Part shown: positions 1 to 34,184 of the stretch, piece after piece
Layout: each line of letters begins with the position of its first letter
Numbering within the stretch: the stretch's first letter is position 1
DNA from: a virus
Taxonomy: Duplodnaviria > Caudoviricetes
IMG/VR virus record: IMGVR_UViG_3300031861_000009
Coordinates: 1 to 34,184 of that record
Reading direction: 5' to 3' (one strand)
Length of the DNA: 34,184 nucleotides
Notes under the pieces: model-generated
What the model was told of the DNA's origin: nothing
The model's database searches: none
What the model saw: the letters and a program-made list of their open reading frames with translations, nothing else
Made by a program: the position numbers and the translations under genes

Positions 1-127
1 TGCAAGCTGGATGGTTCGCCGTCACCTTGACTATGTTTCTCAATTCAACTTCAAGGCACGTACTGGTTCAAAAGAATTAGACGATCAGATTGAAACACTG
101 ATGGCCGAAGATTCTGTGCGGCAGAGA
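1..127. repeat. 127-bp terminal direct repeat, copy 1 (circular assembly overlap)
   Basis: Bases 1-127 are identical to 34058-34184; 127 is a common assembler k-mer size and the repeat falls inside the portal ORF. Confidence 0.95.
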
Positions 128-1261
128 TTCGATATAGCTGGAAAGTTTAGCCGCGAGAAAATGTTTCGCCTAGCAGAAATGAGACGAGTATTGGATGGCG
201 ATACTTGCTTGATCAAGATGCAAGACGGACGACTACAAGGATTGCAAGCTGATCTGTTGAAGAATCCACCAGAAGTAAATGAAAAGGCTACTTGGATTTC
301 AGGGGTGCAAGTATCGCAATATGGTCGAGCAATGCGATATGGAATATACACCAGAGATGGATTGACAGGAACTAACTTTGTTCGATCTGTTCAATCAAAG
401 AATGTGATTCACTATGGATTCTTTGACCGTTATGCTCAGGATCAAGTACGAGGCATCTCACCTCTTGTAGCTGGACTCAACCCATTGCGTGATGTGTATG
501 AAAACTTCAACTACGCTTTACTGAAAGCAAAAGTAAGTCAACTGTTCGCATTGGCATTCTATCGTGACGCTGAGGAAGCACCTCTGGCGATTGACGATCA
601 TCGAGATGGTAGCGGACCAGCAGACGATGACTACGATCACGTTCAAGCACCAAGAGGTTTTGAAGCATTCGTAAAGTCCGATACAAGATACGTGGATATG
701 GATGCAGGCGAGAAGGTTGAAGTCATAGAATCAAAGACACCATCAGGTGAGTTTCAAAACTTTACTCAGCTTGTAATTCAGGTTGCTATTAAGTGCCTTG
801 ATATTCCCTATTCATTCTACGATGAGAGTCACACAAACTTCTTTGGCTCAAGGGCAGCTTGGCTTCACTATGAGCGATCATGTAAAGACAAACGTGACGA
901 CCAGATTGAAATGAGGAACGATTACACTATTTGGAAAATGAGGCAGTGGCTCTTGAAAGAGCGATTGCAAATTCCAAATGGAATGTCTATCGCAGACTTG
1001 AAGTTTGATTGGATACCTCGCGGGATGCCTTGGTGGGATCCAAGCAAAGAAATCAAGGGAGCAGTCGAATCAATCAAAAGCGGATTAGATACACCGCAAC
1101 GAATTTGCCGAGCTACTGGAACAGACTACTTCGACAACATTGATGAGATTGCCAAAGCAGCAGAGTATGCGGAACAGAAGGGTGTTGTTCCAGCGTGGGC
1201 AGCAACAGACGATACCGAGTTACTAATTGAGAATGAAGATGACGACAACACATCTACATAA
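11..1261 (+). CDS. Lambda-family portal protein, C-terminal part (true start at 33873, across the join; ~481 aa)
   Basis: Frame is continuous from ATG 33873 through the overlap; motifs QVRGISPL, TNFFGSRAAW and MPWWDPSKE are typical of lambda gpB-like portals; follows terminase and gpW. Confidence 0.9.
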   Translation: MVRRHLDYVSQFNFKARTGSKELDDQIETLMAEDSVRQRFDIAGKFSREKMFRLAEMRRVLDGDTCLIKMQDGRLQGLQADLLKNPPEVNEKATWISGVQVSQYGRAMRYGIYTRDGLTGTNFVRSVQSKNVIHYGFFDRYAQDQVRGISPLVAGLNPLRDVYENFNYALLKAKVSQLFALAFYRDAEEAPLAIDDHRDGSGPADDDYDHVQAPRGFEAFVKSDTRYVDMDAGEKVEVIESKTPSGEFQNFTQLVIQVAIKCLDIPYSFYDESHTNFFGSRAAWLHYERSCKDKRDDQIEMRNDYTIWKMRQWLLKERLQIPNGMSIADLKFDWIPRGMPWWDPSKEIKGAVESIKSGLDTPQRICRATGTDYFDNIDEIAKAAEYAEQKGVVPAWAATDDTELLIENEDDDNTST

Positions 1262-2369
1262 AGTATCAACTGAAATACAACCCAAAAATGTCAGGCTTGA
1301 AAGAGCAGATATTTCAGAAGGTGTTCGTCCAAACATCTCAATGAATCAGGGTGATTATTCATCAGGTGTTATCCACAACGTAGCTGTCATCAGTGGTGGC
1401 GAGGCACTAGGGCATGGAATGTGGATTGATAGTGAAACACTAGATCAGGTTAATGAGGCTGGTCAGGCTGCTGATACTGGCATCAAGGCACGATTCACTC
1501 ATCCCGGTATGTCATCGGATGGACTTGGCCGGGCTCTTGGTCGAGTCAAGAATATGAAACGATGGGGTGACAAGGTTGTTGGTGATTTGCATTTCTTTGA
1601 ATCTGCACACAAAACACCAGAAGGTGATCTTGCAGAATATGTGATGTTGCTAACTACCGAAGATCCTTCTGCTGCTGGTCTTTCAATAGTGTTTGAGGCT
1701 GACGAGCAATTGCAGGATGAGTTCATTTTCGAGAATAGTGTGAATGGAGAGTTTACATCACCTGATGCAATGAATATCAATTCATATCCACATGCACGAA
1801 TTGGAAAATTACGTGCAGCAGATGTCGTGGATGAGCCTGCTGCCAACCCAGAAGGTATGTTCCACAGAAATGAATTACCATCAGAAGCATTCGCATTCAT
1901 GGACTACGCATCAAGCGAGTCTGAAAACAAACCACAGTCTCTGTTTGGTATTGATCCAGATAGGGCAAGGTCGTTTTTCCAGCGTTGGTTAAACGAAAAC
2001 AAACTTGAATTATTGAACACGTCAACGGAGTCAATTATGGACGCTGCTAATACCGAGTTGCCTTCGGTTACTGCGAGAGAAGAACTACTTGCCGACCACG
2101 CCAAGTTTACAGAAGAGTTCGGTGTTGAGAATGGCACCTCTTGGTTTCAAGAGGGAATCACACTCGAAGTGGGGTATGAACGATATTGCGAAGAATTGAA
2201 AGCAGATAACAAACATCTCAACGAAATGATTGTTGAATTGCAAAAGAAACTATCGCAAGTGCAGATTGGTGAAACTGATCCTATTGCAACAGCAGATGAA
2301 ACGGAAACCTCAGAGACTCCAAAAACATTTGCATCTATGTTTAACATTCGTGGATCAGAGAACAACTAA
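1233..2369 (+). CDS. Prohead maturation protease / scaffold fusion
   Basis: Lies between portal and capsid; N-terminal domain has ARFTHPG, GLSIVF and ADVVDEPAANP; C-terminal acidic coiled coil. Start ATG 1233 or 1239. Confidence 0.7.
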   Translation: MKMTTTHLHKVSTEIQPKNVRLERADISEGVRPNISMNQGDYSSGVIHNVAVISGGEALGHGMWIDSETLDQVNEAGQAADTGIKARFTHPGMSSDGLGRALGRVKNMKRWGDKVVGDLHFFESAHKTPEGDLAEYVMLLTTEDPSAAGLSIVFEADEQLQDEFIFENSVNGEFTSPDAMNINSYPHARIGKLRAADVVDEPAANPEGMFHRNELPSEAFAFMDYASSESENKPQSLFGIDPDRARSFFQRWLNENKLELLNTSTESIMDAANTELPSVTAREELLADHAKFTEEFGVENGTSWFQEGITLEVGYERYCEELKADNKHLNEMIVELQKKLSQVQIGETDPIATADETETSETPKTFASMFNIRGSENN

Positions 2370-2428
2370 CGAACTCGATTCAATTACTTACCCCTTGAAA
2401 CTTTGCTACGCTCGCAGGAAACATTATC

Positions 2429-3364
2429 ATGGCTCAAAACCCAGCACCACTGTCACAACTAATTACGATCAACGATCAAAACGTATCAGACGTTGACGGC
2501 ATTTCTGATCTACTTCAAGATGCTCCGTTGTTGAACGCACTTATGTCTGACTACGCATCCAATGGCACTCAGCATAAATACCTCAAAGAAACTGCCGCAC
2601 CTGTTGTTGGTTTCCGGTCGATCAACGATGGACGCGATCAAGGTCACTCAACTGATACGAAGGTTTCGATTGATCTTGCATTGCTTGACTGCTCGTTCCA
2701 CGTTGATCAGATGTACGCTGATGAATACCGATACGGTGCAGAGGCTTGGCTTGCAAGAGAATCTCAGCGAGCATTGCAAGCAGGTTTCTTCAAAGCTGAA
2801 CAACAGTTGATCTACGGTACTACCTCAGATTCAGATGGATTCGACGGCTTGACGGATGCTTCCACTATTAATGGTGCGGCTGATCCGATGGTTGTTGATG
2901 CAGGAGGATCAACAGCGTTGTCGAGTGTTTTCCTCATCCGTAGTGTTTCGGCACTGACTGATGTTACGTTGATCACTGGAAACGATGGCGACATTGGCAT
3001 CGGTGACACATATCAACAAATGATGGATGGATCATCGACTGGTATCTTCAACGCATATGTGACGCCTGTTAGTGCATACCTCGGTTTGCAAATTGGGTCG
3101 ATCTATTCGATTGGACGCATCTGTAACATTGATGCAGGAAGCAACTCGTTGACCGATGATCTGATCAGTAGTGCGATTGCTAACTTCCCCGCAGCACGAC
3201 CACCAACTCAGTTGGTCATGAATCGCAGAAGTCTACAGCAGTTACAGGCAAGCCGAACGGCAACGAACCCAACGGGGGCACCTGCCCCATTCCCACAGAG
3301 TTCGATGAATATCCCGATCGTCACATCCGATGCTGTACTGAATACAGAAACAGCAGTTGTCTAA
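2429..3364 (+). CDS. Major capsid protein (HK97 fold)
   Basis: 311 aa after the protease; AGGA RBS; VGFRSINDG, FDGL, LVMNRRS and IPIVTSDAV motifs typical of phage MCPs. Confidence 0.8.
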   Translation: MAQNPAPLSQLITINDQNVSDVDGISDLLQDAPLLNALMSDYASNGTQHKYLKETAAPVVGFRSINDGRDQGHSTDTKVSIDLALLDCSFHVDQMYADEYRYGAEAWLARESQRALQAGFFKAEQQLIYGTTSDSDGFDGLTDASTINGAADPMVVDAGGSTALSSVFLIRSVSALTDVTLITGNDGDIGIGDTYQQMMDGSSTGIFNAYVTPVSAYLGLQIGSIYSIGRICNIDAGSNSLTDDLISSAIANFPAARPPTQLVMNRRSLQQLQASRTATNPTGAPAPFPQSSMNIPIVTSDAVLNTETAVV

Positions 3365-3729
3365 TGGGTATGTTCATCGCAGGACTACAGCAACACAATG
3401 AACGGCTCTTCCAAAGTGCCGGTACTGATATTGCGTACTTGCGTGGAAACATACAGATAGATTTGCAAGCTGTTCTCGGTTCAACTAATTGGCAGGATGA
3501 TAATCAGGATGACACGTATTCAAGCATGAAGTCGATTGACTTCATTGTTCAACCTGACAAACTGAATATCGCAGGATCATTAGTTGAGCCGAGCCGTGGA
3601 GATGCTATCCGCTACAACGGATACATTTACGATCTGCTGCAAACCAGTAACGGTACGTTCTGGTCGTGGTCAGATGGGTTTCGAACATTCTACCGATTGC
3701 ATACGAGTAGATCATATGTCACGAGCTAG
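3364..3729 (+). CDS. Head-tail joining/closure protein
   Basis: 121 aa, beta-rich, EPSRGDAI motif like gpFII/stopper proteins; directly after the MCP. Confidence 0.6.
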   Translation: MGMFIAGLQQHNERLFQSAGTDIAYLRGNIQIDLQAVLGSTNWQDDNQDDTYSSMKSIDFIVQPDKLNIAGSLVEPSRGDAIRYNGYIYDLLQTSNGTFWSWSDGFRTFYRLHTSRSYVTS

Positions 3730-4195
3730 CACCCTACGCGATGCTGTGGCACAAGTTATCTCGAATGCGTTACCAACAGTAATCGTTCAGACGTGTGTTG
3801 TTGCTAACTATCGTCCAGAAGATTTGGACCAACCGATAGTCGCTGTTCAAATCGACCAGCGAACAATCACAGTTGATATGGGACCGTCAAGCAGATTGCT
3901 TGACATACAGGTTTCGATACTTGGTAGGTCGCCAAGCCAAACCGGGTATCCTACCGATGCAAAATCTGCATACAGAGAGGCAGAGGTTGCAGCATGTGAT
4001 ATTTACGATCAGCTTGCAGAAGATGTTATCGGACTATGGACACCAGCAACACCACTATCTCAAAGTGTGTTAGCTGAACACAGACTGACATCATTGACGC
4101 AAGAAGTTTCGTTTGATGTTCCATCATATTATGAAAACGGAATTTGGTTCACTACTATCCGCTTACAGTTTTACGACTATCACGATGAGGATTAA
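3716..4195 (+). CDS. Putative tail terminator/completion protein
   Basis: Likely start ATG 3716 (MSRASTLRDAV); lies just before the tail tube gene. Confidence 0.5.
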   Translation: MSRASTLRDAVAQVISNALPTVIVQTCVVANYRPEDLDQPIVAVQIDQRTITVDMGPSSRLLDIQVSILGRSPSQTGYPTDAKSAYREAEVAACDIYDQLAEDVIGLWTPATPLSQSVLAEHRLTSLTQEVSFDVPSYYENGIWFTTIRLQFYDYHDED

Positions 4196-4197
4196 CT

Positions 4198-4695
4198 ATG
4201 CCTACTGATCTTTCCAGAGGTGCCTACTCAGGCAAGGAAACATTTTTCTACTACAACTCTGCAACGTATGCTTCACCGACATGGGTGGAAATACCTCGGT
4301 CGAGGAACATCAGTGTGAATGATGGTCCGGCGTTGGCTGATGTTGAATTTCATGGTAGTCAAAACACATCTCAGATACCGGGGTACTCGGCATTCAACGG
4401 ATCATTTGAATATGTACGCAGGCGAACCACATCTGGTGCTGCCGATACTGTCTATGACTTTCTGAAGGACGCATCAGAGGATGGTGACATCCTTGATATG
4501 GTACATCTCAACGGAACTATCTTGTCAGGTGATTCGATCGGTTGGAGAGCACCTATCATTCTTGGGCAGTTTGCAGAAACAGCAAACGGCGGTGATCCTG
4601 TAGTGTCTAGCATTCCAATGTCACTTGCAGATGCTTATGATTCAGCTAATGTCCAAGTGAACAAGGTTGCATTCACAGGAACTACACCACCGTAA
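4198..4695 (+). CDS. Major tail tube protein
   Basis: 165 aa; YNSATYASPTWVEI N-terminus and beta-rich body; GAGGA RBS; synteny. Confidence 0.7.
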   Translation: MPTDLSRGAYSGKETFFYYNSATYASPTWVEIPRSRNISVNDGPALADVEFHGSQNTSQIPGYSAFNGSFEYVRRRTTSGAADTVYDFLKDASEDGDILDMVHLNGTILSGDSIGWRAPIILGQFAETANGGDPVVSSIPMSLADAYDSANVQVNKVAFTGTTPP

Positions 4696-4715
4696 TAACT
4701 AACAGGGGTTGATCA

Positions 4716-5162
4716 ATGCCGCACAAATTCGCGGACAAGCACGGCAATGAATACACTATCGAGATGACTCTTGGTAGCACACGGTTTGTTAGATCGAAAT
4801 TCAATATTGATTTATTGAATGAAGAAGATTGGACAAGGTTACTTGGTAGTTTGCTCGACCGGGTAACGTATGTCTGGTGGCTAGTCAAAGATCAAGCAAC
4901 AGAATACGGATTGGACATAGACAAATTCGATGCTGCCCTAATGGGTGAAGGATTGGCAGACTCAGTGTCAGATGCGTTCTGTGAGGAACTGTCTGTTTTT
5001 TACGCGGACCTAAGCCAGATCAAGCTACAGAAATTGACGCAAGCGTTTCTGAGCGGGACTCGGGTCGAGAGACAGAAGTTTGCGACCCCAGAGTTCGAGC
5101 AGCTATTGCAGCGGACTCTCAGTGGTGTGCAATCTTCCACGCAGCAAGTATCCTCGGAATAG
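4716..5162 (+). CDS. Tail assembly chaperone (G-like)
   Basis: Between tail tube and tape measure; FADKHGNEYTIEMT N-terminus. Confidence 0.65.
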   Translation: MPHKFADKHGNEYTIEMTLGSTRFVRSKFNIDLLNEEDWTRLLGSLLDRVTYVWWLVKDQATEYGLDIDKFDAALMGEGLADSVSDAFCEELSVFYADLSQIKLQKLTQAFLSGTRVERQKFATPEFEQLLQRTLSGVQSSTQQVSSE

Positions 5163-5167
5163 ATTGG

Positions 5168-5461
5168 ATGCCTCTCACGTTTCACGAACTGACAACAGTT
5201 TGTCTTAGTCGTAGGGTTGAGCAGTGGGATCATACGTCTGTTTTGTCAGCACACTTTCTATCCTGTTTCGTTAAGAAACCGCCACAACCATCTCAGTTGA
5301 ATCCATATCGAATTGATGAACCAGACTTCGATGACCCTGAGGAAGAATACAGAAAGTTGAAACGAAATGAATCCCGCAATGGCAAAGCTGGCGAAGTCAG
5401 TAACAACAGAAGTATCACGGATCAGATGGGAACAGCAGAAGTTGAAGCGTGCGACCCATAG
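5168..5461 (+). CDS. Tail assembly chaperone T-like segment (possibly reached by -1 frameshift)
   Basis: In the -1 frame relative to 4716..5162; that frame is open from 4985; no clear RBS. Confidence 0.5.
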   Translation: MPLTFHELTTVCLSRRVEQWDHTSVLSAHFLSCFVKKPPQPSQLNPYRIDEPDFDDPEEEYRKLKRNESRNGKAGEVSNNRSITDQMGTAEVEACDP

Positions 5462-5924
5462 GTACGCGGCTCGGTCTGTTCGTGATTCTCTCAGGTTTAT
5501 TGCAAAACGGGCCGCAACAAAAGAATTGAAACGAAAGAAGGAACCATCAAAACCGGGCAAGCCGCCACACGTTCACACTCGCAAAGCATTATCGACGATC
5601 AAGTTTGAATATAATTACAACGACCTAACGGGAGTTGTTGGCCCTGTCATCCAAAGACGCACTGGTAACAACACACGAAACCAAACTACGGTTCCTGCTA
5701 CGCTTGAACATGGTGGATCGTACACGATTCAAGAACACTGGCTTCAATTCGGACAAAGCAAAGAGGGAAGGTGGATTAGAACAAAGAGAACTAGGCCGGA
5801 GAAGGCAACAAAGAAACGTAAACGAAGAATTACAATCGCAGCACGACCGTTTATGAAACCTGCATTGATGTTTGAATTAAAAGCAGGAAACCTGAACGAA
5901 GCATTCAAAGATTCTTGGAGTTGA
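5367..5924 (+). CDS. Basic neck/tail-completion protein (HK97 gp10-like)
   Basis: PSKPGKPPHVH, LEHGG and IAARPFMKPA motifs; RPFM.PA is the hallmark of this family. Confidence 0.7.
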   Translation: MNPAMAKLAKSVTTEVSRIRWEQQKLKRATHRYAARSVRDSLRFIAKRAATKELKRKKEPSKPGKPPHVHTRKALSTIKFEYNYNDLTGVVGPVIQRRTGNNTRNQTTVPATLEHGGSYTIQEHWLQFGQSKEGRWIRTKRTRPEKATKKRKRRITIAARPFMKPALMFELKAGNLNEAFKDSWS

Positions 5925-5928
5925 GAAT

Positions 5929-7743
5929 ATGGCAAAGGCAGTCGAAGCAGGCAAGGCATATGTTTCACTCGGACTGAAACCCAATATGAAGAAGGGGTTG
6001 CAGGCTGCTGGTAAACAAATGAAAGCGATGGGCAAGTCATTGGCTGTCGGAGGTGCTGCTATTGGTGCTGCCGGTGCTGCTGTACTGTTGCCACTTTTGA
6101 GAGCAACATCAGACTTCGCAAAGATGGGTGATGAGATACACAAGATGTCTGCACGAACTGGTGTAGCCAAATCAACATTATCTGAACTGGCGTTTGCAGC
6201 AGAGCAAAGCGGTGCAGGTGTCAATGATGTTGAAAAGTCGTTCAAGGGTTTGTCGTCTGCAATCTATGACGCTGCCCAAGGATCAAAGATGCCGGCAGAT
6301 GCCTTTGAACAAATTGGAGTGTCGTTCACGGATTTGGCGAAGCTATCACCCGAAGAACAATTCATGAAAGTAGCCGAGGCACTATCAGGTGTTGAGGATA
6401 TGTCTTTGCGTGGTGCGATTGCACAGAAGGTATTTGGCAGGACTGGACGATTGATGCTGCCCATGTTGGAGGATGGTGCAGCAGGTATCAATAAACTTCG
6501 TCAGGAAGCACGCGATCTTGGAAGGGGTATGTCAGGTGAAGATGCAGATGCAGCGGCAGCATACACAGATGCGATGAATCGTGTAGCTAGTGTATGGAAG
6601 GGAATCAAACAACAAGTCGGTGCTGCTCTTGCACCAGCATTGGCCGAAATCGCAACTAAGTTTGCACACATGGCAAAGCATATTGTATCGTTCATCAGAG
6701 AAAACAAAACGGTAATCAAGACAGTCGCGGCAGTAGCTATGGCGGTGATTGGTTTTGGTGCGGCGATTACTGCACTTGGTTTCACATTCATTGGTATAGG
6801 TGCAGCACTATCAGCGATGGCCGGTTTGCTAGGTTTCATTCTCAGCCCGCTTGGTGCAATCATTGTTACCTTGGCTGCGGTTGGTATCGCTGCTGAACAC
6901 TACTTTGGGTTCTTCTCAAAAGCAATTGATTATGTGATTGAAAGATTCGGACCGCTGGTGGATATGTGGGGTGACGCATTCACAGCCATCGTGGAAGCGA
7001 TGACGCAAGGTGATTTGGAAGGTGCGTGGGCGTTAGTAATGGATGGTCTGGAAGGGACGTTCTTGGACTTGACTTCAAGCATAGGTGCTTACTGGGATAC
7101 AGCAATGAACGTCCTTGTCGACGCTACTGCTGCCGCAGCAGAAGGCGTAGGGGCTATCATGAAACAGTTAGGTGAATGGTTGCAAAACATTTTGAAAGGT
7201 TACAAGGATTACTACAATGATGTTTACAACAGCGTGACTGAAATGATTGGTGAAATGTCAGGTGTTCGCACCATCGGTGGGCCTGTTGATGCGTTTGGAA
7301 GTACGGGCGGCGGCGATTTCATGGTTGCGGGTGCGAAATGGATGTCGAGTTTTGGTGAAGCGATGGAAGAGGGTGCAGAGGGATGGCGTCAAGACAATCA
7401 ACGTAACATTGAGGAACGAGAGAAGGCACGTAAAGCTAGACGAGATGAAATACGCAAGGACATGAGCGAGAAGGCACGAGCAGCAGAAGATGCCAAAGCC
7501 CAACGCAAAGCTGAAATGGACAAACTAAAGAGACATGATGATGCTTTGTTGGGTGAAGATGAAGTAGCATCCAAAGGACTAGCAGGAAGGGGTACATTTT
7601 CGATTGCCGCTGCTGAGGCAATGGCCGGTGGAACAAATAGTATTCAGCAGCAACAATTACAAGCTCAGAAGAAAACCGTAAAGAATACTGACATCATTGC
7701 AAAGAACACACTCAACATGAACAATGGCATGGTGTTCGCATAG
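5929..7743 (+). CDS. Tail tape measure protein
   Basis: 604 aa, Ala/Gly-rich helical; AVEAGKAYV start; LSPEEQFMKVA and VFGRTG..LPML motifs; hydrophobic middle segment. Confidence 0.9.
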   Translation: MAKAVEAGKAYVSLGLKPNMKKGLQAAGKQMKAMGKSLAVGGAAIGAAGAAVLLPLLRATSDFAKMGDEIHKMSARTGVAKSTLSELAFAAEQSGAGVNDVEKSFKGLSSAIYDAAQGSKMPADAFEQIGVSFTDLAKLSPEEQFMKVAEALSGVEDMSLRGAIAQKVFGRTGRLMLPMLEDGAAGINKLRQEARDLGRGMSGEDADAAAAYTDAMNRVASVWKGIKQQVGAALAPALAEIATKFAHMAKHIVSFIRENKTVIKTVAAVAMAVIGFGAAITALGFTFIGIGAALSAMAGLLGFILSPLGAIIVTLAAVGIAAEHYFGFFSKAIDYVIERFGPLVDMWGDAFTAIVEAMTQGDLEGAWALVMDGLEGTFLDLTSSIGAYWDTAMNVLVDATAAAAEGVGAIMKQLGEWLQNILKGYKDYYNDVYNSVTEMIGEMSGVRTIGGPVDAFGSTGGGDFMVAGAKWMSSFGEAMEEGAEGWRQDNQRNIEEREKARKARRDEIRKDMSEKARAAEDAKAQRKAEMDKLKRHDDALLGEDEVASKGLAGRGTFSIAAAEAMAGGTNSIQQQQLQAQKKTVKNTDIIAKNTLNMNNGMVFA

Positions 7744-7752
7744 GAATAGAAA

Positions 7753-8625
7753 ATGGCTGATATCATTTACGTTACAGTTTCGCCAACGGTGACCATTTCA
7801 ATTCGTGAAATGTCTGGACGTAGCGGCATGGACTCCGCTGACAACAATACGGCAATGCGTAGGTGGTTGGTGCGTGGTAGTTCAGATCCAATCGTTTGCC
7901 GTGCAGCGTTTGTTGGTGTTGCTGCAACGATAGGTTTGTATTCCTACGACAGTCTCGGTCTAAAGAATATGGATTGGGCGTTGTATGCCGAAGGTGGTCC
8001 TGATGCGTGGGAGTTCACCGCGAACTATGATTACACGCCAGAAGTTGGCGGTTGCACAATTTCAATTGACACAACAGGCGGAACAGTTAACACGCAGGCC
8101 GCATATTCACAAACAGATTACAATGCACCCGGTGAAGTTGCACCAGATTTTGGGACGTCAATCAATGTTGATGCAGACGGAAACCCAATGGGCGTTTCTA
8201 AGATAATCCCGTCAATGAAAATCTCGGTGAAAGCAAAGATTGCGGCAGCGTATGTGACAACTCCATGTGACTACGCACAAATTTTGTATGAATGCACCGG
8301 CAAGGTTAATGATGCTACGTTTTTGTGTTTTGATGCGGGAGAGGTTTTGTTCTTGGGTGCGACTGGTGATCTGGTTTCCGAGGATCCGGTTTTGAATTTC
8401 TCGTTTGAAATCAGTCCGAATGTAACTGCCTATAGCATCGGCGGTATCGGTGGGATTACCAAAGATGGTCACGATTATATTTGGTTCAGTTTCAAGCAAT
8501 CGCAGGACGCTGCTACGAATCTGAAAGTATCAACACCGCGTGCTGCATATGTTGCGAAAGTTTATGAGGAAGCGGATTTTGATAGTATGAAAATCTGTGA
8601 AGCACCACCAGCACCACCACCATAA
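7753..8625 (+). CDS. Distal tail / tail-tip protein
   Basis: Immediately after the TMP; AGGA RBS; GKVN..FLCFDAGEVLFLGA and ITKDGHDYIW. Confidence 0.6.
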   Translation: MADIIYVTVSPTVTISIREMSGRSGMDSADNNTAMRRWLVRGSSDPIVCRAAFVGVAATIGLYSYDSLGLKNMDWALYAEGGPDAWEFTANYDYTPEVGGCTISIDTTGGTVNTQAAYSQTDYNAPGEVAPDFGTSINVDADGNPMGVSKIIPSMKISVKAKIAAAYVTTPCDYAQILYECTGKVNDATFLCFDAGEVLFLGATGDLVSEDPVLNFSFEISPNVTAYSIGGIGGITKDGHDYIWFSFKQSQDAATNLKVSTPRAAYVAKVYEEADFDSMKICEAPPAPPP

Positions 8626-8643
8626 CGATTGCACCTGAAACCA

Positions 8644-11166
8644 ATGGCTCAACAAAATATCCCTGACAATTCAAACTTGAAAGTGTCAGCCGGAAAACCA
8701 TTGACTGCTGATTTGTGGAATCGTGTCATCGAGAGATTACCCAGCACGGATGCTGGGGCCGGCACTTCTGTTTCTCTAATCAACAAAACCGTTGTTCAAT
8801 GCAAGGCACATCGTGACATTGACATCGCAGAGGTGTTAGGTGTTTCATCGTATCTCGGTGTCGATGATGATGTATACGAGATCGCACCATCGCACATATT
8901 AGAATTGTCTGCGGTTGTTTGGCCGGATGACTGTCACCAAATTGTTATCGCTGAACGACCCGTGCTGACCGATGAGATTGGTCCGTTCGCGTATAACGGT
9001 GGTGCGATTGTAAACCTCGATCAATCATTGGCAGGTGATTACGCATTCCCTGATCCTGCTGACACAACTCAGATGAAGCGATCAACCAGCGGGTATCGAA
9101 TACTCAATCTGGTAAACACATCACAAGCGGTTGTTAGTCTCGGTGATACTCAGCCACTCTGGAAATACCAACTGACATCTGCGTATGCAGGCACGGCAAC
9201 AGGTCAGGCAAAAATTCTCACGTTGAATGATGGGGTGTTCAAAGGAACTCCGCAGACGATCAATTTTGCAGCCGATTGTAAACCTGATTCGCTTGACGTT
9301 GGGCATGTTGGTTATGTGGTGTTCGCCAATGGTGCATTTTGGGTAACTGATTTTTGCAGCACGGGTGGAACAGGAACACCCCGCATTCGATTCAAACTGA
9401 TCAACAAATTCAATGATACTGGTCAGGCTGATGCGGATGTTCTGGATACATTTGGGGAAACAGGTTTTGTTCGTGGCGATCCTGTTGTTGTGAATGATCC
9501 TCGGAAACTGTTTGCACATGCTATTGGTGAAAGCAATATAAACATCACGCCGAACACATACTTTCCCTGCGGTGGTTCAGTCGGTTATGCGGTGTTGACG
9601 CAGGCACCTGACATTGAACCACCGTCGACCGCTGATTATCCTCGATGGGAAGTTGAACAGTGTACGCAGACCATCGAGAAAATGAGGGTGTGGGTTTACG
9701 TTGACGATGCCAGCGGTGGACCACACCAACAGCCAACTGGTCAGACGGTGCCACCGGAGCCGAGCCTGACATTGTATTTCAGCAATCTGAATGCGGTGCA
9801 GTCACGTTGGCCCGATGTTGATTATTGCGAATCGTGGAGTGATTCAGGTGGTGGGTCAATCCCGTACACTTACAAAGTTGAGAATGTAACGAACCCGCAC
9901 CGATTTTCGGCAATAAGCGGTTCATGGTGCATCATTGAGAAAACAACATGGCCGCAGCGTGCGGAGGATTCATGTAATGATTTGACACCGTATGCCGGCA
10001 TGACTGGAATACCTGATGAATGGGTTATCACGGATGTTCAAAAACCACTGGCTAGATGGATCCGAGTTAAATACTTGCAAGACACCGATCCGAAATGGGA
10101 ATACGATAGCGAATTTGCGGAAGGTGATAGCCCGGTATTGTATTTCCCTCCTGCGATTCCTTTGAATACAAAAATACGAACCGCACCCGGCATGGTTACG
10201 GGATGCTTGATCGTAGGCGAAAAGGGTTGGGCGTTTTGGGATCCGAATGAGCAGTTTTATAATGTTGTGATGACAAATTCAGCGTTGTACGGATCACCTG
10301 TTGATGTGACTATCGTTGGAAAGATTGGAACCACCGATGATCCGATCACGGTTGCTGGTTGCGAGATTGAGTACAACAAAATTCACGAGATACCGATGTT
10401 CGGTATTAAACCATCCGAATGCACACCGGATGAAACTACCGTCACGCTCGCACTAGCAACCGAATCCATTGCAGTTGTCACCGGATACACGATTGATCCT
10501 GCGGACCCTACTGCGGTTTGCCTCAACTCGACAGTGATCTATGTTTGCAAAACTGAAACTGGTCCTGACCTGCCGTGTTTCGATGTTTGTGATCCATGCG
10601 AGCCAACTGGTTGTTGCCAATACCCACCGGGAACATACACGCCGGGAATGACGTTAAGTGAATGCGATGCAATTAGTGGTGATTGGGTTGAGGGTCCATG
10701 CCCCGAATTGTGTTTCGAGTGTTACGAATGCAACATTGGTTACGGCATCAAATTTGATCTGGACAACATATCGTGGGATGCTGCGGCAGCGACAAGCGGT
10801 TTTGCAGGGGGTGCAGATATTGCCACAGCAGTTTGGGCGAACCCAACATCAGGTAGTGATTGTTGTGCGAAATTGACTGTCACCTTTACGAATGTGCCTG
10901 CCGGCGGAACACTGACAGCAATACGTGTCGCAGAGGTTTGTATGCAATCATCTGCAACATGCTCGACCAGTCACGAGTTGGTTCTCGATTGGGACACTGC
11001 CACATTTGATGGTTGCACACTTCCGACTGTTCTCGGTTGTGTCACAAGCGGTTCGCCATGCGTTAATGAGTACGGTAACAACTCGCCTTGCATCGTTCCC
11101 ACCAATCCTTCGGGGACTGGTTCATGGGACGAGGTGGTCATTAACACTCTCGCGTGTGATCCATGA
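8644..11166 (+). CDS. Large tail tip / receptor-binding protein with Cys-rich C-terminus
   Basis: ~840 aa at the end of the tail module; KVSAGKPLTADLWN N-terminus; many Cys in the last third. Likely start ATG 8644. Confidence 0.55.
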   Translation: MAQQNIPDNSNLKVSAGKPLTADLWNRVIERLPSTDAGAGTSVSLINKTVVQCKAHRDIDIAEVLGVSSYLGVDDDVYEIAPSHILELSAVVWPDDCHQIVIAERPVLTDEIGPFAYNGGAIVNLDQSLAGDYAFPDPADTTQMKRSTSGYRILNLVNTSQAVVSLGDTQPLWKYQLTSAYAGTATGQAKILTLNDGVFKGTPQTINFAADCKPDSLDVGHVGYVVFANGAFWVTDFCSTGGTGTPRIRFKLINKFNDTGQADADVLDTFGETGFVRGDPVVVNDPRKLFAHAIGESNINITPNTYFPCGGSVGYAVLTQAPDIEPPSTADYPRWEVEQCTQTIEKMRVWVYVDDASGGPHQQPTGQTVPPEPSLTLYFSNLNAVQSRWPDVDYCESWSDSGGGSIPYTYKVENVTNPHRFSAISGSWCIIEKTTWPQRAEDSCNDLTPYAGMTGIPDEWVITDVQKPLARWIRVKYLQDTDPKWEYDSEFAEGDSPVLYFPPAIPLNTKIRTAPGMVTGCLIVGEKGWAFWDPNEQFYNVVMTNSALYGSPVDVTIVGKIGTTDDPITVAGCEIEYNKIHEIPMFGIKPSECTPDETTVTLALATESIAVVTGYTIDPADPTAVCLNSTVIYVCKTETGPDLPCFDVCDPCEPTGCCQYPPGTYTPGMTLSECDAISGDWVEGPCPELCFECYECNIGYGIKFDLDNISWDAAAATSGFAGGADIATAVWANPTSGSDCCAKLTVTFTNVPAGGTLTAIRVAEVCMQSSATCSTSHELVLDWDTATFDGCTLPTVLGCVTSGSPCVNEYGNNSPCIVPTNPSGTGSWDEVVINTLACDP

Positions 11167-11438
11167 GTAGATTGGGCGTTGGAGATTTGATTGCTAAATG
11201 GATTCCTGAGTGGATCCAAAAGGATCACGATATTGAATGTGACTGTAAGAAAGTGAAACAGGAATTGAACGCATCAATGCCTGATCAGATTGAACTACAT
11301 ATTCAATACTACATCGATCATTTCATAAACCAGAAACGTCATCTTCGTTTCGGTCTGAGATTGATACCAGACTTCATCTTGCGAATGTTCATTCGAGCAA
11401 TGATCAAAAAAGCAACGTCTCAAATACGACAATCTTGA
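11163..11438 (+). CDS. Hypothetical protein with CxC motif (tail-associated)
   Basis: ATGA overlap with the previous gene; GVGDLIAKWI...CDCKKVKQELN. Confidence 0.6.
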   Translation: MSRLGVGDLIAKWIPEWIQKDHDIECDCKKVKQELNASMPDQIELHIQYYIDHFINQKRHLRFGLRLIPDFILRMFIRAMIKKATSQIRQS

Positions 11439-11719
11439 AGTCGTATTCTGACCTTCTCGCTGACCTATCTTTCAGCCAACCCCCCTGTGGCTTTTGTATG
11501 GAAACAGGCTTGAAGTCTAGATTCTGAAAAGATTCTCTAAAAAAACTTTCCTCAGATAGCTTGCTCTGGATGGGTGTCCATTCAGGTCAATAAGCAGACC
11601 CCTAGAAATCTTTTACTAGGGGGCAGATTGGGATGGAACTAGACCCCTCTTTACTGTCTACTGGTTTAGGTGAAGGTTAGCTACCTTCACTAACTGATCT
11701 TTCTCAATCTATCTAACGC

Positions 11720-12223
11720 ACCCGGCAGTGATCTGAGCCGTCCGGGGATCGACCAACTCGCGGGGGAAGTAACCCCCTGAACTACGAGAGCGAGCTACTT
11801 CGAAACGCATAGCCTTTCAGAAGTATCTCAATCAGAGTCAGGGGATGAAAAGTCCACGAGCCAAAACCAAAACTTCATCTAGTTCCTTCTGGTGCGGGGA
11901 TGTTTGTTGCGGACAGTCGATCATAAACATTAACGTGTTGCGGGTAAGTCTTACGAGCCCCGACCGACCGCCGGATAAACATTTGCAATCGCAAGTGAGG
12001 CGGGTAGCCAAGGAACGTTCCTCGATTTGAGTTCCTCTGAACTACGAACAACAAACACAAGCCGCGAAGCCGCTTACTGTTTGAAGAACGAGTCAGAGAT
12101 TCAAATGATTCAGTCGAAGGTTAACGAAGGCTATGCTCAGTTCGAGCCAAACCAAACGCAACACCCTGACCTAGTCAGTAACTTTCGAGAGACAAGTCCT
12201 CTCGCGAGCGAACGCGGTCGGTC
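11720..12223 (+). ncRNA. Large (~500 nt) highly structured ncRNA candidate, class unknown
   Basis: No credible ORF; long-range complements 11747-54/12216-23, 11757-62/12203-08, 11807-16/12127-36 and 11901-09/12049-57; pseudoknot 11837-43/12164-70; many local hairpins; ends at a hammerhead cut site. The 5' boundary is uncertain. Confidence 0.65.
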
Positions 12224-12268
12224 GCATGGCACTGGTAGCCATGCCTGATGAGATACCTCGAAACCGAT
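12217..12268 (+). ncRNA. Hammerhead ribozyme, type III (HH1); predicted cut after C12223
   Basis: Stem III UCGGU/ACCGA, GUC site, stem I GCAUGGC/GCCAUGC, core CUGAUGA 12245-51, 2-bp stem II, GAAA 12260-63; loop I GGUA is complementary to loop II UACC. Confidence 0.85.
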
Positions 12269-12281
12269 AACAGGAAACACA

Positions 12282-12632
12282 ATGACGAATTCAAAAGTCA
12301 AACGACAAATCGAAAAAGCAACCGGCACCACAATCAAGCTGAGTTCATGGAAGTGCGACTCACACTACGAAGGACATGCAGAAGCATACGCAAATTGTGA
12401 GAAGGTTCGCTATCACACTGGCTACACGAAGTGGACAGGCGACATAGTTATGAAAGGAGAACAGTGGGAAGCCAAGACGAAGGAAGCAAGCAACAGGGGT
12501 AGCCTACTTGCTCTCGCAATCAACTTCGAACTGCACGACATCGCAGACGAGATCATCGCGACTATCGAAACGATACGCAATGTAGAACTCGCAGCATACT
12601 GCGGCGTCACTGACCTCAACCACCTCAACTAA
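12282..12632 (+). CDS. Hypothetical early protein
   Basis: 116 aa; CAGGA RBS right after HH1. Confidence 0.75.
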   Translation: MTNSKVKRQIEKATGTTIKLSSWKCDSHYEGHAEAYANCEKVRYHTGYTKWTGDIVMKGEQWEAKTKEASNRGSLLALAINFELHDIADEIIATIETIRNVELAAYCGVTDLNHLN

Positions 12633-12674
12633 CACAATCACTTTTAACAACACCAACACCAACCCCGGAGAACA

Positions 12675-12875
12675 ATGATGAAAGATACTACACGTTCAAG
12701 AATAAACGGCCAATGCAGTTGTGGCCGAAAGTTTGAAAAAGTAACGGTAGACAGAGTCGCAACTACCGTTTGCAAAAGGACATGCCGCAAGTGTGGAAGT
12801 AAATGGCAATTGATTTTCAAGCCAATGACGTTCAACGGCTTGACGACACAGTTGATGAGTGGAACTAAGGTATAA
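12675..12875 (+). CDS. Small Zn-finger-like protein
   Basis: CSCG...CRKCG; CCGGAG RBS. Confidence 0.7.
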   Translation: MMKDTTRSRINGQCSCGRKFEKVTVDRVATTVCKRTCRKCGSKWQLIFKPMTFNGLTTQLMSGTKV

Positions 12876-12922
12876 GAACGAACAACGTAACAACAACAAC
12901 AACAACAACGAGGAATAGAACG

Positions 12923-13141
12923 ATGATGCAAAAGTTAAATAAATGGATCGCTGATACTTTTCCGCACCTTGGAAAGATCGAACTCGTCAAAGGCAATGGC
13001 TACTTTTACTTTTGTGCGGATGACTGGCGGCTGGACATTCAGTCGATTGGCGTTTGTCACTTGAACCACGGAACGATTTACCAGTGGAAAACATGGATGG
13101 CCGACGAGATCAACGATGCAGTCAAAGACGCAAATCTCTAA
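12923..13141 (+). CDS. Hypothetical early protein
   Basis: (CAA)n leader plus GAGGA RBS; LVKGNGYFYF. Confidence 0.75.
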   Translation: MMQKLNKWIADTFPHLGKIELVKGNGYFYFCADDWRLDIQSIGVCHLNHGTIYQWKTWMADEINDAVKDANL

Positions 13142-13173
13142 TCCAACAACAACAACAACACCGGAGAACAAAG

Positions 13174-13713
13174 ATGATGACTTATACATCCAAGGGCGTA
13201 GCAAGAGCAATCGCAGCAGCGATAATCGCAGGAGCGGACACCAAAGCTGAAATGGCTAAAGACATATTGACGATACATGATTTGCTGCTTGAAGGTTCGA
13301 TGTGCATGGGAGAAGAAATCAGCGAGAACGAAATACATCACTGGGGTGATGGCAAGTATCAAGCACAGCAAGAGTTCATCGATGATCTTTCGCTTCACCT
13401 TGAAGCATTCGGTGAGGAACTATCGCGTGAAGAAAGTCAAGACGACAAAGATGAAGAGGTGGTAGAGATTAAGCCTATCAAGGTTGGAGACAAGCTAACT
13501 CTTGAAAGACATCCCGTACTGCATTCCAACTCAGTCGCTGCTTACAAGGTAACGACCAAGACAGTAACAAAGGTTAGTGAATGGTCTAACGGGACACCAG
13601 AGAAGTTCCATGTATCATTCAAAGGAATGAAGGGACGCTTCACGGTCAACACAAAAACGGGTTGGGTACATGGTGAAAAGTCACGCTACTGCATCATGGT
13701 CCCAGTCAAGTAA
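13174..13713 (+). CDS. Hypothetical early protein (acidic N-half, SH3-like C-half)
   Basis: Start reassigned to ATG 13174 behind the (CAA)n-CCGGAGA leader. Confidence 0.7.
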   Translation: MMTYTSKGVARAIAAAIIAGADTKAEMAKDILTIHDLLLEGSMCMGEEISENEIHHWGDGKYQAQQEFIDDLSLHLEAFGEELSREESQDDKDEEVVEIKPIKVGDKLTLERHPVLHSNSVAAYKVTTKTVTKVSEWSNGTPEKFHVSFKGMKGRFTVNTKTGWVHGEKSRYCIMVPVK

Positions 13714-13749
13714 TCACAATTCAATTCACATTCACACCGGAGAACGAAG

Positions 13750-13965
13750 ATGAGATTCTATATCAAATTCACTTTCTGCCCATCGCATACTACAGACCAG
13801 TACTTGAGAGGTGTTAGCAAGCGTCACGGAATACAGTGGACCGAGAACAAGAGTGAGGCAAAGACATGGGCTACCCGCAAGGGAGCAGAGAAGTATCACG
13901 CAAAACTGAGACTTACATTCTCATTCGTGAAAGCCGAATTTGGTAATCCCACCGAGTGCAACTAG
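13750..13965 (+). CDS. Hypothetical early protein
   Basis: CACCGGAGA RBS; 71 aa; AKTWATRKGAEK. Confidence 0.7.
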   Translation: MRFYIKFTFCPSHTTDQYLRGVSKRHGIQWTENKSEAKTWATRKGAEKYHAKLRLTFSFVKAEFGNPTECN

Positions 13966-14007
13966 CCATTACATCCTTTACAACAACAACAACACCGGAG
14001 AACAGTT

Positions 14008-14202
14008 ATGAAGTGTAGAACATGCAAAAGCAAGAAAGTCAACGACAGGAATCAATGCAAAGACTGCGGATTGGAAATCTGCATTCACACGGGCAAGAAC
14101 TTCGGCGGCAAAAGTTGGATGGACGAGGCATCGGTTCACCTGTGCGTGAAGTGCTGCAAGGTACGAGCGAGTAAGTGGTTGGAAGATAAGCGGAGCGTTT
14201 GA
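14008..14202 (+). CDS. Cys-rich Zn-finger-like protein
   Basis: CRTC, CKDC, CVKCC; (CAA)n-CCGGAG leader. Confidence 0.7.
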   Translation: MKCRTCKSKKVNDRNQCKDCGLEICIHTGKNFGGKSWMDEASVHLCVKCCKVRASKWLEDKRSV

Positions 14203-14235
14203 GTAAACAACAACAACAACAACGGAGACAGAATT

Positions 14236-14469
14236 ATGAGTAAGTATTACGTCTTGGTAGTGAAGGAATTTGAAGACGAAGCGTTTGGCATGGAGTTTGG
14301 TTGTTATGACCGAAACAACGTTCGGGACGAATTAGCCGACGTGAAGTACACCAACAAGATGAATGGTCATAAAGCGAAGTACGCGATTCTCACTTGCCAG
14401 AATGCAACGCAAGCCAGTATCGACGCTCGCGTTGCTGACTACAACAAGTGTGAACCGACAACCTTTTGA
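14236..14469 (+). CDS. Hypothetical early protein
   Basis: (CAA)n-CGGAGA leader; 77 aa. Confidence 0.75.
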   Translation: MSKYYVLVVKEFEDEAFGMEFGCYDRNNVRDELADVKYTNKMNGHKAKYAILTCQNATQASIDARVADYNKCEPTTF

Positions 14470-14472
14470 AGT

Positions 14473-14489
14473 GCGGATATTAAAAGCAG
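14473..14489 (+). promoter_or_regulatory. Repeated 17-bp intergenic motif GCGGATATTAAAAGCAG, copy 1
   Basis: Exact copy at 14797-14813; both sit right after a stop codon and before a CAA leader. Confidence 0.45.
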
Positions 14490-14521
14490 ACAGTTACAAC
14501 AACAACACCGGAGACAGAGTT

Positions 14522-14794
14522 ATGAGTAAGAAACAATTACCGAGGTACGGAGTTTTGATCGCTCGCTTCACTGTACGAGAATGGCAGAAGAACGGTTGTG
14601 CTATCACAGTGGAATCAAACTGCGGCGAGAAGTACATCTTGATGGCTGGTGACGCCTCGCGTGGTAATGATTTGAGTGAAGTGAAACGTGGCACGAAGAT
14701 TCACGTCCGAAACAACAGGCATCCTGTTGAGAAAACAACGCCTCGGCAAACCGTAGTCGCGACGAGTTGGTATGTAATCACGATAGACGACTGA
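14522..14794 (+). CDS. Hypothetical early protein
   Basis: Start ATG 14522 after GGAGACAGAGTT. Confidence 0.7.
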   Translation: MSKKQLPRYGVLIARFTVREWQKNGCAITVESNCGEKYILMAGDASRGNDLSEVKRGTKIHVRNNRHPVEKTTPRQTVVATSWYVITIDD

Positions 14795-14796
14795 TA

Positions 14797-14813
14797 GCGG
14801 ATATTAAAAGCAG
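14797..14813 (+). promoter_or_regulatory. Repeated 17-bp intergenic motif, copy 2
   Basis: Identical to 14473-14489. Confidence 0.45.
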
Positions 14814-14851
14814 CAAGTAACAACAACAACAAAACTACAGGAGACAGAGTT

Positions 14852-15088
14852 ATGATCTACGTGGTCAACTATTCCGGCGACTCGCGAGGCGAAACGAAAG
14901 AATACTTTGAGTGGTGTACGATATTCGGCACACGAAAGGAAGCAATCAAGTGTGCTAAAGCATTATGCAATGAACAGAACAAGCGTTTGAAGTATGTTCC
15001 TCTCGATAGCGAAGAACATTACACGGACTACGATGCAACCAACTACATCTGCGTTCAACAAAGTCTTCATTGGTCAAACGGTGCATAG
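14852..15088 (+). CDS. Hypothetical early protein
   Basis: GGAGACAGAGTTATG leader; IFGTRKEAIKCA. Confidence 0.7.
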   Translation: MIYVVNYSGDSRGETKEYFEWCTIFGTRKEAIKCAKALCNEQNKRLKYVPLDSEEHYTDYDATNYICVQQSLHWSNGA

Positions 15089-15098
15089 CACCACGCAA

Positions 15099-15159
15099 GT
15101 CGAAACGCCTTCGGGCGTCAGGGCAGGATGGCTACCTGTCCTCTGATGAGACAAGCCAT
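15099..15159 (+). ncRNA. Hammerhead ribozyme, type II (HH2); predicted cut after C15119
   Basis: GUC-GAAA; stem III ACGCC-UUCG-GGCGU; stem I AGGGCAGG/CCUGUCCU; CUGAUGA-GAC; loop I AUGGCU pairs with 3' AGCCAU (pseudoknot). Confidence 0.93.
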
Positions 15160-15181
15160 TTACTTTTACCGGAGAGATGAA

Positions 15182-15874
15182 ATGAAGATTGTTACAAACG
15201 TGAAGCGTATCGCTAGAAACATCCGATTCATTCTGACTGCTGATCTTGCTGATGAGTCAAAGGGTCAAACAAAACTTTGGAAGAAACATCAGATCCTTGA
15301 ACACAGCATCGAGAAATGTGAAAAGGTGGTTGAGGAATACGACATCAACATTGAAGAGGCTGTCAGTGTTCAGATGGACAATGTGGAATTCGAACACCAC
15401 ATTGAAGAGGCTCTTGACCGCATTGATTGGGACGAACAGTGTCAGGAGGCAATGAACAACTATGACAGTACAGAAGATATAAGGATTGCAATTCAAGATT
15501 ATGACATTGAATCCGATATTGAAGAACGAATCAGCGACACTGATTGGTCCACGCATATCGGAGATTTTCTGTCAAGCAAAGTGTTCAAGGATCTGTTGAT
15601 TGATTCAAGTGAGGATCCAATTGATGAAGCAATCCAAAAATGTGTTGACGCCTTCGACTTCTCAGACCTATCCGAAAGCATGAACGAGTCTGCAAGAGAA
15701 TGCATATCAGATATGTTGAACAAGAAACTATCGAAATGCCTCAAGGTACTTGCTGCCACTTTGGAGGTTGAAGATTTTGAAGATGAAGATGATGACGTCA
15801 AGTTAGCGTTGGACGCTCAGGACAAGAAAGCAGAGATTGATCTTGCAAGCGACCCGCTACTTACCATTCTGTAA
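15182..15874 (+). CDS. Highly acidic protein with ~13-aa helical repeats
   Basis: Start ATG 15182 after CCGGAGA; very D/E-rich. Confidence 0.75.
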   Translation: MKIVTNVKRIARNIRFILTADLADESKGQTKLWKKHQILEHSIEKCEKVVEEYDINIEEAVSVQMDNVEFEHHIEEALDRIDWDEQCQEAMNNYDSTEDIRIAIQDYDIESDIEERISDTDWSTHIGDFLSSKVFKDLLIDSSEDPIDEAIQKCVDAFDFSDLSESMNESARECISDMLNKKLSKCLKVLAATLEVEDFEDEDDDVKLALDAQDKKAEIDLASDPLLTIL

Positions 15875-15905
15875 TATCTAACACCACCAACACCGGAGAA
15901 CAAAG

Positions 15906-16184
15906 ATGACTACAGCAAAAGTTGAATATCTTTCAAAGCCAATTCTTGATACAAGGATTTCACGTCCACCAAATCCAAGGGCAGGAATGACCCAGTACGG
16001 TTATACGTCCGTCAAAGGATCAGCAACGCATTGGATGATCGTGGTTGATGGTCGTAAAACATGGCGTCGAGTTTGGGTTTTATGCTTCTCAAATTCTGCA
16101 TCACACTTCATTAACATTAACGGTGACCGATTCTACTTGAAGGAAAGTCAGATGGAACAAATTATCACAGGAGTTACAGAATGA
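15906..16184 (+). CDS. Conserved phage hypothetical protein
   Basis: CCGGAGA RBS; GRKTWRRVWVLCFSNSASHFI resembles a motif common in small phage early proteins. Confidence 0.75.
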   Translation: MTTAKVEYLSKPILDTRISRPPNPRAGMTQYGYTSVKGSATHWMIVVDGRKTWRRVWVLCFSNSASHFININGDRFYLKESQMEQIITGVTE

Positions 16185-16381
16185 GCATTCTATTCCCAGA
16201 AATCAAAGTCCAGTTAACTGGCACTGACGGAAACGCGTTTGCAATCATCGGAAAAGTAATGAAGGCACTCAAGCGTGCTAACGTTTCTAAAGATGATCGC
16301 GACAAATTCATGTCAGAAGTAATGAGCGGCGATTACGACCACGTTTTACAAACGTGTATGAATACCGTAACAGTCACATAG
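16181..16381 (+). CDS. Conserved phage hypothetical protein
   Basis: VQLTGTDGNAFAIIG...SGDYDHVL, a widespread small phage protein motif; AGGAG RBS. Confidence 0.8.
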   Translation: MSILFPEIKVQLTGTDGNAFAIIGKVMKALKRANVSKDDRDKFMSEVMSGDYDHVLQTCMNTVTVT

Positions 16382-16447
16382 TCGAAACGCTGGTCGCAAG
16401 ATCAGCGTCCACAAGATCACGCCCAACTTGTGCTGATGAGACAGGGC
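16381..16447 (+). ncRNA. Hammerhead ribozyme, type II (HH3); predicted cut after C16409
   Basis: GUC-GAAA; stem III CGCUGGUC-GCAA-GAUCAGCG; stem I CACAAG/CUUGUG; CUGAUGA-GAC; loop GCCC pairs with 3' GGGC. Confidence 0.93.
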
Positions 16448-16472
16448 AACACCTTTACACGGAGACAGAGTT

Positions 16473-17411
16473 ATGACTACGAAAACCATGAGTGACGTTC
16501 AGCTTGCTGTTAGAGCAACTATTGACGAGACATTCACGAGGGAAGTTATCAAAGTGCCGTTGGCAGGACCGGACAACATGCCTAGTCCGCACTATGGATT
16601 ATGTTTCGATGATGCTGAGGGTCGTGATGATTGGATGTCACCCACAGTCAAGAAGGGATACATACCACATACCAAAGAGGATGTATCAATGTTGGCTGAG
16701 ACAGTCGCGGCTGGACTTGACTTGGGGCTTGAGGATGTCCAGATCAGTTGTTTCTTCAAACCTCACAGGGGTCATAGAGTAGCTGTTCAGCCTACAAAGT
16801 CGTATCGAAAAGCATTGTGTTCAAATGAACTTGATACCATGTGGCCCAAGTTCATTATCAATGCTAACTACGGTGGTTCATTCACGGCTCAGTGTGGTAT
16901 GTATCGCGATGCTTGTTCAAACATGCAGATGATGAGAAGGGTTGAACATACGACTGTCCATCTCAGGCACGTTGGTAACTTCCGAGAAAACTTCGACGAT
17001 ACCGTACAGCAATGGCGGTCACTCGCAACGCGGTTTGATTCGATTATGGAAGTGGCTAACAACCTCAAAGAGACGAAGGTACGTGCTGCTGATTTCTACT
17101 CGGCTTTGTACCCCGCTCCGTCTGAGGCAGATACAGTAGCCAAGCACAATCGACACAAGACCAAACTTGAGTCGATGATGGCAAGGTTGTTGAAGGAACG
17201 GGATCAACTATTGGAACCATCGAATGATGTTGTTCGCTGCAATCTGTGGGAACTGGTGAATAGTGTCACTGGATGGGTGCAGCATGACAAACGTAAGACG
17301 AAAGATGGTAACAAATTGTCAGAGGTTGAAAAATCATTCCTCGGTGTTGCTGATCGTGAGTCAGACAAGGCATGGGACTACGCTTTCGACAACTCAATGT
17401 TGAGTGTGTAG
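16473..17411 (+). CDS. DUF932/DUF945-like protein
   Basis: 312 aa; NANYGGS..YRDACSN...HLRHVG and NLWELVNSVTGWVQH match the family's conserved pattern. Confidence 0.7.
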   Translation: MTTKTMSDVQLAVRATIDETFTREVIKVPLAGPDNMPSPHYGLCFDDAEGRDDWMSPTVKKGYIPHTKEDVSMLAETVAAGLDLGLEDVQISCFFKPHRGHRVAVQPTKSYRKALCSNELDTMWPKFIINANYGGSFTAQCGMYRDACSNMQMMRRVEHTTVHLRHVGNFRENFDDTVQQWRSLATRFDSIMEVANNLKETKVRAADFYSALYPAPSEADTVAKHNRHKTKLESMMARLLKERDQLLEPSNDVVRCNLWELVNSVTGWVQHDKRKTKDGNKLSEVEKSFLGVADRESDKAWDYAFDNSMLSV

Positions 17412-17421
17412 TGGACTGAAA

Positions 17422-17501
17422 CCTATGTGAAGCGAAACAGCACGTTCAAGCGTGCTGTCTGCGTAGCTGGTGCTGCGTATTGATGAGACAACCTACATAG
17501 G
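17422..17501 (+). ncRNA. Hammerhead ribozyme, type II, variant core UUGAUGA (HH4); predicted cut after C17459
   Basis: C-GAAA; stem III CAGCACG/CGUGCUG; GUC site; stem I UGCGUAGC/GCUGCGUA; core UUGAUGA (C3U); outer stem CCUAUGUG/UACAUAGG. Confidence 0.7.
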
Positions 17502-17521
17502 ACCAACAATGGAAAATTACA

Positions 17522-17725
17522 ATGACAAACTCCGTAAGAATCAAAATCACAATCACAGAGAATATGCAAACTGCGTTACGCAAGCAATCGTCTGCTACAG
17601 GAGTCACAGTGTCCAAGTACATACGGGACACGTTGTCGTACACGCTCGTAAATGTTGATAACAGTTACTCAGTACAAGAGGACATTCAAGTTGGTAGGCC
17701 AGTAGTACCCAAGGAGCAAGGCTGA
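17522..17725 (+). CDS. Ribbon-helix-helix DNA-binding protein
   Basis: VRIKITIT strand, then helix-G-x-T-VSKYIR helix, the CopG/Arc pattern. Confidence 0.65.
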   Translation: MTNSVRIKITITENMQTALRKQSSATGVTVSKYIRDTLSYTLVNVDNSYSVQEDIQVGRPVVPKEQG

Positions 17726-18189
17726 TGAGATATAAAATAATCCAAGCAGAGTCAATTCATCTATCTGAAATAATGGAGATTGAATATCTGGCTCAAGATT
17801 CATGCTTGAAAAACTTTTTCGGTTGTGAAGGGTCTGAAGAGTCGAGCAATACTGTTTTGATATACAAGGATTCCAAGGATAATGTTCTTGGGTACATCAT
17901 GTATTCATTAGGAGTCGATGACGATGAAAATGAATACTGCCTCATCACTAGGTTAGCTACACATCCTTCATGTTGGCGACGAGGTGTTGCAAGGGCGTTG
18001 GTTGGACAAGTGAAACAAATTGCAAGATGTATATCGTCCAAGAGCATACCGCTGAGACTTGTAGTGAGACTTGATCAAGCTGTTATTGGGTTTGATCATT
18101 GTTTGAGTAGGCTTGGATTTCAATTTGAGAAGTCCGCAGGATGTGTTTCAATTTACTATGTACCGGAGAATGAAAATGACAACGAATGA
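17725..18189 (+). CDS. GNAT-family acetyltransferase (RimI-like)
   Basis: ITRLATHPSCWRRGVARALV acetyl-CoA motif A; RLGF motif B. Confidence 0.75.
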   Translation: MRYKIIQAESIHLSEIMEIEYLAQDSCLKNFFGCEGSEESSNTVLIYKDSKDNVLGYIMYSLGVDDDENEYCLITRLATHPSCWRRGVARALVGQVKQIARCISSKSIPLRLVVRLDQAVIGFDHCLSRLGFQFEKSAGCVSIYYVPENENDNE

Positions 18190-18949
18190 AAATGAAACGA
18201 TCGATGACTACCACATGGACAGAGGATATATTTCATCGTCTGAAATCAAATGCTTTGATCAGGGTGCATCCATGTATGAATACAGGTACATCAGAGGTAA
18301 CAAAGCATATTCAAAATCGTTTGCGTTGGGATCACTTGTTCATGGACTATCGCTTGAGCCAGATATAGTGAGCGATGAATATGTGATTTGCCCTATCAAA
18401 GATCGAAGAACAAAAGCATACAAGGAATGGTTCAACGATTCTGACAAAACCAAGAAGGTTGTTATGCAGTCAGAATGGGATACTGCTTTGGACTGCACGA
18501 ATGCTTTGTATGAGCATAAGATTGCAGAATCAATTTTGACTGAATCAGGCCCAGTTGAATGTTCCTATCGTTTCAGATGGAATGACATACCTTGCAAGTT
18601 TCGTCCTGACAAGATCATTCCGTCTGCACACATTGTTGCAGACATTAAAACTTGTCAAGAGTGTACTCCATCGAAAGTCTATCAAGCTGTTCGAAACTTT
18701 AGTTACGGACTGCAAGCGGCACACTACCTGACCGGTGCTGAAATAGAATTTGAAGATTGGTTTGATTTCATATTTCTGTTCGTTGAAACCAAGCCACCAC
18801 ACAGAGTGCTTTGTTACAGAGTAGATGTTAACAGCATTGAAACTTTGAAAGATCGGTGGGGATTACTCGTGACCGAGCTTTACCAACGCAAGCGTACTGA
18901 TGACTGGACAGATGAAAATAACAATAACCTTTTGACACTGGAGATTTGA
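18176..18949 (+). CDS. RecE/exonuclease VIII-like PD-(D/E)XK nuclease (DUF3799-like)
   Basis: ISSSEIK, LGSLVH, KFRPDK, ADIKT and YGLQAAHY; upstream of recT. Confidence 0.85.
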   Translation: MTTNENETIDDYHMDRGYISSSEIKCFDQGASMYEYRYIRGNKAYSKSFALGSLVHGLSLEPDIVSDEYVICPIKDRRTKAYKEWFNDSDKTKKVVMQSEWDTALDCTNALYEHKIAESILTESGPVECSYRFRWNDIPCKFRPDKIIPSAHIVADIKTCQECTPSKVYQAVRNFSYGLQAAHYLTGAEIEFEDWFDFIFLFVETKPPHRVLCYRVDVNSIETLKDRWGLLVTELYQRKRTDDWTDENNNNLLTLEI

Positions 18950-18950
18950 T

Positions 18951-19745
18951 ATGACTACGAAGCAACTAAGTTTGAAGCAAAATTTAATGAGTGATGCTTT
19001 CAGAAGTAGGATTGACGCGGTGCTACCGAATCACTTGACTTCTGAACGCATGGTCGCAGTTGCATTGACTGCAATTACAAGGACGCCTGATCTTGCAAAG
19101 CCTGATGTTGACCAAGCAACGTTTTTCAAGTCAATGATGATGCTGAGTGAAATGGGATTAGAGCCAGATGGAACTCATGCCCATCTCATTCCGTTCTTCA
19201 ATAGTAGACGTCAGTGCCGCGAGGTGCAGTTGATCGTTGATTACAAGGGTCTTGTTCTACTTGCTGGAAGGGCAGGTTTCACAGTTCAGGCAAGAGTAGT
19301 TTATGAAGGTGATTCGTTTCACTACAACGGCCATGAAGTTATCACTCATGTCCCGCATTATCTCATCGGTGAAGATTCAGGTGACATTCTTGCATTCTAC
19401 TGCAAGGTTGAAGGGTCTAACCCAAATGAAGTAAGCACCCGATACGAGATGATGAGTAATGATGAAGTACAGAGGGTACGGAGTAAGTCCAGAGGTGGTG
19501 ACAGTGGTCCGTGGCGTGATCATTACATTGAGATGGGCAAGAAAACTGTGTTCAGGAGAGCGGCAAAATGGATTCCATTTGAACCGCACATTGGCCGTAG
19601 CATTCAAAGCGATGATGATACTCCATCATTCGCAAAGCCAAAGCCGATGACAGTTGACTCTACCTCTTTCAGGGCTATGCTTACTGAGTCTCATCAGGCA
19701 GAGGATGATGCGTCAGACACTTCTCCGGTGACATCTGACGAGTGA
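18951..19745 (+). CDS. recT: RecT single-strand annealing protein
   Basis: GLEPDG..AHLIPF, QLIVDYKGL and PW..HYIEMGKKTVFRRAAKWIP are RecT signatures. Confidence 0.92.
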   Translation: MTTKQLSLKQNLMSDAFRSRIDAVLPNHLTSERMVAVALTAITRTPDLAKPDVDQATFFKSMMMLSEMGLEPDGTHAHLIPFFNSRRQCREVQLIVDYKGLVLLAGRAGFTVQARVVYEGDSFHYNGHEVITHVPHYLIGEDSGDILAFYCKVEGSNPNEVSTRYEMMSNDEVQRVRSKSRGGDSGPWRDHYIEMGKKTVFRRAAKWIPFEPHIGRSIQSDDDTPSFAKPKPMTVDSTSFRAMLTESHQAEDDASDTSPVTSDE

Positions 19746-19762
19746 TTCCTACATAGCTTGGT

Positions 19763-19803
19763 AGCACCCCTTGAGAGTAAATGCTCAGGGGGTGCTTTTC
19801 TTT
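19763..19803 (+). terminator. Intrinsic terminator after recT
   Basis: 13-bp stem AGCACCCCTTGAG/CTCAGGGGGTGCT followed by a T-rich tail. Confidence 0.8.
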
Positions 19804-19938
19804 AGGTGTCTCTCGGATACCCCCCAGACCCTATCCTGCCCCCTAGATGGCACCTGAAATCAATCGGGATTATTCACGTGCGTGGTTAGCCATGTGTCAG
19901 GCTTATTTGCTCTATGGGCCTACAGGGACTCCACTCCC

Positions 19939-19982
19939 GAGAGGGGAACGGGGGATATGAGAGAGGGGAACGGGGGATATGA
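19939..19982 (+). repeat. Two tandem 22-bp direct repeats GAGAGGGGAACGGGGGATATGA
   Basis: Exact copies at 19939-19960 and 19961-19982 in a non-coding gap. Confidence 0.85.
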
Positions 19983-20323
19983 GCAAAGGGTTGGGGGGTG
20001 TTTACACAAAGCGTATCTGTAATATCTTTTGAGAACCAAGATTCAAATTCGTCCCCTGTAGTCACCGGCTGATAACCGGAGGGGTCGAATTTGAGTTTTG
20101 TTTGTCTCGCTGCCGACATAAATAGCAGCATCCGCGGGCGTCTGACTGCCGCCCGGCCGCAAGGGGCATCCCCCTTCCGTATCTTCTCGCCAAAGAATAG
20201 CAGCACCAATCTCAAACTGTTTGAGTGGGAGTGGACTTTCGAGTGTGACCCGCTTTGTTCTTCAAAGCAAGCTGGACCGTAGGGAATTTCTACACACTGT
20301 GATCTGTTCTTAACAAAACTAAC

Positions 20324-20367
20324 TACCCCATCCCCCTTTGGGGAAAGGGGTATTGGTTTTCTGTTTC
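20324..20367 (+). terminator. Terminator/attenuator-like hairpin
   Basis: TACCCC-AT-CCCC/GGGG-AAA-GGGGTA interrupted stem followed by TTGGTTTTCTGTTT, upstream of ORF 20392. Confidence 0.4.
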
Positions 20368-20391
20368 AAGTTTTCAAAACCGGAGTAAACA

Positions 20392-20703
20392 ATGTCAACT
20401 GCTTGGAAGCGTCACAAGACGCCCTATGTAAAGATGAACCGCAATAGTAGTGTTCGTCCAGAAGATCATCTTAATTTCAGTCCACCTAAACAATTTTCAT
20501 TGAGAGAGTTTGGTTATGGCCCTGAGTCCTGTGAAACATTCAACGCACCGGATGAGATAACAGCCGTAATGATGTTCGCAACGAAATTGAGAAATCAATC
20601 ACCCTATCCTGATCGAACATTGATCATCTTGCGGAAGAAAAACATCGGTGGTCATTGGGTTGTTAGCGATAATTCATCTCCACGATTCATAGGAGTGAAA
20701 TAA
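20392..20703 (+). CDS. Hypothetical protein
   Basis: CCGGAG RBS; 103 aa. Confidence 0.65.
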   Translation: MSTAWKRHKTPYVKMNRNSSVRPEDHLNFSPPKQFSLREFGYGPESCETFNAPDEITAVMMFATKLRNQSPYPDRTLIILRKKNIGGHWVVSDNSSPRFIGVK

Positions 20704-20945
20704 TGACTGACCCCAAAGATTTGAGGATTGCAAAACAGTTATACGCACGCTGGTTTGCTAAACACCCAACAGTAAAGAATCCAACTGACGTCAACACCCG
20801 TGCGAAATATGAATTCACGGTTTCGATTGGTTGGGAAAAACTATCGCTGATGCTGCGGGCAAGAAAAGCAAACACCGAGAAGAATGGGTATCCTTACCCT
20901 TGGACAAAACCAGACTATTGGTTGGGGGTGTTTGACGATGTTTGA
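20703..20945 (+). CDS. Hypothetical protein
   Basis: AGGAG RBS; TAATG coupling with the previous gene. Confidence 0.65.
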   Translation: MTDPKDLRIAKQLYARWFAKHPTVKNPTDVNTRAKYEFTVSIGWEKLSLMLRARKANTEKNGYPYPWTKPDYWLGVFDDV

Positions 20946-21159
20946 TTCAAAGCCTGATGATGACAAACCCGCAGGTGATTACGTTTGCGATACCTGCAAT
21001 GAACCATGCGATCTGATTTTGGAAGATTGCGGAATAGGAACGACCGAATTTTGGGGGTCAGTTGCTACGCATTCAGATTGGCGTTGGGTCTCAGACTGTT
21101 GTTGTGATGATGAAGTTTCAATAAAACCGGAGAATGAAAATGACCAAGGTAACAATTGA
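20938..21159 (+). CDS. Small acidic Zn-ribbon-like protein
   Basis: CDTC...GIGTTEFWG...SDCC; start ATG 20938. Confidence 0.65.
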   Translation: MFDSKPDDDKPAGDYVCDTCNEPCDLILEDCGIGTTEFWGSVATHSDWRWVSDCCCDDEVSIKPENENDQGNN

Positions 21160-21667
21160 TGTTGCTCGTAGAGAACTGTATTCAATATCAAAGTTTTATC
21201 CAACACTAGCAGGTCTTATGGCAAAGCCAGTAAAGGATGGAAGCAATCAGAAGTTCGGAACAGTTTGGACGAAAACAATCGTTGAAGCATCTCTGAACGT
21301 AGATCATTTCTGTAATGTTTGTGATGAATACGCAAGCGGAAGTATCGACATGCCTGATCCAAGCGACAGATTATGCAGAGAGATAATCAAAGAGACAAGA
21401 CGACGAACCAGCGAGGAACAACGCAGGCTTGAGCAGTTTCAAAAGTATCATAACAAGAAGAACGCAGGAGCCATTATGAAGTCTGTACGGGATGATGGAT
21501 TGTACGGTTGGTATTCAATTGAACTTGGTAGGATGTTAAGAGATAAACAACTGACTCAAGAAGAACACGACGAAAAATTCAATCAGATCCGTGACTATGA
21601 TCGAGGTGGTGAACTACCTGACTGGGCAAGACATGACAAAGTTATACGAGAGAACAATTCCATATAA
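21140..21667 (+). CDS. Hypothetical protein (possible replication accessory)
   Basis: CCGGAGA RBS; helical protein directly upstream of the RusA-like gene. Function is a guess from position. Confidence 0.55.
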   Translation: MTKVTIDVARRELYSISKFYPTLAGLMAKPVKDGSNQKFGTVWTKTIVEASLNVDHFCNVCDEYASGSIDMPDPSDRLCREIIKETRRRTSEEQRRLEQFQKYHNKKNAGAIMKSVRDDGLYGWYSIELGRMLRDKQLTQEEHDEKFNQIRDYDRGGELPDWARHDKVIRENNSI

Positions 21668-22031
21668 GCTGAAAAACTACAACGCTGGTCAGCAAAGAGC
21701 GTGGCAGGTTGCTGCCTCTGAACGCAAGCGTATTGAAAAGTGTTTAAGGCAGCATGGATACGAACGAAAACCATTCCAACGTCCTGTGTCTGTTGAAATC
21801 ATACGCAACCTCGGTCCGAGACAAAGATTTTGGGATTGCGATTCAATTCTCCGAGGATCAGCAAAGCAATTGATTGATTCCCTAGTTGAATGTGGGTGGT
21901 TCAAGGATGATAGCCCTGAGTACATTCAACAATGCGTTGGACGCCAAGCGATAGTGGTTTCCGATGATGGAAAACGAAAATCAGCATCAACAACGATATG
22001 TATTTGGTCGAATCCATCTACTTTCAATTGA
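21633..22031 (+). CDS. RusA-like Holliday junction resolvase
   Basis: WDCDS....AKQLIDSLVECGWFKDDS matches the RusA D-x-D-N...K...D...DD catalytic pattern (N replaced by S). Confidence 0.75.
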   Translation: MTKLYERTIPYKLKNYNAGQQRAWQVAASERKRIEKCLRQHGYERKPFQRPVSVEIIRNLGPRQRFWDCDSILRGSAKQLIDSLVECGWFKDDSPEYIQQCVGRQAIVVSDDGKRKSASTTICIWSNPSTFN

Positions 22032-22066
22032 AACGCCCCGCAGCATTCGTTGCGGGGCGTTTTTTT
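22031..22066 (+). terminator. Intrinsic terminator
   Basis: AAACGCCCCGCAGC-ATTC-GTTGCGGGGCGTTT stem with a T7 run. Confidence 0.9.
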
Positions 22067-22131
22067 CGTATACATAGTTCCGCCCTGCGGTCAATGTTCC
22101 TTGAAACTGAAATGAAAAACAGTCACACTAC

Positions 22132-22212
22132 GTTTGAGGTGGGGCGTAAAAAAACAGGCAGACGGTCGTGCCAACTGTAGCCCCACCCTTGGTGCGACCG
22201 CTCTGCTCAAAC
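22132..22212 (+). promoter_or_regulatory. Structured 5' leader (pseudoknot / alternative folds) of the putative late operon
   Basis: GGTGGGGC 22138-45 pairs with GCCCCACC 22180-87 and crosses helix 22158-73/22190-206; closed by GTTTGA/TCAAAC; just upstream of the GAGG RBS. Confidence 0.5.
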
Positions 22213-22225
22213 AACGAGGGATCGT

Positions 22226-22558
22226 ATGCGTTTTTCAACTTTATGTTTGTTAGTTGCTGGGTTGTTAATTGTGTCAATGATTGATACAGGCCCGACAACA
22301 GCAGGTGACTTCAATACAGCCGATGAAGTTTTAGTTATTGAAGAACCAGTAGCTGTTAATGCAGTTCGCACAAGAACGGTAACAGTTCAGCGTGGTAGCA
22401 TTGCAGAAGCAGTCTGTGGACCAAATGGATGTGGAGTACAGGGAGTTTTGAGCCGGGTAGTTTCTCGGCCGAATCAACCAGTTCGTAGTTTTTTGAAACG
22501 ACTACGATCACGTTCATACAGGCGGGATGTTTCTGTGACTCTCGGTTGTAGCAAGTGA
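22226..22558 (+). CDS. Secreted/membrane-anchored protein
   Basis: N-terminal signal-like hydrophobic helix; CGPNGC motif; basic C-terminus (QPVRSFLKR). Confidence 0.7.
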   Translation: MRFSTLCLLVAGLLIVSMIDTGPTTAGDFNTADEVLVIEEPVAVNAVRTRTVTVQRGSIAEAVCGPNGCGVQGVLSRVVSRPNQPVRSFLKRLRSRSYRRDVSVTLGCSK

Positions 22559-22980
22559 TGCGTGATCTTGCTTTGCTGTCAGCGATTGCATTTGTTTTTC
22601 TTTTCGCAAATTCAAGTGGAACAGTCGCTGACAGTCCTGTAGTTTCACGAATCATTTATGTCGTTGATGCTGTTCAATTGCCTGATGCAAAGATTTTGCG
22701 TGGACAGGACATTGCACAAAAGCGAGCTAACTATATGGCTCGTAATAATCGCAAGGGTCATCCACCAAAATCTGCCGGTAATCAATGGTCGATTAAGGGT
22801 GCAAACTTTGAAGGGGTTGGGTGGCGTAGCAATTCTAATGTAGCCAAGAAAACAATTGGCACTTGCCGCCCTTCTGGTAGGTCAGGGTCACAGGATGATA
22901 ACAGTCGATCATTACTTGGTGATGCTGTAGCTCACAGTCGATATGGTTCGTTTCGTGTTCGTATTTGGGGTCGAAAATGA
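22558..22980 (+). CDS. Secreted protein, degenerate CAP/SCP-like
   Basis: Signal peptide; AQKRANYMARNNRKGH...FEGVG...GDAVA. Confidence 0.5.
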   Translation: MRDLALLSAIAFVFLFANSSGTVADSPVVSRIIYVVDAVQLPDAKILRGQDIAQKRANYMARNNRKGHPPKSAGNQWSIKGANFEGVGWRSNSNVAKKTIGTCRPSGRSGSQDDNSRSLLGDAVAHSRYGSFRVRIWGRK

Positions 22981-23345
22981 TTAACAACAAAACATTCCAG
23001 TTCCTCGCTGGTTGCGTGGTGATATTTCTATCATTTCGCTTATGGCAAGAGGGATGGATTGATGGATACCTTGCCGTTGAATCGAATGATGGGTCAGTTG
23101 AAAGTTTGGATCTTGTTGCAATGTTCATATCAGCCGCAGTATCGGCTGTTCAAATGGTCGGTCTTGTTGCTATCGGTATATTCCAACCACTGATTGTTGG
23201 TTTGATAGGACAAATGAAAAGTTTTACGACTACTGGTGACGCATCAGTAACAACGTCTGAGATTGATACCAGTGAACTGAATAGAGTCTTGACAGACATT
23301 GCTACAAGATTGACTAAGTTGGAGTCAACTAGCAATGGCGATTGA
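22977..23345 (+). CDS. Membrane protein (2 TM, holin/spanin-like candidate)
   Basis: Two hydrophobic segments and a C-terminal coiled coil. Confidence 0.55.
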   Translation: MINNKTFQFLAGCVVIFLSFRLWQEGWIDGYLAVESNDGSVESLDLVAMFISAAVSAVQMVGLVAIGIFQPLIVGLIGQMKSFTTTGDASVTTSEIDTSELNRVLTDIATRLTKLESTSNGD

Positions 23346-23721
23346 CATAACGAAACAACGAAGTAGCCAACCAAAATCAATACTGTGGATCATTTGTTTG
23401 GTCGTTGTGGTTTTGTTCGTTGTGAATGCCAGAAATGAACCGACAGTTATCATTGATCCTGTGTCGAAAGATACTGTGTTGATAGTCCCGCCTGTTGGCG
23501 TTGGATCCAGCATGAAGATTGATGAATGGGCGAAGGAAAACAATGTTGAGATTCGTCGGTATCGTGAGGGTGATGATTTGACATTGGCCGAGCCGGACAT
23601 AAGACGATTGTTTGAACTAACGAAGGGCAAGCAGCCATGTGCCATAACATCAATTGATGGACAGGTGAAAATCATTCCAATCAATGACGACTTGTTGAAG
23701 AAGTTGGAGTCATTGAAATGA
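23335..23721 (+). CDS. Single-TM membrane protein
   Basis: ILWIICLVVVVLFVV anchor; directly upstream of the peptidase. Confidence 0.6.
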   Translation: MAIDITKQRSSQPKSILWIICLVVVVLFVVNARNEPTVIIDPVSKDTVLIVPPVGVGSSMKIDEWAKENNVEIRRYREGDDLTLAEPDIRRLFELTKGKQPCAITSIDGQVKIIPINDDLLKKLESLK

Positions 23722-24473
23722 TGGATCATGGGTATGTGTCGCGAGACTATGAAAAGCATCCTGTCGGATACTGCTCACCAACGTATCAGGGTGAAGTTTA
23801 TGATCGGTCTGATTGGCCTGATTTGATTTCAGCACAGCAAAAAAACCAATCTTCACCGCTTGACGTTCATAAATTCAATGATGTTCCTATCCTCAATCAG
23901 ACGACTTGGAAGTATTGTTGGATGTTCGCAATTGTTGCGGGAGTTATGAACCGTTATGCGTTTCAGGGAATCAATGATCCTGTATCAGAGTTATCAGCAA
24001 CAGCAGTAGCAGCACAAGGCAAGAACTATCGCAACAAAGGTGGGTATTGCTCAGAAGCAGTTGAGTATGTTCAGAAGTTTGGAATACCAGAGGCATCGAC
24101 TTGGCCGAATAACAAATCGGGCAGGAGTTATTCAAGGCTTGAAACGGTGAAGGAATCATCAAAGCGATCAAACATTGTTCAGTTTGAAGATATTGGACAA
24201 GGCGTAGACAAAGCAATATCAGCATTGATTTCACCTGACCCAGCACCAGTTACATTCTCGTTGAGATGGTGGAGACATGCTATTCTCGGTTTGAGTGTTA
24301 GTTACCGCAAACGAAGAAATCCACTCGACCTAAACAGTTACCGATTGAATTTCGTTAATTCATATGGACCACGATACGAACAGAATGGATTCGGAAAACT
24401 TGCTGGGACTCAAATGGTCGCGGACGAATACATTGTAATACGCAGAGTGAAAGTTAAGTCAGATGATAGCTAG
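23718..24473 (+). CDS. Papain-fold (C1-like) cysteine peptidase
   Basis: Oxyanion Q and catalytic C in NQTTWKYCWMFA, H in WWRHAI, N in VNSYG. Confidence 0.8.
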   Translation: MMDHGYVSRDYEKHPVGYCSPTYQGEVYDRSDWPDLISAQQKNQSSPLDVHKFNDVPILNQTTWKYCWMFAIVAGVMNRYAFQGINDPVSELSATAVAAQGKNYRNKGGYCSEAVEYVQKFGIPEASTWPNNKSGRSYSRLETVKESSKRSNIVQFEDIGQGVDKAISALISPDPAPVTFSLRWWRHAILGLSVSYRKRRNPLDLNSYRLNFVNSYGPRYEQNGFGKLAGTQMVADEYIVIRRVKVKSDDS

Positions 24474-24681
24474 TGCCGACCCTACTATGGTTTCTATGTT
24501 GCTTGGTGCGATGGCAACTCTTGGGACAGTCGTTGCTGTTCTGTATAGACACATTCAAAACAATTTCACGAGGGTCGAGAGCAAATTGGATGATTGCGAA
24601 GTTGATAGGCTCAATTTATGGGAAGTCATTGCGAAACAAGCGGGATGCAGAGTTGAGGAATTGAAAAGAGATAACAAATGA
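24463..24681 (+). CDS. Holin-like small membrane protein
   Basis: One TM helix followed by a charged coiled coil (LDDCEVDR). Confidence 0.5.
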   Translation: MIASADPTMVSMLLGAMATLGTVVAVLYRHIQNNFTRVESKLDDCEVDRLNLWEVIAKQAGCRVEELKRDNK

Positions 24682-25868
24682 CACAAACACTGACGTACAA
24701 AAACGACACGGGTGCGAGTGGAACATACATTCAACAGGATGTTGATGTTGATGGTGTGTCGCTGTTGCAGTCTGCCGGTGATATTACGTCAGTGGTTCTG
24801 AAAATCACATGGAACGCACCATACGATTGGCAACACTCAGAGTGCTATGTTAATGATCCTGATGGTTCAACTCATTATATGTTCACGGCTGGTTCTTTGC
24901 CGTTTGGATCAGGTGTGAGGACTGACACACTGACAATTGCATCGGGTAGTTTTCCTTCGTCAATTGATGGCGTGTGGGAATTTTACCTTGATGATCAGAT
25001 GGGCAGTTCAAACACACTCGATGAGGTTGTTGTTGACATTGAGGTTACATCAGCACAAATGCCAACAACCTACGGTGAAATCATTTGGCATAACGCTGAT
25101 AACTATCAGGGCGGCATTGATGTGTCAGGAAATGCTCGGCACGTTTACCCGGCAAACAGTGCAAGCATTGTTACCCAAACAGGATCAACAGGAACGCACG
25201 CATTTGATTTCAATGGCACTGATCAGTTTTGGGGTGATGACACCCTGACAAGTACGGCAGGCACGGCAACGATGAGTGTGTCAGCATGGTTCAGGCACAA
25301 TGGTACAAGCGGCATTCAGGTCATCGCCTGCAATCATGGCAGCAACAAAGGGCAATGGTCGTTGTATCGAAGCGGTACAAGTGTTTATTTCTACGCTGGT
25401 TATTATCTACAGACGGTATCAGGTGGTAGCGATGCGGAATTGTTCTATGCAGGTGGTGCGGCAAATACCTCAAACACGTGGTATCACGTCTGCGTTTTGT
25501 GGGATGGTGGTGAGGCATCATTGGACAAAGTGAAAATGTTTATTGACGGCACTCAGATCGCGTCAACCATTTCAACCCGTGTGACCTACGGCAGCGGGTT
25601 GAGTGTTCTACCGGCTGGAAGTGTGTCAGGGCCGCATCCACCGTATACGATTGGTGCATTGCAGGAATGTTCTATTGGCGGTGGGCCAACCGGAACGCTG
25701 TTGTATCCGTTTGGCGGTCAGGTTGATGCTGTGCGATCATGGTCGAGTGTTTTAACTGCTGATGACATTGCATGGGTTTCATCCGGCAGAAATGTTGCGG
25801 GTGGTCCCACGAGTTTCAAATCCTATTTCATTCAAACTTCAAATCCGGTGGGTTTCACCAATGCGTAA
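24678..25868 (+). CDS. Fibre/decoration protein with P-domain-like and LamG/ConA-like jelly-roll domains
   Basis: DGVWEFYLDD (proprotein-convertase P-domain-like); FDFNGTD, SVSAWF, WYHVC, MFIDG and FGGQVDAVRSWS (LamG). Confidence 0.7.
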   Translation: MTQTLTYKNDTGASGTYIQQDVDVDGVSLLQSAGDITSVVLKITWNAPYDWQHSECYVNDPDGSTHYMFTAGSLPFGSGVRTDTLTIASGSFPSSIDGVWEFYLDDQMGSSNTLDEVVVDIEVTSAQMPTTYGEIIWHNADNYQGGIDVSGNARHVYPANSASIVTQTGSTGTHAFDFNGTDQFWGDDTLTSTAGTATMSVSAWFRHNGTSGIQVIACNHGSNKGQWSLYRSGTSVYFYAGYYLQTVSGGSDAELFYAGGAANTSNTWYHVCVLWDGGEASLDKVKMFIDGTQIASTISTRVTYGSGLSVLPAGSVSGPHPPYTIGALQECSIGGGPTGTLLYPFGGQVDAVRSWSSVLTADDIAWVSSGRNVAGGPTSFKSYFIQTSNPVGFTNA

Positions 25869-26865
25869 AAACATATCAGGTCAATCAGTTAGTTTTTTGG
25901 CTCTTGCAAGTGCAGATGGTTCACCCGTCACCTCTGGTACTCCAGCAATCGTATTATCGAAAGACGGTGCGGCACAAACTGCATCATCGAACAGTGCAAC
26001 ACATTTTGGCAATGGTGTTTGGGGTTTGGATCTGACGCAGGGCGAGACGAATTGTGATCATCTGGTTGCGTCAATGACCCTCGCAACAGCCGTTGGGTCA
26101 ATGGTTCAAGCGTATCCGTATGTTGCTTCTGATTTCATGGCAGATGTAACATCACTGGCAACGTCATCAGCCGTATCTGCATTGAACAATTTTGATCCAG
26201 CATCGGATGTTGTTGCAACTGTTACCACTTGCACGACAAATTCGGATATGCGTGGTACTGATTCAGCAGCAACTGCCGCCAACCTAGCAGTTGTCGATGG
26301 TGTAGTTGATTCAAACAACGCAATACTAGACAAATTGAATACAGCGTTGGTTCTTGACGGTGCTGTTTATCAATTTACGACTAACGCGTTGGAGAATGCA
26401 CCGTCAGGTGGTTCGGCACCAACAGCGAGTGATATTTATGCTTACTTCATATCAGGAAGCAACGAAGATGCGTTCAAAGCTGACATAACATCGCTTGCAA
26501 CAGCCTCGGCCGTTTCAGCGTTGAATGATTTTGACCCCGCATCAGATTCGGTAGCGAACGTCACACTGGTTGCCACCTGCACCACGAACACTGATCAGCG
26601 AGGAACAGACGGTGCGAACACAACCGTTCCAGACAATTCAGGTATCAGTTCAAATGGAACAGCAATCGCAGCATTGAATAACTTCGATCCTGCTGCTGAC
26701 ACTGTTGCAAATGTCACGCTAGTTGGCACATGCACATTGAACAGTGATATGCGTGGAACTGATGCTGCTGCAACTGCTGCTGCATTGCTAACCGTTCCAA
26801 AGTTGAATACCGCTTACACTCACACAAATCAGGCGGCTGATACGATGACCGTCACAATTACATAG
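25861..26865 (+). CDS. Fibre-like structural protein with three internal repeats
   Basis: ALN(N/D)FDPA...CT.N.D.RGTD occurs three times; Ala/Thr-rich; start ATG 25861. Confidence 0.65.
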   Translation: MRKNISGQSVSFLALASADGSPVTSGTPAIVLSKDGAAQTASSNSATHFGNGVWGLDLTQGETNCDHLVASMTLATAVGSMVQAYPYVASDFMADVTSLATSSAVSALNNFDPASDVVATVTTCTTNSDMRGTDSAATAANLAVVDGVVDSNNAILDKLNTALVLDGAVYQFTTNALENAPSGGSAPTASDIYAYFISGSNEDAFKADITSLATASAVSALNDFDPASDSVANVTLVATCTTNTDQRGTDGANTTVPDNSGISSNGTAIAALNNFDPAADTVANVTLVGTCTLNSDMRGTDAAATAAALLTVPKLNTAYTHTNQAADTMTVTIT

Positions 26866-26873
26866 GTGAATAG

Positions 26874-27488
26874 ATGGCTGTTGTAAATTCGTTTGCTTTG
26901 TTTGCCAGTGCAACATACCCCGCAGTCTCGGATGTGTTGGCGACTGCACCTGTTTACGGTGATGCTCAAAATGTATTGCAAGGTACATTCGTACCATCAG
27001 GGGCAACCATACCCGCTGTGACTGATGTCCGTGATGGAGTTGCTGTTGGTGCTGGCTTGGGTGTGTTGGAATTGCCTGTAGCAAGTCAGGTATTGTTAGG
27101 TGTTGGGTATGGTGCTAATGGTATTGAGCTAACAGGGACGTTGAAAGTCGACGATGATAGTGATACGACAAGAGACATCACGTTCAATGCTGGTGATGAT
27201 TACTTGGGTAGCTATGCATTGTCTTGGGAATCAGACACGTTCAGCCCAATGACAGGCACGCTGTATTTCACTCTCGTTGATGATCGTGGTATTGAGTGGT
27301 TGAATGCCAGCCCAACGTATTCAAGTCAAACAACCATCAATTTGGAATTGACCCACGCTGATACGAAGGACATCAGCAGCGATGTCTACCGATATGGCAT
27401 ACGCCACGTTGATAGCAGCGGTGTTGTTCGTACTCTTGTCAAGGGATTTTGTTCGGTCGCTATGAGCTATGCGAACACCAACCCCTGA
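26874..27488 (+). CDS. Fibre-associated protein with P..(D/Q)V..G...G repeats and BppU-like C-terminus
   Basis: YPAVSDVL, IPAVTDVRDGV and LPVASQVLLGVGYG repeats; LELTHADT...YRYGI..VRTLVKG. Confidence 0.55.
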   Translation: MAVVNSFALFASATYPAVSDVLATAPVYGDAQNVLQGTFVPSGATIPAVTDVRDGVAVGAGLGVLELPVASQVLLGVGYGANGIELTGTLKVDDDSDTTRDITFNAGDDYLGSYALSWESDTFSPMTGTLYFTLVDDRGIEWLNASPTYSSQTTINLELTHADTKDISSDVYRYGIRHVDSSGVVRTLVKGFCSVAMSYANTNP

Positions 27489-27796
27489 TCTGCTCTGACC
27501 AGAGTTGACAGGGGGCTGAAAGGGGTCACAATAGGCTAATCGCCCCCCCCTTTCACGAGTCCACAGGATAGCCATAGGGCAATTCAGCCCAAATTGGACG
27601 TGGTTAGGCAAAGGCGGAGGGAAGTCAGCTAATTTGGGGACTGTTGGCCCCTGAATAGGCTCTGAGAGGGTCATTTGGGAAGGTAGGTACTATATCGGTC
27701 ATTCAGGACTGATAGTCCAAGAGAGAACACCTGTCCTTCCTTTGTTTTAGGATTCCAAAGTCACGCGAAAGCATTTGGGGAATGGGGTTGAACTAG

Positions 27797-28459
27797 ATGA
27801 AAGTTTTAATGATTGGTGTTGACAAGCTCACGTCTCACCCACGAAATTACCGGGAACATCCAACTGACCAATTGGATCACATCAAGCAATCGCTCACTCA
27901 GTTCGGTTTCTATCGAAATGTTGTATCGACGAAAGGCAATGTGATTCTCGCTGGGCATGGAGTAGTCCAAGCAGCGAAGGAACTTGGTATCGAAAAGGTA
28001 CCAGTCATGCAAGTTGACTTGGAGCCAGAGTCGACGGCAGCGTTGAAGATACTTACGGGTGATAACGAAATAGCATCTCTCGGTATCATCGATGATCGCG
28101 AGCTAACCAATATGCTCAAGCAAATCCGTGATGAAGATGAACACGGACTTCTCGGCACGGGTTTCGATGATCAGGTGTTAGCCAATCTTGTAATGGTTAC
28201 ACGAACAGGAACAGAGGTTGAAGATTTCAACGCTGCCGCTGAGTGGGTGGGAATGCCTGAGTACGATAGCGAGGCTGAGGACACTTTTAAGTTGTTAATC
28301 AAGTTTGAGACACTCGATGAGAGAGTTGCATTCTTGAAAGAAAAGTGTGATATCGACAAGGCAACAGAGTTCAAAAATAATACTGCTGCCATCTGGTATC
28401 CTCCAAAGACACCACGAGATACTAAGTCAGTAGCATTCGATGATGCGGACAAGAAGTGA
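27797..28459 (+). CDS. ParB/Srx-like N-domain protein
   Basis: HPRNYREH..Q...IKQSL..FGF...ILAGHG..AAKELG; C-terminal EWVGMPEY...IWYP domain. Confidence 0.85.
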   Translation: MKVLMIGVDKLTSHPRNYREHPTDQLDHIKQSLTQFGFYRNVVSTKGNVILAGHGVVQAAKELGIEKVPVMQVDLEPESTAALKILTGDNEIASLGIIDDRELTNMLKQIRDEDEHGLLGTGFDDQVLANLVMVTRTGTEVEDFNAAAEWVGMPEYDSEAEDTFKLLIKFETLDERVAFLKEKCDIDKATEFKNNTAAIWYPPKTPRDTKSVAFDDADKK

Positions 28460-29364
28460 TAAAGCATCCAAGATACCCGATATACATTCCGAGCAAGGGA
28501 CGTTATGGACGAAGTGAAACTGCTCGCATGTTTGACAAATACGAGACACCCTATCGGGTTGTAGTTGAGCCACAAGAGGTTGACAACTATGCGAAAGCAC
28601 TCGGCAAAGACAAGCTAGTTGTTCTTCCTGAAAATGATCAAGGGTTGGTTTACGCTCGAAACTTCTGCAAGCAGCATTCAATTGATGAAGGGCATGAAAG
28701 ACATTGGCAGTTTGATGATGACATAAGAATGATGGGCCGCATGTATAAGCGTGAGCGAATCCAATGCAATTCATCAATAGCAATAAGTGCCGTAGAAGAT
28801 TTCATAGAGCGTTATGAAAATGTTGGCCTATGTGCATTCAACCATATTGGATTCCTTGGACCGCAACAAGCAGTTCCGCCATTCTATTTGAACACGCGAT
28901 GCTACACATGCTTTTGTATGTGGAACAAACTTCCGAACACATGGCGGTACAGATACAACGAAGATACAGATATGTCCTTGCAGGTTATTGCGGCGGGATA
29001 TTGCACGATCATGTTCAACGCGTTCTTCATGCAAACGTGTGACACGAACTATGGTGGTAAGGAATCAAAGGTTGAAGGTGGTCAACAAGCAGTGTATGCA
29101 GATGACGGACGACTGAAAATGTCGCGTGATCTTGAACGGCAATGGCCGGGTGTAGTAACTACTGAACGAAAGTTTGGTAGACCACAACACAAGATCAAAT
29201 CCAATTGGACCAAGTTTGATACTCAATTGATTCGAAAGAAAACTATTGATTTCGATGCTATGGAGAAGATAGATGAACTTGGAATGAAAATGATGACCGT
29301 TCAAGAAATCAAACACGATGACGTAAAACGAATACTCAAGGAGTATGAACAAGAGCATGGATAA
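28456..29364 (+). CDS. TAGT/GREB1-like GT-A glycosyltransferase (putative DNA-base glycosyltransferase)
   Basis: YPIYIPSKGR, ARN, HWQFDDDI, WRYRYNEDTDMSLQ and GG motifs of the phage TET-associated glycosyltransferase family. Confidence 0.8.
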   Translation: MIKHPRYPIYIPSKGRYGRSETARMFDKYETPYRVVVEPQEVDNYAKALGKDKLVVLPENDQGLVYARNFCKQHSIDEGHERHWQFDDDIRMMGRMYKRERIQCNSSIAISAVEDFIERYENVGLCAFNHIGFLGPQQAVPPFYLNTRCYTCFCMWNKLPNTWRYRYNEDTDMSLQVIAAGYCTIMFNAFFMQTCDTNYGGKESKVEGGQQAVYADDGRLKMSRDLERQWPGVVTTERKFGRPQHKIKSNWTKFDTQLIRKKTIDFDAMEKIDELGMKMMTVQEIKHDDVKRILKEYEQEHG

Positions 29365-30136
29365 CAATGTCAAGATCGTTGTTCCCTACGGCAATCAAAA
29401 ACAAGCGGAGAAGTTTGCTGAAGCATGGGGGGTGACGTGGGGTACTGACTATATGGTGTTCACTTACGATCGGCACAAGCAGGGGTGTGCCATGACAAAG
29501 AACGAAGGAATCAAGACTGCTGTAGCACAGGGTGCTGATACGATTGTTGTTTTGGACGATGATTGTTTTCCTACAAAAGAGCATCCAACCCTTCCTGATC
29601 TTACAGCTTCGCATCTGGAAGCACTTGAACCGCAGCAAGTAAAGATGTTCAAAGAGGTGACGTTTCCATTGTCGAGAGGAACGCCATACTTGAACCAAAA
29701 CAAAAACATGACATTGCCGGTAGCATGTTCGATGGGATTCTGGTCTGAGATAGGCGACTACTGTGCCGCGAGACAGCTTGCATTTGAAGGGCAAGACATG
29801 GAGTTCAAGCATGAGCCGATATTCCAGCAATACTTTCCATTGTGTGGAATGAACATAGCATTCCATCCTGAACAATGGTTGCCTTGGTGTTTGTTTATCG
29901 ACGTGAATCGGTACGATGATATTTGGATGGGTTGGCTATGGCAACGTGAAGCGTATCGAAAGAATCATTGTTTCGCTTTGAACGGACCAACAATACGTCA
30001 CTCAAGACAAAGTGATGTTTGGAAGAACCTGAAAATCGAAGCAGAGTATGCAAAGCAAAACGACACGCTTTGGCGTGAGATCGCTACTGCTGAATATGAA
30101 ACATACGACGATCTGAGGGGACTGCTACCTGTATGA
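29345..30136 (+). CDS. RGP/GT75-like (UDP-arabinopyranose mutase-like) GT-A protein
   Basis: LDDDCFP, SRGTPY, LCGMNIAF and RYDDIWMG parallel the plant RGP motifs DDDC, RGYPF, CGMNLAF and RYDDMWAG. Start 29345 or 29357. Confidence 0.7.
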   Translation: MNKSMDNNVKIVVPYGNQKQAEKFAEAWGVTWGTDYMVFTYDRHKQGCAMTKNEGIKTAVAQGADTIVVLDDDCFPTKEHPTLPDLTASHLEALEPQQVKMFKEVTFPLSRGTPYLNQNKNMTLPVACSMGFWSEIGDYCAARQLAFEGQDMEFKHEPIFQQYFPLCGMNIAFHPEQWLPWCLFIDVNRYDDIWMGWLWQREAYRKNHCFALNGPTIRHSRQSDVWKNLKIEAEYAKQNDTLWREIATAEYETYDDLRGLLPV

Positions 30137-30981
30137 GTAAACAACCGATCATTGATACCGCTGGGCTAGTGGATCAAATGAAACAAACAAATGACAATAG
30201 ACAGCTAACAGCTAGTCGGCAGTTTATGTTTACAAAGGTTGGACGTACCGCATCCGAGTCAATGCACCAAGAACTATTGGGGAACGTCAAAAACTATCTG
30301 AGGCTTGGTCGCGTCAGACAGTTGATTGAGTTTTACAGTACAGACAAGTCAGACAAATCATGGGATAGGGAAACAATAAACCTTTGCCATAATCATATTC
30401 CCATCAGGTCTATGATCGCAGGTGAATTGTTTTCGATGGACTGGTATCATTCGCTTTACAAATGGGGCGGGTGTCGGAATCCTTGGGACAGGCTGGTATC
30501 ATTCTGGCGAATCAAACAGTCAGACCAACGAGGTGCAGGGATAGCCGATAAATGCAACACGTTTGAAGAATTGGTTACAAGACTTGAGAACCATGAAGGA
30601 CGAAACTTCATTCCTGAAAGTAACAAGTACACAATTATGCAACCCATGTGGAGATGGTTGCTACCTGAGTTTGATTACATAACGAGATATGAGTGTTTGA
30701 AAACAGATTGGAAGGTTGTCACAAAGCAGTTGGGCATACCTGAATTGAAGTTGGAAAAACATAATTCATATCACAATCAAACAGATACCAAAAAGCGAAA
30801 GTCATACCTTGATTATTACGACAGTAGATTAGCCAAGAGGGTTGGCATACTATACAAGGATGATTGCAAGATATTCGGGTATGCTGACATTGAAGATCGA
30901 AAGCCATTTGATCAACTCCGAATAAAGAAATATCTCAAAACACATTGGTCAAAACTTGGATACAACGGAGCATCCCAGTAA
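30133..30981 (+). CDS. Sulfotransferase (Sulfotransfer_2-like)
   Basis: 5'-PSB-like KVGRTASES, 3'-PB RNPWDRLVS, DYITRYE.LK.DW, and YLDYYD...YKDD..IFGY. Confidence 0.8.
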   Translation: MSKQPIIDTAGLVDQMKQTNDNRQLTASRQFMFTKVGRTASESMHQELLGNVKNYLRLGRVRQLIEFYSTDKSDKSWDRETINLCHNHIPIRSMIAGELFSMDWYHSLYKWGGCRNPWDRLVSFWRIKQSDQRGAGIADKCNTFEELVTRLENHEGRNFIPESNKYTIMQPMWRWLLPEFDYITRYECLKTDWKVVTKQLGIPELKLEKHNSYHNQTDTKKRKSYLDYYDSRLAKRVGILYKDDCKIFGYADIEDRKPFDQLRIKKYLKTHWSKLGYNGASQ

Positions 30982-31315
30982 AGCCGATATTCGTTTATTT
31001 CATCGAGCTATGTCGCAACGTTGGCCTATGCCATCAGAGTATCGGGATGCAATGATCAAGAGATTGATACGGGTAGTTGCAGATCCATCTAGCAGTAACA
31101 GAGACATTGCCGCCGCTAGTCGTGTATTGATTTCAGCAGAGCAACAAAATCAACAGGACGACCAATATGAAATGGACTCTAACCAAAGAGGAAATCGGTT
31201 TCTTGATGTCGCTGCCGGACTTGGAATTGCAAAAGCTATTGATCAGCTATCCAGAAACGGAACAGCAACAAATCATCTCACAGTTGATGCAGGAATCATC
31301 GACACAAAAGACTGA
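30956..31315 (+). CDS. Putative terminase small subunit
   Basis: 119-aa helical protein immediately upstream of and overlapping terL. Confidence 0.5.
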   Translation: MDTTEHPSKADIRLFHRAMSQRWPMPSEYRDAMIKRLIRVVADPSSSNRDIAAASRVLISAEQQNQQDDQYEMDSNQRGNRFLDVAAGLGIAKAIDQLSRNGTATNHLTVDAGIIDTKD

Positions 31316-33410
31316 CGCTGAAAAGCAGAGGACAAAAAGCCGTGACCGGGATTCAGGGACGCAAGCCAGAGCGAAGCACGCCCGCAAGACTCGTCTTGCA
31401 TTACAAGATACTTCTCCGTTGCCTGATGATCTTACTGACGAAGAATCATTAGTCCGAAACAAATCAGATGAATCTCTTTTGTATCATCTACAAACGTGCT
31501 ATCCAAATGCGTTTGGGTTGCCCTTCTCAGATGATCACCTTCGGCTGATTGAGCAAATACAGATTGCATGTTGTGAAGGTGAGTTGAAAGCGATAGCAAT
31601 GCCACGAGGCAGCGGCAAGACAACCATAGTAGTCAGAGCAGGGTTATGGGCATTGCTTGCTGGTCATCGAAAGTTTGCAGTCATAGTAGCGGCTACAGAA
31701 GCATTCGGTCAAAAGTTATTAACGAGTATCAAGACTGAAATTCTAACGAATGGGATTCTGAGTACACTGTACCGTCAAGAACTACACTGCCTTCAAGCGT
31801 TGGAAGGTGAAGCAAAGCGGGCAATAGGTCAACGATTCAATGGCAAGAAAACAAACGTCCAATGGCTTAGTGGTCAAATAGCATTTGGGTATGTCCCGAA
31901 TGTTTCTACGTCAGGGGCCATCTTGTCCTGCTGCGGATTGACTGGGAATATCAGGGGTCAACAGGTGACAGGAGTTGACGGTGTAATCCATCGACCTGAC
32001 TTGGTATTGGTAGATGACCCTCAAACAAAAGAATCAGCATCATCACCTTCGCAATGTCAGAAGAGACATGAGATAATGATGGGTGATGTTTTGGGTATGG
32101 CTGGACCACATACAGCTATCAGTGCGTTATGTACTTGCACAGTAATCTACAAGAATGATTTGGCAGATCAACTTCTGGACCGAAAAGTATCACCTGTTTG
32201 GCAGGGCGAGACATGCAAGATGGTTTACAAGTGGCCCAACAATGAGGAACTATGGGACAGGTATAGAACAGTATGGGAAGATGAATTGCGTTCAGATGGA
32301 AACGGTAGCATTGCAAGATCATTCATCAAAGACAATTACGATGAAATGCACGAAGGATCACAAGTGGGATGGGATCATCGTTATAGCTCAAACGAAGTGT
32401 CTGCATTGCAACATGCGTATAACTTGAAGTTTCGGGATGAAGCAGCGTTTCATGCTGAGTATCAAAACGATCCTCTTGCCTCACTACAAGAAACACCTTT
32501 TGAATTAAGTGCAGAGCAGATTGCACGCAAGACTAACAACGTGAAGCGTAGACGTATTCCAAGTGAGTGCGAGAAGATCACAACATTTATTGATGTCCAA
32601 AACAATGTTCTGTTCTATACGCAGGTTGCATGGGAGATGCAGGGACGCGGTCATGTAATTGACTACGGAACATACCCTGATCAAAGGCGTCTGTACTTCA
32701 CCAAGAAGCAGATCGAATATACGTTACAGGATGTAGGTAAAACAGAGAATTTGAATGAAGCAATTTATCTTGGACTGGAACAGCTTGTAACGCAGTTATT
32801 TGAACGCAAGTATTACAGAGAGGATAAAACAATTATGACTCTTGATCGCTGCGGAGTGGACGCACGTAGCGGATACCACACAAGAGTAGTGAGAAGATTT
32901 TGTCGAGAAACAAAATATATGGGTCGCGTACATCCTCAGTTCGGATTATACATTGGCAAAGATGGAAAGCCTTGGCATCAATGGACGCATAACAAGAAGC
33001 ATAGAATGGGTGTTCATTGCCGAATGCAACCACCACCCAAAAATGAACGAGGTGTTCGTGAACTAATGGTGGATACAAACTGGTGGAAAACATTTACAGC
33101 TGAAAGACTTAGTGCTAGTGCAGGATCAGATCAATCAATGTTGCTATTTGATGAGTCCCCTACAGTTCATCGAATGTTTGCTGAGCATATGATTTCAGAA
33201 ATCCCAATTCAGGTCGTAGGCAAAGCTGGCAATGAAGTCATAGAGTGGAAGCACTCAGGCCACATGAATAATGATTTCTGGGATTGCCTCGTTGGTAATT
33301 CTGTACTTGCATCAATTGAAGGAATCAGAATTGATGTAGACGGTGAACAAGTTAGGAAACAGAAACCAAAACGTAACCGAAGAAAACCATCAAACTTCGT
33401 AGGGATATGA
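31167..33410 (+). CDS. terL: Terminase large subunit (gpA-like nuclease domain)
   Basis: Walker A MPRGSGKTT, Walker B LVLVDD, nuclease motifs FIDVQ and NDFWDC; upstream of gpW and portal. Confidence 0.9.
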   Translation: MKWTLTKEEIGFLMSLPDLELQKLLISYPETEQQQIISQLMQESSTQKTDAEKQRTKSRDRDSGTQARAKHARKTRLALQDTSPLPDDLTDEESLVRNKSDESLLYHLQTCYPNAFGLPFSDDHLRLIEQIQIACCEGELKAIAMPRGSGKTTIVVRAGLWALLAGHRKFAVIVAATEAFGQKLLTSIKTEILTNGILSTLYRQELHCLQALEGEAKRAIGQRFNGKKTNVQWLSGQIAFGYVPNVSTSGAILSCCGLTGNIRGQQVTGVDGVIHRPDLVLVDDPQTKESASSPSQCQKRHEIMMGDVLGMAGPHTAISALCTCTVIYKNDLADQLLDRKVSPVWQGETCKMVYKWPNNEELWDRYRTVWEDELRSDGNGSIARSFIKDNYDEMHEGSQVGWDHRYSSNEVSALQHAYNLKFRDEAAFHAEYQNDPLASLQETPFELSAEQIARKTNNVKRRRIPSECEKITTFIDVQNNVLFYTQVAWEMQGRGHVIDYGTYPDQRRLYFTKKQIEYTLQDVGKTENLNEAIYLGLEQLVTQLFERKYYREDKTIMTLDRCGVDARSGYHTRVVRRFCRETKYMGRVHPQFGLYIGKDGKPWHQWTHNKKHRMGVHCRMQPPPKNERGVRELMVDTNWWKTFTAERLSASAGSDQSMLLFDESPTVHRMFAEHMISEIPIQVVGKAGNEVIEWKHSGHMNNDFWDCLVGNSVLASIEGIRIDVDGEQVRKQKPKRNRRKPSNFVGI

Positions 33411-33742
33411 TGAGTAACTATGTGCAGATTGATGTTGAGGTACCAACTTGCCCCAAATGCGGATCTGGTTCAAGAACAAAATACCATCATGTGAGAGAAC
33501 TGAAAGCAGTTGTGATACGCGGTCAATACTACGAAAAAATATCGCTGAGACGTACTGCTTGTTTGGAGTGCGGTCAGAATAGAGTTGAGAGGGTATTGAT
33601 TCCACCACAAGATAGTTCCGCACAGCGGACACTAACACTTGATTCAGATACCACAAGTCAAGTAAACTCGGCAGCATGTACTCCGAAGAAAACCTCAAAG
33701 CGAAAATCACCGCGATCGACATCAAGATCGAATCAGGAGTAA
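33407..33742 (+). CDS. Zn-ribbon protein
   Basis: CPKCGS...CLECG; C-terminal tail overlaps gpW by 67 bp. Confidence 0.6.
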   Translation: MMSNYVQIDVEVPTCPKCGSGSRTKYHHVRELKAVVIRGQYYEKISLRRTACLECGQNRVERVLIPPQDSSAQRTLTLDSDTTSQVNSAACTPKKTSKRKSPRSTSRSNQE

Positions 33743-33876
33743 CTTCAACTTCGGTTGATGGAACCACGGTGACTATATCAATAGCAGAATTGCGGAAGGA
33801 ACGAGATAGACTAAGAACTATGCTCGATCAATACCGTAAACGCCGCCCAACAACTGCAACAATATATCTCGCATGA
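33676..33876 (+). CDS. Head-to-tail joining protein W-like
   Basis: 66 aa helix-hairpin-helix (GVTSTSVDGTTVT..ELRKERDRL) between terL and the lambda-type portal. Confidence 0.75.
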   Translation: MYSEENLKAKITAIDIKIESGVTSTSVDGTTVTISIAELRKERDRLRTMLDQYRKRRPTTATIYLA

Positions 33877-34184
33877 AACTGTTAGACAGATTGCTTGGAC
33901 GTGGTACAGAAACCAAGTTTGGCTATGACGCACTTGAGGGTGCGGGAAAGCGTAAGCAGAGTACATCGTCTGTATACAGAGAGGACTATTGGACGAGGGG
34001 CAACAAGCATGACAGGCTACAGTCTACTGCTGCGGACCTGACACGCAATCTATCTCTTGCAAGCTGGATGGTTCGCCGTCACCTTGACTATGTTTCTCAA
34101 TTCAACTTCAAGGCACGTACTGGTTCAAAAGAATTAGACGATCAGATTGAAACACTGATGGCCGAAGATTCTGTGCGGCAGAGA
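33873..34184 (+). CDS. Portal protein N-terminal part (continues at position 128 after the join)
   Basis: ATGA overlap with gpW; MKLLDRLLG..GYDA...DLTRNLSLASWMVRRHLDYV is in frame with ORF 11..1261. Confidence 0.9.
   Translation, partial: MKLLDRLLGRGTETKFGYDALEGAGKRKQSTSSVYREDYWTRGNKHDRLQSTAADLTRNLSLASWMVRRHLDYVSQFNFKARTGSKELDDQIETLMAEDSVRQR
34058..34184. repeat. 127-bp terminal direct repeat, copy 2
   Basis: Identical to 1-127. Confidence 0.95.

Follow-up and report, generated by a model that had tools for sequence, protein, structure and literature searches.

What does a virus keep in a long gap between its tail genes and its early genes, and what could be the role of an RNA made there? 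The window analysed here is an entire virus record of 34,184 bases, in which the genes recognised by a family scan, among them those for a portal, major head protein, tape measure, terminase large subunit, RecE/RecT and a RusA-like protein, lie on the + strand without exception. An island of ~500 nt lies between the last tail-region gene (end 11438) and the first small early gene (start 12282). Sequencing runs containing the stretch carry the labels marine or seawater metagenome, and a capsid relative of 54% identity, named from Planctellipticum variicoloris, indicates a planctomycete host. The phage is marine, with a host that is likely in the Planctomycetes.

The island was originally predicted to be a large phage RNA with a 3′ end set by a hammerhead ribozyme. 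This core of the prediction is supported by an RNA that is large, conserved, covarying and negative in Rfam, but the specific long helices and the pseudoknot drawn for it are not. A duplicated arm, an upstream hairpin with a host-type boxA and a swap of the RNA tail, all described below, were absent from it. Two related phages, L001 and L002, have capsids 89% identical to that of the window phage and share an island at 11674-12289 that is 68% identical, while the flanking early genes change. Identical bases in the island number 335 of 468 aligned (window, L001, L002), and they are patchily distributed, with 51/64 and 55/64 in the two arms (D1 and D2) and 38/41 at 11935-75 against 44/79 and 29/58 in variable parts, as expected for a structured RNA. 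A fourth variant, X8, is seen only as differences in run X8 (X9 is the same sample) and carries 32 additional bases at 12152, where the RNA is variable; runs X14 and X15 (small share) gave single 151-nt pieces each and were left out as evidence. The block had been called ORF-poor, and it indeed holds no conserved ORF, those of 26 or more codons differing among the three phages.

The five long complementarities of the original prediction are literally in the sequence where it placed them, the outer helix with one G-U pair, but they are eroded in the relatives. With G-U allowed, and in the order window, L001 and L002, the outer helix keeps 8, 6 and 5 of 8 pairs, the CTCGCG helix 6, 3 and 4 of 6 (X8 alters 12203 within it), the GCATAGCCTT helix 10, 5 and 7 of 10, the TGTTTGTTG helix 9, 5 and 5 of 9, and the pseudoknot GTCAGGG/CCCTGAC 7, 4 and 4 of 7. 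The outermost helix was thought to end at the ribozyme cut; instead its 5′ strand, GATCGAC 11747-53, pairs with GTCGATC 11916-22, with 7/7 pairs in the three phages, and because the last bases of the RNA form hammerhead stem III they cannot also close the proposed helix. Among the local hairpins listed at the time, CCGCC/GGCGG and GAGAG/CTCTC are conserved in the alignment but GGGGG/CCCCC and GATGAA/TTCATC are not; likewise the AGUA word at 12177 falls in conserved columns but those at 11768 and 11822 do not. Covariation, which was to be sought in homologs, is present, but in helices other than the long ones and the pseudoknot that lose pairs, and no covarying pseudoknot was found in the RNA. 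Scanning for helices that the window, L001 and L002 can all form gives a model with a 5′ hairpin, two closed domains that would each bear one ~64-nt arm, and a covarying 3′ hairpin:

11721..11746, + strand: P0 hairpin (11721-25/11742-46), 5′ end of the folded RNA; 23/26 identical, 1 compensatory pair.
11747..11922, + strand: domain A, closed by P1 (11747-53/11916-22); 7/7 pairs in three phages.
11935..12164, + strand: domain B, closed by predicted P2 (11935-42/12157-64); 8 invariant Watson-Crick pairs.
12186..12204, + strand: 3′ hairpin (12186-91/12199-204) with an invariant 7-nt loop, ACAAGUC; 4 compensatory pairs in L001/L002.

P0, the first covarying hairpin, fits the 5′ limit of 11720 given originally. 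Four columns of P1 are changed on both sides (window, L001, L002); P2 is invariant, hence without covariation, and an 8-bp match among invariant columns arises in 2.65% of 2000 shuffles. L001 and L002 differ at 18 of 504 bases, 10 of which make up 5 double changes in helices, and the resulting double-change score of 6, in which one pair is a coincidental alternative, compares with a maximum of 5 in 5000 random placements. X8 adds 18 substitutions in 11720-12280: three double changes account for 6, another 9 fall on unpaired bases, a single one preserves its pair and 2 disrupt theirs. Its 3′ hairpin has 2 further compensatory pairs and 1 broken pair.

Folding energy, a further check named at the outset, proved ambiguous. 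The RNA folds better than shuffles (z = -3.05, 0/100 as good), but the minus strand reaches -3.73 and 2 of 9 coding control windows reach z -2.8 and -3.8. Folding energy was dropped as proof of an RNA since coding controls attain similar values. RNAalifold did not discriminate between the + and minus strands; unpaired bases of the + strand model are 48% A (103/214), and the boxA and four hammerheads are all on the + strand. The word AGTC is present in 8 and 10 copies (p 0.01 and 0.004 uncorrected), which is not significant after correction for 256 words.

The arm of each modelled domain is a copy of the same ~64-nt element:

11777..11841, + strand: arm D1; 51/64 identical, mid-stem 11797-801/11820-24 with 4 compensatory pairs.
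12035..12098, + strand: arm D2, the second copy; 55/64 identical.

Both arms have an invariant base (CUGARCUACGA/GAGUCA), an invariant tip (C-GC-NNA-GC-C) and a variable mid-stem. The base consists of CUGA, a bulged purine, CU, a bulged A and C, with GAGUCA on the opposite strand, so that in D1 CUGA-A-CU-A-C faces G-AG-UCA. At three stem pairs D1 and D2 have different bases on both strands, and the arm tips are not palindromic. Across six arm copies 94% of cells pair, a value reached in 0/500 shuffles and compared with 23-30% in slid controls; the score is inflated by related rows and is not a probability. An arm model detects no significant third copy in the window and no match in 17 host rrn loci. 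A likeness to tRNA was considered, as the reverse complement of the arm base resembles the start of the tRNA D-arm and gives many tRNA matches, and was rejected for want of a tRNA fold.

Which strand is transcribed, and from where, is addressed by the elements 5′ of the fold:

11657..11662, + strand: TCTACT, candidate -10-like hexamer; TCTAAT in L001, in L002 and before the leader of a more distant phage, L442.
11669..11691, + strand: 5′ hairpin, probable transcript start; one compensatory pair, invariant loop.
11695..11713, + strand: copy of the host rRNA-leader boxA; 13/19 positions in the window, 18/19 and 17/19 in L001 and L002.

No sigma-70 promoter was found by scan at the 5′ side of the RNA. 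A G-rich ACTAGGGG-like word recurs at 11600-11650 of the window, at 18360-18400 of L001, in L002 and at 7790-7810 of L442; it stands 5′ of the leader once or twice per phage and is a possible operator or promoter element. The hairpin at 11669-91, where the transcript would begin, is directly 5′ of the boxA in all three phages. The boxA was scored with a matrix from Pirellulaceae-related genomes, 37 of 61 with a 16S match and 28 full-length loci, of which 27 were orientable and gave 25 leader sites (one mis-registered site was retained). The consensus of these 25 rrn leader sites is TGATCTTTGACAATTTGGT. The phage sites score 27.7 bits in L001 and 22.3 in L002, in each case the best of the genome (next best 8.9 and 9.9), and 5.4 bits in the window, where the site is the best on the + strand and third overall; the other 24 host sites score 26.3-33.6 bits. 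The match is within the host range in L001, near it in L002 and weak in the window. It points to + as the transcribed strand, shifts the likely start of the transcript to ~11668 and suggests a Pirellulaceae-like host.

According to accounts of bacterial rRNA transcription, boxA loads NusB-S10 and the rrn antitermination complex, and B. subtilis rrn operons are headed by a small 5′ hairpin followed by boxA (PMC13753749). The Nus complex at rRNA is described as mainly aiding folding, with a block to Rho possible in reporters (PMC5725501, PMC8632103). The phage unit shares with the rRNA operon leader of these accounts the order of hairpin, host-family boxA and long non-coding RNA (PMC5725501, PMC13753749, PMC8632103). 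Unlike that leader it has a phage RNA as its cargo, a predicted ribozyme-made 3′ end and, in the window, a decayed boxA. No boxC or leader-trailer helix was identified around the phage RNA.

At the other end, a hammerhead and a segment that competes for one of its strands frame the predicted release of the RNA:

12217..12268, + strand: HH1, type III hammerhead (descriptor search), predicted cut after C12223.
11960..11971, + strand: segment able to pair with the final 10 bases of the RNA once it is released; predicted to capture the tail or to oppose the hammerhead.

The descriptor search thus agrees with the 3′ end first proposed, C12223. The HH1 core is complete (GUC 12221-23, CUGAUGA 12245-51, GAAA 12260-63) and all three phages have its three stems: stem I (12224-30/12238-44), with a compensatory change in L001, L002 and X8, a stem II of 2 bp, and then stem III. 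HH1 has no match to the Rfam hammerhead models; among its sisters, one type II hammerhead in L442 does pass, with 39.9 bits for RF02276. Natural hammerheads with a stem II of 1-2 bp have been described (PMC3088659). The pairing of 11962-71 with 12214-23 has 10, 9 and 9 of 10 pairs in the window, L001 and L002, and the duplex has a computed energy of -21.0, -15.0 and -15.0 kcal/mol versus -7.8 for stem III. Its strands are invariant or nearly so, without covariation, and the CCGCC/GGCGG hairpin is a competitor; chance alone yields one or more 6-bp matches among invariant columns in 70% of shuffles. A swap of the tail from stem III to 11962-71 is predicted by the model, as product release with end capping or as a switch.

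Three further hammerheads follow in the early operon, and the first early gene begins just after HH1:

12282..12632, + strand: first early gene, no family match; other genes in its place in L001 and X8.
15095..15160, + strand: HH2, type II hammerhead, predicted cut after 15119; in both relatives.
16379..16449, + strand: HH3, type II hammerhead, predicted cut after 16409; counterpart in both relatives.
17429..17496, + strand: HH4, type II hammerhead-like, predicted cut after 17459; counterparts in both relatives.

The core of HH4 reads UUGAUGA in the window only (U for C at core position 3) and CUGAUGA in both relatives. Pieces of the early operon between two hammerhead cuts would be expected to have 5′-OH and cyclic-phosphate ends, and their circularisation is possible. 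In L001 and X8 the genes that directly follow HH1 have been exchanged for others. Early genes at 12630-16475 have in front of them a repeated A/C-rich spacer, which ends in a ribosome-binding leader of the CCGGAGA type, and Logan contigs show exchanges between these spacers. Perreault et al. 2011 (PMC3088659) report several hammerheads flanking short gene blocks in prophages and one lying 13 nt 5′ of the first ORF of an early transcript in haloviruses HF1/HF2, and regulated phage hammerheads have been proposed there. As set out there, the HHphage hammerheads of HF1/HF2 share with the present phage their position around short gene blocks of changing identity, one copy just 5′ of the first early-transcript ORF, and a short stem II with loop or pseudoknot contacts (PMC3088659). 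Relative to that description, only the phage studied here has a large folded RNA 5′ of the first hammerhead and a tail-swap partner (PMC3088659).

Could this RNA belong to a class that is already known? Rfam 15 scanned across the whole window has 0 matches at gathering score; with the limit relaxed to E 10, the region and its homolog yield none either, bar one unrelated chance match. The check asked for originally thus turns up nothing that would support a known class. Covariance models of GOLLD, ROOL, OLE and raiA do not match the phage RNA, and membership of GOLLD or ROOL, which often lie beside tRNA genes, is not supported on this ground and for lack of a tRNA island, the whole 34,184-base genome having 0 tRNA and tmRNA genes (ARAGORN). 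GOLLD, ROOL and OLE, as far as they are described in PMC5737381 and 10.1101/2024.12.08.627333, resemble the phage RNA in size class, multi-domain fold and variable stems with invariant loops, and GOLLD and ROOL also in phage location (PMC5737381; 10.1101/2024.12.08.627333). The combination of variable stems and invariant loops is reported as the pattern of intermolecular contacts in OLE and GOLLD (10.1101/2024.12.08.627333). The phage RNA differs from all three in its internal duplication, very narrow known distribution, predicted ribozyme-made end and absence of tRNA neighbours. There is no Rfam or ARAGORN match to a group I or II intron, RNase P or tmRNA. The arm and the RNA do contain short words that we take to resemble group I P/R words and RNase P words; attempts to construct by hand the group I P3/P6/P7 pairings, RNase P P4 or the loop A register of the hairpin ribozyme did not succeed. 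Likenesses to the glycine riboswitch, sarcin-ricin loop and 5S rRNA, and to twister, twister-sister, pistol, hatchet, HDV and hairpin ribozymes, were discarded because the pairing context does not suit them.

The closest functional comparison is with the put RNAs of phage HK022, which are reported to lie downstream of early promoters and to act without a tether to polymerase (PMC9378689). Like putL and putR as presented there, the phage RNA is structured, has bulged stems and is accompanied by no recognised N-type protein (PMC9378689). The phage RNA heads the early gene cluster, although a promoter scan found none before it. Whereas put is given as ~70 nt with two unlike stems (PMC9378689), the phage RNA has ~500 nt, two like arms, a boxA and a hammerhead, and its multi-domain fold is not the two-stem fold of put.

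Sampling of the RNA is narrow. BLAST against 50,697 annotated phage records matched neither the RNA nor the DUF932 protein, and the DUF932 alignment matched 0 of 401 Planctomycetota genomes. Viral pattern scans returned 119, 34, 56 and 5 loci, of which a profile search confirmed the L001 and L002 contigs only; a genome scan had 0 true matches among 91 loci by profile search, and 4 of 44 loci of a metagenome scan were true, each a copy of the three known sequences. With model R1, 79 of 81 capsid-relative loci were blank, though many stop short of the position of the RNA; L442/L443 gave nothing significant, and 0 of 5 planctomycete and 0 of 151 Pirellulaceae genomes, searched without a positive control, had a match. 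Mimicry of host rRNA was likewise not detected, R1 having 0 matches in the 17 rrn loci taken from the 28 full-length ones (16S plus 1.5 kb flank only). Two 26-nt matches in a DNA search of the 401 Planctomycetota genomes were set aside as chance; neither is within a tRNA gene, and the one inspected has no wider likeness to the RNA. The RNA is known from three lineages and one variant only. A literature search of article text, as opposed to supplementary tables (such as those of 224 motifs in PMC5737381 and of clusters in bioRxiv 10.64898/2026.10.21.760802), yielded no published description of it. The hammerhead array and boxA are known parts and the RNA family is not filed in Rfam: this is a large, conserved phage RNA, real and apparently undescribed.

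Other relatives fill the same position differently. Two phages with capsids 76-77% identical (G001 and L004) have no RNA there and an integrase-like gene instead, which we take to be such from its sequence and known motifs; G001 is also without hammerheads and early genes. L442 has early genes in common with the window phage and three type II hammerheads, and at 7841-8190 carries a different folded leader of ~350 nt (z = -4.9) behind a TTGCGT-17-TCTAAT promoter-like site. As this leader, which has no Rfam match, no detectable arm and no strong boxA, occupies the same position, the slot is filled by unlike RNAs.

What, then, would the RNA do? We tentatively prefer, at rather less than even confidence, an rRNA-style unit that yields a hammerhead-released two-armed RNA, likely engaging host transcription factors and sustaining early transcription. 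Transcription would start from ~11668, and the 5′ hairpin and boxA would load NusB-S10 and the Nus/SuhB complex, which, as at rRNA operons, would shield the untranslated leader from Rho and aid its folding. The RNA would then fold into P0, domain A with D1, domain B with D2 and the 3′ hairpin, a step that covariation supports. From hammerhead chemistry, the HH1 cut after C12223 should leave a 2′,3′-cyclic phosphate on the RNA and a 5′-OH mRNA ~58 nt 5′ of the first start codon, with HH2-HH4 cutting the remaining early message. Computed energies predict that the freed tail would move onto 11962-71, making the cut irreversible and capping the 3′ end. Finally, in the most speculative step, the two identical arms might bind a host protein complex at two points, the partner most probably being the elongating RNA polymerase or its Nus/SuhB ring, as for HK022 put.

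The host transcription machinery is favoured as partner because the RNA heads a genome read in one direction, because the protein scan recognised no antiterminator of the N or Q kind, because put of HK022, as described, acts tether-free from such a position (PMC9378689), and because the early/late terminator is conserved with compensatory changes:

19763..19803, + strand: terminator-like hairpin 3′ of recT; hairpin kept, U-tract weaker in the relatives.
22030..22068, + strand: strong intrinsic terminator 5′ of the late genes; compensatory stem changes, U-tract in all three phages.

As put acts untethered, hammerhead release would not abolish a put-like action. The presence of an integrase-like gene in the close relatives that have no RNA (G001, L004) was also counted for the transcription reading. 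Several points pull the other way. The window has an intact RNA although its boxA has decayed to 5.4 bits, so any coupling between them is not tight. The RNA that follows boxA is what it serves in rRNA operons, and a product RNA therefore fits at least as well as antitermination. Two identical arms exceed the need of one polymerase site, and put is only ~70 nt; most early proteins of the phage are without a family, and one of them could be an unrecognised protein antiterminator. The conserved blocks after both terminators could also hold promoters, which would make read-through unnecessary. A variant that we regard as unlikely has an rRNA-style unit produce a two-armed RNA that clamps two sites of a host complex while its tail switches the hammerhead on or off, coupling processing of the early message to binding; if true, it would join a natural allosteric hammerhead to a bivalent RNA, a new class of phage RNA machine.

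A close rival to action on transcription, only a little less probable, is a stable trans-acting product with rRNA-like expression, a two-armed decoy that soaks up a host protein (e.g., a defence nuclease or regulator) or a scaffold that self-assembles like GOLLD and ROOL, for which decoy or scaffold roles are discussed (10.1101/2024.12.08.627333; PMC5737381). The boxA precedes the RNA as it precedes rRNA, the closed domains and capturable tail suggest a stable end, the stems are variable and the loops (D tips, 3′ hairpin loop) invariant as reported for OLE and GOLLD (10.1101/2024.12.08.627333), and the RNA comes first in the early transcript, independent of the swapped first gene. However, the arm tips are non-palindromic, the phage has 0 tRNA genes, R1 detected no host-RNA mimicry in 17 rrn loci and 151 Pirellulaceae genomes, and depth in one metatranscriptome run (contigs only) is 2-3 inside the RNA against 8.9 just downstream. 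This run, chosen for containing the stretch, holds 5 near-identical pieces across 20 kb, with depths of 2 and 3.2 in the RNA, 8.9 and 2.4 just downstream and 4.7 in a tail gene. None of the 5 spans the HH1 cut, and the 8.9-depth piece starts at 12232; such contigs are a weak hint of expression and uninformative for ends or levels.

The competing tail pairing raises the question of a natural allosteric hammerhead, in which D1 and D2 are tandem aptamers whose occupancy would decide if the hammerhead strand is sequestered by 11960-71 and hence if the early mRNA is cut. The pairing excludes stem III and is the stronger (-15 to -21 vs -7.8 kcal/mol), the bulged invariant arm cores resemble binding pockets, and regulated phage hammerheads have been put forward (PMC3088659); yet it is without covariation, 6-bp matches among invariant columns turn up in 70% of shuffles, the downstream gene differs between phages and both arms are far from the switch segment, so that this reading is quite improbable. 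The invariant cores, with the short words resembling those of group I introns and RNase P, would also suit a new catalytic RNA (e.g., self-cleaving) or a degenerate intron or RNase P-like RNA, and twister, pistol and hatchet ribozymes are reported to have emerged from comparable intergenic searches (PMC5737381). The sole Rfam match at E up to 10 is a chance one and the group I, RNase P and hairpin-ribozyme pairings resist construction by hand, leaving a catalytic RNA little probability. Very little indeed is left to a DNA element, such as a single-strand origin, packaging or recombination site with hairpins in ssDNA and an unrelated hammerhead as neighbour. Covariation alone cannot separate RNA from ssDNA, the minus strand folds equally well and the phage encodes RecE/RecT, but an RNA signal (boxA) lies directly upstream and a ribozyme directly downstream, the unpaired + strand bases are A-rich, the RNA tail also serves as hammerhead stem III and, weakly, pieces from an RNA run cover the region.

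Three testable components meet at this locus: a boxA that resembles the host's, an RNA of ~500 nt in which a 64-nt arm is duplicated, and a hammerhead that comes with its own competing pairing. The role of hammerheads in phage genomes is described as still open (PMC6765202). Arms that bound RNA polymerase or Nus factors would make the RNA a second type of RNA antiterminator, far larger than the first; with any other partner it would be a new RNA decoy. The 64-nt arm is small enough to be used as bait, the host group is poorly studied, and the boxA match is a pointer to the host family of an uncultured phage.

Elsewhere in the genome, a second highly conserved non-coding block at 20105-20300, behind the recT hairpin, has long invariant runs in both relatives and no Rfam match, and could be an origin, a promoter region or an RNA. 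Directly behind the strong terminator, 22064-22225 is a conserved late-gene leader of ~160 nt with a GTGGGG/CCCCAC pairing in all three phages. Just 5′ of the terminase gene, at 27797-30981, a ParB-like, two glycosyltransferase-like and one sulfotransferase-like gene form a possible DNA or surface modification module.

Follow-up and report, generated by a model that had tools for sequence, protein, structure and literature searches.

A strand complementary to a predicted phage hammerhead probably lies in local hairpins of a large conserved RNA, and its match to the ribozyme is probably incidental

Does a large RNA at the head of a phage early region control the hammerhead ribozyme at its 3' end, or is it simply cut free by it? 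The question is raised by a 34,184-base virus record (the window, that is, the whole stretch of DNA analysed here), in which an 11-nt strand inside a long non-coding region is complementary to the strand of a type III hammerhead, HH1, that bears the predicted cleavage site. The record has direct terminal repeats, is given a CheckV completeness of 45 and encodes portal, capsid, tape measure, RecE/RecT-like and terminase proteins; its sequence was found in marine metagenome runs, and genome scans identified no host. The RNA locus is an 843-base gap between the last tail-region gene (ending at 11438) and the first small early gene (starting at 12282). No promoters were found by scans of 11400-12400 and no plus-strand terminator-like site between 11000 and 18072; the early block ends with the one strong site of this kind, at 19763-96.

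We examined the ribozyme against the hammerhead core consensus (CUGANGA, GAAA and UH). The HH1 core is in type III order and invariant in three of three sequences (the window and two homologous loci, L045 and L046), with a predicted cut after C12223. All six pairs of stem III are kept, as are the seven of stem I, where one pair is changed on both sides; stem II has 1 bp in the homologs and 2 bp in the window, and a contact between loops I and II (12234-36/12255-57) keeps 3 bp, one of them with a two-sided change, a fourth pair being present only in the window. HH1 matched Rfam RF00008 neither at the gathering threshold nor at E up to 10. Read from its sequence, HH1 is a new member of the known hammerhead family, with self-cleavage predicted. 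The window holds four hammerhead-type elements, each just 5' of an early ribosome-binding site (Table 1), and related ones occur in G001 and G002.

In the available part of PMC3088659, very short stems II and loop-loop contacts are described in active bacterial hammerheads, and clustered prophage hammerheads flank single genes, all of them being cleaved in three tested arrays; such clusters have been proposed to split long transcripts into gene-sized pieces (PMC3088659; also PMC6765202, likewise as available in part). HH1 shares with RF00008 and these prophage type III hammerheads the core, the GUC, the three stems, the very short stem II and the loop-loop pairing, and in the window as in the prophage clusters several copies stand before single genes. 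It differs in scoring below the Rfam thresholds and in forming the 3' end of a 500-nt covarying RNA, an arrangement that the available part of PMC3088659 does not describe. Hammerheads were also seen in unrelated phages. In one (L094, about 1220-1560 on the minus strand; L095 is identical) the first early gene is preceded by a type III hammerhead whose stem I starts in a similar way, 3' of a GC-rich leader of ~280 nt in which a profile search found no likeness to the large RNA; a 169-kb phage contig (L092, about 1480-1545) has a type II hammerhead-like element between two genes.

The RNA upstream of HH1, about 500 nt long, is non-coding, covaries and is conserved together with the hammerhead. 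L045 and L046 carry the whole block 11674-12276, with 68% identity over about 650 columns; they are nearly alike and in effect one lineage, so that the comparison spans two independent lineages including the window. The block is one of five long stretches that can be aligned as DNA across 11400-20500, and its conservation at the DNA level is close to that of the RecT and DUF932 genes and unlike that of most small early genes. Relatives have a different gene 3' of the hammerhead, and the likeness of the X8 contig stops at 12276. No plus-strand ORF of at least 40 aa lies inside the matching stretch of L045, and a coding reading was dropped, the 61- and 73-aa ORFs of the window having no counterpart in L045.

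A hand-built model of 106 pairs, which includes the local hairpins A and B and an intact hammerhead, has 17 pairs changed on both sides, 2 on one side and 2 broken, a count biased towards the model since it was drawn from the same three sequences, two of them nearly alike. Its score was reached in 0/500 column shuffles and no slid control came near, and its G.U pairs read correctly on the plus strand. It includes two 65-nt repeats, modules 1 and 2 (Table 1). Group I or II introns, RNase P, twister and K-turn were compared by eye with consensus features and dropped, with no support from Rfam. In an RNA run (X7; one study, with possible DNA in the library), four assembled contigs fall on 11000-13000 (11782-11932, 12018-12168, 12232-12404 and 12504-12654); none of these contigs crosses the predicted cut, and the deepest starts 8 nt 3' of it. 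We set these contigs aside as evidence for or against cleavage.

Table 1. Features of the RNA locus and of the early region of the window. Two-sided and one-sided refer to pairs changed on both sides or on one side.
Feature	Coordinates	Strand	Description
Conserved non-coding block	11674..12276	+	Large structured RNA, hammerhead and ribosome-binding site; 68% identity to L045/L046
Small invariant hairpin at 5' edge of block	11674..11686	+	RNA hairpin or DNA site; 4/4 pairs invariant
First hairpin	11721..11746	+	11721-25/11742-46 and 11726-28/11733-35; 1/5 pairs two-sided
Domain closed by helix 11747-53/11916-22	11747..11922	+	4/7 pairs two-sided; probability 0.97-1.00 in homologs
Repeated module 1	11777..11840	+	Long irregular hairpin, bulged base helix, CGC-nnA-GCC tip; upper stem 4/11 pairs two-sided
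Local hairpin A	11934..11966	+	11934-45 with 11957-66; contains 5' half of flagged strand; of 10 pairs, 1 two-sided (11934-11966), 1 one-sided (11945-11957), 0 broken
Flagged 'anti-ribozyme' strand	11961..11971	+	Perfect complement of 12214-24; overlaps hairpins A and B
Local hairpin B	11968..12003	+	11968-72 with 11999-12003; contains 3' half of flagged strand; 5/5 pairs invariant
Repeated module 2	12035..12098	+	3/12 pairs differ on both sides from module 1; 72/72 cells paired
Strand complementary to 11935-42 (8 bp)	12157..12164	+	8/8 pairs invariant, none covarying; probability 0.28-0.66
Last hairpin before ribozyme	12181..12209	+	Invariant 7-nt loop; 4/10 pairs two-sided, 1 broken
Type III hammerhead HH1	12217..12268	+	Stem III 12217-22/12263-68, stem I 12224-30/12238-44, core 12245-51 and 12260-63
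First early ORF	12282..12632	+	116 aa, no family
Type II hammerhead before early gene	15098..15160	+	RF02276 28.1 bits, E 0.019, below gathering score 37; also in G001 and G002
Type II hammerhead-like element before DUF932 gene	16381..16448	+	Read from sequence; not listed by Rfam at E up to 1
Type II hammerhead before early gene	17430..17497	+	U for first core C; RF02276 29.7 bits, E 0.0075, below gathering score

The RNA was found in three phage contigs and one read-level variant. Its two homologs came from a capsid-led viral scan of four loci, in which L047 ends before the RNA and L048 is without it. Other protein-led viral scans gave 8 loci, none with the RNA, and 2 loci, both already known. 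Viral pattern scans returned 13 and then 22 hits, none related; 2 hits, both known phages; 21 hits, 2 known and 19 unrelated; and 5 hits, comprising 2 known and 3 unrelated phage hammerhead loci, two of which are identical. A metagenome scan gave 20 hits (2 known phages, 2 identical to the window over 3.3 kb, 16 unrelated), and of the genome scans one yielded no relative and another 13 hits, all unrelated. All of these scans require exact motifs or close peptides, such that distant relatives could escape them.

Among GenBank phages the only match was one of 37 nt (E 0.7). A model of the module, run against the window and 97 of 115 loci, exceeded 28 bits only for its 6 training copies, and its weaker matches are loci that had been selected through the same motif; it matched 0/5 further phage records, and none of 12 loci matched a sequence model built from the 3' half of the RNA. 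Rfam gave no match for the window at gathering level, one chance hit for the 843-base gap at E up to 10, and no family for the large RNA of either the window or L045 at E up to 10. Strings of the RNA motifs were found neither in full-text literature nor in the searchable supplement of PMC10690425 (files 1, 2 and 4 aside).

The preliminary description of this locus had pointed to 11961-71 as a perfect complement of 12214-24, and this is exact: the two strands are reverse complements, and 12214-24 covers the 5' strand of stem III together with the GUC (12221-23) of HH1. It is the longest perfect inverted repeat in 11400-12320. A perfect complement of at least 11 nt to 12208-12230 arose in 5/5000 dinucleotide shuffles of 11718-12207, any inverted repeat of at least 11 in 26/1000 shuffles of 11718-12280, and the energy of the window duplex (-24.1 kcal/mol) was equalled in 1/1000 shuffles. 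The eleventh pair involves G12224, which lies 3' of the predicted cut, hence only ten pairs are possible in the released RNA. The other three hammerheads of the window have no upstream complement longer than 7 nt.

A third partner for the hammerhead strand had also been proposed at 11747-54. In the window an 8-bp pairing with one G.U is indeed possible there (-14.6 kcal/mol), but it fails in both homologs, being broken at 2/8 pairs in L045 (-3.3 kcal/mol) and 3/8 in L046 (-1.8 kcal/mol). The three mutually exclusive partners thus reduce to two, since 11747-53 covaries with 11916-22 (4/7 pairs two-sided).

Ten of the 11 pairs of the flagged helix are unchanged in the homologs, one is broken and none is compensatory: G11966 is U in both L045 and L046 while its partner is unchanged, which places a U.C mismatch in the centre of the helix. 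The same change fits hairpin A, in which C11934 to A accompanies G11966 to U and turns a C-G pair into A-U; elsewhere in hairpin A a U.G becomes a U-A. This support for hairpin A consists of one compensatory pair, at a helix end next to a variable region. Hairpin B has a predicted probability of 0.93-0.98 in the homologs and 0.31 in the window, and its loop takes insertions, namely a 20-nt hairpin insert present only in the lineage of the window and a 2-nt insertion at 11986 in runs X8/X9. These two runs hold a closer variant, in which no change is listed in either flagged strand. Another insertion, a hairpin of 32 nt at 12152 in runs X8, X9 and X15, has 13 bases in common with the early ORF region of the window near 17663 (about 17663-17675).

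In L045 the duplex is of chance strength (-18.0 kcal/mol, equalled in 143/1000 shuffles), although a match of 10 of 11 is uncommon there (15/300 shuffles). Conservation of the pairing is thus not confirmed: ten of 11 pairs are invariant, but the sole change breaks the helix and nothing covaries. Across two lineages, a comparison of low power, the blocking helix shows no compensatory changes of the kind that would mark a gated ribozyme. A switch nevertheless keeps some standing, because only two lineages are compared, ten of 11 pairs do not vary, and a switch would in any case require alternative local hairpins.

Folding of the window precursor assigns a mean probability of 0.58 to the 11-bp helix and of 0.35 to pairing with 11747-54; when helices are forced, the blocked state lies about 7 kcal/mol below the best hammerhead-active state. 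The probability of the 11-bp helix is 0.00 in L045 and L046, where the blocked state is within 0.2 kcal/mol of the active state with A and B and within about 2 kcal/mol of the best active state. The gap between blocked and active states thus depends on the lineage (7 kcal/mol in the window versus about 0 to -2 kcal/mol in the homologs), in energies that include neither pseudoknotted states nor the tertiary contacts of the hammerhead, which would favour the active state. Stem III is predicted to be blocked in the window and in both homologs, each time by different strands, and shuffled upstream sequence blocks it too, in 33/60 and 43/60 trials, so that predicted blocking by itself says little. 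The earlier proposal that folding of the large RNA gates cleavage has some support in the predicted fold of the window, where the blocking helix is favoured, and loses ground in the homologs, where it is not, and in the shuffle control.

Altogether, we consider it probable that the flagged strand belongs to the local hairpins of a conserved RNA of ~500 bases, that HH1 cuts without regulation and releases this RNA, and that the 11-bp match is incidental. Hairpins A and B would form ~250 nt before the hammerhead strand appears and would leave only A11967 free; with A and B formed first and that single base exposed, capture of the hammerhead strand should be slow. HH1 would then cut constitutively, during transcription, after C12223, giving the large RNA a cyclic-phosphate 3' end and the early message a new, hairpin-capped 5'-OH end 58 nt before the start codon. 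From its anatomy, we would guess that the released RNA most likely acts alone, like GOLLD and ROOL in kind, and that its two modules may be repeated docking sites for a protein or RNA partner. The match itself would be a coincidence of two GC-rich strands, each conserved for other reasons, and at most would lower the cleavage yield of this lineage. The gene that follows the hammerhead varies among relatives, which fits general processing better than gene-specific control.

The alternative closest to the preliminary description is a two-state switch, which we regard as unlikely. Here 12157-64, once transcribed, would pair with 11935-42. This helix is an alternative to hairpin A; by opening the lower half of A it would release the flagged strand and expose 11961-67, shortly ahead of synthesis of the hammerhead strand, as a toehold able to capture that strand before stem III closes. 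By shifting the balance, a ligand, protein or RNA partner of the large RNA would determine what share of the early message is cleaved. Invariance extends to all eight pairs of 11935-42/12157-64 and to ten of the 11 in the flagged helix, in both homologs no more than about 2 kcal/mol separates the blocked from the active state, and the match, rare in the window (5/5000 shuffles; 1/1000 by energy), falls exactly on the cleavage strand; HDV RNA also offers a precedent, in which competing folds with upstream sequence reduce the yield of the ribozyme (PMC2396440, as available in part). Against this, neither helix covaries, the flagged helix is broken by the one change that falls in it, formation of both helices at once would involve a pseudoknot, the energy gap is lineage-dependent, the downstream gene is not fixed and the other hammerheads are without such a strand. 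A more elaborate version, a conformationally gated hammerhead with two tandem sensing modules, in which the fold with A and B would be the on state and the fold with 11935-42/12157-64 and 11961-71/12214-24 the off state, the flip between them determining how far the early message is processed, seems to us distinctly unlikely.

Instead of preceding cleavage, the helix might form only after it, as the preliminary description had suggested in proposing a refold into the mature RNA: ten pairs (11962-71/12214-23) would tuck in the new 3' end, close the mature RNA and pull it off the ribozyme. With the covarying core fixed this is the best state of the 5' product of the window, 3 kcal/mol below the next; hairpins A and B would have to open, however, for the 5' products of L045 and L046 the energies count against the helix by about 6 and 9 kcal/mol, and its probability is 0.00 in the homologs and 0.10 in the unconstrained product of the window at 37 C. 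These values weigh against the refold, and we hold the post-cleavage helix to be very unlikely. A last reading also takes the match as incidental and has the large RNA act in cis on the transcribing polymerase, in the manner of put, before the hammerhead removes it. The large RNA does precede the early genes and contains repeated hairpin modules, and put RNA alone suppresses pausing and termination in early phage genes (PMC9378689, in its available part). Yet cleavage 58 nt 5' of the first gene would separate the RNA from the transcript still being made, the plus strand shows no terminator-like site in 11000-18072 that such an activity could act on, the strong site at 19763-96 ends the early block, and Rfam scans showed no likeness to put. 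We find this reading highly improbable.

The boldest form of the gated hammerhead would take host tRNA or tRNA fragments as its signal, an idea suggested by complementarity in the modules: the invariant 5' strand of both (11777-11786 and 12037-12046) is the reverse complement of the start of the tRNA D-arm. Many of the chance matches in our scans are antisense tRNA genes that share this complement of the D-arm with the modules. On the minus strand of the homologs, the stretch from A and B to module 2 has a T-arm-like motif at a tRNA-like distance, seen in 8 and 11 of 3000 shuffles and noticed after the fact. A reverse-complement tRNA at 11935-12050, with D-arm-like and T-arm-like motifs in order in the homologs, is a lead at most: the order of motifs is absent in the window and no tRNA model matches. 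RF00005 matched 0/3 genomes at E up to 10, no tRNA genes were found in G000, G001 or G002, and ARAGORN reported none at the 90% threshold, with inconsistent pseudogene calls only at 80% and 70%. An unrelated locus, L024, has 15 copies of a 9-base word that matches the start of the module, possibly as a repeat array.

Other elements of the window were recorded in passing. A 17-nt inverted repeat lies upstream of the conserved block (11592-11629); at the corresponding place the homologs show instead a short direct repeat that includes a G run. Between 12640 and 15910, most small early genes are preceded by runs of ACA repeats and then by one common short ribosome-binding motif, in the manner of a shared translation enhancer. 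Beyond the terminator-like site at 19763-96, a second conserved non-coding block (20095-20300; L112 7130-7329) has 78% identity to G001/G002 and could represent a further structured RNA or else a DNA site, for example an origin. ParB-like, TET-associated glycosyltransferase, RGP-like and sulfotransferase genes occupy 27797-30981, a gene block that suggests DNA base modification.

Three known systems help to place the locus. GOLLD and ROOL, with the Rfam accessions RF02032 and RF03087, are abundant, stable and multimeric and are often near tRNA genes, and no tRNA occurs in G000, G001 or G002; unlike them, the window RNA has no Rfam match, ends in a hammerhead and contains two tandem modules. 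The put RNA of HK022 measures about 70 nt; the window RNA is far larger, is followed by a predicted self-cleavage site, and no early terminators were found that would need it. Like put, it is structured and stands first in an early phage transcript (available part of PMC9378689), and like GOLLD and ROOL, it is large, highly structured, non-coding, phage-encoded and of unknown function, these two being thought to work on their own as RNAs (available part of PMC12286853). The HDV antigenomic ribozyme with AltP2 likewise has an upstream strand able to pair with a ribozyme strand, set against a local hairpin; its effect was measured (PMC2396440, as available in part), whereas in the window the effect is predicted for one lineage only, with the strand 250 nt away and the pairing imperfect in relatives. 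A literature search of titles and abstract openings named no natural allosteric hammerhead.

What large ornate phage RNAs do is not settled, and phage hammerheads have a role that is largely assumed. The locus unites both, as an uncatalogued covarying RNA whose 3' end is predicted to be set by its own ribozyme, and its lineages differ naturally by one base exactly in the proposed switch helix. Gating, if true, would make HH1 a rare natural hammerhead controlled by an attached RNA domain; if gating is false, structural studies still gain a new candidate in the RNA.

What the first reader, a model, noticed from the sequence alone, without database searches (positions are those of the whole stretch)
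27797..30981. Terminase-linked ParB + TAGT glycosyltransferase + RGP-like mutase + sulfotransferase: possible sulfated-sugar DNA hypermodification
Seen: four overlapping genes running directly into terS/terL. Known: ParB-like genes beside terminases mark predicted packaging-coupled DNA-modification loci; TAGT/GREB1-like enzymes glycosylate hydroxymethyl-pyrimidines; RGP/GT75 proteins interconvert UDP-arabinopyranose and furanose; Sulfotransfer_2 enzymes sulfate sugars using PAPS. Notably there is no TET/JBP, hydroxymethylase or methyltransferase gene to create the usual acceptor. Inference: a new pathway adding a furanose sugar and then sulfate to DNA at an unknown acceptor, or alternatively to virion proteins.
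Basis: partly seen in the sequence, partly recalled or inferred. Interest (0 to 1): 0.85.

Follow-up and report, generated by a model that had tools for sequence, protein, structure and literature searches.

The report
Phage sulfated-sugar DNA decoration kit
The first four genes at one end of this marine phage's genome encode a helper protein, a sugar transferase, a likely sugar-ring converter and a likely sulfate adder, which together likely put a sulfated five-ring sugar on a few sites of the phage's own DNA without any of the known enzymes that normally prepare DNA to receive a sugar.

Summary
Four overlapping genes (ParB-like, TAGT, GT75/RGP, Sulfotransfer_2) run into the terminase genes of a complete 34-kb phage and start 67 nt from the likely cos end. 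No TET or thymidylate-synthase-type hydroxymethylase is found.

New here: a ~70-aa unannotated domain (WxGMPE…WyP) at the ParB C-terminus accompanies this TAGT clade in 75/80 viral and 65/80 prokaryote-genome loci, as ParB tail, stand-alone gene or TAGT fusion (including cultured Aeh1). The clade also sits beside beta-clamps, helicases and polymerases, and is fused to PolA (1 locus) or a UDG domain (2), which points to DNA as acceptor. One relative has UDP-galactopyranose mutase where GT75 would be, suggesting galactofuranose. The sulfotransferase is fused to TAGT or ParB elsewhere.

GCGC and CCWGG never occur, so any modification is probably sparse, not T4-style armour. The acceptor atom is unknown, nothing is shown biochemically, and virion glycosylation stays a live rival. 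The scan noted this cassette before on other DNA. Verdict: new variant of known phage DNA glycosylation; categorically new if TET-independent base glycosylation and DNA sulfation are confirmed.

The parts
27717..27729 (.). likely 13-nt cohesive end (cos); the packaged genome would start at 27730 and end at 27716
   Evidence: contigs of 4 runs from 4 studies (one a possible source of the window) begin exactly at 27730; two end exactly at 27716; one 33,013-nt contig runs from 27730 round to 27716. Two related genomes also start and end in this intergenic stretch. Reading the gap as a 3' overhang lost in end repair is inference.
27797..28459 (+). ParB-like protein: ParB N-domain (GHGV, lacking the arginine seen in several relatives) plus C-terminal partner domain
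28220..28447 (+). unannotated WxGMPE...WyP domain (ParB C-terminus), near-constant companion of this TAGT clade
   Evidence: no Pfam or PDB match; 3,470 clusters at 50% identity
28456..29364 (+). TAGT-family GT-A glycosyltransferase with R68, D86-D87-D88 and N168-E169-D170 motifs and 23 conserved basic positions
   Evidence: (pLDDT 92)
29345..30136 (+). GT75/RGP-like protein, predicted NDP-pyranose/furanose mutase
   Evidence: DDD71-73, R111, D138, R189, D192, H219, R221 align to MtdL D109-111, R159, D195, R257, D260, H287, R289
30133..30981 (+). Sulfotransfer_2-family protein with 5'-phosphosulfate loop (KVGRTAS) and 3'-phosphate motif (RNPWDRLVS); motif names recalled
   Evidence: pLDDT 92; best Foldseek matches are sulfotransferases, weak: E 7e-4, TM 0.3-0.45
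30956..31315 (+). probable small terminase (by position only)
31167..33410 (+). large terminase, lambda gpA-like nuclease domain

Best explanation
The cassette likely puts a sulfated furanose sugar, most likely sulfo-galactofuranose, directly on a canonical base at sparse sites of the phage's own replicated DNA, without a TET or hydroxymethylase priming step. Predicted steps: (1) the GT75 protein converts a host UDP-pyranose (UDP-Galp favoured) to the furanose; (2) the TAGT transferase, working with the WxGMPE domain and brought to DNA by the ParB-like protein late in infection, transfers the sugar to a base, my guess being an exocyclic amine; (3) the sulfotransferase uses host PAPS to sulfate the sugar. 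Shown: gene order, domain content, motif conservation, fusions, absence of recognisable priming enzymes, restriction-site depletion. Inferred: every activity, the DNA acceptor, the sugar, the physical CTD-TAGT partnership and the purpose (a sparse mark against modification-reading or sliding defences, or a packaging mark).
For: DNA acceptor: single ORFs fuse CTD-TAGT to a 3'-5' exo/PolA (L110, one 3.5-kb contig) and to a UDG domain (L232, L256). CTD-TAGT lies near beta-clamp genes (L079, L084, L090, L104, L106, L124), beside clamp loader and DNA polymerase (henriette 12B8), helicases (PANV1), a DNA end protector (Kuja), and at the end of a TET-ADDT-kinase operon (L248). In a quick ML tree, terminase- and replication-linked copies interleave in one 99%-supported group of 48 of 59 rows; starred branches force at least 5-7 label changes. 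R...DDD...ED motif as in phage 5hmC GT-A enzymes and JGT. ParB NBD+CTD proteins activate a DNA-modifying enzyme (PMC13229309). Furanose: GT75 residues; L003 has Glf (3e-51) and no GT75; all 5 contexts seen for the close sulfotransferase clade hold a furanose maker (window, L001, L002, L269 GT75; L003 Glf). A phage Glf is proposed to feed DNA galactosylation in RL38JI (PMC13326640). One pathway: TAGT-ST (P0128, partial record) and ParB-CTD-ST (P0129) fusions. No priming: Tet_JBP in 0 of 25 records or genomes holding this TAGT clade or the GT75 gene; a TET relative in 1/80 viral and 1/80 genome loci.
Against: No experiment on any member; a canonical base offers no hydroxyl, and no N-glycosylated DNA base is known to me (recalled). 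GCGC is 0 against 66 expected, CCWGG 0 against 34, and 6-bp palindromes have O/E 0.45, lower than unmodified T7 (0.59) and far below T4 (0.89); relatives G001 and G002 show the same. So there is no broad protection. TET-carrying P12024L also lacks GGCC, so avoidance does not exclude sparse marks. The PolA fusion and the Glf swap rest on one contig each; none of the 30 other Glf loci had a TAGT. GT75 differs from MtdL at two residues essential there (D87 to A49, Q229 to M169) and lacks its C-terminal helices. Most records searched for TET are incomplete, and the paper seen says Pfam misses divergent 5mYOX genes. GT75 and ST are rare add-ons: GT75 in 2/80 and ST in 0/80 loci. A TAGT-related protein (GREB1) is reported to glycosylate protein (PMC7968844).
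Confidence: 0.45

Rival explanations
1. Same DNA target and sugar, but a priming enzyme that I cannot recognise (a divergent phage protein or a host enzyme) first makes a hydroxylated base, so the chemistry is ordinary O-glycosylation.
For: All characterised phage relatives in the papers seen act on a hydroxyl (hmC, or a sugar on hmC). Thousands of 5mYOX contigs lack the Pfam TET hit. L248 carries TET upstream of CTD-TAGT. Conserved unannotated ORFs exist in the window, e.g. 15128-15874 and 21134-21667.
Against: No recurring unknown gene travels with CTD-TAGT in the 80 genome loci; the commonest neighbour clusters occur 3-5 times and are terminases, portals, clamps and methyltransferases. The four-gene run abuts terS with no room for another gene, and such pathways are usually clustered.
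Confidence: 0.22
2. The cassette glycosylates and sulfates virion proteins (capsid or tail), as mycobacteriophage glycosyltransferases do, making a sulfated glycan coat.
For: First genes of the late operon. Sugar genes between portal and protease in Cluster O phages (PMC4351075); capsid glycans reported for Che8 (second-hand, PMC11256854). L004/L005 add a cytidylyltransferase, NeuB and a sulfotransferase between terL and portal. Five distant GT75 loci (L058-L062) sit before a terminase with GDP-mannose dehydratase and FkbM genes but no TAGT. Ser/Thr-rich ORFs at 24678-26865 (22-23% S+T). Restriction-site avoidance fits unmodified DNA. GREB1 precedent.
Against: Does not explain the ParB partner, the PolA and UDG fusions, or the same enzyme clade sitting in replication operons.
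Confidence: 0.22
3. The genes act on something else (host proteins, a defence signal or host surface glycans), or the furanose and sulfate genes work apart from TAGT.
For: Close GT75 relatives also occur with no TAGT nearby (L046, L050-L053); Glf plus sulfotransferases without TAGT in 3 of 31 Glf loci.
Against: Fusions tie ST to both TAGT and ParB; tight translational coupling; late position.
Confidence: 0.11

Closest known systems
Post-replicative phage DNA glycosylation by C5-MT + TET/5mYOX + GT-A (Burke 2021; Pyle bioRxiv 10.1101/2023.12.21.572611), and JGT/base J
   Same: Pfam TAGT, GT-A fold, R...DDD...ED motif, ParB and terminase neighbours, extra transferases and sugar-tailoring genes
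   Different: No TET or methyltransferase; a separate TAGT clade with a constant WxGMPE partner (absent from TET-linked P12024L gp27); GT75 mutase and sulfotransferase added
ParB-dependent T-dioxygenases (PMC13229309)
   Same: ParB with N-domain and C-domain, no DNA-binding domain evident, coupled to a modifying enzyme; CTP residues dispensable there, an arginine missing here
   Different: Partner here is a glycosyltransferase, and the C-domain can be free or fused to it without ParB; homology between the two C-domains was not tested
Furanosylated 5-hydroxycytosine of RB69, DLP3 and RL38JI (PMC13326640)
   Same: Furanose sugar on phage DNA; phage-made NDP-furanose, with Glf proposed in RL38JI
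   Different: Those use a pre-replicative thymidylate-synthase-type hydroxylase, absent here; no sulfate; no GT75
T2/T6 beta-glucosyl-HMC-alpha-glucosyltransferase (PHROG 842)
   Same: Best PHROG label (2.6e-41)
   Different: Adds glucose to an existing alpha-glucosyl-hmC; no T2/T6 record among the 25 tblastn hits; no first sugar step here
Aeh1ORF087c-type orphan glucosyltransferase, listed as 'presumably modifies DNA, unknown base' (PMC8056088 citing Iyer 2013)
   Same: Aeh1 p093 is a CTD-TAGT fusion of this clade in a phage lacking gene 42; probably the same gene, identity not checked
   Different: No GT75 or sulfotransferase gene annotated beside it; the partner domain was not described in the passages seen
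GT75 mutases MtdL, Hyg20, plant UAM/RGP (PMC9937993)
   Same: Metal, phosphate and sugar-binding residues kept
   Different: 263 aa, no C-terminal helical domain, two sugar-site changes, phage-encoded
Mycobacteriophage virion glycosylation (Che8, Corndog)
   Same: Sugar enzymes in or near the morphogenesis operon
   Different: Those genes are not described as TAGT or ParB-coupled in the passages seen

Membership tests
TET/JBP-associated GT pathway | TAGT/GT-A transferase with R...DDD...ED motif | tested here: met
TET/JBP-associated GT pathway | TET/5mYOX gene to make hmC/hmU | tested here: not met
   (control P12024L rang); divergent members could be missed
TET/JBP-associated GT pathway | glycosylated base in virion DNA | not testable with these tools
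   needs LC-MS
Pre-replicative hmC/hoC glycosylation (T-even, RB69, RL38JI) | thymidylate-synthase-family hydroxy(methyl)ase | tested here: not met
   0 of 18 records (window, 16 viral relatives, 1.076.O); T4 control gave three matches
Pre-replicative hmC/hoC glycosylation (T-even, RB69, RL38JI) | little restriction-site avoidance, as expected of blanket modification | tested here: not met
   6-bp palindrome O/E 0.45 vs T4 0.89 (40-kb stretch)
GT75 NDP-pyranose mutase | DDD, conserved Arg (R159), D195, R257, D260, H287, R289 | tested here: met
   (profile E 0.007 to MtdL); Pfam RGP above cut-off
GT75 NDP-pyranose mutase | D87/S91 and Q229 sugar-site residues; C-terminal helical domain | tested here: not met
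   A49 and M169; protein ends at 263 (alignment). Plant enzymes also differ from MtdL at D87 and S228
GT75 NDP-pyranose mutase | mutase activity and donor identity | not testable with these tools
   indirect: Glf in L003
Sulfotransfer_2 PAPS sulfotransferase | 5'-PSB loop and 3'-PB RxPxxRxxS motif, P-loop fold | tested here: met
   the phage clade has Lys where most other homologs have His two residues before the loop Pro
Sulfotransfer_2 PAPS sulfotransferase | sulfate transfer to the sugar | not testable with these tools
   needs assay
Chromosomal ParB CTPase clamp | intact GxxR CTP motif (recalled) and HTH DNA-binding domain | tested here: not met
   GHGV-type motif in 10 of 16 aligned ParB rows; Pfam hit only to ParB_N, below cut-off
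ParB-type activator of a DNA-modifying enzyme | physical or functional partnership with the enzyme | tested here: inconclusive
   fusion and adjacency support it; no complex model could be made; activity untested
Virion-protein glycosylation cluster | glycan on capsid or tail proteins | not testable with these tools
   needs virion MS

The most novel reading that the evidence does not exclude
A widespread two-part phage enzyme (WxGMPE domain + TAGT; about 3,500 partner-domain clusters at 50% identity) glycosylates canonical DNA bases directly, with no priming step. It is loaded either by a ParB clamp at the packaging end or by the replisome. In this phage the sugar is a GT75-made galactofuranose capped with sulfate, which would be the first sulfated DNA and the first N-glycosylated base in a genome known to me.
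Probability: 0.35. Interest if true: 0.9.

Novelty: new variant of a known kind. Interest (0 to 1): 0.66.

Why it matters
About 65% of phage DNA-type glycosyltransferase contigs in a published survey have no neighbouring priming enzyme and were set aside; Aeh1's is listed as acting on an 'unknown base'. If these need a small missing subunit, the WxGMPE domain, then a large orphan family becomes testable at once in cultured phages (Aeh1, PANV1, henriette 12B8, 1.076.O) or in E. coli. A positive result would give a new route to modified DNA, the first phage use of a GT75 mutase known to me, sulfate on DNA, and an enzyme that labels unmodified DNA. A virion-glycan outcome would still be a new sulfated furanose coat on a marine phage.

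Tried and rejected
A CTD-seeded locus scan could not run (no conserved stretch), so the reverse question, whether the CTD always has a TAGT beside it, is untested; one search gives only protein counts and lengths.

My early reading of TAGT-UDG (L009) and GT75-UDG (L047) fusions was wrong: these were wrong-frame ORFs, and UDG is a separate neighbour there. The real fusions are L232 and L256.

PDB sequence search with the sulfotransferase profile gave only noise. The CTD has no Pfam, PDB or named Atlas match; its likeness to chromosomal ParB C-domains is recalled and not confirmed. A recurring neighbour (L008, L010, L269) resembles Nmad3/Nmad2 only at lead level (0.88, 26% of cluster). Promoter and terminator scans were at chance level. 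No RNA holder was listed. The Glf survey found no second TAGT+Glf locus. The metagenome sulfotransferase scan gave one new cassette (L269) and one repeat of L003 among 80 rows. Blanket anti-restriction armour was rejected. CheckV's 45% completeness was rejected: terminal repeat, two same-size syntenic relatives and an end-to-end contig.

Iyer 2013 (NAR) and Freeman 2023 were not held; they may already mention parts of this, as may closed bioRxiv supplements of Pyle et al. Searches listed no paper describing this cassette; search 135 and one search gave no DNA data for PANV1. The tree is the quick one; the careful run did not finish, and context labels were assigned by me.
Full report
WHAT THE WINDOW IS. 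The window is a circularly assembled tailed-phage genome with a 127-nt terminal repeat. Its recognisable genes are all on the + strand: portal, major head, tape measure, RecE/RecT, RusA and a gpA-like terminase. No polymerase or integrase was recognised. Two relatives of 33-34 kb are syntenic. The best-covering runs are marine metagenomes. Contigs from four studies start at 27730 and two end at 27716, so the packaged genome likely begins 67 nt before the ParB gene, with a 13-nt cohesive end (inference). The cassette is therefore the first four genes of the virion genome, ahead of terS/terL.

OBSERVATION. Confirmed at the stated coordinates, with overlaps of 4, 20, 4 and 26 nt and Pfam hits ParB_N (sub-threshold), TAGT, RGP and Sulfotransfer_2. 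AlphaFold models of the transferase and sulfotransferase are confident (pLDDT 92) and match GT-A enzymes and, weakly, sulfotransferases. Tet_JBP is absent from the genome and from 25 of 25 related records or genomes, with P12024L as ringing control. The thymidylate-synthase family is absent from 18 of 18 such records; Aeh1 has a match and the T4 control rang. Most of these records are incomplete.

A HIDDEN PARTNER DOMAIN. The last ~70 residues of the ParB protein (WxGMPE...F...WyP) match no Pfam or PDB entry, yet the profile finds 3,470 clusters at 50% identity. The domain occurs as the ParB tail, as a 74-104 aa gene directly before TAGT (L012-L025), or fused to TAGT's N-terminus. It was found in 75 of 80 viral loci (best 80 of 589 hits from 11/64 of the collection, with near-duplicates). 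In 80 prokaryote-genome loci it was found in 65: 25 on ParB, 25 adjacent with no ParB hit (some truncated), 14 fused, 1 triple fusion; 11 not found and 4 lost by my ORF caller. Of six cultured phages examined it is fused to TAGT in Aeh1, PANV1, PTm1, Kuja (both copies) and 1.076.O, adjacent in henriette 12B8, and absent from TET-linked P12024L. A different C-domain pairs with a different TAGT clade in L044/L049. I infer a two-part enzyme; binding was not modelled. The ParB N-domain reads GHGV in 10 of 16 rows, in line with CTP residues being dispensable in ParB activators of T-dioxygenases (PMC13229309; abstract and sections 9, 12, 13 read).

WHY DNA. The CTD-linked TAGTs form one group (99%, 48 of 59 rows, quick tree) in which terminase-linked and replication-linked copies interleave (labels are mine). 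Replication contexts include beta-clamp, PolA/B/III, helicases and clamp loader. Single ORFs join CTD-TAGT to exo-PolA (L110) or a UDG domain (L232, L256). L248 appends CTD-TAGT to a TET-ADDT-kinase operon. The clade keeps 23 basic positions. A substrate shared by replisome and packaging contexts is most simply DNA (inference).

THE SUGAR AND SULFATE. The 263-aa protein keeps MtdL's DDD, R159, D195, R257, D260, H287 and R289 equivalents but not D87 or Q229, and lacks the C-terminal helices (PMC9937993 parts 1-3 of 7 read). It has Pro near the N-terminus and Gly at S228, as the plant UDP-using enzymes do; a plant enzyme also converts UDP-Galp. L003 has ParB-TAGT-ST-Glf-terminase with no GT75, which suggests galactofuranose. 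This is one contig; 30 other Glf loci lacked TAGT. Furanoses on phage DNA and a Glf-fed route are in print (PMC13326640; passages and section 28). The close sulfotransferase clade was seen in context 5 times, always with TAGT and a furanose maker, and is fused to TAGT (P0128, partial) or ParB-CTD (P0129). In the 30 GT75-seeded rows (with duplicates) 13 have an adjacent TAGT, 3 lack upstream sequence, 5 close and 9 distant rows have none. Other cassettes swap in second TAGTs, methyltransferases or radical-SAM genes, so GT75 and ST are optional decorations: 2/80 and 0/80.

AGAINST. The genome has purged GCGC and CCWGG and has a 6-bp palindrome O/E of 0.45 (T7 0.59, T4 stretch 0.89), so it behaves as restriction-sensitive DNA; any mark is sparse. 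P12024L, with TET and TAGT, also lacks GGCC, so this does not exclude modification. Genomes lacking the gene 42 network are described as probably without major dCMP modification (PMC2993671, passages), while Aeh1's transferase is listed as acting on an unknown base (PMC8056088, passages). Virion glycosylation has precedent (PMC4351075 and PMC11256854, passages; Freeman 2023 not held), GREB1 is reported to act on protein (PMC7968844, passages), and L004 and L058-L062 look like surface-glycan clusters.

MECHANISM AND ODDS. Direct, priming-free transfer of a furanose to a base, then sulfation: 0.45. DNA with an unrecognised priming enzyme: 0.22. Virion proteins: 0.22. Other: 0.11. The exocyclic-amine acceptor is a guess by elimination; no call bears on it.

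COMPARISON AND NOVELTY. It works like post-replicative phage DNA glycosylation (Pyle bioRxiv: abstract, section 6, passages; supplements not seen) but fails membership of the TET and hydroxymethylase pathways. ParB + GT + terminase neighbourhoods and orphan TAGTs are already noted in print. Searches listed nothing on the GT75/sulfotransferase cassette or the partner domain; Iyer 2013 could not be read. Two earlier scan notes describe this cassette type on other DNA; they are not independent support. Verdict: new variant of a known kind, interest 0.66, with a 0.35 chance of categorically new chemistry that cultured phages make directly testable.

Noticed in passing
window 1-34184: GCGC (0 vs 66 expected) and CCWGG (0 vs 34) are wholly absent, also in two related genomes; both are C5-cytosine methylation and restriction sites (recalled), hinting at host systems of those specificities. 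Eleven 6-bp palindromes with at least 4 expected are also absent.
   Followed up: yes
window 27717-27729: 13-nt gap between contig ends in several studies, likely a 3' cos on a lambda-gpA-like terminase phage.
   Followed up: yes
window 12645-16484: About 8 copies of a CAACAACAACACCGGAGA-type leader just before the starts of small early ORFs, likely a shared translation-initiation or recombination cassette.
   Followed up: no
window 17725-18189: GNAT acetyltransferase in the early region, conserved in two relatives (33-36%); a phage GNAT is listed as a presumed DNA modifier in PX29.
   Followed up: no
window 23718-24473 and 22226-23721: Papain-family peptidase after several small ORFs with hydrophobic N-termini: possible unusual lysis module. 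The style recalls planctomycete phages (recalled, untested).
   Followed up: no
L044:5291-6992 and L049:473-2219: A second, different ParB C-domain (AAERHTVF...KAIENGFV) paired with a different TAGT clade, also followed by GT75: suggests cognate partner-enzyme pairs.
   Followed up: partly
L065:4903-5103 (Aeh1 p092): A second, stand-alone copy of the WxGMPE-type domain right after the fused CTD-TAGT gene (E 2e-6).
   Followed up: partly
L110:665-3463: CTD-TAGT fused to a family A DNA polymerase in one ORF that runs off the contig.
   Followed up: partly
L248:225-3979: TET + amino acid:DNA transferase + P-loop kinase + CTD + TAGT in one operon.
   Followed up: partly
L058-L062: Terminase-adjacent GDP-mannose dehydratase + distant GT75 + glycosyltransferase + FkbM clusters without TAGT or ParB: candidate furanose virion-glycosylation loci.
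   Followed up: no
L004:4445-6682: Cytidylyltransferase, NeuB and sulfotransferase between terL and portal in a ParB-TAGT-GT75 phage.
   Followed up: no
L008:9777-10760, L010:9630-10496, L269:709-1620: Recurring unannotated protein inside GT75 cassettes, Nmad3/ASCH-like at lead level only.
   Followed up: partly
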